From positions 43,154,001 to 43,218,000 of the forward strand of contig NC_086097.1 of assembly GCF_963921235.1 (NCBI RefSeq): DNA of 64,000 nucleotides, in the 5' to 3' direction. The position numbers and the translations under genes were made by a program. Shown here piece after piece: positions 1 through 64,000 of the stretch. Below the pieces are notes generated by a model. The model was not told the origin of the DNA, searched no databases, and saw nothing but the letters and a program-made list of their open reading frames with translations. This stretch comes from Mobula hypostoma (Eukaryota). The first letter of the stretch is position 1; each line of letters starts with the position of its first letter.

Positions 1-2100
1 ATGATGGAGCTAGAGATGTAGCTGCCAACTTGGACTGACTCAGGTTGTTCCATTAAGAAGTCCAAGATCCAGTTACAAGAGGGGCATTGAGTCCCAACAA
101 GGACATTTACCTACTAACCTCTGAGGGATGATTGTGTTAAAGCCAAGCTGAAGTTGAAAGTTGGTGGGACAGGATAGAGTGGAGAGCCAAGGCTGTGGTA
201 TCATTAGAGCAGTGGTTTGAATGGAAGGCAAACTGGAAAGGGTCCAATGTAGCTGGAAGGTGGCATTTCTACGATCCATTAGCAGCTGTTGAAAGCACTT
301 CATGATCATTGAAGTCAGTGCCATTGGATGGTAATTGATTAGGCCATTTACCATTGGTCTCTTGGGCATCAGAAAGATGGTGGCTGCCTTGAAGCCTGCA
401 GGATCAATGGACTGTTTCAGAGGTGTTAAAGATGTCTGTCAAGACCTTTCTTAGCTGTAGCTCTGTCAGCATCCAACCAGGTATGTTGTCTGGCCCCGCA
501 ATTTTGCTTGGGTACACCCTGGCTAGGATCCTCCTCCTCTTGGCTGCAGCCAGAGAGGGTGCCTGAGGGAGAGGGAGAGGACGCTTTCCTCAATGTCACA
601 TCATTCAATGCATCAATCAAATCGTGCATAGAAGACATTCAATCTATCAGAAAGGGAGGTGTTGCTGTCAATACATAGGGTGGCCACAAACACGAGGAAA
701 TCTGTAGCTGCTGGAATTTCAAGCAACACACATAAAAATTGCTGGTGAACACAGCAGGCCAGGCAGCATCTCTAGGAAGAGGTACAGTCGACATTTCGGG
801 CCAAGACCCTTCGTCAGGACTAACTGAAAGAAGAGCTAGTAAGAGATCTGAAAGTGGGAGGGGGAGGGGGAGATCCGAAATGATAGGAGAAGACAGGAGG
901 GGGAGGGATGGAGCCAAGAGCTGGACAGTTGATTGGCAAAAGGGATCTGAGAGGATCATGGGACAGGAGAATGGACTTGTCATCTGTTAAGGTTTGAATA
1001 CCCTGCCACATGTGCTACATGTCCCTCTGTCACAAAAGTGTTTGTGAATTTTCTGTGCATAGTCATACTTTGCCTTCCTGTTGGCATGGGAGAGCACGGC
1101 TCTTGCTGACTTTGGAGATGTCCAGTCCCCCAGTCTGAAGTCAGTGTCCCTAACCGTAAGCAGGGCACTCTGCAGTCATCCACGGTTTCTGGTTTGCCCT
1201 GGCAGTGCAGTGTTTAACCACGGTAAAATCCTCAATACATTTTCCTATGTAGCCAGTCACTGATCCCACATATTCATTGTTGATGTGATGATCATAAATA
1301 GCTACCTCCTTGAATATGATCCAGTCTGAGCTTTCAAAGCACTCCTGCAATGCTGAGGTGGCACCTTCTGGCCAGGTCCTGATCCCCCTCTAAACTGGTC
1401 CTACTTATTTAACCAAGGATTAGCAATATGGATATGTGATCTGAGTATCTGACAGCCTTTTAGGCTCCATTAACACTGATTTAAACCAGGTTTAATATAT
1501 TGCCATCTCTGGTCACAAAGTTGACATGTTGGTAGAACTTTGGCAGGACTGTTTTCAAGTTAGCATGATTGAAGTCACCAGCAACAACGAAGACACCATC
1601 TGGGTGAGTGGCTTCGATGTTGCAGATGGCACTGTAGAACTCCTGCAATGCTCCCCCAGCACTAGCACAGGGAGGGACGTAGACAGCAATAATCACAATT
1701 TCAGTGAACTCCCTTGGTAAATAGAAGGGTATGCACTTCACTATGAAAAAAACTCTATCTGGAGTGAGCAGTGGGCTGTTACTACTGATGTATTCATACT
1801 CCAGTTCTTACTGATGTGGGCACAAAAGCTGTGACCTTCTCCAGCAGTCTTGCCAGAGGTTGCAAAACTTCTGTTCACCCAAAAGGAGATTAGGCCTTCT
1901 AGGTGGATGGCCAAGTCCAGAGTGGTGCCCTGAAATCACATTTCTGTCAGGACAAGTGTACAACAATTTTAATTCCCATTGGCTCGGACAGAGATGAATG
2001 TAATCCAGTTTATTTTCCAGCAATCAGACGTAAGCAAGTAAAATTGATGGGAGCATAGGCCTGCAGGGCTCCGCTTTCAGACTTGCTTTAACACCAGGTG
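1..2100 (-). mobile_element. Degraded Rex1/Babar-type LINE (APE endonuclease plus RT fragments), interrupted by a Penelope-like 3' end at about 686-975
   Basis: Minus-strand ORF 1481-1741 reads CIPFYLPREF...IAVYVPP...VAGDFNHANLKTVLPKFYQHV, an APE domain typical of this clade. RT-like fragments (YHPMALTSMIMKCF) at 73-369. Stops and frameshifts present. Confidence 0.7.
686..975 (-). mobile_element. Penelope-like element 3'/pseudo-LTR fragment with hammerhead-like motif
   Basis: Reverse complement matches the 3' parts of the copies at 3262-4010 and 45671-46343. Carries AGTC-CTGACGA-AGGG..CCC-GAAA-TGTC-GACT at 786-821 (-). Confidence 0.75.
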
Positions 2101-2599
2101 CACTTCCCATGCTTTGATATTCAATCGAACCTCTTCCCCGAGTAACTAGTAGACTGCGGCGCTGAGCAAGAGACTGCTCCCTGCATTAGACAGTAATCTC
2201 ACAACACCTTCATTATTCCACTTGCCAACATGATAGACTTCCAGACTGTGTTCCTAACATTCAGCAGTGTTTTTCCATTATAGAAAAGACAAACAGGACA
2301 AGAAATTTCACCGTTAGAGCCAGAGTGGCTGCTGTATCCATGCGTGCTGCCATTTTTATTTGGTATTGGGCATTAATGATAAACCTAACATTTAGTGAAC
2401 ATCCCGAGATGCCCTTATATTTAGTTGCTTAGTATGCTAGAGGATCTGGTGTTGCAAATGAGTCAGATGGATAAGGATGACATGAGTGACTGCAGATGCT
2501 AACAATCAGGAGCAACACACAAAAAGCTGTAGGAACTCAGCAGGTCAAGCAGCATCTATGGAGGAAAATGAACAGCTGACATCTCAGAACAAAACTCAT

Positions 2600-4180
2600 T
2601 AGGAGACCACAGTCAGTAAGGATCAGAAATAACATCGCCTCCTCACTGATAATCAACACTTGCTCATCTCAAAGATGAATGCTTAGCCCACTACTCTATC
2701 CTCTCTACACCCAGGATTGTGTGGCTAGGCATATCTGAAATAGCATATATAAATTTGCTGATGATATGAATATTGTTGGCAGAATTTCAGATAGTGATGA
2801 GGGGGCATACAAGATTGAGATTAGTTAGTTAAGTGGTGTCGCAACAACAACCTTGCACTCAACATCAGTAAGATCAAGGAACTGATTGTGGACTTCAGGA
2901 AAGGGAAGTTTCCTGGAACCCTTCAGGAAAGGGAACACACATCAGTCCTCATCGAAGGATCAACAGTGGAAAGGGTGAGCTGTTTCAAGTGCCTAGGTGT
3001 CAACATCTCTGGAGATCTATCCTGGGCCCAACATATTGATGCAATTACAAGGCACGACACCAAAGACTTCAGCAAATTTCTACAGATGTACCATTGAGAG
3101 CTTTCTAAGTGTATTACCATCTGGTATGGAGGGGCCACGGCACAAGATCGGAAAAACCTGTAGGAAGCTGCAAACTCAGCAGCTCCACCATGGGCACTAG
3201 CCTCCCCAGCATCTTCAAAAAGGCAGCATCCATCATTACAGACCCCCATCATCCAGGACATTCACCATTCAGGGCCCCAAACAGTCCTTCCAGGTGAGGC
3301 ATCACTTCACCTGTGAGTCGACTGGGGTGATATACTGCGTCCGGTGCTCCCGATGTGGCCTTTTATATATTGGTGAGACCCGACGCAGACTGGGAGACCG
3401 CTTTGCTGAACATCTACGCTCTGTCCGCCAGAGAAAGCAGGATCTCCCAGTGGCCACACATTTTAATTCCACATCCCATTCCCATTCTGACATGTCTATC
3501 CATGGCCTCCTCTACTGTAAAGATGAAGCCACACTCAGGTTGGAGGAACAACACCTTATATTCCGTCTGGGTAGCCTCCAACCTGATGGCATGAACATTG
3601 ACTTCTCTAACTTCCGCTAGGCCCCACCTCCCCCTCGTACCCCAGCTGTTACTCATTTTTATGCACACATTCTTTCTCTCACTCTCCTTTTTCTCCCTCT
3701 GTCCCTCTGAATATACCTCTTGCCCATCCTCTGGGTCACCCCCCCCGTCTTTCTTCCCGGACCTCCTGTCCCATGATCCTCTCGTATCCCCTTTTACCTA
3801 TCACCTGTCCAGCTCTCGGCTCTATCCCTCCCCCTCCTGTCTTCTCCTATCATTTTGCTTCTCCCCCTCCCCCTCCAGCTTTCAAATCCCTTACTCACTC
3901 TTCCTTCAGTTGGTCCTGACGAAGGGTCTCGGCCTGAAACGTCGACTGCGCCTCTTCCTATAGATGCTGCCTGGCCTGCTGCGTTCACCAGCAACTTTGA
4001 TGTGTGTTGCAACGTTTTAGGAACAGCTCCTTTCCTTCTACCATTAGGTTTCTGAATGGACAACATATGTTGCCTATTTTTTTCTTAGTGAAATTTATAG
4101 TTTTTTAAAAATGTATTGCACTGTACTGCTGCTGCAAAATAACAAATTTTACGACATATGCCAGTGATATTAAATCTGAT
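2600..4180 (+). mobile_element. Degraded Rex1/Babar-type LINE 3' part (RT C-terminus and tail), interrupted by a Penelope copy at about 3262-4010
   Basis: KFADD-coding sequence near 2750; GSTVERVSCFKCLGVNISGDLSW peptide (ORF 2888-3097); CTGATT-type tail near 4176. Confidence 0.65.
3262..4010 (+). mobile_element. Penelope-like retroelement 3' part: GIY-YIG endonuclease, pyrimidine-rich tract and hammerhead-like motif
   Basis: ORF 3294-3620 reads FTCESTGVIYCVRCSRCGLLYIGETRRRLGDRFAEH...RLGSLQPDGMN, a Penelope GIY-YIG domain. CTGACGA...GAAACGTC at 3916-3943. Confidence 0.9.
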
Positions 4181-4542
4181 TCTAACCTTCACTGGGACTG
4201 GAAAAAAAATGGCCAGTATAAATAGGTAGGAGAAGGGATGGTGGGTGACAGATGGATCTAGGTGAGAGGGGCATGATGGCCAAATGTGAGAGATGGGGAG
4301 AGTGGAAATGACATAAGAAGGTGAGAGGTGGAGGTGAGAAAGGGCTGAAGAACATGGAATCTGATAGGAGAGGGCAGAAGATTGCAAAATAAAGGGGAGG
4401 TGAGGAGGGAAATGAAAGAATGTGGGTGATGGGCTGATCGAGTGGGTGAGGGTGGGGAAGGAAGACCATAAGAAATAGGAGATTTAAGCCTTTTGACCCA
4501 TCAAGTCTGCTTTGCTATTCTATCATGGCTGATATTTACATG

Positions 4543-6564
4543 GCATTCTGCATAGGTACATTCCAATGAGACAGGGAAAGGATGGTAGGGTACAGGAACC
4601 ATGGTGTACAAAGGCTGTTGTAAATCTGGTCAAGAAGGAAAAAAGAGCTTACAAAAGGTTAAAAAAAACTAGGTAATAATAAGAGATCTAGAAGATTTAT
4701 AAGGCTAGCAGGAAGGAGTTTAAGAAAGAAATTAGGAGAGCCAGAAGGGGCCAGGAGAAGGCCTTGGCAGACAGGACTAAGGAAAACCCTAAGGCATTCA
4801 AGTATGTGAAGAGCGAGAGGATAAGACGTGAGAGAATAGGACCAATCTAGTGTGACAATGGAAAAGTGTGTATTGAACTGGAGAAGATAGCAGAGGTACT
4901 TAATGAGTACTTTGTTTCAGTATTCACTATGGAAAAGGATCTTGGTGATTGTAGGGATGACTTACAGTGGACTGAAAAGCTTGAGCATGTAGATATTAAG
5001 AGGATGTGCTGGTGCTTTTGGAAAGCATCAAGTTGGATAAGTCACCGGAACTGGACGAGATGTACTCCAGGCTACTGTGGGAGGTGAGGGAGGAGATTGC
5101 TGAGACTCTGGCGATAATCTTTGCATCATCAATGGGAGAGTTCCAAGGGATTGGACGGTTGCGGATGCTGTTCCATTGTTCAAGAAAGGGAGTAGAGATA
5201 TCCCAGAGGTAGACCAGTGAGTCTTACTTCAGTGGTTGGTAGGTTGATGGAGAAGATCCTGAGAGGCAGGATTTATGAACATTTGGAGAGGCATAATATG
5301 ATTAGGAATAGTCAGTATGGCTTTGCCAAAGGCAGGTTGTGCCTTATGAGCCTGATTGAATTTTTTGAGGATGTGACTGAACACATTGATGGTAGAGCAG
5401 TAGATGTAGTGTATATGGATTTCAGCAAGGCATTTGATAAGGTATCCCATGCAAGGCTTACTGAAAAAGTAAGGAGGCATGGGATCCAAGGGGACATTGC
5501 TTTGTGGATCCAGAACTGGTTTGTCCACAGAAGGCAAAGAGTGGTTGTAGATGGGTCATATTCTGCTTGCGGGTTGGTCACCAGTGGTATGCCTCAGGGA
5601 TCTGTTTTGGGACCTCTGTTCTTCGTTATTTTTATAAATGACCTGAATGAGGATGTGGAGGGATGGGTTAGCACATTTGCTGATCACACGAAGGTTGGGT
5701 GTGTTGTGGATAGTGTGGAGGACTGTCAGAGGTTACAGTGGGACTTCGATAGGATGCAAAACTGGGCTGAGAAGTGGCAGATGGAGGTCAACCCAGATAA
5801 GTGTGAGGTGGTTCACCTTGGTAGGTCAAATATGATGCAGAGTATAGTATTAATGGTAAGACTCTTGGCAGTGTGGAGGATCAGAGGGATCTTGGGGTCC
5901 GAGTCTATAGGACACTCAAAGCTGCTGTGCAGGTTGACTCTGTGGGTAAGAAGGCATATGGTGCATTGGCCTTCATCAATCGTGGGATTGAGTTTAAGAG
6001 CCAAGAGATAATGTTGCAGATATATAGGACCCTGGTCAGACCCCACTTGGAGTACTGTGCTTAGTTCTGGTCACCTCACTGTAGGAAGGATGTGGAAACC
6101 AGAGATTTACAAGGATTTTGCCTGGATTGGGGAGCATGCCTTATATGAATAGGTTGAGTGAACTCTGCCTTTTCTCTTTGGAGCGACGAAGGATGAGAGG
6201 TGAGCTAGAGGTGTATAAGACGATGAGAGGCATTGATTGCGTGGATAGACAGAGGCTTTTTTCCCAGGCTGAAATGGCTAACATGAGAGGGCACAGTTTT
6301 AAGGTGTTTGGAATTAGGTGCAGAGGAGATGTTAGGGGTAAGTTTTTTACTCAGAGAGTGGCAAGTGCATGGAATGGGCTGCTGGTGACGGTGGTGGAGG
6401 CGGATACGATAGGGTGTTTTAAGAGACTCCTGGATAGGTACATGGAGCTGAGAAGAATAGAAGGCTATGGGTAAACTTAGGTAATTCCTAAAGTAAGTAC
6501 ATGTTCGGCACAGCATTGTGGGCCGAAGGGCCAATATTGTGCTGTAGGTTTTCTATGTTTCTAT
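4543..6564 (+). mobile_element. 5'-truncated CR1 LINE (family A), RT pseudogene
   Basis: YMDFSKAFDKV, GMPQGSVLGP and FFTQRV peptides; 3' tail TTCTATGTTTCTAT; several frameshifts. Confidence 0.92.
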
Positions 6565-7249
6565 CTTCCAATCCTACATCACCTCCGAGGATTTGTTTTC
6601 ATTTTTTTACCCCCTCAGTCTACCTGCCTGTCCTTTTGATATAATGTGTATCCTTGAATTTAACCTCCCAACTACAATCTTTCAGCTATGACTAGGAAAT
6701 GGCCACAACATCATACTTGCTACCTTTATCCGTACATTGCGTGCATTGAAATATAACAATAAGACAAGAGAACAGGAAAGAGATTGTGAACCTTGTGTCA
6801 TGGTACCAGAAGTAACAACCCAGCCCTAACAGCAACAAGATGAAAGATTGGTTGTTGACCTCATAAAGTAGGGGCTGAATGCAACCCTGCCCTCATCAAC
6901 AGAGCTGCAGTAGATAGCTGAAAGCTTCAGGTTCCTTGACATCCATATCTGCAACAACCTCACTCGGTCGCTTCACACTGATGTAATGATCAAGAAAGCA
7001 CATCACCCTATGTACTTTCTTAGGCTTCTCAGAAGCTTTGACATGGATACGAACATTCTCTTGACTTTCTACAGGTATGATGGAGAAGACATTCAGACAG
7101 GTTGAATCTTGGCCTGGTAAGGTAACTGCTCCGCTATTAACCAGTGGAAGCTGCAGAGCGGTAAGCACAGTCATAGGTTTATCAGTTCCTTCCATCCATT
7201 TTACCCTCACTGTGTGTGTGGTTTCGGGAAGGTATAGATGGCAAGCTGC

Positions 7250-7660
7250 CCGTCCTGAGGGAACAGCAGTCTCGGGGGGCGGGTTAATCACATCCCCCCG
7301 GTCAGCAGCTCCCACCTCAGGCCGGCGAGTGATCACGTGGCTGCCAGCGCGTTCGCGATCACGTGACCCCACCGCGGAGCTCGCGCAGGAAAACGCCTTC
7401 GGTTCCGCCGACCGGAAGTTCTCTGCAGGACGGCCTCCGCTGTTTCCGTCGCGTGTGGAGGTTTATAAACAAGCGGCGAAAGTCCGGCCGTAGCCTGGGA
7501 GTCGGCGGCTGGTGCGCAACGAACTGCGGACTCCGGTCACTTCCCCGCAGGTTGCTGCAAGCTGGAGCAGAGCTGACTTCCTTCAGCAGGTGGCTCGTCT
7601 GTTAATTTAAAAATCTGCGGACCAGGGTTGTATTCCGTTGCCTTGCGTCGACACTCTGGT
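7250..7660 (+). promoter_or_regulatory. KLHDC2: CpG island: probable KLHDC2 promoter and non-coding first exon
   Basis: The only clearly non-repeat CpG-dense stretch in the window. GC-box near 7274-7283, CACGTG E-boxes at 7334 and 7360, ETS motif ACCGGAAGT at 7411-7419, candidate donor CAG|GTGGCT at 7589/7590. Confidence 0.65.
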
Positions 7661-8469
7661 GTGGGATCTTTTGGTTAGTGCAATTGAAAAATAATTGTGT
7701 TTTTTAAGTAAAACTATTGTTTCCTCTGCTTTACTGTAATGGAACCACTACAACATCAATCAATTAAAACCCAAAACTAGCTAATTAAGATAATTTTGGT
7801 TCCCCAATTTAATGAAGGATTTATTGTTACTGTCAGCAGTTCAGAGAAGGTTCACAAGGATTATCCTGTAACTGGAGACATTGGCCTTATGAAGAAAGAC
7901 TGATCAGTTGGTCTACTCTTGTTGACATTTAAAGAGAGATGTGATCAATTGACATATTCTTGGGGATTTAGACAAGGCAAATATGTCCTCAAATGTCCAG
8001 AAACAGCGAGTACAATCTCAGTGTAAGGGTGTGCTGATCTAAGACTGAGATGAGGAAGAACTACTTCTCGATGGATTTTGAACTTTTGGAATCACTTGCT
8101 CCATAAAACTGGAATCTGAATTCTTGACTGTATTTGAGCAGTGAGGAAGGTTAGGTGGAAAGTGGAAAGTGGATTTGTGGAATGTTGGCCCAGCTTCGAA
8201 GCAGTTGACGTTTTGGGCAAGCCGCATCAGCAGAACTCCTGAAGTCCTGCTGAAGGGTCTCAGCTGGAAACATCAACTGTACTCTTTTTTTCTATAGATG
8301 CTGCCTGGCCTGCTGAGTTCATCTAGCATTTTGTGTGTTGCCATTCTGTAAAACCATTGGCTTATCTATGTATTAAGCCAATGGCTGTCATTGGTGTATT
8401 TATTTTCCTTATCAAAAATGTCACTTTTGCATTTCAAAATTGAGCTTACTTGGCATTAGTTTTGGTTGT

Positions 8470-8720
8470 GTGGTACATTGGCTTTCAGCTCCAACAACCT
8501 GGGTTCAGTCCTTGTCTCTGGTGGTAGCTGTGTGGAATTTGCTTGTTTTTCCTTTAATGATATGGTTTTCTTTCATGTACTCTGATTTCCTCCGGAATTG
8601 CAAAGATGTGGGTTGATAGATTAATTGGCCATGGTAAATTGCTGCTGGTGTGCAGATGAGTGATGGGTGATGTTGATTAGAATGTGAAAATGATGAAATG
8701 GCACTAATGTAATTGCATCT
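8470..8720 (+). mobile_element. Degraded V-domain (HE1-like) tRNA-derived SINE
   Basis: GGTTCAGTCC box-B-like motif followed by TGTGTGGAATTTGC...TTAATTGGCCATGGTAAATTGC V-domain remnant. Confidence 0.55.
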
Positions 8721-9079
8721 TAATGCTCAGTGTGGATTGAGGGTTCTGTCTCAATGCAACTGAGTTTGGTGTACTTGGATTTTCAGAAAGCTTTTGAAAG
8801 CCTTTTGATAAAGTACTGCATAAAAATATTAGTCCTTAATATTAAACTTGTATTGGGGTAATGAATTGGCATGAAAGCTGCCATAGGAATATGTCTTTTG
8901 AGGGTTGGTGTAATGGACAGGATCTATTAGAGTACTGCAGTGTTCAGTGCTTGGGTCTTGGTCATTGATAATATAATCAGAGATCACGATGATGGATTCA
9001 TTTCAATATATGCTGAATTGTCAGGATGATGCAAAGAGACTCCAAGTTGACTGAAATAGAGTATCTAGTAGGAGAAAAT

Positions 9080-9760
9080 GTAGGAGGTATACATATAGGA
9101 GGGAGATTGAAATCTGGTTGAGTGGTGTCACGACAACAGCCTCACCAAAGAGCTGGATATCAACTACAAGAGGAAGAAGCTGGAGGTCCATGAGCCAGTC
9201 CTCATCAGGGGATCAGAGGTGGAGAGGGTCAGTGGCTTTAAATTCCTTGACATTCACATATTAGAGGATCTGTCCCTGAACCGACATGTAAATGTCATCA
9301 CTAGTAAGGCACAACAGTGCCTCTACTTAGAAGTTTGTGTAGATTCAAAAACTGTCACAAACTTGTATAGATGCACAATGGAGAGTATCTTGACTGATTG
9401 TATCACAGCCTGCTATGGTAACTCCAATGCCCAGGAAAGAAAAACTACAGAAAGTGGTGGCTACTGTCCTGTCTGTCACAGACAAAGCCCTTCCTACACT
9501 GAATATGTAATGGATTGCTACCACAGGAAGACAGCATCCAAAAGACCCGCACCAGCTCTCTTTTTGCCCCCACCATCAGGCAAGAGGTACAGAAGTGTGA
9601 GGGCACATTCAACCAGTTTCAGGAACAGTTATTATCCTACAATCATTAGGCTGCTGAACCATTGTGGATTATTTCACTCACCACAACTCTGACCTGATTC
9701 TACGATCTACAGACCTGCTTTCAAGGACTCTACAACTGGTGTTCTCAGTATTGGTTTTGG
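9080..9760 (+). mobile_element. Degraded Rex1/Babar-type LINE 3' fragment
   Basis: ORF 9219-9692 reads VERVSGFKFL...NLYRCTMESILT...PSGKRYRS...FRNSYYPTIIRLLN. Confidence 0.75.
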
Positions 9761-10117
9761 GAGATAATGTCACAGTAACAGACCTTGCCAGCCCAAAGAG
9801 CCTGCGCCATCCACTTACACCTATGTGACCAATTAACGTACTAACCTGTACGTCTTTGGAATGTGGGAGAAAACAAGCGGTCACAGGGAGACTATACAAA
9901 CTCCCTTGGAGACAGCAGCAGAACTTGAACCCAGATCACTTGCACTGTAAGGTAATATCAGCGAATGTATACAATCTGAAATTCTTACTCTTCACAGACA
10001 CCCACGAGACAGAAGAAAACCCCAAAGAATGAATGACAGGAAAACGTTAGAACCTCAAAGCTCCCCCCTCCAAACTCCCACGCACAAGCAGCAGCAAAGC
10101 ATCGACCCTCCCCCACG

Positions 10118-11182
10118 TGTACGACTTTAATTTTGAAAGGGTACGTAGGTTTAGGGGATATTTGCAAGATGGTTTGAGTGCTTACAAAGAACTGTATGAT
10201 AGAAAAATGTGTGAGGCTCAGCAGTCAAGCAAGCCTTCCACATCAGCCACAGCAGACGACGAACCTCAACCTTCGACATCGAGGCGGGCAGTCATAGGAG
10301 AAGATGAGCTGCCTGTTCTAATGGAAATAGACGACGATGAGATGACACCCCAGTGTCCCACCACCCCAACCCCCGGGCCACGGACAGATATCGATTCGTG
10401 GAGAATGCAGCGGTAGCTGGGAGGCACACAGCACATCTTTAAGAAAAAAGCCGAAATAAACATATTAATTAGGTGCCGCCTGATATGTAAATGTCGGCCC
10501 AGATCAGAGGCGATGCAATCGGCACTGATCTGGGCCGACAATTACGTGTCGGGTGGCACATAATTAATTAGCATGTTTATTTTGGCTTTTTTCCTAAAGA
10601 TGTGCTGTGTGCCTCCCGGCTACCGCTGGACCCCTGTATGCTTCGCGGCAATGTATCGGTTGGTGGCCTGGAGGGTGAGGGCCACTACACCACCCCAGCC
10701 TGCGACGACTCAGTCTTAACACACCATCATCGGTGTGCTCAGCGCTGTCTTCCCAATTCTGGTAAGTGATACTACACTGTACATACATTATTTCTACTTT
10801 ATATAGGCTGTGTATTTTTACGTGTTATTTGGTATGATTTGGCAGCTTCATAGCTTAAAGGTTATTGGAGAGAGTGTTTTTGCCAACAGCGTTTGCGTGA
10901 GATTTTTGCTTCGGAGAACAGTGCCGGCAATGATTGTGGAAAAGTATTTCTACTTTATATAGGCTGTGTATTTATCATATCATTCCTGCTTTTACTATAT
11001 GTTACTGTTATTTTAGGTTTTATGTGTTATTTGGCATGATTTGGTAGGTTACTTTTGGGTCTGCGAACGGTCACAAAGTTTTCCCATATAAATAAATGGT
11101 AATTGCTTCTTCGCTTTAGGACATTCCGTCTTACGAACCGTTTCATAGGAACGGTCTACCTTCAGATGGCAGGGGAAACCTG
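10118..11182 (+). mobile_element. Truncated Tigger/pogo-like DNA transposon, inverted relative to the copy at 11795-13336
   Basis: Reverse-complement match to 11795-12820. Ends ...GGGGAAACCTG followed by TA. Peptide (ORF 10117-10416) is nearly identical to ORF 12523-12987. Confidence 0.85.
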
Positions 11183-11189
11183 TACAGGT

Positions 11190-14100
11190 CTCCATAAATA
11201 AATATGAGGTACTCAATGCCATACAAGGCTGAAAGGTGGGTAAATTCCCTGGAATGGATGGGATTTATTCCAGGCTGTTATGGGATGCAAGAGAAGGGAT
11301 TGTTCGGTCTATGGCTAAGATTTTTAAATGAGATGCACTATAACTGGAGCACAGAAAATGTGATTCCTTTTCAAGAAAGACAGCAGGGCACAACCTGTGA
11401 GCCTAGCGTTAGAGATAATAAATGTATTGTAAAATATTTCAAGGGAGAGGATAAATTTCCATTGGAAAGGCAGGGATTAATCAGAGACAGCCAACATGGC
11501 TTTGTCAAAGGTAGGATCATAACTGACCAATTTGTTTAAATTTTTTGAAGAGGTAATAAATTCTATCAATGAGGGCAGGGCAGTATGCGTAATTTACATG
11601 GGTGATAGAAAAGCCTTGAAGGGTGACTGGTTTAAAAGAGCTAGTGGGATTGAAGGCAAGTTGGCAAATTAGATCCAATATTAGCTTGGCAGTAGCAGAT
11701 AGGATGATGGTAGAAGGTCATTTTTGGGAATGGATTCCCTTTGACTTGCTGTATCACACAAGGATTGGTGCTGGGACCCTTGGTGTTTGCAATACAGGTT
11801 TCCCCCGCCATCCGAAGGTAGAGCGTTCCTATGAAACGGTTTGTAAGCGGAAATGTCGTAAAGCGAAGAAGCAATTACCATTTAGTTATATGGGAAAATT
11901 TTGTGAGCATTCGCAGACCCAAAAGTAACCTACCAAATCATGCCAAATAACACATAAAACCTAAAATAACAGTAACATATAGTAAAAGCAGGAACGATAT
12001 GATAAATACACAGCCTATATAAAGTAGAAATACTTTTCAACAATCATTACTGCACTGTTCTCTGTAGCGAAAATCTCACGCAAGCGCCGTCGGCAGAATA
12101 TCTCACGCAAGTGCTGTTGGCAAAAACACGGCGCAAGTGCTCTCCAGTAACCTTTAAGCTATTAAGCTGCCAAATCATACCAAATAACACGTAAAAATAC
12201 ACAGCCTATATAAAGTAGAAATAATGTATGTACAGCATAGTATCATTTACCGGAATCGGGACAGTGCCGAGCACACTGATGATGGTGTGTTAGGCTGAGT
12301 CATCGCAGGTTGGGGTGGTGCAGTGGCCCCCACCCTCCAGGCCACCAACCGATACCGATCCGTGAAGCATGCAAGAATGCAGTAGTAGCCAGGATGCACT
12401 CAGCACATCTTTAAGAAAAAAGCCAAAATAAACATACTAATTAATTAGGTGCCGCCCAGCTCGTAAATAATTAGCATGTTTATTTTGGCTTTTTTCTTAA
12501 AGATGTGCTGTGTGCCTCCCGGCTACCGCTGCATTCTCCGCGAATCGGTATCTGTCCATGGCCTGGGGGTTGGGGTGGTGGGACACTGGGGTGTCATCTC
12601 ATCGTCGTCTGTTTCCATTAGAGCAGGCAGCTCATCTTCTCCTATGACTGCCTGCCTCGATGTCGAAGGTCGAGGTTCGTCGTTTGCTGTGGCTGATGTG
12701 GAAGGCTTGCTTGACTGCAGAGCCTCGCGCATTTTTCTGTCACACAGTTCTTTGTAAGGACGCAAACCATCTTGCAAATATCCCCTAAACCTATGTACCT
12801 TTTCAAAATTAAAGTTGTACTTTATCATTGCAGCGAAAATCTCACGCAGTTGCTTCATGTTCAGTTCGCCACTGCATTCGGTTTCAATTGTTATCCTTTT
12901 TTCTTCCAATTGCATCAGCTCTTCATCTGTCAGTTCTCGGTCATGGAATGCCAAAACATCTTCAACATCATCTTCGTCAGCTTCCACAAGCCAAACTCAC
13001 GTTGTCCTTACTTCGTTCACCACAATCAAAATGCTTAATTATGTCTAGTTTTACGCTGTGTAACACCCTTACGAGCTCTTTTAGGCTTTTCTGATACCAT
13101 AGAACTCATCTTGCAAACGACTGCTCACAGGCACGTGTTTAAGCAACGCCAGCGAGAATGCCGTTCTGAATCCGGGGGGGGGCGGCTGCTCGGGGTGTGC
13201 GCTGCCTTTTATCGCGCGCTGCTTTTTTTTTGTAACAGTGAAAACACCTTCTGAAAGCGAAAACAGGGTACTAATGTAGGTCTTTCGTAACAGTGAGGTT
13301 TCGTAAAGCGAACGTTCGAAAAGCGGGGGACACCTGTATACGTAAATGATTTGGATTGGATCAGTAAGTTTATGGATGACACAAGATTTAGCAGAGTTGT
13401 TGATAGTATGCAAGAGTTAGGCTCTCGAGAGATACCTGTGTGTTTGTGAAATGGGCTGGAAAAATTGCAAATGGAAATGAGTGAAATGAGAGGTGATGCA
13501 ATTTGGGAATATAAGTGAAGCTATGACATAAACCATGGGTCTTGGGAGGTATTCAGTGACAGGGGGACCTTGGAGTACAAATGCATAAGTCCTTGAAGGA
13601 GGTTAGGAAGGCATACGGGATACAAGTCCTTAAGAGGTAAGGAGGTTATGTTCCAACTTTATAAAAGTTCAGTTAGACTTCAACTGGAGTCACCAATGTG
13701 TAGTTCTAATCACCAAAGTGTAGGAAGGATATAATAGTGCTGGAGGGAGTGTGATGGGGATTCATCAAGATGTTATCTGGGATCAAGTAGTTCAGTTGTA
13801 AGGGGAGACTGAAGAAGCTAGGTCTGTTCTCCATGGAGTGGAGTAGGTTGAGAGGACATGAGACTAAAATTCAGAAGTATAGATGGGGCAGACTGCAGAA
13901 AACTTTTCCCCATATCAGAGCTAGATAAGATGAGAAGTTTGAGGTTTGGGGTAAAGGGAAGGAGATTTAGAAGGGAATTTATTTCACCCCAAGAGTGGTA
14001 AGTATCTGGAAGTCATTGCCTAAAAGTGGTTGAAGCTAAGTCATCAACAACATTTAAGAAATATTTAGATGAGCATGTTTCAGTTAGGTATAAAGGGGCA

Positions 14101-14200
14101 AGAATCAGATGCCTGGAAGTGGCATTGAAATGGAAGATTGCCCCTGGTCATCATGAGTGAATTGGACCAAATGGCATGTTTCCATGCTGTATGATTCTAG
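11190..14200 (+). mobile_element. Old degraded CR1 LINE split by the Tigger-like insertion
   Basis: GLIRDSQHGFVKGR near 11470. Removing 11795-13336 and one TA restores GPLVFAIYVND. CR1-like 3' end near 14190. Confidence 0.75.
11795..13336 (-). mobile_element. Non-autonomous Tigger/pogo-like DNA transposon with both TIRs
   Basis: TA target duplication at 11793-94 and 13337-38. TIRs CAGGTTTCCCCCGC / CAGGTGTCCCCCGC. Minus ORF DEDDVEDVLAFHDRELTDEELMQLEE resembles a Tigger transposase C-terminus. Confidence 0.88.
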
Positions 14201-15284
14201 GATTATCCATTTTGATGAACAAAATAAGACTGGAGTATCCTTGTATACCAGTTACAGAAAGCAGGCATTCAAGTGCAGTAAGCAGTTAAAGAAGGCAAAC
14301 AGTATGTTGGTCATAGCAAGGATGACTTACTACAGTTATAGAGACCTTTGAGATGATCCTTTAATATTATGTGCAGTTCTGGACTCTTCGTTTGTGGACA
14401 TGCCAGCCAAAGAGTACGGACTACAAAGGCTCACTGGATTGATCCCTTAAGTGTTGGAACTGCCATGTGAGGAGCAATTATGTTGGCTGGGATAGTATTT
14501 GTTAAAGCCTACAAAAAGAGTCTCTAATTGATACTTCCAAAATTCGAACAGCTGAGAATAGTTTAGAAGGGGAAATTTAACAGGGATTGGGATTGCTCTA
14601 TGATCCAGCATAGATTTTTGGGCTAGAAAGGCCCCTAAATTGCAAGAAAATACGGAGGTATGTAAATATAAAGGGAGATGGCAATATATAGTGTCAGACA
14701 TGTGAAAGTCGAAAATAATGTCTTGAGATCTGAATAGAGATGCTCTGCAAAAGGAGGTTACCCCAATCTGCCTTTGGTTTCTCCAAAGTGGAGAAGCACT
14801 GAATGCAGTACATGAGATTGAAAGATTCAAGTGAATTTCTGCTTCACTTGGAGGGACTGTTTGGGTTTCTGGATAGTGGGAAGGGAAAGGGTGGGGGAAA
14901 AAAACAGATATTGCGTTGGGAAACTGTTGTGAGAAGGTAATAAATAGGCTGCTGGAGGAACACGATGGGTTGGGCTGCATCTGTGGAAGCAATGGGTCAA
15001 GACCCTGCATCGGTCCTGAGAGTGTAAAGAAGAGAGGGGCAGTAAGAAGGGGTGAGAAGGAAGGGTAAAAGCAGTGGTTAATGGACAGAGTGAGGGGTCA
15101 TTGCTTCAGGTTACAAGGCAAAAGGTTTACAACTAGATGGGGGAAAAACCTTCAGTCAGTGGGTGGTGAAACTTGAAGTTCACTAGCATTGAGGACTGTT
15201 GCAGCTATATCAGAATATTTTAAGAAGAAAATAGCAATCATTTTAGATACAAAGGTGTTAATGAAATAGAAATACATTTACTTT

Positions 15285-16440
15285 CACTGTATATTGTGAA
15301 ATTTGTTATTTTGCAACAGCAGTTCAGTGCAAAGACACAAAAATTACTAAGTTTCACAAATAGTGCAAAAGATGAATAATGAAGTAGCATTTGGTTCATG
15401 TTCCTTTGAGAATCTGGTGACAAAGAGGAAGAAGTTGTTCCAAAATATAGAGTGTGGGTCATCAAGCTGTTGTACCTCCTCCCAAATGGTAGTAACGCAA
15501 AGAAGCTATGCTGTGGATGGTAAGGGTTTATGATGGATGCCACCTTCTAGAGCAAAGGGTTCCCAACCATTTTTATGCCATGAATCCCTACCATTAACCA
15601 AGGGGTTTGTGGACCCCAGGTTGGGAACCCCTGTTCTAGAGGCATCGCCTTTTGAGGAGGTTTTCAGTGGTGAGGAGGGTTGTACCTATGATGGAACTGG
15701 CTAAATCTACAACCCTCTGCAGCCTCTTGTCCTGTGCATTAAAGGCTGAACTGAGACTGGTACAGCTAGTCAGAATACTCTCCTCCATACATCTGTAGAG
15801 ATTTGCAAGAGTCTTTGACATTCCAAATCTCATTAAACTTCTAATGTAGTTGAGACATGGGCATGCCTCCTTCATGATTACATGTGTTGGTTCCAGGATA
15901 GACTTTCCGAGTTGCAGAAACTCAAAAACCTGAAGCTACGTGCGCTTTGCACTGCTGATTCCCTCAGAGGACTGGTGTGTGTTCCCCTGGCTTGCAATCA
16001 ACAACCAATTCCTTCGTCTTGTTGATTCTGAATGAGAGGTTGTTGCTGAGACACCACTCAACCAGCTGATTATTCCCACTCCTGTACATCTTGTCTCTAT
16101 CTGAGGTTCCGCCAACAATAGTGAAGTCATCAGCAAATTTATAGATGGCATGTGAACTGTGCCAAGCCACATGGCTGTGATATAGAGAGAGCAGAGCAGT
16201 AGGCTAAGCATGGATCTTTGAGGTGCACCTGTATTGATTATCTGCAAGAAGGGAATAATATTTCTGATAATGGACTTTCTGTGGTCCTCCTGATAAGTCA
16301 ATAATCTAGTTGCAGAGAAAGGTACAGGGCTCAGGTTTTGAAACTTGTTCATTAATGCTCTTGGAATGATGGTGCTGAATGCTGAAATGTAATCGATAAG
16401 CAGCAGTCTGTCATATGTTTTGCTGTTGTCTAGGTACTCC
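15285..16440 (-). mobile_element. Degraded Rex1/Babar-type LINE RT 3' half
   Basis: Minus ORFs LLIDYISAFSTIIP, INTGAPQ, IYKFADD and NLYRCMEESILT. Confidence 0.75.
15553..15633. mobile_element. 81-bp hAT/Charlie-type MITE
   Basis: 8-bp TSD TTCTAGAG at 15545-52 and 15634-41. Imperfect TIRs CAAAGGGTTCCCAACC / GGTTGGGAACCCCTG. Confidence 0.85.
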
Positions 16441-17688
16441 AAGGGATATGGGAAACATCAGGAATTTGATATTGAGATAAATGGTGAGCCACGATTTTGC
16501 CAAATGGTGGAGCAGGCTTGAAGGGTCAAATGCCCTACTCTGCTCCTGTTTTCTATGTTTCTTTTAATTTTTTATTTTTATTTGGATAAGGAATTCACAA
16601 GTAAAATGAACTTTTTTCACATGTATAACCTTTTCCATTTTTTTAATATATGTATAAATCTATAATTATTTATACATTCCTAAGTACACATTAAGATGAT
16701 ATAAAAAGAAAATAGACACTTAAATAGATAATTATGTGCAGTTGAAATTCTACTCTATTAGGTTAAGTAATGATGTTGTTAAGAAAAATAGTAATAATAG
16801 TGGATTAATAATAGTTTCCATATTTCTCTTCTGGACCATTTCTTTCTGGTCCAAATTATTGTATGTAAGTCTATGTAACTACCATTGTAGGTGTTTATAT
16901 CCTAACTTGTTCATGTTTGCTCCTACCCCCAAACATAATTATCTAATCCCTTGGTACTTATTTACTTAATTTTATCATTTTTTATCCCTTTCCCAAATCT
17001 TTTCCTTGTGTTAATTCTCCATTTTCCAAAAAAAGAAAAAAAAACAAAAACAGTAAACATTTAGACCGGGGTGCTTACGTTAGCAATATTACTGTGTTGA
17101 TGAGAAGAGCAGTGTAAATCATTAGGAGAGTCATCTAAAGTCTGCTCGCTTTGGGGTTATATATTCAATCCATTTATTCCAAATTTGATAAAATTTTGTT
17201 TTCTATGTTTCTAAGATTTAATTTTAGTTTTCTGTATGTCAACATGTTCCTAAATTCACTTTTGAAGTTCATCATTAGTGGAAATTGGACAGGTCATTTA
17301 GAACGAGTTGATCAAACGCCTTTTCCAAATGTTTTAGTTTCGTTATTTCATTATTTTTCTGGATTAGTATTTATAAATAGCACTGAGTTAATTTGTGAAT
17401 GAGAAGTTATTTGTGACCTAATTCAATGTTTACATTTTTCACCAATACTTACGAAGGTTTGGATGGATATTTCATAAGCAAGTCTAGCCAGGCTGTACAA
17501 AGACATACATAACTAAAGCTGAATAATTGAATGGGTTTTCATAATTATATGTAGGTATGTTAGTAAGATTCTTATTTAAACTATATAACTTCCGATTTGT
17601 TAAACTTATTTGCAACCACTGAAAAATGTACATGGCCAAGCTGCATTACTTTCAAATAATCTCCTTCATTGTTTAGAAATTGTGAAAT

Positions 17689-17883
17689 ATGGCCAATGAA
17701 AATGAAGACCTACATATAGTACTGGAGGAGGACGATGATGATGATGAAGAGGAAGAAATTGATGTTGATTTTTTCTGGGCTAGAATTCCACGATCAAATT
17801 TTCATGATTCTATACCAGAAGAACGTAGTGGTCACATAGCTGTAGCATATGGAAACTATATGTACGTTCTGGGTGGCTATAAG
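17689..17883 (+). CDS. KLHDC2: KLHDC2 coding exon 1 (acceptor AG at 17675-76, 12-nt UTR, then ATG)
   Basis: MANENEDL...PEERSGHIAVAYGNYMYVLGGYK matches the first kelch repeat of KLHDC2. Donor AAG|GTAAGA. Confidence 0.92.
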
Positions 17884-18139
17884 GTAAGATAATATGAACT
17901 GCATCATCTGTTTTAATTTTTGAAATAAACACAATTTAGTGTTCTGTTTACTTCTCTTGTATTTCTTACCTCTTTAAAATAAATTCAGGCAATCCAGATC
18001 ATATTTGCAATTGTACTTATGGGCTAATTAGTTGTGAGTTGAGATAAAAGGACATAGTGTAAAATAAAGCAAATGATATTATTTCAGTTAGAGTATTTTA
18101 CAGAAATTCTCTGTGTTATCAGAAATGAGGCTAGTCTGA

Positions 18140-19510
18140 GAAAGAGTAGATGCCCTTGGGGATCAAAGTGATAATTTATACGTAGAACCAAGTGATGGGG
18201 TTAAGGTCCTAAATGAATAACTATCATCTAATATTTGCCAATGAGAGTGACATGGAAGATAATCAGTTCACAGAGAGGTGTGTAGATAAACTGAAGCAGG
18301 TGGGTATCGAGGAGGAGGTATAGGATGTTGTGGGACAGGTGAGAGTTGATTAAGCCCCTGACCAGGATAAGATCTGTACTAGGTAGCTATGGGAAGCAAA
18401 AGAGAAGATGGCTGGAGTCCTGATGGAAATGTTTTCTTCTAGTCACCCATAAGTGAGGTGCCAAAAGATTGAAGGATAGCTAATGTTTCTTCACTTAAGG
18501 ACAGCAGAGAATAGCCAGGTAAATTTAGGTGGTGAGCTTTATATCAGCGTTGGGAAATTACTGGAGAAAATCTTCAGGTATGTGTACATTTGGAAAGGAT
18601 GTGGCTGGTTAGGGATGTTGACATGGCTTTGTGCAAAGAAATCCTGTCATACTGATGCAGCCAGAGATTTGCTGCAGTGCTTGGAAATCTTGTTCTTTAT
18701 GATATACTGTATATTGACTTGGATGGAAATGTAGGAGGCATTATTGCAAGTATACAGGTAACAAGATGTTCTGGATAGGGCGGGAAGTTGTTGTAAGAAT
18801 ACGGCAGAATATTGATAAGACGGAAAGTTGGGGAGGAGTGCTAGCAGATAGAATGTAATCCCAATTGGGATGATGCATTTTAGGAAGTTAAATTGGGGTA
18901 GGATGAATATAGTGAAAGTTACAGCACTAAGGCATGTTGATGAGCAGAGGGACCATATTTCCTTGGAAGTGACAATATGTGACAATATGAGTCAATAGGA
19001 AGAGAAGAAGGCAAGTTGGAATGAAACGTTGCAACTTTACAAAACACTGGATAGACCACATTTGGAATATTGTTGCTACACAATTAAGAGGATGTAGTTG
19101 GGCTGAATAGAATGTAGAGAAGATTCACCAGGATGATGCCAGAATTGGAATCCTTCAGTTTTAGGGAGAGATTGAATATGCTGAATTTGTTTTCCCCAGA
19201 TGATCTGATAGAGGTACATGAAGCATAGATAGGGTAGGAGTATCAAAATACAAGAACATGGATTAAGGTGAAAGAAGTTTTAAAGAGGATTTAAGAGGAA
19301 AGTTGTTTTTTTTTCCCCCCCACAGTAAGTGGTTGATATCTGTAACTCACTGTGAGGAAGTTGTGGAGTCGGATACAATCACTACATCTGATATGTGGAC
19401 AAACACTTAAATAGCAAGGTCTAGAAGGTTACAGACCTTGAGCGAGCAAAATAGTGTAGGAAAAGGTTTGCGTAGATATGATGCGGCCCAGTTCTGTGCT
19501 ATGATCTATG
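18140..19510 (+). mobile_element. Highly decayed CR1 LINE
   Basis: Residual CR1 RT landmarks (VGKLLEKI; LDRPHLEYC-coding near 19050; RRFTRM-coding near 19120). Confidence 0.6.
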
Positions 19511-20319
19511 CAGTGATGGGATTACTTGAGATTGTCAAAATAATTTGCTCAAAAGTATTCTGTAGAGTCACAAAACTATCAACAATAGAAGAAAAGTACA
19601 TTTAACAATCAAGTCTGTGCCAGTACAGTCTCTGTCTACTTTTTTTTTGCCACTAATCCTGCAAACCTTTCCTTTAAAGAATTTGTTCCTTATTTTGAAA
19701 GTTTTGTTTGGGCAGTAGCAACAGTTTCAATTAATGAATTCCAGATATTGGCCACCCATTCTGTGCAGAAAATTTTTCCTTCTGCTGGCATTCGACAGCA
19801 TCCACAGAAGATTGACAAGAATTATTCTGGGAACAAAAAGGTTAATATAAGAGGAGCATTTGATGGCTCTGAGACTGTACTCACTAGAGCTTAGAAGAAT
19901 GAGAGGGATCTCAAAACCTATCGAATATTGAAAGGTGTAGATAAGAACGTTGTGAAGAGGATGTTTCCTGTACAGGGGGAGCCTTGGACCAGAGGACACA
20001 ACCCCAGAAAAGAAGGATATCTCTTTAGAGCAGAATGATGAATTTCTTTAGCCAGTGGGTGGTGAGCCTGTGGGATTCCTTGCTACAGACAGCCGTGGAG
20101 TCCAATGCCTAAAACTGCTCACAATGCTCCAAACGTTGTCTGAACTTCACTCTTACCATTGGAGCCATGAATTTCTGATTCTGCTAATACGGAACCTCAG
20201 TATGTTCCAGCAAGTTATTTTAAATTTCTTTTTTTTTCTGATTTTCTTATAGAGGATGTGACAGTGGCACAGATAGCAGAGGTAAAGATTAAAGATGAGC
20301 TTGTCACATGTACATCAGA

Positions 20320-20570
20320 ATAGTTGGCCTGTGTCAATGACCAAAGCAATCCTCAATGTTTTTGGGCAGCCCGAAAATGTTGCCATGCTTGCATCACCAA
20401 CATAGCATGCCCACGCCAACAACTTATGAACCCTAACTGGTATGTCTTTGGAATGTGGGAGGAAGCCCATGTGGTCACGGAGAGGACATACTAACTCCTT
20501 ACAGACAGCGGTGGACGTGGACCCTGATCTTACAGCTGGCACTATAAAGCATTACACTAACCAGTATACT
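20320..20570 (-). mobile_element. V-domain SINE (minus)
   Basis: Reverse complement contains CTGTAAGGAGTTAGTATGTCCTCTCCGTGACCACATGGGCTTCCTCCCACATTCCAAAGAC. Confidence 0.65.
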
Positions 20571-20589
20571 GCTGGGCCAACCGAAGAAG

Positions 20590-20860
20590 TACCGGAGATC
20601 CAGGTTCAATCCTGATCTTGGGTACCATCTGTGTGGAGTTTGCATGTTTTCCTTGTGATCATGTGGGTTCCCTCCGGGTGCTCTGGTTCCTTCAGCATCT
20701 AATAGATGGTAGGTTAATTGGGTATTGTAAATTGACCTTGGTGTGTAGGTCAGCGATGAGGAAACCAGAGGAAATTAATTTTTTAAAAAGTGGGAATAAA
20801 AAAGACAGGATTAGTGTAGATGACATGGTCTTGGAGGACCATAGGGCCTCTGCCCATGAT
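20590..20860 (+). mobile_element. V-domain SINE (plus)
   Basis: GGTTCAATCC box B, then GTGTGGAGTTTGCATGTTTTCC...CCTCCGGGTGCTCTGG V-domain. Confidence 0.7.
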
Positions 20861-20950
20861 GCATCTCTCTGTGACTGCCTCTGTGTGTGAGCACTAAATG
20901 TCATCACTGTCTTGTTGTTTTTCCTGAATTGTTTTTCATTTTATTTGCAG

Positions 20951-21030
20951 AATGCTGCAATTCGAGGCTATCATGATTTCTATTTGCCAAGAGAAGAACT
21001 TTGGATCTATAACATGGAAACTGGACAATG
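20951..21030 (+). CDS. KLHDC2: KLHDC2 coding exon 2 (3' boundary ambiguous: GA donor after 21030 or weak GT after 21034)
   Basis: TTGCAG| NAAIRGYHDFYLPREELWIYNMETGQW, a highly conserved KLHDC2 peptide. Confidence 0.9.
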
Positions 21031-21334
21031 GAATGTTTTGATCTTTCTATTAATATTTTACACATTGATTTTTTTCTTTAAAAACCTGAACAGATATTGA
21101 ATTACTTGAGTTGCTTAATGTTGTGACTTGTGAACAGACAGTACACTCATTGCCAAGCTAAAGAATAGCTAGTGCTTAATTTGAAATAATTCCAGAAAAT
21201 GATGGAAATACTCAGCAGCACCAGAACAGGTTGATCAAAAGCAGGAAAAATTAGAAATCAAACTTGTTTAAAGTAACATCGAAGGGAGATGAGTAGAGAA
21301 AAGAAAGGGAGTGACTCCTATTGGGTTGCTATCA

Positions 21335-23630
21335 GGAGAAACAACCTGTTTTGTGGCTTATAGAGCGAAGATACTTGACAGAACCCCAATATGTGTCAGG
21401 TCTCATCTGGAAGAACTGATGTGGGCCCTGAATGGTGGTGAGGGATGAGGTGTAGGGGCAGGTGCAGCACTTGGCATGGCTGCAGGGATAAGCACCAGGA
21501 TGGAGATAAGTTGGGAGGAACAAGTGGGCAAGGGAATCAGATAGAAAGTGATCCCCACAGAAAGGGTGAGGAGGAAGGTAACGATCTGCTTACTGGTGGG
21601 CATGGCTGAGAATGGTGTGCTGGATACAGAGGCCTGTGGGATGAAAGTTGAGGACAAGGGGAACCCATCTTTGTTATGACAGCGGGAGGATGAAGTAAAT
21701 GTAGATGTCTGGGAAATGGAGAAGATGTGAGTAAAGGTAGCATTGATGGTGGGGGAAGGGAAAACCACCATTCCTGAGAACAGATGCGGAGATGGAGAAA
21801 CTGAGAAAAGGGAATAGTATTTTTTACAAGTGACAGGTTGGGAGGAGGTATAGTCAAGATAACTGAGGGTCAATAGGTTTGTAAAAGATGCCAGTGGATA
21901 GCCCATCTCCAGAGATGAGGGAGATCGAGAAAGGAGAGGGAAGTGTCAGAAGCGGACCAGGTAAGTTTGAGCGCAGGGTGGAAGTTGCAGGCAAAGTTGC
22001 TGAAGTTGACAAGCTCAGTGTGGGTGCAGGAAGCAATACCAAGAGTTATGGGTATTCCCAGTGTAGGTCTGGAATATTGTCTGTTCCATGTAGCTGACAA
22101 AGTCAGGCATGGCTGGGGCCCATGGCTACTGTTTTGATTTAAAGAAAGTGGGAAGCCGGAAGAGAAATTGAAGGTAAGAACCAGTTTTGCCAGATGGAGG
22201 GGAACTAGTTAGGTGTGTTGGGTATAAGAAGCAGAGAGCTTTAAGGCCTTCCTGATGAGGGATGGAAGTATGTAGGGGCTGAGTACAATCGGCCCTCCTT
22301 ATCCGTGAGTTCCGCAGGCGCAAATTCAGCCAACCGCGAATCGAGAAGACCCGGAAGTGCTCTTCCAGCACTTGCTGTTCGAGCATGTGCAGACTTTTTT
22401 TTCTTGTCATTATTCCCTAAACAATGCAGTATAACAACTATTTTACATAGCATTTACATTGTATTAGGTATTATAAGTAATCTAAAGATGATGTAAAGTA
22501 TATGGGAGGATGTGCGTGGATTATCGTAGATCGGGATCGGGGGGAAAAAAAAGTAAGTTCTCTTACTAAGTCGGAATAGGTACATTCGGTATTATTTAGC
22601 GTCAGTTAGTCAAACGTTTGCCTTAGTATATAGTATATATTTTACCTTTCTATGCATATAAAATACTTAAGAAACATATGTTTCAGTGCTGGGCTCGGGA
22701 ACAGAAGTTCCCGAGTTCGATCCAGTGACAGATCGTTCCCAAGTTCAATCCAGTGACAGACCACTCCTGAGCGCGCTGTCCATCCCTGCCGGGTTGATGT
22801 GGAGGATCAGAAACCCAAACCCCAATAATTAAACCACTGCGTTGTTGCATAATAATTGTAGCTTTAATCGAGCAGGGCCTTTCTCATTTTATTCTTTAAA
22901 ATTGTTCCGATCGTTGACTGAGTTTAGCCTAACACTTTTCCAATGACTGATGGCGTTTCACCTCTTTCTGATCGCTTTATTATTTCCACTTTATTTTAAA
23001 TCGTGATCGTGATTATTTTCCTGAACAGAAACACTGCAGATTCAGAGCTCCGCCGCCGGGTCCTAATGCCCAACGCACTGAGACAGGTGCGGGTCCGGGG
23101 TTCCGCTAGGTCCTAAGGTCCACCACATTGAGACAGGTTGAATAAGGGACTTGAGCATTCGCGTTTTTTGGTATCCGCGAGGGATCCTGGAACCAATCCC
23201 TCGCGGATAAGGAGGGCTAACTGTATCCCCAAAGTAAAAATAAGATAATCCATGCCGGGTTCTGGACGTGATAAAGAGCATGTGAAATATTGTAGCTATA
23301 CCTGTGAGTAGAAAGGCGCTGAACCAAGGGAGACAAAATGGAGTCGAGGTATGCAAACAGGAGTTCAGTGGGACAGGAGCAGGCCTAAACAATGGGCCTA
23401 TTGGGACAGATAGGTTTGTAAGATATAGAAACTAACTGCAGGGTACGGGAACTGAGGTTGGTGCCAGTGGATAGGAGATTTCCACAGTCAAGAGATTGGT
23501 GACTGTGCACAGGACAATGGCCTGGTGCTCCTCAGTGGTCCTGTACAAGAAGTAAGTAGAGGTGTCTGAGAGTTACCATTTGGCCTCTGTCTTATAGAGG
23601 TCAATCCACCAGACTACAACAGCAATACCA
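21335..23630 (-). mobile_element. Degraded Penelope-like element (RT and adjoining regions), split by a Tigger-like insertion
   Basis: Minus-strand peptides TSIPHQEGLKAL, NFHPALKLTW..SLSFLDL, IFYKP and IPFSQFLHLRICS are typical of Penelope RT. Confidence 0.75.
22286..23223. mobile_element. Non-autonomous Tigger-like DNA transposon
   Basis: TA flanks at 22284-85 and 23224-25. TIRs CAATCGGCCCTCCTTATCCG / CAGTTAGCCCTCCTTATCCG. Internal 28-bp tandem repeat near 22707-22762. Confidence 0.85.
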
Positions 23631-24128
23631 TCATCCTCGTTTTTCCCATTTCATATTCTGGTTACCCTCTACCCCTTCTCATCTGGCCATCACCTCGCTC
23701 TGGTTCCTCTTCGGCTCTTTATCTTTTCTACTTATCCATGCATCTTCTTACTTGCCCCCACCCCCTTCCCCTCACCTAATCTCACTTATCACCTGACAGC
23801 ATGTACTCTTTCCCCTCCCCCCACCGCCTTGTTCTGACTTCTGCCCTGTTCTTTCCAGTCCCAGTGTAGGGTTTTGGCCCACACTTGACTGTTTATTCCC
23901 CTCCATGTAGCTCTTGACTGGTGAAGAATTGTAGGATCTGGATGAGAGGAAAACAGTGAAAGCTGGATTCAATTCTGCAATAGTGTTTTTCAGTGGACAG
24001 GTATCTAAACACAGATAAGGAAAGGAGAACACTGTATCTTTCATTTGAGAGCAGCCTCTCTGAAGTGATCATGAAAAACCTTTCTTGCCAAATGAATACC
24101 TATTAATAGTAACATTATTTCCTCACAG

Positions 24129-24246
24129 GAAGAAGAAATTCACAACGGGTGATGTTCCTCAGTCCATGTCAGGAAGTTGTGCAGCTTGTGTGGATGGAGT
24201 GCTGTATTTGTTTGGAGGGCATTATGCCATAGGCAACTCAAATGAG
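24129..24246 (+). CDS. KLHDC2: KLHDC2 coding exon 3
   Basis: CACAG| KKKFTTGDVPQSMSGSCAACVDGVLYLFGGHYAIGNSNE |GTAGTT. Confidence 0.93.
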
Positions 24247-24389
24247 GTAGTTTTAAATTTACTGAGTTAGAATGCTGCTGTGATTAACTATTGTTTTTTA
24301 ATATTGTGAGAAAACTGATTTTTAAAAAGCATTAACACATGCACACTTATATTTAAAAACAGACGGTCATATGGCTTGCACCTTCTGTT

Positions 24390-26640
24390 CAAGATTCAAG
24401 ACTGTTAAGAACACAATGATTGTTACTTTGGATCTGATGCAGCTGAGAACACAGTAATAAAGCACAATGTTAATACATAAGAATGGCTTGTATATGTTTT
24501 GTATGTATGTAAAGTGACACTAAGTGCAGGAGTATCTGTACCTCAGATGACTGCCAGGAAATGATAAAGTAGTGGTGGTGGGTAAGTTAATGATCAGCCT
24601 GACAACTTGGGGTAAGTAACTGTTTTTGATTGTGGTGGTCCTAGCATAGAGGCTGTGTAGCCTCTCCTCTGATAACCATGAGCTGGGTGGGTGGAATCCT
24701 TCAGGATTTTTGCTGGCCTTTTTCCAACACTTTTATATGTCCTTCATGGTGGGAAGGCTGGTGTCAGTAATGTATTGGGTAGCTTTAGCTGCTCATTGTA
24801 GAGCCTTCCTGTCCATTGCAGTACAGTTTTCACACCATGCAGAGGTGCAGCACATTAGGATGTTCTCAACTGCACATTCAGTAGAAGGTTGTGAGTATTG
24901 ATGTCCATTCTCCAGCTCTTCTCAGATGTTCAAGTTTATCATCATCTACTGTATGTACGTTTGTATATACAACCAAATGAAACAAATTCCTCCAAACTAC
25001 AGTGCACCCACAAGACGTATGGTATATCACAGACAGCACATAAAACAAAAATTATCACAAATAAGTTAATAAAATATCATTCAAAATGCATGTAAAGAGT
25101 ACAGCACAGGTAAACAGTACCCTAGTGATACGACCTTAGTGGTGGCAGGGTATTCATTAGTTTCTCAGCTTGGGGGAAGAAGCTGTTACCCAGTCTGGCA
25201 GTCCTAGTCCTGCTGCTCCAGAACCTCCTTCCTGACAGTAGTGGCCAAAGAGATTGTGCAATGGATGGTAGGGATCCTCAACAATACCTCAAAGTTCAAA
25301 GTAAATTTATTATCAAAGTACATACAACCCTGAGATTCATTTTCTTATGGGCATACTTAATAAATTGGCTGGCTGGTGGTGTAGTGATATCTGCACCAGA
25401 CTTGAAGGCCAGGGTTTGAATCCAGCTGATTCCTTGCATGCTTTCCATCCATTCTGGGTTGAGCATCAAGCTAGCAAATCAGCCTCGTAATTTTTTAAAA
25501 AAAACAGACAATGCTAAAGTATGGCAAGGTTGCTGCCTGATGCACCATAAGGCACAGAGGAACAACAACAATATAATAAATCTATAGAATAACAACAATA
25601 ACAGATTTACTGAAAAACTGCCCAACTTGGCAGTATAGCAGACAACAAACTGTCGAATACAAAAAGAAATAAACAATAATAAATAAGCAACAGATATTAA
25701 GAACATGAGATGAATAGTCCTCGAAAGTGAGTCTCCACATCTGATCCTCCGATGATCTCTGGTTTCCTTCTCTTGAAGTCAATAATCGGCTCCTTGGTCT
25801 TGCTGACATTGAGTGAGAGGTTGGTGTTTTGGCACCGCTCAGCCAGATTTTCAGTCTCTTCCCTATATGCTGATTCATCATCACCTTTGATTTAGCCTAC
25901 GACAGTGGTGTTAACAGTGATCTTGAATAGGGCATTGGAGCTGTGCTTAGGCACGCAGTGTAAAGAGAGACTAAGAGAGTAGAGCAGGAGACTAAGCACA
26001 TAGCCTTGTAGTGCACTTGTGCTGATGGAGATTATGGAGGAGATGTTATTGATCTGCAAGTGAGGAAATCGAGGATCCAATTGCATAAGGAGATATTGAG
26101 GCCAAGGTTATTGATTAGTTTTGAGGGGATGATGGTATTGAATGCTCGGCTGTAGTTGAAGTGCATCCTGCCCTTCATTTACAATGCTTCTGGCCAATTG
26201 ATATGATCCATTACCAGCCACTCAAAACACTTAATGATTGTTGAAATCCTTGCCACTGGGCAGTAATCACTTAGGCCTGTTACTGTCACTTTCTTGGACA
26301 ACAGGATGATGGTGGTTGCCTTGAAGCCTGGAGGTACAGTAGACTGTTGCAAAGATGTTAAAGATGTCCATTAAGACCTCTGTTAGCAGAGCCGCACAGT
26401 TCCTCAGGAGTTGACCAGATATGTTGTCCAGCCCCACAGCTATGTGTGGGTTTACCCTGGCTAGGATCCTCCTCACCTCCTCGGCTGTGGCCAGACAGGG
26501 TGCCCGTTCTTTGAGGGAGAGGGTCTTTTCCTCTATGTCACATTATTCATTATATCAAATTGTATATAGAAGGCATTCAGCCTTTCAGGGAAGGAGGCAC
26601 CACTCTCATTGACGCACAGGGTGGTCTTGTAATCTTAACA
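24390..26640 (-). mobile_element. Cluster of decayed Rex1/Babar-type LINE fragments, with a SINE-like insert near 25370-25570
   Basis: Minus peptides ILARVNPHIAVGLDNISGQLLRNCA..LTEVLMDIFN and STSALQGYVLSLLLYSL. The insert has a tRNA-like head and an (AAC)n tail. Confidence 0.6.
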
Positions 26641-27209
26641 GCACATTATCACAACAGATTACATGACAGAAAGTAGAGGCATAAATTGTTTGGTGGTGAG
26701 GCTAGGGCCATATGCTGAGAGAATTCCACATTTCCCTCTGTGTGAAATTCCCCTTGAATGGTCTGGCTCTCATTTAAAATTATTTCCTCTTGTCCTAGAA
26801 TTGTGCACCAGAGCATGTAGTTTCTCTAATAGCTGAACATCGGCAGTTAATATCCTATTAATAACCAAGTTTTAAACTATAGGGTGATATAGCTATAGGT
26901 TAAACTATAGAATAGTGGTAGCTGTATTTTTTTTGTATACTTGCCCAGAGTCTTCCTATTTGGATATATTTTATAGGTAAAATTTGTCCCTTGTTGCTGT
27001 CCTATCATATAGCAGTAACCACTATAATATGATTGTTATGTTCTCAAAAATCTGGACAGGAAGAAGTGATAATACCTTTAATGTTATTATTATTGATTGA
27101 GATTACAGATTTGAGTTTTTTTAATTGCATTGTTCTCATTTAAATCATTTGACATCAATGCCATAAAGTAGGCTTCAGCCTAATATACTACTTTTTCATC
27201 TCTCTGTAG

Positions 27210-27328
27210 TTATATATGTTAAATCTGAGATCCAAAGACAGAATACTGCATTGGCAGAGAATAGAAAACTTCAAAGGAATGCGACCAACACCCAAAGATA
27301 AGCTTGGCTGCTGGGTGTACAAGAACAA
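27210..27328 (+). CDS. KLHDC2: KLHDC2 coding exon 4
   Basis: CTGTAG| LYMLNLRSKDRILHWQRIENFKGMRPTPKDKLGCWVYKN(K) |GTGAGT. Not in the ORF track; translated manually. Confidence 0.92.
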
Positions 27329-27429
27329 GTGAGTACATGATTAATCAACAGATAGAGATGATGAACAGTGTGAATTGGAGAAGTCCTAATAGTAATTATG
27401 CATATTCTAAACAAGTATAATAAAGTTTG

Positions 27430-27615
27430 CAAACAACAGGAATTCTGCAGATGCTGGAAATTCAAGCAACACTAATAAAAGTTGCTGGTGAATGCAGCAG
27501 GCCAGGCAGCATCTCTAGGAAGAGGTGCAGTCCTGACGAAGGGTCTTGGCCTGAAACGTCGACTGCACCTCTTCCTAGAGATGCTGCCTGGCCTGCTAGG
27601 TTCACCAGCAACTTT
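27430..27615 (+). mobile_element. Short inverted Penelope-derived insertion carrying a hammerhead-ribozyme core
   Basis: Flanked by a 14-bp direct repeat TATAATAAAGTTTG (27416-29 and 27616-29). 58-bp inverted arms surround CTGACGA...GAAACGTC. Confidence 0.8.
27533..27560 (+). ncRNA. Minimal type-I hammerhead ribozyme core (putative)
   Basis: CUGACGA, short helix II (AGG/CCU), GAAA, palindromic ACGU and GUC cleavage triplet, closed by helix I. Confidence 0.6.
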
Positions 27616-27628
27616 TATAATAAAGTTT

Positions 27629-28648
27629 GGCCACTTTATTAGGTACAGGAGTGGAACCCAGTGTGGTCAATTTAAATGCCAGCCCAGATCGAAGGTGAGA
27701 GCCGATTTTGCTCACTGCACAAAATCTTCACTCCTTTATCCAGGGTGTGGGGCCTTTCGCTGTTCTGTTGTTGGCTCAATTCAAACGCCCGCCCAGATAG
27801 ACTGAAAAGGGTGTCGGTTGGGACGAGAACCGACCTCACTTGCTCTCTGCGAAGGTCACCCCTCCCTCCATAGTGCCGAGGCTATGAAGACTGCCCCGGC
27901 TGCTGTGCTCTGTGCCCACTAATATGAACTGACTAGCAAGGCTTTGGGCCTACTCCGGGCTGCTCTGGGGTTCAGATCTGAGGGCTCAGTTTTGGTTGGG
28001 AATGCTGTTGTTGTTCGCTTCAATTGTTTGGATGATTTTTTTTTTCTTTCTCTTTCACATAGCCTTGGTCTTTTACTTTTATTTTTATTTTTTTTCTTTA
28101 ATTGGATTCTTTTGGGTTTCTTGCTTTGTGGCTACCTGTGAGCAAGCAAATCTCAAGGTTGTATAATTTATACATTCTTTGATGATAAATGAATCTTGAA
28201 TCTTCTGCTGCTGTAGCCCACTCATTTCAAGGTTCAATGCGTTGTGCATGCAGAGATGCTCTTCTGTGCACCACTGTTGCAACACGTAGTTATTTGAGTT
28301 ACTGTTGCCTTCCTGTCAGCTTGAACCAGTGACACGCTCTCATTAACAGTGTTTTCATCCACAGAACTGATACTGGATGTTTTTGTTTCTTGCTGCATTC
28401 TCTGTAAGCCCTAGAGACTGTTGTGTGTGAACATCCCAGGAGATCATTCTGGTACCAACAATAGTTCTGTGGTCAAAGTCACTTAGATCACATTTCTTCC
28501 CTGTTCAGATCAACCATCTGAATAAGGGCTGAACCTATTGATATGTCTGAATGCTTTTATGCACTGAGTTGCTGCCATAATTAGCTGATTAGATATTTGT
28601 ATTAATGAGCAGGTGTATAGATGTACCTAATAAAGTGGGCACCAAGTG
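27629..28648. mobile_element. Tc1-like non-autonomous DNA transposon containing a nested retro-derived insert at about 27670-28200
   Basis: GGCCACTTTATTAGGTAC ... GTACCTAATAAAGTGG..GTG|TA termini. Homologous to 34611-35100. The nested insert ends in ATAAATGAATCTTGAATCT. Confidence 0.7.
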
Positions 28649-28942
28649 TATGTGATGTTTTGGTTGAATGTGACTTTATTGTAATTACTACTTTGACCTT
28701 TTGAATAAATAAGTGAACATGAAGACCCCAAGATAAGTTCCAGAAAGATTCAATCTGTTTTCAGTTAATTCTTCATATTTGTTAAGCAGGATGATTTTAG
28801 TAAATGCATAAGGTAAATAACATATTAAAAATACACAATTGTCTCCAAAATGAAAGAAATCTAAAGGTATGATAAAAATTGTTGATTTAAAGATTCTTAG
28901 ATTTTTTTTTTGGAAACTAAAGTCCAGTCAATTTAGGAAATT

Positions 28943-29676
28943 TATAGCATTAATGGTAAGACTCTTGGCAGTGTGGAGGATCAGAGGGATCTTGGGGTCC
29001 GAGTCCATAGGACACACAAAGCTGCTGCGCAGGTTGACTCTGTGGTTAAGAAAGCAGACGGTGTATTGGCCCTTATCAATCATGGGATTGAGTTTAAGAG
29101 CCGAAAGGTAATGTTGCAGCTATATAGGACCTGGTCAAACCCCACTTGGAGTACTGTGCTCAGTTTTGGTCACCTCACTACGGGAGGGATGTGGAAACTA
29201 TAGAAAGGGTGCAGAGGAGATTTACAAGGATGTTGCCTGGATTGGGGAGCATGCCTTATGAGAATAGGTTGAGTGAACTCGGCCTTTTCTCCTTGGAGCG
29301 ATGGAGGATGAGAGGTGACTTGATAGGGGTGTACAAGATAATGAGAGGCATTGATCGTGTGGGTAGTCAGAGGCTTTTCCCCAGGGCTGAAATGGTTAGC
29401 ACGAGAGGGCATAATTTTAAGGTGCTTGGAAGTAGGTACAGAGGAGATGTCAGGGGTAAGATTTTTTACGCAAAGAGTGGTGAGTGTGTGGAATGGGCTG
29501 CCGGCGGCGGTGGTGGAGGTGGAAATGATAGGGTCTTTTAAGAGACTCCTGTATGGGTACATGGAGCTTAGAGGGCTGCGGGTAAAGCCTAGGTAGTTCT
29601 AAGGTAGGGACATGTTCGGCACAGCTTTGTGGGCCGAAGGGCCTGTATTGTGCTGTAGGTTTTCTATGTTTCTATG
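28943..29676 (+). mobile_element. CR1 LINE family A, 3' fragment
   Basis: EYCAQFWSPHY...ERVQRRFTRMLPGL; TTCTATGT tail; possible AAATTT TSD. Confidence 0.9.
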
Positions 29677-29814
29677 AAAATTTCATGTAATAGCAAAGGT
29701 GAGAGCAAAGGATACTCACTGAAGATTGACAACACGGCGACATGGTAACAAAATTTTGAAAATCTTAAAAACAAAATCCTATTTATTCATTTATTGCATT
29801 GGTATAAAACTGCA

Positions 29815-30072
29815 TCTTTGACTGTCCCAAGCCCAGCTGTGAAAGCAGGAGGACTGGGCATGGGGCTAGCAATCCCATCCCATAAAATCGCAGTGATACA
29901 GAAACGCAACAAAACTCCAAACACCTCATCCCTAGGGAAGGAAGGTTACACCAAAAAGATGAGCTACACATGGGCAATCTTGAAAGACTGGCCCAGGACA
30001 GAAGATTCTGGCAAGCTGCTACTGATGGCCGATAGCCCAGTAGGGTTATATTTGATGGGTTTAAGACGATGA
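29815..30072 (+). mobile_element. Short non-autonomous RTE-like retroelement (5'UTR-like segment fused to 3'-end-like segment)
   Basis: GGGCATGGGGCTAGCAATCCCATCCCATAAAA resembles RTE 5'UTR; GCCCAGGACAGA...GATGGGTTTAAG resembles an RTE 3' end. Confidence 0.4.
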
Positions 30073-30526
30073 CGGCATTGGTATAACATTTGTCAGTATG
30101 GGGGGAAAAAAATCAATAAATTTATTGATCTTTCATGGTCATGAATAGATTAATAGAAAGGAATCAATTATCCTTTTCATGGTCATTAACAGATACAGAA
30201 ACAGATACTTCGGCCCACTATGTCTGTGCCCATCAATTACCCATTTTTACCCTCATCCTCCCAGCATTCCTATCAGTTCATGCCTAGATTCTAGACATTC
30301 AGGGCAATTAACCTACAGACCTGTTAACTTATTGAACTGTAGGAGGAAGACTGTGTTGTCAAAGGGAGAACATGCAAACTTCACTTTGAGGCACCAGGAG
30401 GTCGGGATTGAACCTTGATTGTTGGAGCAATGAGACTGCTGATCGAAAAATGGTGACTTTATAAATTCTATCCTGCCTCACCTGCTTTGCCTATCTCATT
30501 GTAATTACTGCTAATTTTTCTTCCAG

Positions 30527-30608
30527 AGTGATTTTCTTTGGTGGCTATGGTTATCAACCTCAAGAGAAATGCCATGGATCATTTGAATTTGATGAATCAT
30601 CATTTTGG
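30527..30608 (+). CDS. KLHDC2: KLHDC2 coding exon 5
   Basis: TTCCAG| VIFFGGYGYQPQEKCHGSFEFDESSFW |GTAAAT. Confidence 0.93.
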
Positions 30609-30691
30609 GTAAATAGTTCTTTATGTTATTTTGAGAATGTCTTCCTTTGTGTCACTAAACAGTAGGTTGAAACTGTTAATGTTTGTTTCAG

Positions 30692-30775
30692 AATGCAAGT
30701 CATCCAAGAGGCTGGAATAATCACGTCCACATTATTGATCTTGAAACTTTTACATGGTCCCAGCCCCTTACAAAG
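30692..30775 (+). CDS. KLHDC2: KLHDC2 coding exon 6
   Basis: TTTCAG| NASHPRGWNNHVHIIDLETFTWSQPLTK |GTATCC. Confidence 0.93.
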
Positions 30776-31059
30776 GTATCCATTCTTTTAAAAATGCATA
30801 AAAACAGTAGCTATGGGGGGAGGGTAGGGACAGAAGATTCTGAAAATACACAGGATGGCAGACCGCATCTGTGAGGAGATAAACTGAGTTGGTGTTTCCT
30901 AGTCATCAGAACCAGGAAAAATCTAGAAAACTAACACACTGTACTTAAGGCCAGTGAGTTTGATGTTGGTGGTGGGTAAGGGGATTCTGAGAGACAATCC
31001 ACCACTGTTTGGAGAGACCGGTTCTGATCCGGGACATCCCAACTTTGTGTGTGGGAAGT

Positions 31060-31900
31060 TATGTGTCTGCAAATCTCATATTTCTTAAAGAAGGTGACCA
31101 AGAGCATGGATTAGGGTAGGGAGTGGATGTTATCTATATGGACCTTAAAAGACCTTTGACAAGGTCCCTCATGGCAGGCTAATCTGGAAGGTTTTTTGCG
31201 AGGGAACATGGGGTGGGGTGGGGAGGTAGCGTATTGGCTTAGTGATAGGAAGCAGAGGGCGATAGTTAAGGGTTGTTCCTCAGACTGGAGACCTATGCTA
31301 CTGGTGTGTAACAGGTGATGGTGGTGGGACCTTTGTAATTTATATAAATGATTTGGATGTGAATATACAAGACATGGTCACTAAGTTTGAGAATGATACT
31401 GAAACGGGTGGTGTAGATGTTAGAAAACTATGAAAAAGTAGAGGGATATTGGTCGTCTAGTTATGTGGGCTGAGAATTGCCAAGTGGCTTTCAATCTAGA
31501 GTAATGTGAGGTATTGCATTTTCGGAGATGAAGCCAGTATAGGGCTTGGTACAGTGAATTGTAGGGTCTGAGAGATTGTTATGATAGAGCGACCAAGGAG
31601 TTACAAGTGCATAGTTCATTGAAAGTGGCTTCACAGGCAGATATGCTGGTGAAGGTGATATTTAGCACACTAGACTTTGTCAGTCAGGGCACCGAGTATA
31701 GGAGCTGGGAAGTTGTCGCAGTTTTATAAGATATTGGTGAGGCTAAACTTGGTTATGTACAATTTTGGTCTCTGTTATAGGACAGAAGTTGTCAAGCTAG
31801 AATGAGTGCAGAAAAAAATTGTTGGAAGATTTAGGATGGAAGAGGTTGTGGGCCAAACACGAGTAGAATGAGACTTGCTCACTAGGCAACAAAGTTGGCA
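31060..31900 (+). mobile_element. Decayed CR1 LINE RT fragment
   Basis: Residual YMD..FDKVPHGRL-coding (about 31135-31180) and YINDLD-coding (about 31342) segments. Confidence 0.65.
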
Positions 31901-32191
31901 TGGACCATTTAGGCGTCTTTTGACTCATTTCTGCATTCCAATGAAAGACTTGAAAACATTCACTCTATTTCTCTATCCAGAGATGCTGACTGAGCTGCAT
32001 CTGCATTTCCAGCACTTTTGAGTTTTATTTCTCATCTGTTTTTCTTTGCACAATTAGTCTGTTGCAGTATTTTCTACTGTGTAACATTTATTTGGTTAGA
32101 ATGATTTCACCAGCACCCAATAGCTCCCCAAAATAGCAGTACTATTCTTTCAGTGGTAGTAGGTCATAATGTGTACTATTGTATTAAATAG

Positions 32192-32272
32192 GGAAAGCCC
32201 CCCACACCTAGAGCAGCTCATGCTTGTGCAACAGTTGGGAACCGCGGTTACGTATTTGGAGGAAGATATCAG
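32192..32272 (+). CDS. KLHDC2: KLHDC2 coding exon 7
   Basis: AAATAG| GKPPTPRAAHACATVGNRGYVFGGRYQ |GTACGT, a kelch repeat. Confidence 0.93.
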
Positions 32273-34137
32273 GTACGTTATTTGATTAACCTTCCAGCAA
32301 AATATTGAGTTGATTCTGTAATATTTATAATGAAAACATTGGAAGCATTGCACTTGGTGGAAATTTTGGGCAGATCTTCAGCTATCCGAACATTACTGGC
32401 CTGCTGCCTGCCTTTAGATGATGTTACTACTACAAACAGCAGCAGTGCAGTCTAATGTTAGTCCTGACAACCAATGAGAGCCACCCTGCACCATCCTCAT
32501 CCCTGTTTCACCCACTGCTCACTCCCCACACAGTTCTTTTCATGTTCTTTAGCTAAATAAAAAATATTTTTTAAAAGATCTGTTCCTAAAAGCAAACACA
32601 CTTAGAAGTATTTAATAGAGCTTAAGTTTTACAAACTAAGTCTTCCCTTGCATTTGTCCCATTCATTTAAATGGGGCTGTTGCATTTGTGCCTGCTTTGA
32701 ACTGGCACAAGTTCAGCACTTCGATTTAGAAGCCTAAGGGGAGGACAGTGGAGTAAAAGATGCTGTTGATATTTTAAGCTTATTGCCAATATTCTAAACA
32801 CCAGGATTTCTGCAAAATGCGTAGGTGAGTCGTGGTATAGACTCTTGACATTAGAGATTAACGTCTTTTTTAACAAGGTATTGTAACTTAAATTGATTTA
32901 AATGATCAAAAATTGACATTAAATGGAAATGAGTACATGATCCTCAAAACTACAAGCATATAGCAAATTGAATTCCAATTTAGTAAATGTGCATGGAACA
33001 GAAATATAGAATTTCAGGACAATTTTTACAGCTGAGAGGGTCTTCTGAACCCTTCTTATGACTTTTTCTTGTTGCCACTTCAAACAAATTCTGTAATTAT
33101 GGGTCACTGGTTCTGCAGTCGGGTCCACCCAAGACAGGCTTTTCTTTTTAGGGGAGGCAATCTGGCACCCTTACTAGACTGTCCTACAAATGATTCCAGA
33201 TCAGCAACAATGTGATTTTAATTTTTAACTCTCTTCTGAAATGATCTAGCAAGCCACTTGGTTGCATCAAATCTGCTACATTAAAACAAATTAAGAATAT
33301 AACCCAAGTGGATCTCCCAACTAGAATTTGGGTATCTTAAAATGTTATTCTGTCCAGTAGTCTCCTGCGTGGCATCTAATCTAAGATTTCCAAGTCCAAA
33401 TACACCACATCTACTGGTTTGCTATAGTGTCATACGACATGGGAACAGGTTGTTCAGACCACTGTTTGTATGCCAGCCGTCAGTTCTAATCCCATTTCCC
33501 AGCACGTAACCTGTAGCATTCTGCCACTCAACTGCTGTCGAAATACTTGAATATTGTCACTGTACCTGCCTCTGACCAGCATTATATATGCTACACCAGT
33601 GCTCAGTACAGAGGGAGTCCAACTATCTATCTTCAACATTCAATAGTGTCATATTGTTGAATACTCCATCTTTAACATCCAGGGAAGTCAATACTAAAAA
33701 CCTGAAAGTGACTACCTAAGTCAAAAAAATTAGTTATTCTACTGCAAGTGAATGTGCCTTTTCATAACCCAAAGCATTACCCCTTTCTACAGATCACAAG
33801 TTAGGAGAGTGATTGAACACTTTCATTAAGTATTCTTTCCCGCACTATTAGTGCAGCTTGGCTGCCAATGTATAGCATTGATAGCATATAAATGTGTTTC
33901 TTTCCACTGTGGATAATCCTTACTTTCTTCTCTGCACTCATTGTATATCTGTACAATGAAAGAAACTATGAAGTAGTAAAGTTAACTTTGCATTGAAGTA
34001 ACAGACAATTTAAATCAAAATTTTCCATTGCAAGTTTTTCTCAAGGGATACGTCTATTCCAGTAACAAAACATTGCATTGTGTCATTTATAAATCAACAT
34101 TCACTCATGTACTTCTTTCCCACCATTTCTATTTAAG

Positions 34138-34196
34138 GATGTCAGGACCAATGATCTCTATTACCTTGACTTGGACAGATGGGAATGGAATGAAGT
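34138..34196 (+). CDS. KLHDC2: KLHDC2 coding exon 8
   Basis: TTTAAG| DVRTNDLYYLDLDRWEWNE(V) |GTATGT. Confidence 0.92.
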
Positions 34197-34610
34197 GTAT
34201 GTAATTTATTTTGTATTTTACAAGTGATTTCCAACCCTTACTAAACTCTACACTCTCACAGTCAAGAATACTGATCAACTAACACTCCCACGCCGCCCTC
34301 AACCCCCACCCCAAAAAAAGCTGCTGTTGATGTTACAAAGCACTCCTCCTGAGGATTTGGGGGTGTTTTGGGCACTCTCAATAACTGCTTTGTCTGGGGC
34401 AGCTAGGGCATTAAGTAAATGTTTATGTATTTTTGCTACTAATGAAATTGTTCAATATTATGAAAATCTTGCCACCATCTGTAAACTATCCCTTTTCCTC
34501 CTCCCATGAGGAAATTGGTGTACTCGGAACTGGGAACTGCTATTTTACATGATAGTTAATTGCTGAATTAGTTACCACCACGTTTCCCCAGCTTCCTCAA
34601 CCTCAATATA

Positions 34611-35100
34611 CACTCAGTGGCCACTTTATTATGTACTTCCTGTGCCTAATGGCCACTGAATGTATGTTCATAGTCTTCTGTAGCCCTTACTTTTCAAGCT
34701 TCGAGCTGTGCATTCAGAGATGCTCTTCTGCACACCACTGTTGTAACACATGGTTACTTAAGTTACTAGTGTCTTCCTGTCAGCTTGAACCAGTCTGACC
34801 ATTCTCCTCTGATCTCTCTCAATAACAAGGTGCTTTTGCCCACAGAACTGCCACTCACTGGATGTTTTTGCTTTTCGCACCATTCTCTCTAAACTCTAGA
34901 GACTATGTGTGAAAATCCCAGGAGATCAGTAGTCTGGCACTAACAATCATTCTATGGTCAAAACCTTGTTATTTTTTTTTGGGTTTGAACGAAAATTAAA
35001 CCTCTTGACTTAACTTTTATGCTTTGAATTGCTGCCAGGATTGGCTGGTTAGATATCTGTATTAATGAGCATGTGTAACTAATAAAGTGGCCACAGAATG
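34611..35100. mobile_element. Tc1-like non-autonomous DNA transposon
   Basis: TA|CACTCAGTGGCCACTTTATT ... AATAAAGTGGCCACAGAATG TIRs. Same family as 27629-28648. Confidence 0.75.
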
Positions 35101-35474
35101 ATGTGCCTGAGATTTTCTTTCAGCCTTAAGTTGCTTATAGGAGCACCTCTGTGGATGAAAATGCCAACAGTTTCTTTGTGTGATAGTCTCAGCCATTGAG
35201 TGCCTCATGGAACTTATTAAAGTGAACTCTTTGTGAGCCTTTTACTCTATAGGCTATTGAGACCTCCAGAGCGTCCCACCCAAGTTTGTTTAATCTCCAC
35301 CTGACATCTACATGTGACCAATCGTTTGAATGCAGGAAACCAAGTTGTGTTTTCACTCTAGAGTGGTGTGGCCATTTATAAAGCTGCCATCATCACAGTG
35401 GCTGAAAACTACCGACTGACCATTACGTTTAGAACTTCCTGAAGTTTCTCGTTCATAAACCTAATAATTTTGCT

Positions 35475-36262
35475 GAAAACAGATTATTATCTGAATGGTG
35501 GCCGATTAGGAAAAGGGGAGGTGCAACGAGACCTGGGTGTCATTATACACCAGTCATTGAAAGTGGGCATGCAGGTACAGCAGGCAGTGAAAAAGGCGAA
35601 TGGTATGCTGGCATTTATAGCGAGAGGATTCGAGTACAGGAGCAGGGAGGTACTACTGCAGTTGTACAAGGCCTTGGTAAGACCACACCTGGAGTATTGT
35701 GTGCAGTTTTGGTCCCCTAATCTGAGGAAAGACATCTTTGCCATAGAGGGAGTACAAAGAAGGTTCACCAGATTGATTCCTGGGATGGCGGGACTTTCAT
35801 ATGAAGAAAGACTGGATGAATTGGGCTTGTACTCGTTGGAATTTAGAAGATTGAGGGGGGATCTGATTGAAATGTATAAGATTCTAAAGGGATTGGACAG
35901 GCTAGATGCAGGAAGATTGTTCCCGATGTTGGGGAAGTCCAGAACGAGGGGTCACAGTTTGAGGATAGAGGGGAAGCCTTTTAGGACCGAGATTAGGAAA
36001 AACTTCTTCACACAGAGAGTGGTGAATCTGTGGAATTCTCTGCCACAGGAAACTGTTGAGGCCAGTTCATTGGCTATATTTAAGAGGGAGTTAGATATGG
36101 CCCTTGTGGCTACGGGGGTCAGGGGGTATGGAGGGAAGGCTGGGGCGGGGTTCTGAGTTGGATGATCAGCCATGATCATAATAAATGGCGGTGCAGGCTC
36201 GAAGGGCCGAATGGCCTACTCCTGCACCTATTTTCTATGTTTCTATATTTCTATGTTTCTAT
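35475..36262 (+). mobile_element. Young CR1 LINE family C, 3' fragment
   Basis: Uninterrupted 228-aa RT C-terminal ORF, near-identical to 58580-59353; (TTCTATGT)n tail. Confidence 0.93.
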
Positions 36263-36982
36263 TCAGAGAACCATGTTATTTTTTCAATTATTAAATTATA
36301 TTATTCTTAAAAGATAACTTATCCAACTGTTTCCATTAGCATTCAAAGATGCATAAGAATGCCTTAAAATTAGTAACTCAGATGTTTATAAAATAATTTG
36401 TGCAGTATTGTAGAACACGGAACATCACAGCAACAGGTCCTTCAGCCCAGCTCGTCTGTGCTGAATATGATACCAAATTAAACTTTTTTTTTACCTGTGC
36501 AGGATCTATTCCCTGCATATTCATGTGCCTAACTGAAAGTCTCAAACGCCACTATCAAATCTGCTTCTTCACAGTGATACTTAAGGCTCAGTGATTTCTA
36601 AAAATGAGTTACCCACACTTGTCCTTTAAACCTGATACCCTCCCCCCTCACTGTAAATGCATGTCGTCTAGTATATGAATTTTAAGTATTTAGTGATTTA
36701 GTATCACTTTTAAGAGCTTACTATTTTCCATATCTAATTCTGCTGTGTTAATATTTATAAAATATTATAACATTAATTTTGGCATTGCTGAGTATAAATT
36801 AAGAACAATCTGCTACATGAACAAATAAAACCGCTCACTCAATTATTCTTAAAGCTAACAACTTTCTGTAGTTACGGGCTTTGGCAAATATAGTTTTGGA
36901 TTACAAGAGTGTACAGGTTTTCAGTGAATCACTGCAGATCCTTTGAGAATATCGTCTATCATTTCAAATTTTTATTTGCTAG

Positions 36983-37095
36983 GGTACAGTCACTCGATCA
37001 AATCCCTGTTGGCCGCTCTTGGCATTCACTCACTACTATCTCAAATGATCATCTCTTCCTGTTTGGAGGTTTCACAACTGACAAACAACCGTTAA
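36983..37095 (+). CDS. KLHDC2: KLHDC2 coding exon 9
   Basis: TGCTAG| VQSLDQIPVGRSWHSLTTISNDHLFLFGGFTTDKQPL(S) |GTATGT. Confidence 0.93.
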
Positions 37096-37584
37096 GTATG
37101 TTTCACTCTTATTTTGCTGCATTAATCATTTGCTAGCAGAGAACTTTTAGAGATTTGTTAGAGATGTGCTGTTCATTTAAATTGTAATATGGTCCAAGTG
37201 GTCTTTTCCCCTCGAGATAGTCATATTTATGTTTCTGTTGTTATTAATTAAATGGATGCAGTTATTTTTATGAAAATTGCATAGATCCAAGCTCTTCAAT
37301 AAATAAACTGTTAACACTTCGTGATAGAAACTTGTGTGGAAACATTTTTAAAGATGTAGAGTGCAGTGCATCTTTCTGGGCACCCAACTCAATTTTTTGT
37401 AAATATTTGTATTCAGGTTCTGGATAAAATTACCATGACTGTGACAAGAAGATTGTGGAAACCATATGTTAGTAAAATTCAATCTGTGTGAATTGGTGAA
37501 GGGAAATTGTAAATCAGCATACTTGTGGTTAATGTAAAAGTGTGCTTCAAGATTTCACTAATTGCACAAGTTGTTTGTTTTTAG

Positions 37585-37657
37585 GTGATGCCTGGATATA
37601 CAGTCTGAGCAAGAATGAATGGTTAAAGGTAGAACACAATTATTCTGACAAACCAAG
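37585..37657 (+). CDS. KLHDC2: KLHDC2 coding exon 10
   Basis: TTTTAG| DAWIYSLSKNEWLKVEHNYSDKP(R) |GTAAAA. Confidence 0.92.
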
Positions 37658-38084
37658 GTAAAAGCATGAATTGAAGACCATCTATAAAAAATTGCTTTAA
37701 TCCTCTCTTTTTTTCCCATGGGTTCATCTTGTGTATCTTTTAATTTTTGTATCAGGTTTTAAACATGCCAGGTTCAACAGTACAATGCATCCCTTCAGCC
37801 TTGAGTAATGTTGTTTGTTTGATTCACTTGAAGCTAATAATGTTGATCTTATCCAAGTGGTTGCTCTGACAGCAATGGCAAAAGAAAACCTGATTTTGCA
37901 GCTTTCCTTTACTCAGGAGTCTGGCAATATCATCTTCCAATGAAGTCATGTGGCCATCTCTAGATAGAATTTATGCAGAATTCTCATTGACAGTAGAGAG
38001 GGTGGTTTCATTTACTCTGTTAAGTAAGACTGTGGTGCTTGTCAAAGTACACTTTTTAAAAAAATACCCTTAATTTAATGCATT

Positions 38085-41000
38085 TCTCCAACAATAAGTA
38101 CTCCTGTTTGAGTACTGTTGGGGGAGACAGCCTATGTGGAGGAAGCAACAGTGCCCGTGCCTCTGGTATAGAAGCCCTGTGGCTCAGAAGGGTAGGGAAA
38201 GGAAGAGGATGGCAGCAGTGATGGGGGACTCTATAGTTGGGGGGGGGGTAGACAGGTGATTCTGTAGACGCAGGAAAGAAACGCGGATGGTAGTTTGCCT
38301 CCCAGGTGCCAGGGTCCAGGATGTTTCTGATCGTGTCCATGATATCTTGAAGTGGGAACAAGTACAGCCAGAGGTTGTGGTACATATTGGTACCAATGAC
38401 ATGGGTAGGAAAGGGGGAGAGGTCCTGAAAACAGACTATAGGGAGTTAGGAAGGAGGTTGAGAGCAGGACCTCAAAGGTAGTAATCTTGGGATTACTGCC
38501 TGTGCCACGTGACAGTGAGTATAGGAATAGAATGAGGTGGAGGATAAATGTGTGGCTGAGGAATTGGAGCAGGGGGCAGGGATTCAGATTTCTGGATCAT
38601 TGGGACCTCTTTTGGGGCAGGTGTGACCTGTACAAAAAGGACGGGTTGCACTTGAATCCGAGGGGGACCAATATACTGGTGGGGAGGTTTGCTAAGGGCA
38701 TTGGGGAGAGTTTAAACGAGAATTGCTGGGGGGTGAGAGCCGAACTGAAGAGATGGAGGAAGGAGCGGTTGGCTCACAAATAGAGAAAGCTTGGAGACAG
38801 TGCGAGAGGGAGGATAGGCAGGTGATAGAGAAGGTACGTCCTCAGACTGAAGGTTTGAGAGGTGTCTATTTTAATGCAAGGAGTATTATGAACAAAGCAG
38901 ATGAACTTAGAGCGTGGATCAGCACTTAGAGCTATGATGTTTTGGCCATTACAGAGATCTGGATGGTGCAGGGGCAGGAATGGCTACTTCAGGTGCCAGG
39001 CTTTAGATGTTTCAGAAAGGACAAGCAGGGAGGCAAGAGGTGGGGGTGTGGCCCTGCTGATCAGAGATGGTGTCACGGCTGCAGAAAAGGAGGAAGTCAT
39101 GGAGGGGTTGTCTACGGAATCTCTGTGGGTGGAAGTTAGGAATAGGAAGGGGTCAATAACTCTACTGGGTGTTTTTTTTATATAGACCACCCAATAGTAA
39201 CAGGGATATCGAGGAGCAGATAAAGAGACAGATTGTAATAATAAGAGTTGTTGTGGTGGGAGATTTTAATTTCCCAAATATTGATTGGCATCTCCCTAGA
39301 GTGAGGGGTTTAGATGGGGTGGAGTTTGTTAGATGTGTTCAGGAAGGTTTCTTGACACAATATGTAGATAAGCCTACAAGAGGAGAGGCTGTACTTGATG
39401 TGGTTTTGGGGAATGAACCTGGTCAGGTGTCAGATTTCTCAGTGGGAGAGCATTTTGGAGATGGTGATCACAATTCTATCTCCTTTACTATAACATTGGA
39501 GAAGGATAGGAACAGACAAGTTAGGGAAACGTTTAATTGGAGTAAGGGGAAATATGAGGCTATCAGGCAGAAACTTGGAAGCTTAGAAACATGGAATTAT
39601 GATGTAGTGGCCATTACAGAGACTTGGCTGGCACCAGGGCAGGAATGAATTCTCAATATTCCTGGATTTCAGTGCTTTAAAAGGGATAGAGAAGGGGGGA
39701 AAGGGGAGGAGGGGTGGCATTACTGGTCAGGGATACTATTACAGCTACAGAAAGGGTGGGTAATGTAGCAGGATCCTCTTTTGAGTCAGTATGGGTGGAA
39801 GTCAGGAACAGGAAGGGAGCAGTTACTCCATTGGGAGTATTCTATAGGCCCCCTGGTAGCAGCAGCAGATACCGAGGAGCAGATTGGGAGGCAGATTTTT
39901 GAAAGGTGCAAAAATAACAGGGTTGTTACCATGGGTGACTTTAACTTCCCTGATATTGATTGGCACCTGATGAGTTCCAAGGGTTTAGATGCGGCAGAGT
40001 TTAAGTGTATCCAGGACAGATTCCTGTCATAGTACATTGACAGGCCGACTAGGGGGAATGCCATACTGGATCTAGTATTAGGTAACGAACCGGGTCAGGT
40101 CACAGATCTCTCAGTGGGTGAGCATCTGGGGGACAGTGACCACTGCTCCCTGGCCTTCAGCATTATCATGCAAAAGGATAGAATCAGAGAGGACAGGAAA
40201 ATTTTTAATTGGGGAAGGGCAAATTATGAGGCTATAAGGCTAGAACTTACGGGTGTGAATTGGGATGATGTTTTTGCAGGGAAATGTATTATGGACATGT
40301 GGTCAATGTTTACAGATCTCCTGCAGGATGTTAGGGATAAATTTGTCCCGGTGAGGAAGATAAAGAATGGTAGGGTGAAGGAACCATGGGTGACAAGTGA
40401 GGTGGAAAATCTAGTCAGGTGGAAGAAGGCAGCATACATGAGGTTTAGGAAGCAAGGATCAGATGGGTCTATTGAGGAATATAGAGTAGCAAGAAAGGAG
40501 CTTAAGAAGGGGCTGAGAAGAGCAAGAAGGGGGCATGAGAAGGCCTTGGCAAGTAGGGTAAAGGAAAACCCCAAGCATTCTTCAATTGTGAAGAACAAAA
40601 GGATGACAGGAGTGAAGGTAGGACCGACTAGAGATAAAGGTGGGAAGATGTGCCTGGAGGCTATGGAAGTGAGCGAGGTCCTCATTGAATACTTCTCTTC
40701 GGTATTCACCAATGAGAGGGAACTTGATGGTGAGGACAATATTAGTGAGGTTGATGTTCTGGAGCATGCTGATATTAAGGGAGAGGAGGTGTTGGAGTTG
40801 TTAAAATACATTAGGACGGATAAGTCCCCGGGGCCTGATGGAATATTCCCCAGGCTGCTCCACGAGGCGAGGGAAGAGATTGCTGAGCCTCTGGCTAGGA
40901 TCTTTATGTCCTCATTGTCCATGGAAATGGTACCGGAGGATTGGAGGGAGGCGAATGTTGTCCCTTTGTTCAAAAAAGGTAGTAGGGATAGTCTGGGTAA

Positions 41001-44000
41001 TTATAGATCAGTGAGCCTTGCGTCTGTGGTGGGAAAGCTGTTGGAAAAGATTCTTAGAGATAGGATCTCTGGGCATTTAGAGAATCATGGTCTGATCAGG
41101 GACAGTCAGCATGGCTTTGTGAAGGGCAGATCGTGTCTAACAAGCCTAATAGTGTTCTTTGATGAGGTGACCAGGCATATAGATGAGGGTAGTGTGATGA
41201 ATGTGATCTACATGGATTTTAGTAAGGCATTTGACAAGGTTCCACATAGTAGGCTTATTCAGAAAGTCAGAAGGCATGGGATCCAGGGAAGTTTGGCCAG
41301 GTGGATTCAGAATTGGCTTGCCTGCAGAAGGCAGAGGGTCGTGGTGGAGGGAGTACATTCGGATTGGAGCGTTGTGACTAGTGGCGTCCCACAAGGATCG
41401 GTTCTGGGACCTCCACTTTTCGTGATTTTTATTAATGACCTGGATGTGGGGGTAAAAGGGTGGGTTGGCAAATTTGCAGACGACACAAAGGTTGGTGGTG
41501 GTGTGGATAGTGTAGAGGATTGTCAAAGATTGCAGAGAGACATTGATAGGATGCAGAAGTGGGCTGAGAAGTGGCAGATGGAGTTCAACCCGGAGAAGTG
41601 TGAGGTGGTACACTTTGGAAGGACAAACTCCAAGGCAGAGTACAAAGTAAATGGCAGGATACTTGGTAGTGTGGAGGAGCAGAGGGATCTGTGGGTACAT
41701 GTCCACAGATCCCTGAAAGTTGCCTCACAGGTAGATAGGGTAGTTAAGAAAGCTTATGGGGTGTTAGCTTTCATAAGTCGAGGGATAGAGTTTAAGAGTC
41801 GCGAGGTAATGATGCAGCTCTATAAAACTCTGGTTAGGCCACACTTGGAGAACTGTGTCCAGTTTTAGTCGCCTCGCTATAGGAAGGATGTGGAAGCATT
41901 GGAAAGGGTACAGAGGAGATTTACCAGGATGCTGCCTGGTTTAGAGAGTATGGATTATGATCAGAGATTAAGGGAGCTAGGGCTTTACTCTTTGGAGAGA
42001 AGGAGGATGAGAGGAGACATGATAGAGGTGTACAAGATATTAAGAGGAATAGATGGAGTGGATAGCCAGTGCCTCTTCCCCAGAGCACCACTGCTCAATA
42101 CAAGAGGACATGGCTTTAAGGTAAGGGGTGAGAAGTTCAAAGGGGATATTAGAGGAAGGTTTTTTACTCAGAGAGTGGTTGGTGCGTGGAATGCACTGCC
42201 TGAGTCAGTGGTGGAGGCAGATACACTAGTGAAATTTAAGAGACTACTAGACAGGTATATGGAGGAATTTAAGGTAGAGTGTTATATGGGAGGCAGGGTT
42301 TGAGGGTCGGCACATTGTGGGCTGAAGGGCGTGTACTGTGCTGTACTATTCTGTGTTCTTTAAATTGGAAACAGATGTTCTCAGGGAAACGTACAGAAAA
42401 AATGTGGCAAATGTTCAGGGGATATTTGCGTGGGGTTCTGCATAGGTACTTTCCAATGAGATAGGGAAAGGATGGTAGGGTACAGTAACCGTGCTGTACA
42501 AAGGCTGTGGTAAATCTTGTCAAGAAGGAAAGAAGAGCTTATGAAAGGTTCAAAAACTAGATAATAATAGAGATCTGGAAGAGTTGTAAGGCTAGCAGGA
42601 AGGAGCTTAAGAGTGAAATTAGGAGAGCCAGAAAATGCCTTGAGAAGGCCTTGGCAAGCAGGATATTTGGAACCGGAGGAGATAGCAGAGGTACCTAGTG
42701 AGTACTTTGCTTCAGTATTCACTACAGAAAAGGATCTTGGTGATTATAGGGATGACTTGCAGTGGACTGAAAAACTTGAGCATGTCGCTATTAAGGAAGA
42801 GGATATGCAGGAGCTTTTGGAAAGCATCAAGTTGGATAAGTCACCGGGACCAGATGGGATGTACCTTAGGCTACTGTGGGAAGCGAGGGCAGAGATTGCT
42901 GAGCCTCTGGCAATGATCTTTGCATCACCAATGAAGACTGGAGATGTTCCGGAGGATTGGAGGGTTGCGGATGTTCAAGAAAGGGAGTAGAGATAGCCCA
43001 GGAAATTATAGGTCAGTGAGTCTTACTTCAGTGGTTGGTAAGTTGATGGAGAAGATCCTGAGAGGCAGGATATGAACATTTGGAGAGGCATAATATGATT
43101 AGGAATAGTCAGCATGGCTTTGTCAAAGGCAGGTCATGCCTTACGAGCCTGATTGAATTTTTTTTAGGATGTGACTAAGCACATTGATGAAGGTAGAGCC
43201 ATAGATGTAGTGTATATGGATTTCAGCAAGGCATTTGATAAGGTACCTCATGCAAGGCTTAGTGAGAAAGTAAGGAGGCATGGGATCCAAGGGGACATTG
43301 CTTTGTGGATCCAGAACTGGCTTGCCCACAGAAGGCAAAGAGTGTTTGTAGATGGGTCATATTCTGCATGGAGGTCAGTGACCAATGGTGTGCCTTAGGG
43401 ATCTGGGACCCCCTACTCTTCGTAATTTTTATAAATGACCTGAATGAGGAAGTGGAGGGATGGGTTAGTAAATTTGCTGATGACACAAAGGTTGGGTGTT
43501 TTGTAGATAGTGTGGAGGGCTGTCAGAGGTTACAGTGGGACATTGATAGGATGCAAAACTGAGCTGAGAAGTGGCAGATGGAGTTCAACCCAGATAAGTG
43601 TGAGGTGGTTCATTTTGGTAGGTCAAATACGATGGCAGAATATAGTATTAATGTTAAGACTCTTGGCAGTGTGAAGGATCAGAGGGATCTTGGGGTCCGA
43701 GTCCATAGGGCGCTCAAAGCTGCTATGCAGGTTGACTCTGTGGTTAGGAAGGTGCATTGGCCTTCATCAACCATGAGATTGAGTTCAAGAGCTGAGAGGT
43801 AATGTTGCAGCTCTATAGGACCCTGGTCAGACCCCACCTGGAGTTCTGTACTCAATTCTGGTCGCCTCACTACAGGAAGGATGTGGAAACCATAGAAAGG
43901 GTGCAGAGGAGATTTACAAGGATGTTGCCTGGATTGGGGAGCATGCCTTATGAGAATAGGTTGAGTGAACTTGGCCTTTTCTCCTTGGAGCGACAGGGGA

Positions 44001-44373
44001 TGAGAGGTGACTTGATAGAGGTGTACAAGATAATGAGAGGCATTGATCGTGTGGACAGTCAGAGGCTTTTTCCCAGGGCTGAAATGGCTTAGCACGAGAG
44101 GGTATAGTTTTAAGGTGCTTAGAAGTTGGTACAGAGGAGATGTCAGGGGTAAGTTTTTTACGCAGAGAGTGATGAGTGCGTGGAATGGGCTGCTGGTGAC
44201 GGTGGTGGAGGCGGAAACGTTAGGGTCTTTTAAGGGACTCCTGGATGGGTACATGGAGCTTAGAAAAATAGAGGACTATGGGTAAGCCTAGGTAGTTCTA
44301 AGGTAAGGACATGTTCAGCACAGCTTTGTGGGCCGAAGGGCCTGTATTGTGCTGTAGGTTTTCTATGTTTCTA
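38085..44373 (+). mobile_element. Long CR1 family A element (ORF1 SGNH esterase, APE, RT, tail) split by a nested CR1 at 39586-42358
   Basis: ORF1 GDS, VVVHIGTND and DGLHLN esterase motifs; APE YFNARS and VGDFNFP. RT resumes at 42359. TTCTATGT tail near 44370. Confidence 0.9.
39586..42358 (+). mobile_element. Nested CR1 family B element (APE to 3' end), with 584-aa ORF2 fragment at 40114-41868
   Basis: Begins within APE (WNYDVVAITETWL). RT motifs GVPQGSVLGP and KFADD. Own 3' tail CTATTCTGTGTTCT. Host sequence GGAAGCTTA|AATTGG resumes after it. Confidence 0.9.
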
Positions 44374-45670
44374 AACATTACAAATTAGTCATATAGCATG
44401 AGAATGGGCCTTTGGCCCACGTGGTCTGTGATGACCATAAAGCAGCCATTGACTTCATTCCCACACTCATTTTATTTATTCTCACACATTCCCAGCATCG
44501 CCCCTCAGAATGCTCTGAGGCAGAAGCTGTATTGCACTTCAACATCAGAAATTGCAAACCATCAGCAGGCAGATGCAGCAAGTGGTTAGGCTGGGGAATG
44601 ATATATTGACTGTTATTGCAAGAAGATAAATGTTTAGGAATAGGGAAGCATTGGTAGAATTGTACAGTGATAGGGCCATCCCTTTGTTTAAGAAGGTATT
44701 TACTGGTATTAGAGAAATTCCAAAGGAGATTCACTTGGCTAATTGCTGAGATGGAAGGAAATTGAGGATATAGGGACCTGGCATAGTACAGAGGAGTCCT
44801 GGGGCAGATCAGCCATTAATTTCTGATTCAGTGTGATGCAGCTTAAAATGGTTAAGAATCTGGGTTCTCATAACGAGCCTAGAGATGTCAGACCATTGCT
44901 GATTGTTACACCTGCAGGGAAGGGCAATAGGGGGAGAGATCCTAAATGAGTACTTTGCATTGGTATTCATCAAGGAGAATGACATGATGGACTGTGTTCA
45001 TATTCTAAGACTTATTAATATTGAGGATTGGGTGTCTTGAAAAACATCAAGATGGGTAAGTCCCTTAAGTCTGATGGAATCTATCCCAGCATACTGAGGT
45101 GGCAAGGGAGGAGATTGCAGGGTGTTCAGTGGAGATCTTTATATCCTATTAAGCCACAGGTGAGGTCCTTGGAGGCTTTCGAATAGCCTTAGTTTCTTTG
45201 CTTAAGAAGGGCAGTAAGATAGTCTTGAAATTTAAAGGCTGATAAGCCTTGCAACAGTCATAGGAAAGCTATTAGACTTCCAAGGGATAAGATTTGCCAA
45301 AGTTCCCCCAAGGTTCAGTGTTGGGATCTATGTTTGTTTTATTTATTTATATATATATATAATTTATTTTGTTATATATTTTATTTGAATGTGGGTGTTC
45401 TGATCAGCAGATTTGGGGGGACATCAGACTGATTGCATTATCTTGTTTCTAATCTGAACCATGCTGTGCAGAGATATCTGCCTTTAGTCAGACTGTTAAA
45501 TTTCCTCTGATTTATCTATCAAGAGTTGGGCCGACCAGGCATCGATTCAATATTCCTGTGTAGCCAGAGATGACACAGCATATACAAAGGGAACTTAAAA
45601 GTAGTTGGAAGAAAATGGAGGATACCTGGATCTTCTCTTTTTTCCCCCTCACACAAACTGATACAGCATC

Positions 45671-46343
45671 GATACCCGATGCAGACTGGGAGACCGCTTT
45701 GCTGAACATCTACGCTCTGTCCGCCAGAGAAAGCAGGATCTCCCACTGGCCACACATTTTAATTCCACATCCCATTCCCATTCTGACATGTCTATCCATG
45801 GCCTCCTCTACTGTAAAGATGAAGCCACACTCAGGTTGGAGGAACAACACCTTATATTCCGTCTGGGTAGCCTCCAACCTGACGGTATGAACATCGACTT
45901 CTCTAATTTCCGCTAAGGCCCCACCTCCCCCTCGTACCCCATCTGTTACTTATTTTTATGCACACATTCTTTCTCTCACTCTCCTTTTTCTCCCTCTGTC
46001 CTTCTGAATATACCTCTTGCCCATCCTCTGGGTCCCCCCCGCCTTGTCTTTCTTCCCGGTCCTCCTGTCCCATGATCCTCTCATATCCCCTTTTGCCTAT
46101 CACCTGTCCAGCTCTTGGCTCTATCCCTCCCCCTCCTGTCTTCTCCTATCATTTTGGATCTCCCCCCTCCCCCTCCAACTTTCAAATCCCTTACTCACTC
46201 TTCCTTCAGTTAGGCCTGACGAAGGGTCTCGGCCTGAAACGTCGACTGCACCTCTTCCTAGAGATGCTGCCTGGCCTGCTGTGTTCACCAGCAACTTTAA
46301 TGTGTGTTGCTTGAATTTCCAGCATCTGCAGAATTCCTGTTGT
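45671..46343 (+). mobile_element. Penelope-like element 3' part (partial GIY-YIG, pseudo-LTR, hammerhead motif)
   Basis: Closely matches 3378-4010. CTGACGA..GAAACGTC at 46216-46243. Possible 7-bp TSD CAGCATC (45664-70 and 46344-50). Confidence 0.88.
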
Positions 46344-46575
46344 CAGCATCAAACTGTGTTGCTTCAGATCAATTTTTACCATTTTGCTCTTGTTAACAGT
46401 TTTCCTATGTGATTCTGCAATTCAACATACAATTTTACATATACATAGATAAGGAAATAGAAATAGTGATGTCCCTTGCCTTCATTGGGGAAAGTGACAT
46501 ATAATTGAAATAAACATTAAAATCCTTTCAAGCAACACCATGAATGTTATTACTAATTTTATTATTTATCTTCAG

Positions 46576-46663
46576 GCTTTGGCATTCTGCTTGTACAAAT
46601 GATGAGGCAGAAGTGATTGTTTTTGGCGGATGTGCTAACAATTTGTTAGCTCGACAACAAGCA
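46576..46663 (+). CDS. KLHDC2: KLHDC2 coding exon 11
   Basis: CTTCAG| LWHSACTNDEAEVIVFGGCANNLLARQQA |GTAAGT. Confidence 0.93.
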
Positions 46664-47529
46664 GTAAGTTCATTGGCAGTTTCTTTAAATGATACCCTCA
46701 TTTTGCCACTTTGTACCCTTGTCTCCCAGGAAAGAAAATTAAGTTTTACTTTAACTGGAAGCTAGCATAGATGTAATTCATCATAAACATTTGTGCAACT
46801 TCATGGTAATGAGTTTCAGTTTTAGAGACCAGTTTGGATCTAAAGATAAAAAGCTTTCCTCATAATTTGATGTTAAAACACCAACAGGTTTGTCGAGACA
46901 AGCATTTTAAGTATATTACAGTAGTTTACCATCCAGTCAGTGATGGTGTAATAAAAAAATTGATTTTGTTATTTTCAAATTAAAATGTTTCATTTATAAA
47001 TATGTTCTGGAAAACTGGCATGCAAGCCAGAATCTTAACCAAAATGACGTGCAAAGTTGTGTCAAGCAAGTTTGTATATTTACCCCAGCACTTTTCTCAG
47101 TCTTTGCTTCAGTGCTGCCCCTCACTGCTAACAGGTTTCATTCTGAAGGAATCTACAGGATAAATGGGAAATTGGCATTCTGGTAGTAAGGTGATCCCAA
47201 CTTCAATCTTTTGGTTGCAATACACAGATGATGCTTGGAAAAATATACAAAATGCTGGAGGAACTCAACAGATTGGGCAGCATCTATGGAAATGAGTAAA
47301 CAGTTGACGTTTTGGGCCAAGGACCTTCAGGAGGACTGAGAGGGAAGGGGGGAAAGGGGGAGAAGCCAGAATTGAACAATGGGGGGGGGGTGGGGAGAGG
47401 CTGGTGGGTTATGCCTGTATACTTTGAGGCTAAGCTGTAAGTCTTCATTGATTGATTCACGAAGGCAAACAAGATATTGAATTCTAAGACTTTGTTTTTA
47501 CCTTCTAAATCATCATTTTTTTTTTGCAG

Positions 47530-47582
47530 GCTCATAGTAATGACATCCTGATCTTCTCAGTACAACCAAAGTCTCTTGTCAG
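47530..47582 (+). CDS. KLHDC2: KLHDC2 coding exon 12
   Basis: TTGCAG| AHSNDILIFSVQPKSLV(R) |GTAGGA. Confidence 0.92.
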
Positions 47583-47625
47583 GTAGGAGAATGATCTTGT
47601 CAGGTAAGGGAATGATCTTGTCAAG
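47574..47625 (+). repeat. 21-bp tandem repeat (2.5 copies) spanning the exon 12 donor
   Basis: TCTTGTCAGGTAGGAGAATGA / TCTTGTCAGGTAAGGGAATGA / TCTTGTCAAG. Confidence 0.9.
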
Positions 47626-48913
47626 CTAAACAGCTTTGAAGGGCTTCTGAGTCTGACAGAATCTTCTACTTTCACCTTTGGGTACATTCAATGTATGAGG
47701 GAGCTAGTTCATTCCAGTTTGGAGTGGAACTGGACAAGAAAATGCAGATGAAGTTTAGTTACTAAAATGGCCAATGCTATGGCTCATTTGGGAGTTTTTT
47801 TTGCCAGGATAAAATGTTAATTTTTATTTGCATCCATTTCCTTAAACTGACTAAAAATGCAAATGGAACAGGTGTCTCACACAGAAGAAAATAGAAGCAA
47901 AGTTAAGCCACTTGGCTGCTGAAGCCTGGCACATGATTCAGTATGATGGCCAATCTGTCCCAGTGTTAAATGCCTCAATTTCCTGACCACTTTTTTTTTG
48001 AAAAAAAGTTATCTGCCCCCCTCTTTAAATATTTAAAAAATTCTAGTCTCTACAACCCTCTCTGACAGAATTCCACATATTCATCACGCTGTGTGAGAAG
48101 TCTCAGTTTTAAATGACAGCTGCTTTACTTTGTAAAAATACTTCCTCCCACCAGTGGAAAATTATCAAACTTGCTATGTAACACCCTCTCTTAGAACATT
48201 ATAGCAGAGTTTAGCCCTTCGGCTCATGATGTTATGCTGACCTTTTAACCAACTTTGTTTTATCTAACCCTTCCCTCTTACATAACCATTCATTATTCTA
48301 TGATCCATGTTCTATTTTAAGTTTCTGAAATGCCCCAATGTGTTTGACTCTGCCACCACTCCTGGAAGGATGTTCCATGCACGCAGCAGTGTGTGCGCCT
48401 GTCCGTCCGTCCATCCCCCTCCCCCCCCATATTAGTCATCTCCACTCTGGGAATGCAGTCTTCATCCATTTAAAAATTACCTTTTTGTTTCCTCCTTCCA
48501 GAGTGCAATGATCCCTTCACATTTTCTTATACAAAATTCCATTTGCCAAGTCTGTGCCCATTCACGTAACCCACCTGTACCGTTGTAGGGTGCAAATATC
48601 GCCCTTACAGTATACTCTTATTCCAATTTTTGCGTCATCTGCAACCTTGGATACTTTACACTCTCTTCTCTCCTCCATATCATTATTATTGACAAGGATA
48701 GGCCAAGGGGGACCAAGGATTGATGCGTGTGCCACTCCTTGTTGGATTTCTCCAATCTGAAAAAGACGTACTTACTCTGACTGTCTTCTGTGCAGTAACT
48801 AGTTTTTAATCTATGATAACACACTTGCAAATTTCTGTAAATGAAAATACACTGCATTTCCAGATGTCTTTTTGTTCCATCCTTAAAGTACTTCAGCAAA
48901 TCTGTTAAAGATA

Positions 48914-49120
48914 ATAGAAACATAGAAAACCTACAGCACAATACAGGCCCTTCGGCCCACAAAGTTGTGCCGAATGTGTCCCTACCTTAGAAATTACTAG
49001 GGTTACCCGTTTTTGTAAGCTTCATGTACCTATCCAAAAGTCTCTTAAAAGACCCTATCGTGTCTGCCTCCATCACTGTTGCTGGCAGCCCATTCCATGC
49101 ACTCACCACTCTGTGTGTAA

Positions 49121-49208
<88 letters not shown>

Positions 49209-49237
49209 AGAACTTGCCCCTGACATCTCCTCTGCAC

Positions 49238-49286
<49 letters not shown>

Positions 49287-52269
49287 AGAACTTGCCCCTG
49301 ACATCTCCTCTGCACCTACATCCAAGCACCTTAAACCTGTGCCCTCTTGTGGCAGCCATTGCAGCCCTGGGAAAAAGCCTCTGACTATCCACACGATCAA
49401 TGCCTCTCATCATCTTCTACATCTCTGTCAGGTCACCTTTCATCCTCTGTCGCTCCAAGGAGAAAAGGCTGAGTTCACTCGATCTGTCTTCATAAGGCAT
49501 GCTCCTCAATCCAGGCAACATCCTTCTCTGCACCCTTTCTATGGTTTCCACATCCTTCCTGTAGTGAGGTGACCAGAACTGAGCACAGTACTCCAAGTGG
49601 GGTCTGACCAGAGTCCTATATAGCTGCAACATTACCTCTCAGCTCTTAAACTCGATCCCACGATTGATGAAGGCTGATGCACCGTACGCCTTCTTAACTA
49701 CAGAGTCAACCTGCACAGCTGCTTTGAGCGTCCTATGGACTCAGACCCCAAGATCCCTCTGATCCCCCACACTGCCAAGAGTCTTACTATTGATACTATA
49801 TTCTGCCATCATATTTGACCTACCAAAATGAACCACTTCACACTTATCTGGGTTGAACGCCATCTGCCACTTCTCAGCCCAGTTTTGCATCCTATTAATG
49901 CCCTGCTGTAACCTCTGACAGCCCTCCGCACTATCCACAACACCCCCAACCTTTGTGCCATCAGAAAACTTACTAACCCATCCCTCCACTTCCTCATCCA
50001 GGTCATTTATAAAAGTCATGAAGAGTAAGGGTCCCAGAACAGATCCCTGAGGCACACCACTGGTCACCAACCTCCATGCAGAATATGACCTGTCTACAAC
50101 CACTCTTTGCCTTCTGTGGGCAAGCCATTTCTGGATCCACAAAGCAATGTCCCCTTATATCCCATGCCTGCTTACTTTCTCAATAAGCCTTGCATGGGGT
50201 ACCTTATCAAATGCCTTGCTGAAATCCATATATGCTACATCTACTGCTATTCATCAATGTGTTTAGTCACATTCTCAAAAAATTCAATCAGGCTTGTAAG
50301 GCATGACCTGCCATTGACAAAGCCATGCTGACTATTCCTAATCATATTATACCTCACCAAATGTTCATAAATCCTGCCTCTCAGGATCTTCTCCATCAAC
50401 TTACCAACCACTTAAGTAAGACTCACTGGTCTATAATTTCCTGGGCTATCTCTACTCCATTTCTTGAATAAGTGAACAACATCCGCAACCCTTCAATCCT
50501 CCGGAACCTCTCCCGTCCCCATTGATGATGCAAAGATCATTGCCAGAGGCTCAGCAATCTCCTCCCTCGCCTCCCACAGTAACCTGGGGTACATCTCATC
50601 TGGTCCCGGCAACTTGTCCAACTTGATGCTTTCCAAAAGCTCCAACACATCCTCTTTCTTAGTATCTATATGCTCAAGCTTTTCAGTCTGCTGCAAGTCA
50701 TCACTGCAATCACCAAGATCCTTTTCCATGGTGAATACTAAAATATTCATTAAGTACCTCTGCTATTTCCTCCGGTTCCATATACACTTTCCCACTGTCA
50801 CACTTGATAGGTCCTAATCTTTCACGTCTTATCCTCTTGCTCTTCACATACTTGTAGAATGCCTTGGGGTTTTCCTTAATCCTGCCTGCCAAGGCCTTCT
50901 CATGGCCCCTTCTGGCTCTGCTAATTTCCTCCTTAAGCTCCTGCTCCTTCCTGTTAGCCTTATAATCTTATAGATTTTTAATATTACCTAGCACTCTGAA
51001 CCTTTCGTAAGCTTTTCTTCTTGACTAGATTTACTACAGCCTTTGTACACCACGGTTCCTGTACCCTACCATAACTTCCCTGTCTCACTGGAACGTACCT
51101 ATGCAGAACTCCACACAAATATCCCCTAAACATTTGCCACATTTCTTCCATACCTTTCCCTGAGAACATCTGTTCCCAATTTAAGCTTCCAAGTTCCTGC
51201 CTGATAGCTGCATAATTCCCCTTACTCCAGGTAAATGCTTTTCTAACTTGTCTGTTCCTATCGCTCTCCAATGCTATTGTAAAGGAGATAGAATTATGAT
51301 CACTCTCTCCAAAATGCTCTCCCACTGAGAGACCTGAGACCTGACCAGGTTCATTTCCCAATGCCAGGTCAAGTACAGTCTCTCCTCTTGTAGGCCTTTC
51401 TACATATTGTGTCAGGAAACCTTCCTGAGCACACCTAACAAACTCCACCCCATTGAAACCCCTCACTCTAGGGAGATGCCAATTGATATTTGGGAAATTA
51501 AGATCTCCCACCACAACAACCCTGTTGTTATTACACCTTTCCAGAATCTGTCTTACTATCTGCTCCTCGATATCGCTGTTATTATTGGGTGGCCTGTAAA
51601 AAAAACACCCAGTGGAGTTATTGACCCCTTCCTGTTCTTAACCTCCACCCACAGAGACTCCATAGAAAATCTCTCCATGACTTCCTCCTTTTCTGCAGCC
51701 GTGACACTATCTCTGATCGACACTGCCATGCCCCCACCTTTTTTACCTCCCTCCCTGTCCTTCCTGAAACATCTAAAACCCGGCACTTGAAGTAACCATT
51801 CCTGTCCCTGAGCCATCCAAGTCTCTGTAATGGCCACATCATAGCTCCAAGTACTGATCCACACTCTAAGCTCATCTGCTTTGTTCACAATACTCCTTGC
51901 ATTAAAATAGACACATCTCAAACAGTCCATCTGAGCGCGTCCCTTCTCTATCACCTGCCGATCCGCCCTCACACAGTCTCCAAGTTTTCTCTATTTGTGA
52001 GCCAACCACCTCTTCCCCAGTCTCTTCAGTTCGGTTCCCACCCAACAATTCTAGTTTAAACTCTCCCCAGTAGCCTTAGCAAACCTCCCCGCCAGGAAAT
52101 TGGTCCCCCTGGGATTCAAGTGCAACCCGTCCTTTTTGTACAAGTCACACCTGCCCCAAAAGAGGTCCCAGTGATCCAGAAATCTGAATCCCTGCCCCCT
52201 GCTCCAATCCCTCAGCCACACATTAATCTTCCACCTCATTCTATTCCTGTACTCACTGTCACGTGGCAG
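48914..52269 (-). mobile_element. CR1 family A element, antisense (end of ORF1 to tail)
   Basis: Minus ORFs DGLHLNPRG, YFNARS, GVPQGSVLGP and HLEYCAQFWSP. Reverse tail ATAGAAACATAGAAAAC at 48914. Confidence 0.92.
49125..49284. repeat. Compound (CA)41 - 34-bp unit - (CA)22 microsatellite inside CR1
   Basis: CA runs at 49125-49206 and 49241-49284. CCAGAACTTGCCCCTGACATCTCCTCTGCACCTA occurs at 49207 and 49285. Confidence 0.95.
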
Positions 52270-53241
52270 TTTATATCTTTCATAAAAGCGTGTTGACTTG
52301 GTTTCATTGCATCAAGCTTTTCTAAATGATTTGCTATGTTACTTGATTATGATGATAAATTAACTGGCTTATTGTTTCCCACACTTCACCAACCTTCCTC
52401 TTAAACAAGAGGATCAAACTCGCAACTTTCCTGTAGTTACCAGTGAGATTTGGAAAAAATTCAACCAATGAAATGACGCTACGATCTCCGCAGTCACCAC
52501 CTCTTTAAAAACCTTTATATGCAGATCATTGATGGCTCACAAAACCATCAATTCTATCATCTAGATCATCGACGTCTGCCTTTAATCTGATTAGGTCTTT
52601 AGATTTTCCAATATTTTGTCATTTGCAATAGGGATTATTACAGCTCCTTCCTTCCTATTTGAAACTAGTGCATTGGTTAACTTTGAGATGATAGTAGTGT
52701 CCTCTGCAGTGAAGACTGATGATTTAAGTTATCTGCCATTTACTTGTTTACTGTTATTAATTCCCCAGTCTTGCTGTCCAGGAGTCCCACACTTAGCTAC
52801 CCTCTTCTACAAATAAATACTTTGGAAATCTATATCCTTAAAAGTTGAACCTTTCAATGGAAGAGGGCTTCTGCTAAAGAAACCATGCTGATTTAAAAAC
52901 TGTGCTGATTAATCACACAAGTATATCAGGAAAAGAATGTTAAATATATTAATGAGACTAGCAACTGCTGAAAACAGTGAATACCCAAATGTCTGTTCAC
53001 TGTATGGATTCACCTGGACTGTTTCAGCTTGAGGGAAGATGGATCAACTGCAACCCTTGTATCTGTTCAGTGATAATGTGAAACTGTATCCAGCATTATT
53101 TATTCTTACAAATTACACAACATGTTTTAAAAAAAAACACCTTGTGGTTTTGTTAGTATTTGTGGTTCATTCTTGGAGAAATTATTGTATACATTTTGAA
53201 TTAATAAATGGTTTTATTTTGTTGCATTTTTTCCTCTTTAG

Positions 53242-53365
53242 ACTTTGCCTAGAGGCAGTGATCCACTATAAAGAAATGCTTGCCAATATATGGGACTGTC
53301 TTCCAAAGCATCTTCTTCTTAATATCAATCAACGAGCTGGAAGCAGCAACACATCTGGATCATGA
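53242..53365 (+). CDS. KLHDC2: KLHDC2 coding exon 13 (last; BC/Cul2-box region and stop)
   Basis: CTTTAG| LCLEAVIHYKEMLANIWDCLPKHLLLNINQRAGSSNTSGS*. Joined exons total 1269 nt, in frame. Confidence 0.94.
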
Positions 53366-53539
53366 GTTCTGCCAATATAATTCCCACCTTAAATCATTAT
53401 AGTGTGATTTTAGTTATTCTTTGTTCTAGCAGTGCAAAAGATGACTTGCTGGGGGTCAAAGAATCATGTTTTTTTTATTGGTACCTGTTTTTGTAGGTAG
53501 TTATTGACATTTCCAAATGTTTTAATATGCTTGTGCATA

Positions 53540-53578
53540 AATAAATCTTAAATTTATTGTTTTTTTGTTTTGAATAAA
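53540..53578 (+). promoter_or_regulatory. KLHDC2: Candidate KLHDC2 polyadenylation signals (another at 54096-54101)
   Basis: AATAAA at 53540-45 and 53573-78, with T-rich sequence nearby. Confidence 0.45.
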
Positions 53579-55222
53579 TGTCAAGCAAAAGGAAAATGGT
53601 TTACTTTGTGCTATCAGAGCAAACGTTTATGCATTCAAAAACCTTCAACTATAAAGTATGATTACATATTTGGTCTTTTCCCTCAAGAGAGGAATTCTAT
53701 CTCATTGCCATTCAGCTCTTATTTAAAAAATGGATTTTTCTTAATTAGAAAAAAAAACCTTGGACATTTACATAGCACATCAGAATCTGTGATTCAGCCT
53801 AAACTGGATAGGTGCTTTGCTGGCAAGGCCAACAGTTATTGCCCATTCCCTCGAGAAGATGTGAGCTACTATCAAAGTTACAGACTTAAAGCGTAAAAAT
53901 GCTTTCACAAGTGATGGTAAATTTAAGACATTTAGCTTTTTAACCTTGTGATCACTGAAGACATAATGGCTGTGTGATACAGTGGATAACTTTCTCATGG
54001 TATTCTCCCAACAGACTTGCCAATCAAACAAGTTGATTTGTCTTAGATGGTGCATGTATTGTGCTGCTCTCACCAACAACTTCCTAATACTGTTCAATAA
54101 ATGCTGCTGAGCTTATTTTTTGCTTTTTACATAGTAAAAAGTGTCTCTCTGTTGAATACCAAGCCTGCAGTATTAAAGTGGTAGATTAATTTAAACTTTA
54201 AATTTGCATCCCAATTCTATTTCAAGTCAGTTGACCAATGATGACCTTTATTTGAACTTTCAAGTTGAACCATATTTTGCCATTGTAATGCTGGCAAAAC
54301 TGTGAATGCATGCTCTGTTACATGGGGATTCAAGGGTACTTACAGCTATTGAGTGTATCTCAATAGGACATCGTTTTTACTCTTCCATTGTCTAATTAAG
54401 TGAATTATAAATTTCACGTACTTACAAAATAGACTTCCTGTATATTAAAGTTGGAGAAGGCTGCAACCATAACAGCTGACATGCTGAGTATTTCCAGTAA
54501 TGTTATTTCAGATTTCTGTAGTTTTTGTTTTTTGAGTCACTGCATAATGTTGAATTATAGGATAGAAATTATAACTACTACTTAGCAAATTCCTTAACTT
54601 TTACAAAATGCAAATAGTACGTAAGGACTATACTTCCCTTAAATTGTGAAATATTCAAGTAATTTAAATATTTTCTATTCAATTCCTTCCTTATCAGTAT
54701 GATTAAACCTTTCGGTATTCAAAAATAAAATTTGTTTTATTTTCCTGTTTTACTATCTGAGAAATGTTTGTGATTGGGTGCTTAATTACAATTAGTTCAG
54801 TACGCCAGGGTTCACCTTGACTACTGAGATAGCAGATCACAATAATGGAGGAGCCCCACACCACAGGTTTTTTTGGGCAGTTCTCCTTCAAGGTCAGCAG
54901 TGCAAAAGAAATTCTGGTCTACGTTTGGTGAGTTTATATAATTTTCTGTAGCCTGTAGAAATGGCATCACTATAACAATGCACAAGTATATTATCTGCTT
55001 CAGTAATTAAGATAACTTCAGGCAACATAAGTGGCTTTTTAATCAACCACACCCAATGACAAGCACTTAATGTAATTTTTTTATTAAAACCCCTCCACAC
55101 TTTCAAAAATTGCTTTTGACTTGTAGTTCATTCATAAACAAAAGGCTCTGATGACCATACAACAACAAGTGGCTGATATTTCACAGAGAGGCTCCTGGAT
55201 AAGTGGCTGTTTGATAATAGCT

Positions 55223-55228
55223 TTTATT
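55223..55228 (-). promoter_or_regulatory. NEMF: Candidate NEMF polyadenylation signal
   Basis: AATAAA on the - strand about 150 nt past the stop codon; another near 55080. Confidence 0.4.
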
Positions 55229-55378
55229 TTGAAATTTACAGTATCAAATTAAGTTCCATTCAGTTATAATTTAATAAATTTCTTGTAAAGTAACTGTCAA
55301 GTGTTTTTATAACCAGATATGTAATACTTTCCTGGACCGTCCTCAGAGCACATCTTAATTCAAGGAAATTCTAGGTGT

Positions 55379-55456
55379 TTATTTCCGCTTGTTTGCTAAT
55401 AAATTAGGGGCTGAGACTTTCACCTTTCCGGGAATGTTCCTTGACAAGTCAGTTTC
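55379..55456 (-). CDS. NEMF: NEMF last coding exon
   Basis: ACTTAG| ETDLSRNIPGKVKVSAPNLLANKRK*, matching the NEMF C-terminus. Confidence 0.93.
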   Translation of the reverse strand, partial: ETDLSRNIPGKVKVSAPNLLANKRK

Positions 55457-55960
55457 CTAAGTGTGTATATATAAAAAAAAAAGCACTTAGCTGATAGCAT
55501 ATTCATTCATAGTACAAAAAAAATTAACTTTTCCAATACTTTTGAACTCTGTGGTACCATTGGAATATTAAACTTATGCATGATTTTGAAATGAATTGCT
55601 GCTTGTTCCCTTTTGAAACTGGAGTAGAACCATGTACACTTGAACATTAGGAGTAAAAATAGTTAAGGTAAAGACCAACTTTGATCCTTCAATTAAACAA
55701 AATATATACATCTGGGATTTTATAATAAAATCAGAACTTATTGAGCTTTAATTCTGCTACATTAAGTTGGCAGCATGTATGCCTTCATCAAGTTCAGTCT
55801 ATTTGTTAAAATATCATGCATTTCAGAACATACAGATCCTTGATTAATTTTATAGGTGCCACATGATTTATAATCAGTGATTTTATAGTTAACTAAAAAC
55901 ACTCATCTGCAGTAAACAAATGTTTCATAAATTTGTGCATAAAAAACAAAAATAAATTAC

Positions 55961-56040
55961 CTTCACACTTCGTAATAGATCTTTTTCCCGTTGCAAGGCT
56001 TCTTTAGAATGCAGGAAATTGTGCAAGGCAGTTTTGGCCG
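55961..56040 (-). CDS. NEMF: NEMF coding exon
   Basis: CTTTAG| (A)[32 protein letters not shown]. Confidence 0.92.
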
Positions 56041-56114
56041 CTAAAGAACAAAAATCAAATGTTGGCTATTTGAAGCTAATTTCTGGAGAAAACAATATCA
56101 ATAGCTTTACAAAC

Positions 56115-56158
56115 CTTTCCCTTTCTTCTGTGTGCCTGGAGTGAGTTTTACCTTGTAC
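56115..56158 (-). CDS. NEMF: NEMF coding exon
   Basis: CTTTAG| YKVKLTPGTQKKGK |GTTTGT, NFACT-C domain. Confidence 0.92.
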
Positions 56159-57011
56159 CTAAAGTAGAAAAGTACAGAAAAAATACTTTTTAGTATGGGC
56201 TTCAAATAAATGCCTTATGTTTTGAGTATTTGAACTTAGTCCCAAAATCTGAAAGAAGCATCAAAACAGTACAAAGACTGCAGCTGAAAAAGTGTAATTG
56301 AGAATAACAACTGCAACCATTAGATTGACTAGAGTACAAGTTAGAGATACTGTTTTCTGTCACCAAATTCTGTTGTGTTTTTTAAGCCTTTTTTTCCATT
56401 TCATTGCAAGTTGGTACTCGAGTTGGATCTTGCCTTTCTCCCTTTCAGCCATGAGAGCTGTTACCAGATTTCTGACAAGGCCACCACTAAATCTGTTATA
56501 GATAAAGTACCAGCTTAATTCTTGCCTTCCTTGCTTCCTCCGTGCAAGTGTGAATTACCACCACTAGGACACCCTGAGCTGCTTTTTTCATTTCGGCTTT
56601 TCCTACTAAATGTTCCCCTTCAATGATTGTGCCTAAGCCAATTTCATAATCGGCCATTTCCCTATTTAGTCAGGCATTACAGAACCATTAACCACCTACC
56701 TACATGAATTCCATTTTCTTTTTAATTATATTCATCACCCATTTGATGAATGGTAATTTACAATGGCCAATTAACCAACCAACCCTTGTGTCATTTGGAC
56801 CTGAAGCACCTGTGCAGCAACTCACACAGTCACAGAATGTGTAATTTCCATACAGCAGGAGATGCCAAGATTGAAGCTGGATCTTCTGGTTCAAAGATGA
56901 GAATGAACCAATTAGTGAACAACAATTAATTTAATTACTGACTTTATATTCCTAACTTTCACCATTTGGATCTCTGACAATTGAATAAAGCTCTTAAGAT
57001 ATAAAACTCAC

Positions 57012-57118
57012 TTGTAGTTGGTCATGGCAGTGTAGGGAGCACAGTATGGAATGGAAAACAGCAACACATCATCAGGGTGAGGTTGGCCAGTCAATGAATT
57101 CAGCAAATTCTCACTCTC
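57012..57118 (-). CDS. NEMF: NEMF coding exon
   Basis: [41 protein letters not shown](K) |GTGAGT, NFACT-C domain. Confidence 0.94.
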
Positions 57119-57557
57119 CTAAATGATAAACATTTATGAAACAATTATTTCAATTTTTGCAGGTAACTTTACAAATCTGATATGCAATTTGTTCTGACCT
57201 TTGCATTGTTCGCACAGCTATTTTACACGTGATTTTGGAAGTATAACATTGACAGCAAAAACATAATATTTCTGATTGCTGTTGGAGGAATGTGAACATA
57301 AGGATGTCAAAGGAATAAATAATAGGATTATTTATTCCTTTGACATCCTGATTATATCAGAAAGGCAAAAAGCAAGACAAGACCATTCATCCCATCAACA
57401 CAGCTCTAGGCACCATATCACTATCTACTTTCCACTCTCTAATGAGAAGAAACTTCCACTTGATAAAAATCTAACAGTGTGTTAATAACCCTCAAGTATC
57501 CTCAGTGGATGTTAATGCAATGTCCTTTTATGAATTCTGATTCTATTGACTTCTTTA

Positions 57558-59353
57558 GGGATGCAAACAGAAACAGGTGAATTGATTATGGGGAGCAAGG
57601 ACATGGCAGACCAATTGAATAATTACTTTGGTTCTGTCTTCACTAAGGAGGACATAAATAATCTTCCAGAAATAGTAAGGGACAGAGGGTCCAGTGAGAT
57701 GGAGGAACTGAGTGAAATACATGTTAGTAGGGAAGTGGTGTTAGGTAAATTGAAGGGATTGAAGGCAGATAAATCCCCAGGGCCAGATGGTCTGCATCCC
57801 AGAGTGCTTAAGGAAGTGGCCCAAGAAATAGTGGATGCATTAGTGATAATTTTTCAAAACTCGTTAGATTCTGGACTAGTTCCTGAGGATTGGAGGGTGG
57901 CTAATGTAACCCCACTTTTTAAAAAAGGAGGGAGAGAGAAACCGGGGAATTATAGGCCGGTTAGCCTAACGTCGGTGGTGGGGAAACTGCTGGAGTCAGT
58001 TATCAAGGATGTGATAACAGCACATTTGGAAAGCGGTGAAATGATCGGACAAAGTCAGCATGGATTTGTGAAAGGAAAATCATGTCTGACGAATCTCATA
58101 GAATTTTTTGAGGATGTAACTAGTAGAGTGGATAGGGGAGAACCAGTGGATGTGGTATATTTGGATTTTCAAAAGGCTTTTGACAAGGTCCCACACAGGA
58201 GATTAGTGTGCAAACTTAAAGCACATGGTATTGGGGGTAAGGTATTGGTGTGGGTGGAGAATTGGTTAGCAGACAGGAAGCAAAGAGTGGGAATAAACGG
58301 GACCTTTTCAGAATGGCAGGCGGTGACTAGTGGGGTACCGCAAGGCTCAGTGCTGGGACCCCAGTTGTTTACAATATATATTAATGACTTGGATGAGGGA
58401 ATTAAATGCAGCATCTCCAAGTTTGCGGATGACACGAAGCTGGGTGGCAGTGTTAGCAGTGAGGAGGATGCTAAGAGGATGCAGGGTGACTTGGATAGGT
58501 TGGGTGAGTGGGCAAACTCATGGCAGATGCAATTTAATGTGGATAAATGTGAAGTTATCCACTTTGGTGGCAAAAATAGGAAAACAGATTATTATCTGAA
58601 TGGTGGCCGATTAGGAAAAGGGGAGGTGCAACGAGACCTGGGTGTCATTATACACCAGTCATTGAAAGTGGGCATGCAGGTACAGCAGGCGGTGAAAAAG
58701 GCGAACGGTATGCTGGCATTTATAGCGAGAGGATTCGAGTACAGGAGCAGGGAGGTACTACTGCAGTTGTACAAGGCCTTGGTGAGACCACACCTGGAGT
58801 ATTGTGTGCAGTTTTGGTCCCCTAATCTGAGGAAAGACATCCTTGCCATAGAGGGAGTACAAAGAAGGTTCACCAGATTGATTCCTGGGATGGCAGGTCT
58901 TTCATATGAAGAAAGACTGGATGAACTGGGCTTGTACTCGTTGGAATTTAGAAGATTGAGGGGGGATCTGATTGAAACGTATAAGATCCTAAAGGGATTG
59001 GACAGGCTAGATGCGGGAAGATTGTTCCCGATGTTGGGGAGGTCTAGAACGAGGGGTCACAGTTTGAGGATAGAGGGGAAGCCTTTTAGGACCGAGGTTA
59101 GGAAAAACTTCTTCACACAGAGAGTGGTGAATCTGTGGAATTCTCTGCCACAGCAAACTGTTGAGGCCAGTTCATTAGCTATGTTTAAAAGGAAGTTAGA
59201 TATGGCCCTTGTGGCTACAGGGGTCACGGGGTATGGAGGGAAGGCTGGGTTCTGAGTTGGATGATCAGCCATGATCATAATAAATGGCGGTGCAGGCTCG
59301 AAGGGCCGAATGGCCTACTCCTGCACCTATTTTCTATGTTTCTATGTTTCTAT
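57558..59353 (+). mobile_element. Young 5'-truncated CR1 family C with uninterrupted ORF2 RT region (ORF to 59255)
   Basis: 569-aa open frame with YLDFQKAFDKVPH, GVPQGSVLGP and KFADD; (TTCTATGT)n tail. Lies in a NEMF intron, antisense to NEMF. Confidence 0.95.
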
Positions 59354-59978
59354 TTACATTTTGAAATATAGGCCAGCATTCAAAGCTCTAAGCAGCATCA
59401 ACAGAACTTTTGTTTATGTAGTAGCTTTGATCTTAATGAAAGTTCCACCAGTGTTTCACAGAAGTGTGATCAATTAAAAACATTCTAAATCAGTTGAAGA
59501 GACATCTAAGCAAATAGCTAAAAGCTTTGGACGAAAGAGTCCTGCCAAAAGGTTTTAGCCCGAAATGTTGACTGTACATTTTTCCATCGATATTGCCTGG
59601 CTTGCTGAATTCCTCCAGCACTTTGTGTGTGTTGCTTGGATTTCCAGTATCTGCAGATTTTCTCTTGTTTGGGACAAAGGAGTTGTTTGTTTAAGAAGCC
59701 ATAAAGGAGGAAAGTTAATTTTCTATCTTAATAGTTGCACTCTCTCAGACCCACAAACACTTCCCTAATCTATAACCATCATGAACCCCAATGATCATAG
59801 CCCTGACCACATCCAAAACTCATCCTAATCCTCATCCCCCAGCTCAGTTATGATGACCCTCATTCCTTACTTTCCCAGTGATCACAAATTGAACCCTCAC
59901 ATCCTGAGTGATCTTTATTTGAATTCTGCCCCCATTTCCACAGCTTCCAGTTGCTCCCCAATACTGAACCAACCCAAC

Positions 59979-61221
59979 TTTTTGAGGATGTAACTAGTAG
60001 AGTGGATAGGGGAGAACCAGTGGATGTGGTATTTTTGGATTTTCAAAAGGCTTTTGACAAGGTCCCACACAGGAGATTAGTGCGCAAACTTAAAGCACAC
60101 GGTATTGGGGGTATGGTATTGATGTGGATAGAGAAATTGGTTGGCAGACAGGAAGCAAGGAGTTGGAATAAACGGGACCTTTTCAGAATGGCACGCAGTG
60201 ACTAGTGGGGTACCGCAAGGCTCAGTGCTGGGACCCCAGTTCTTTACAATATATATTAATGATTTAGACGAGGGAATTAAATGCAGCATCTCCAAGTTTG
60301 CGGATGACATGAAGCTGGGCGGCAGTGTTAGCTGTGAGGAGGATGCTAAGAGGATGCAGGGTGACTTGGATAGGTTAGGTGAGTGGGCAAATTCATGGCA
60401 GATGCAATTTAACGTGGATAAATGTGAGGTTATCCACTTTGATAGCAAGAACAGGAGAACAGATTATTATCTGAATGCTGGCCGATTAAGGGGAGGTGCA
60501 ACGAAACCTGGGTGTCATTGTAAACCAGTCATTGAAAGTGGGCATGCAGGTACAGCAGGCGGTGAGAAAGGCGAATGGTATGTTGGCATTCATAGCAAGA
60601 GGATTCGAGTACAGGAGCAGGGAGGTACTACTGCAGTTGTACAAGGCCTTGGTGAGACCACAACTGGAGTATTGTGTGCAGTTTTGGTCCCCCAATCTGA
60701 GGAAAGACATTCTTGCCATAGAGGGAGTACAAAGAAGGTTCACCAGATTGATTCCTGGGATGGCAGGACTTTCATATGAAGAAAGACTGGATCGACTAGG
60801 CTTATACTCGCTGGAATTTAGAAGATTGAAGGGGGATTTTACTGAAACGTATAAAATTCTAAAGGGATTGGACAGGCTAGATGCAGGAAGATTGTTCCCG
60901 ATGTTGGGGAAGTCCAGAATGAGGAGTCACAGTTTAAGGGTAAAGGGGAAGCCTTTTAGGACCGAGATGAGGAAAAACTTCTTCACACAGAGAGTGGTGA
61001 ATCTGTGAAATTCTCTGCCACAGGAAACAGTTGAGGCCAGTTCATTGGCTATATTTAAGAGGGAGTTAGATATGGCCCTTGTGACTAAAGGGATCAGGGG
61101 TTATAGAGAGAAAGCAGGTACAGGGTTCCGAGTTGGATGATCAGCCATGATCGTACTGAATGGTGGTGCAGGCTCGAAGGGCCGAATGGCCTACTCCTGC
61201 ACCTATTTTCTATGTTTCTAT
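59979..61221 (+). mobile_element. CR1 family C 3' fragment with frameshifts
   Basis: Near-copy of 58105-59345; TTCTATGT tail. Confidence 0.93.
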
Positions 61222-62517
61222 TCACATTCCTCCACTATTTCCATGAATAACCTGATCTTTACCTCAAGAACACATTCTTCCAAATCAGATCTGCTCCCTA
61301 ATGCTCCCTTCATCCCAATTTTGGCTAGTGTGTCACATACCTCAAATCTCAGGTAAAGACTGAACATCTTTGTAATCCTTCCAATTATCTCTTGATTTTC
61401 TTTGTCACTTCATAACACCCTTCACATTCTCCCACATTTTAGAGTTTGCAGTAACTTTGTACTCAGTTTTCAGCCAAACAACCGTTTTCTGTCCATGTGA
61501 TTTAATGGGCTTAATTTCATCAAAGAGCCTATTTAAAACTGAAGCATAATGTCCAATTTCTTTTGTATTTAAAAATAATTATGCAGTTAGTGATAAACAG
61601 CTCGGCATGGATGTGATTGACTGAAAGGCTTGTTTCTGTGCTATACAACTCCATAACAGCAGGTCAGAAGCCAGGTACCCTATGGTGAGTAACCTGCTAC
61701 TGACTTCTCAGTGCTTGTTCACCAGTCTATACAGGCATAAGGGAAGAGAATAATGGAATACACCATGTGCCTGGATGAATGCAACTCCAATGGTACAACC
61801 AGAAAGCACTCGTCTAAAGTAATCCATGCACCTGTTCTAATACGTTAAACATTCTCTACCACCAGAGCTCTGAGGCTGCATTCCGTGCAACTTGCAAATG
61901 CACTGAACTGCTTGATAAGACTTCCTCTTGGCATGATGGTGACAAACATGGGCTGCCTCAGATACCCATGATCTTTATCATCTTAAGGTTAAAGGCAGTA
62001 GTTGTCAGGGAACACTGCCTAACATTGGCCCAACTCAAACAACACTTCCATTGTCATTGGGCCTAAATACTAGATCTATTTTTACCCAACATTTATTATC
62101 TCTCATTCAAATCTATATTGATTCCCTTAATAATTAAAAAATCATCTTGACCTTAAGTATAAACAAGGATTCTGCCCGCACAGCACTCAATGCAGGGAGC
62201 TCCATAGACTTGGAACCCTCAATCTTCCTCATCTCAGCATTAAATGTGGGTACCCTCTTCTGTATTCTGGGAAAATGTCTTCCAGTTCTGGACTTATCCA
62301 TGAGAGGAAACATCTTTTCAGTATAATGTTACATGGGTCCATAAGAATTTTATTAACGGTATATAAGGTATGTGGTTACATAAAAGCAGATCACAGGTTC
62401 CGCATGACTTAATTGACAGATGAAACACTCATTAACGGCATTGTTTTTGCACGTTAACTTTCTTTCAACCACCCGCCTCCACTAACTTTTTTAAGAACTT
62501 ATTAATGAATGTCCTAC

Positions 62518-62550
62518 CTCAGATGCCTGCAAATCTTGCTCGGGTTCCTC
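62518..62550 (-). CDS. NEMF: NEMF 33-nt coding exon
   Basis: AACCAG| EEPEQDLQASE |GTAGGA. Phase 0/0, linking the flanking exons in frame. Confidence 0.75.
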
Positions 62551-62671
62551 CTGGTTCCAAGTGATAATAAAATAATATAAATATTAATAGAATACACTTA
62601 TTACCAAGTGAATGTACAAGCTACCAAATAAAACTACTTGGAACCAAAACTCAGAGACGACTGTGCTTTAC

Positions 62672-62869
62672 CTCTTGTTGATCTTCTGCCGGAGTCCCCT
62701 CCAGAGTCATTTCTGCCATATGATGTGTCACAGTCTCTAGAGCATGTGCTTTGCTTTGGATATTACCTGCTTCTTTCAAAGTTTGCTTTTTCTCCTGTTT
62801 TTTAGGCAGTTCTTTTGTTTTCCCTTTTTTCCCTTTCCTAGCCTTTTCCTCTTTACTTGGTCCTGCTGA
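62672..62869 (-). CDS. NEMF: NEMF coding exon
   Basis: ATTCAG| SAGPSKEEKARKGKKGK...EDQQE |GTAAAG. Confidence 0.9.
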
Positions 62870-62953
62870 CTGAATCCACATAACATAAATTAAAATTTGA
62901 GCATTAAATTTAAAAACAATCTGCTTTTTCCATTGATGCAAATTTATCCTTAC

Positions 62954-63031
62954 CCCAAGTAATTTCATCATTAATTCACGATCCTCCTCATCCTGATCTT
63001 TATATTTTTCTTTAATTTTCTTCAGTTTAGC
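62954..63031 (-). CDS. NEMF: NEMF coding exon
   Basis: ATTAAG| AKLKKIKEKYKDQDEEDRELMMKLLG |GTAAGG, a hallmark NEMF/Rqc2 motif. Confidence 0.95.
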
Positions 63032-63423
63032 CTTAATTTTGCAAAACAAAGTAATAACATTAAGACAGCAGGAATGCATGACACTAACCAATTACATCTT
63101 CAATGGACTAATATTAGCAAAATTTACACCGAGCAGAATGATTTACATTGTCTCTATATACACCTTTAATTATGTTTTTCAGGTATTGTGCTTAACGCCG
63201 GTGCTGAAGCAGGTCACATTTCGCAAAATTAAGTTTAAAGTAATGCTCCCTTTGCCCTTCCCTACTGTACTTCAGCACAACCAAGGTGTGGCTTTTCAGA
63301 ATGAGATTTAAGGCCAGAGGATCCATGTCACTATGAATATTTGTGGAAAAATTATTATAGAATATTACAAATCACTAAATAGGAATTATTTAAAGCAAGG
63401 CCTTTAAACATTTTACCCTTTAC

Positions 63424-63559
63424 CTTTTGTCCCCTCTTCAGTGGCTGTTGGGAAGATGATTTTTTAGTATCCTGGTCTTCCACAGATGTTTTGCTGGATT
63501 CAGGTTGAATTGTTTGTTCTAAGCTTTCATTTTCACTCCTCTTCTTCTTTTTCAGTTCT
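63424..63559 (-). CDS. NEMF: NEMF coding exon (gene continues beyond the window)
   Basis: TTCCAG| ELKKKKRSENES...QQPLKRGQK |GTAAAG. Confidence 0.9.
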
Positions 63560-64000
63560 CTGGAACACAAAAAAAAATTAGTCTTTCTGCACCAGGAAGC
63601 ATAAATTTGTAAGCTGCACGTTGATTAAATCGCATCCCTTGTCCTATAACTGTTCCCTCTGGGGAAACCCTGATCTACCCCCTTTCTTCCCGGCACCTTC
63701 CCAATACCCAAAGGAGATGCATCACCTTTTCTTTTATCTTCACCCTTCCCTTTGTATGGGATTCCAAATATTCTTTCAGTTGTATTTCTTAAAATTTAGT
63801 AATTCAATGCTCACAGTGTAATCTCTACGAGGGAGAAAGGGTAACCACTTTGCAGAGCATGTCATATTCTATCTGCAAGCATGACTCCAAGCTCTCAGTT
63901 GCCACTTACTTCCCATATTACTATGCTATTCAGATGAAGCCCAATGGAATTTGAACAATGGCACCACAGAAGTGTAGCGGTTAGCATGATGCTATTACAG

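Follow-up and report, generated by a model that had tools for sequence, protein, structure and literature searches.

A probably neutral head-to-head Penelope-like insertion with a hammerhead core in KLHDC2 intron 4

The window analysed in this study, a stretch of 64,000 nucleotides, carries in intron 4 of KLHDC2 a 186-bp insertion that is very probably a neutral, minimal head-to-head scar of a Neptune-type Penelope-like retroelement. Judged from their letters, both arms derive from the 3' end of one such element. With +1 defined as the first base past the hammerhead cut site, the insertion starts with an inverted copy that runs from +103 to +1 and continues with a direct one covering about -31 to +55/58; the two overlap by AGTC. 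Head-to-head Penelope insertions with a one-sided tail have already been described, and the KLHDC2 copy adds another example, an unremarkable product of a process that operates often. The ribozyme letters in its loop are most likely trapped in an inactive predicted fold.

Anatomy of the insertion and its parent element

The features of the window on which the analysis is based are the following.

27210..27329, + strand: KLHDC2 coding exon 4 (PDB match; tblastn of P0002)
27416..27429, + strand: left copy of the target-site duplication (TSD), 14 bp; the family median is 14 bp
27430..27532, - strand: left copy, inverted; covers +1 to +103 of the element 3' end and forms the long, tailed side
27529..27532, + strand: junction microhomology AGTC, 4 nt, helix I 5' strand, common to both copies
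27533..27560, + strand: minimal type-I hammerhead core (the loop), with the anatomy given in the available text of PMC4209133
27561..27615, + strand: right copy, covering +1 to about +55/58 of the element 3' end and forming the short side; 3 more bases are shared with the TSD
27616..27629, + strand: right copy of the TSD
3263..4010, + strand: parent element, a copy that is 5'-truncated and located outside KLHDC2, with a GIY-YIG fragment and then the same core at 3916
46216..46343, + strand: KLHDC2 intron 10, an ordinary copy of this element end with its core at 46216-46243 and a long tail

The insertion lies on the sense strand of KLHDC2, beginning 100 nt after exon 4. The TSD copies at 27416-27429 and 27616-27629 are identical at 14/14 positions, and the arms at 27475-27532 and 27561-27618 are complementary at 55 of 58 positions. 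The original prediction of a 186-bp insertion with a 14-bp TSD about 100 nt past coding exon 4, with 58-bp arms around the loop letters of 27533-27560, was thus borne out, and the proposed joining of the two copies via the 4-nt helix I complementarity AGTC/GACT was likewise supported. An inversion had also been proposed to lengthen helix I to about 58 bp; the extension stands, but the right arm's final 3 bp coincide with the start of the TSD, which leaves 55 bp of the pairing as element-derived. The left copy, 103 nt long, exceeds its paired part by 45 nt. The hairpin fold had a z-score of -16.4, and none of 200 shuffled sequences was equally stable.

The predicted Penelope origin was supported by a full-length copy, L111, together with the GIY-YIG fragment within the window. 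L111 contains a single ORF of 1,043 codons (260-3391) with matches to RVT_1 (E 2.2e-4) and GIY-YIG (E 1e-3) that are both below the Pfam cut-offs; the window fragment scored 24.5 bits, above the cut-off of 22.6. Moreover, positions 1-304 of L111 match 3516-3819 at 98% as direct repeats, with cores at 175 and 3690, and a CX4CX2C linker motif was read in its translation. An ORF with reverse transcriptase and C-terminal GIY-YIG, hammerhead-bearing pLTRs on both sides and a linker, the hallmarks of EN+ Penelope-like elements, were therefore all found in L111. Its segments 171-260 and 203-306 match 27529-27618 and 27532-27429, respectively. According to the text available from PMC8557442, a CX2-5CxxC zinc-finger-like linker between RT and EN defines the type, and Nematis has a linker motif too; the Neptune-type assignment made here follows this motif rather than an RT phylogeny. 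The GIY-YIG fragment in front of the core at 3916 fixes the sense strand of the element, and the hammerhead is on that strand. When the fragment was compared with the genome, 150/150 scored matches were 100% identical and three lay within open frames of 1,043 codons, which suggests that the family has been recently active. The idea that copies begin at -680, with an intron from there, was rejected because the reference copy is itself truncated at that point. Older, diverged Penelope-like relatives (64-77% identity) are present in the window at 21402-23624 (- strand), 8240-8341, 59538-59671 and 47276-47338.

Abundance, end pattern and origin of the inverted form

A genome-wide copy count had been named beforehand as a check. 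Because counting was by exact match, the figures of 52,215 intact hammerhead cores and 2,534 head-to-head junctions at most 30 nt upstream of a core are lower bounds, as are all junction counts. The junction at helix I seen in KLHDC2 is shared by 100 copies with the same flanking pattern, or 121 with a shorter pattern, so that the palindromic form is not unique. Junctions 18 and 12 nt further along were found in 222 and 205 copies, the latter count lumping two types, and other neighbouring classes in 65 and 27, for which the search patterns lay one base off the intended classes; reversed-pattern controls gave 0. Since the 222- and 205-copy junctions are commoner, the cut site is neither a hot spot nor favoured, and the reading of this junction as a mark of ribozyme cleavage of the template was rejected. 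On contig C1, the 30 intact cores that come first represent 28 independent events, of which 9 have an inverted partner upstream, in one case with about 420 unmatched bases between the partners. Two local clusters were also seen: a tandem array containing a head-to-head unit, with four copies of one junction at 2,572 bp spacing (G000:C5:220460984-220468751), and three identical unusual junctions inside 2.3 Mb, probably segmental duplicates (G000:C1:27999895, 28958656, 30295883).

Fifty of the 121 junction loci were analysed, the KLHDC2 locus included; L003 and L011, both long-left, are outside the 50. End patterns and TSDs were scored at 45 loci, after exclusion of L034, L042, L045, L096 and L101 (one arm missing, very short or deleted), arm concordance at 37/50, and folds and CpG counts at 40/50 each. 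One long and one short end were found in 44/45 two-armed copies, with the long end on the left in 20, on the right in 24 and on both sides in none. The remaining locus, L049, was scored short/short; by eye, one of its ends looks long but internally deleted. Short ends fall mostly at +55 to +76 and long ends at about +100 and beyond, and all nine unbiased C1 pairs likewise have one of each. TSDs of at least 11 bp were present in 42/45 copies (median 14) vs 6/2,000 mismatched flank pairs. Furthermore, the arms agree within copies: 17/148 diagnostic cells differed, shuffles giving 65.9 +/- 5.4 with 0/5,000 as low. The junction copies span at least three subfamilies. With their own TSDs, several subfamilies and CpGs that have decayed in core and arms alike, they look, on sequence, to have been made one by one. 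Arm agreement could instead reflect later gene conversion or the activity of one subfamily at a time. At L057 (= L012), for which no clear TSD was scored, the arms differ at 4/4 diagnostic sites, and it may have had two templates or have recombined later.

Other ends deserve mention. At L096, which lacks the right arm, the direct copy stops no more than two bases from the ribozyme cut site. Many 5' ends fall a short way upstream of the core, between -27 and -37, including those of 6/30 focal copies (L061, L070, L076, L077, L083 and L084); they adjoin a pyrimidine run ending in CAG, and the TCAGTT word beside them is presumably initiator-like. Such ends could mark a transcription start, a splice acceptor, an RT stop or general short truncation.

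Inverted pLTRs of EN+ Penelope-like elements are described in the available text of PMC3846280, PMC8557442 and PMC2377424 as head-to-head, with a TSD and, on one side, a tail of 30-40 bp. The KLHDC2 insertion also has an inverted copy, a one-end tail and a TSD, and resembles those pLTRs further in that a 5'-truncated inverted copy stands beside a direct copy with a palindrome at the junction. It differs in that both copies are reduced to about 100 nt, that the junction uses helix I and that the TSD is 14 bp vs 8-10 bp in the rotifer examples of the same sources. In the portions available, PMC3846280, PMC8557442 and PMC11167929 call the origin of inverted pLTRs and one-sided tails open.

The simplest account of the insertion is that both target strands were primed at the element's two internal starts and the products joined by microhomology. 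The GIY-YIG nuclease of the element would cut both target strands about 14 bp apart, and each target 3' end would prime reverse transcription on element RNA, one at a distal start (about +103) and the other at a proximal start (+55 to +70). Both cDNAs would stop early and join via AGTC/GACT, the 4-nt complementarity that forms helix I in the RNA, and fill-in would leave a palindrome between TSDs whose loop is the unduplicated hammerhead core. The order of priming is inferred from the anatomy and the end pattern. That a single complex primes the two strands at two staggered sites, in most cases with one RNA or two sibling RNAs as template, is on balance the account we favour. A precedent is provided by the PAc Poseidon element of Anolis, for which the text available from PMC11167929 reports in vitro that both target strands are cut and extended and that there are two internal starts. 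The resemblance includes the spacing of those RT starts, which lie a tail's length apart downstream of the hammerhead. The ray element differs in being Neptune-type, and the two ends of one insertion are never both at the distal start, whereas no difference in start site between strands is reported in PMC11167929, which in the same text does not treat inverted insertions. The enzyme behaviour carried over from the Anolis element to the ray element is thus an analogy that may hold. No paper stating staggered two-strand priming was found in a search of the main texts available, and such a statement may be in print.

A palindrome could instead come from fold-back self-priming of one cDNA, or from an antisense template, rather than from two primings, as argued for rotifer Penelopes in the text available from PMC3846280. 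Fold-back would account for arm agreement and for the 24 copies with the loop on the long arm, but a strand can copy only sequence already within it. In the KLHDC2 copy, and in 20/45 copies overall, the +103 arm ends at the cut site and the core-bearing arm ends near +58, so that neither arm could template the other and fold-back cannot yield this layout. With the disagreement of the arms of L057 added, we regard this origin as quite improbable; the one-long/one-short architecture excludes simple fold-back priming and points to both-strand priming. It is still harder to believe that the palindrome is a SINE- or MITE-like non-autonomous unit spread from one palindromic master. That candidate was suggested by a search with the 186 bp, in which 40/40 scored matches span nearly all of it at 88-100%, and one junction is common to 121 copies. 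It was rejected, since the search is biased toward the layout of the query. One master would give fixed ends and a fixed layout, but the long end lies left in 20 copies and right in 24. Moreover, several subfamilies, shared with ordinary copies, yield the form, the arms change together and the junction is one among many, with others more frequent. A single palindromic master could not account for both layouts and for several subfamilies. The end pattern makes the origin of inverted Penelope repeats testable and should be useful to Penelope specialists. From the one-long/one-short rule, the arm agreement and the layouts incompatible with fold-back, staggered priming of both strands follows as a clear-cut prediction that the in vitro system already in use can examine.

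The hammerhead core: letters, predicted fold and possible cleavage

The core contains the letters CUGACGA, an extra A, helix II, GAAA, the palindromic ACGU and the cut triplet GUC; every part of a minimal type-I motif (CUGANGA, helix II, GAAA, NUH and palindromic helix III letters) was therefore found. With these letters intact on the sense strand, the predicted minimal type-I anatomy was upheld, as was the statement that no helix III forms in the monomer. The position numbers 9, 10.1 and 15.2-16.2 are those that we take to apply to the KLHDC2 core. Minimal type-I hammerheads as presented in the available text of PMC4209133 share with it the core boxes, the 4-bp native helix I, the place on the sense strand of the pLTR, the extra base between positions 9 and 10.1 and the palindromic 15.2-16.2. 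Unlike them, the KLHDC2 copy has helix I stretched to 55 bp via inversion, and helix II is short (4 bp) and G-U closed in its subfamily. Non-LTR retrozymes (10.64898/2026.07.22.740005, in its available text) are also non-coding, derived from Penelope pLTRs and provided with type-I hammerheads, but they are direct tandems with at least two hammerheads; the KLHDC2 insertion, an inverted pair with one core, is not one of them. Rfam hammerhead models gave no match at E <= 10 in the whole window or in 27500-27600, a weak test for a motif without helix III, as ordinary copies in the window were also missed.

RNA folding, a further check that had been named, indicated that the clamp fixes helix I and that the core is predicted closed. 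The pairing probability of helix I was 0.996 (below 0.05 in 26/30 ordinary copies), and GACG was predicted to pair with CGUC at 0.98-1.0. The open-core probability was 0.0015, about 100-fold above most ordinary copies (median near 1e-5), and the open core lay only about 4 kcal/mol above the misfold. Effects of Mg2+, tertiary contacts and proteins are outside nearest-neighbour energies, and ordinary copies scored even less open, so that the native ribozyme too would be rated inactive by the same model; the odds of activity are lowered by these values, not settled. The claim of a stable, pre-folded ribozyme thus held for helix I, whose pairing the clamp raises, and not for the core, which is predicted to be misfolded. 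In 40 clamped copies, CpG was lost 6 times in ACGT and 12 times at the cut site, vs 8 times in the left arm and 10 in the right. The loss from ACGT (6/40) is somewhat less than that from the arms (18/80), in loci selected by an intact 5' half of the core, and the numbers are too few to exclude weak constraint. With a misfolded core and no usable partner, the insertion would stand in KLHDC2 pre-mRNA as a 55-bp hairpin, and transcript cutting at a rate that matters is not expected.

The original prediction held that the clamp pre-folds the ribozyme, which with a partner would cut KLHDC2 pre-mRNA after 27560; in such a reading expression would be affected. The intact sense-strand letters, the helix I pairing and the comparatively open core speak for such cutting, as does a weak hint of the insertion in a related organism (see below). 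However, the topology of a double hammerhead implies that the strand following the cut is paired to the 5' strand of the partner. Helix I of the dimer would therefore form between molecules, and the clamp competes with it and opposes the active form. A hand-built active homodimer scored -225.3 vs -245.2 kcal/mol for two hairpins, with all 55 bp having to be exchanged; about half of this gap comes from small tail hairpins left out of the model, giving a net 10-20 kcal/mol uphill. In addition, a tertiary contact described as necessary in vivo in the available text of PMC4209133 requires a loop, which the long perfect helix I lacks; in that text single minimal hammerheads did not cleave and dimers cleaved weakly. 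In the portions available from PMC11167929, cleavage by the Anolis ribozyme depended on protein, and none of the RNA-seq reads stopped at its cut site. Cleavage at 27560 is consequently disfavoured, as a partner's helix I strand must displace the 55-bp clamp, and we judge it extremely unlikely in this model. The second core put forward as a partner is indeed present at 46216-46243 on the same transcript, but it is found downstream in intron 10, at a distance of 18.7 kb and six exons from the insertion, and its helix I 5' strand is AGGC instead of AGTC, so that its role as a natural partner is not supported. The hand-built form with this core as enzyme on 27560 scored -4.5 vs -165.8 kcal/mol, and if the pair reacted, the model would place the cut at 46243, not at 27560.

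That the 103-nt left arm serves as an antisense guide, the core then cutting sense RNA of the family in trans, for instance at 46243, appears very unlikely. Its 45-nt unpaired toehold would bind any sense copy and displace its own shorter right arm. The left arm matches 46244-46343 at 95%, and the complex scored -239.0 vs -165.8 kcal/mol for the separate RNAs. The active arrangement lay 3.6 kcal/mol above the misfold (-197.0 vs -200.6), and 20/45 copies are long-left with plentiful targets. Nevertheless, the misfold is still preferred in the model, the tertiary loop is absent, product release from a 96-bp duplex would probably be slow, splicing probably removes intron 4 before intron 10 has been transcribed, and constraint has no clear sign. 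If true, there would be dozens of self-made catalytic silencers vs >52,000 target sites, one of them from KLHDC2 intron 4. A role of the hairpin as double-stranded RNA, through ADAR editing or small RNAs against the family and not as a ribozyme, is unlikely but less strained, and is compatible with a neutral insertion. It is suggested by the 55-bp near-perfect stem within a transcribed intron and by antisense small RNAs of rotifer Penelope copies, as reported in the available text of PMC3846280, but the Rfam miRNA matches are all far under their gathering scores and reflect the stem only.

Host gene context and neighbouring features

The translation of 27210-27329 is a KLHDC2 segment (PDB match E 2.4e-10), and P0002, named Mobula KLHDC2 by its source, fully matches the exon, tblastn making it coding exon 4. 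The four public sequencing runs consist of contigs, a form of data in which cut ends, strand and level are not visible. From a run guessed to be RNA, a 6,807-nt contig aligns solely to 27208-27328 and by this restriction resembles a spliced exon. Among the contigs of the four runs, none crosses the whole insertion and no empty target site was seen. The contig of organism B enters the left arm by 25 bases at depth 2.8, where the bridging rule is 31 bases, and hints weakly that the insertion is also present in a related organism; that of organism C ends at 27414, before the insertion, and is uninformative on it. The family numbers tens of thousands and about 100 of its junctions resemble this one; the insertion is probably irrelevant to KLHDC2 regulation.

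Several other features of the window were recorded. The target site and the right flank of the insertion form a near-palindrome. The right flank starts with the end of a high-copy repeat (27628-27668), which we take to resemble a Tc1-type terminal repeat and of which a small inverted repeat lies at 34606-34667. An AT-rich inverted repeat at 12411-12498 gave miRNA-model scores below thresholds and is probably a MITE. An open frame at 62651-63091 (- strand) resembles part of a host gene exon, presumably NEMF-like. Finally, long RT-like frames of LINE type are found at 40033-41868 (611 codons), in KLHDC2 intron 10, and at 57534-59255 (573 codons), and both are presumably CR1-like.
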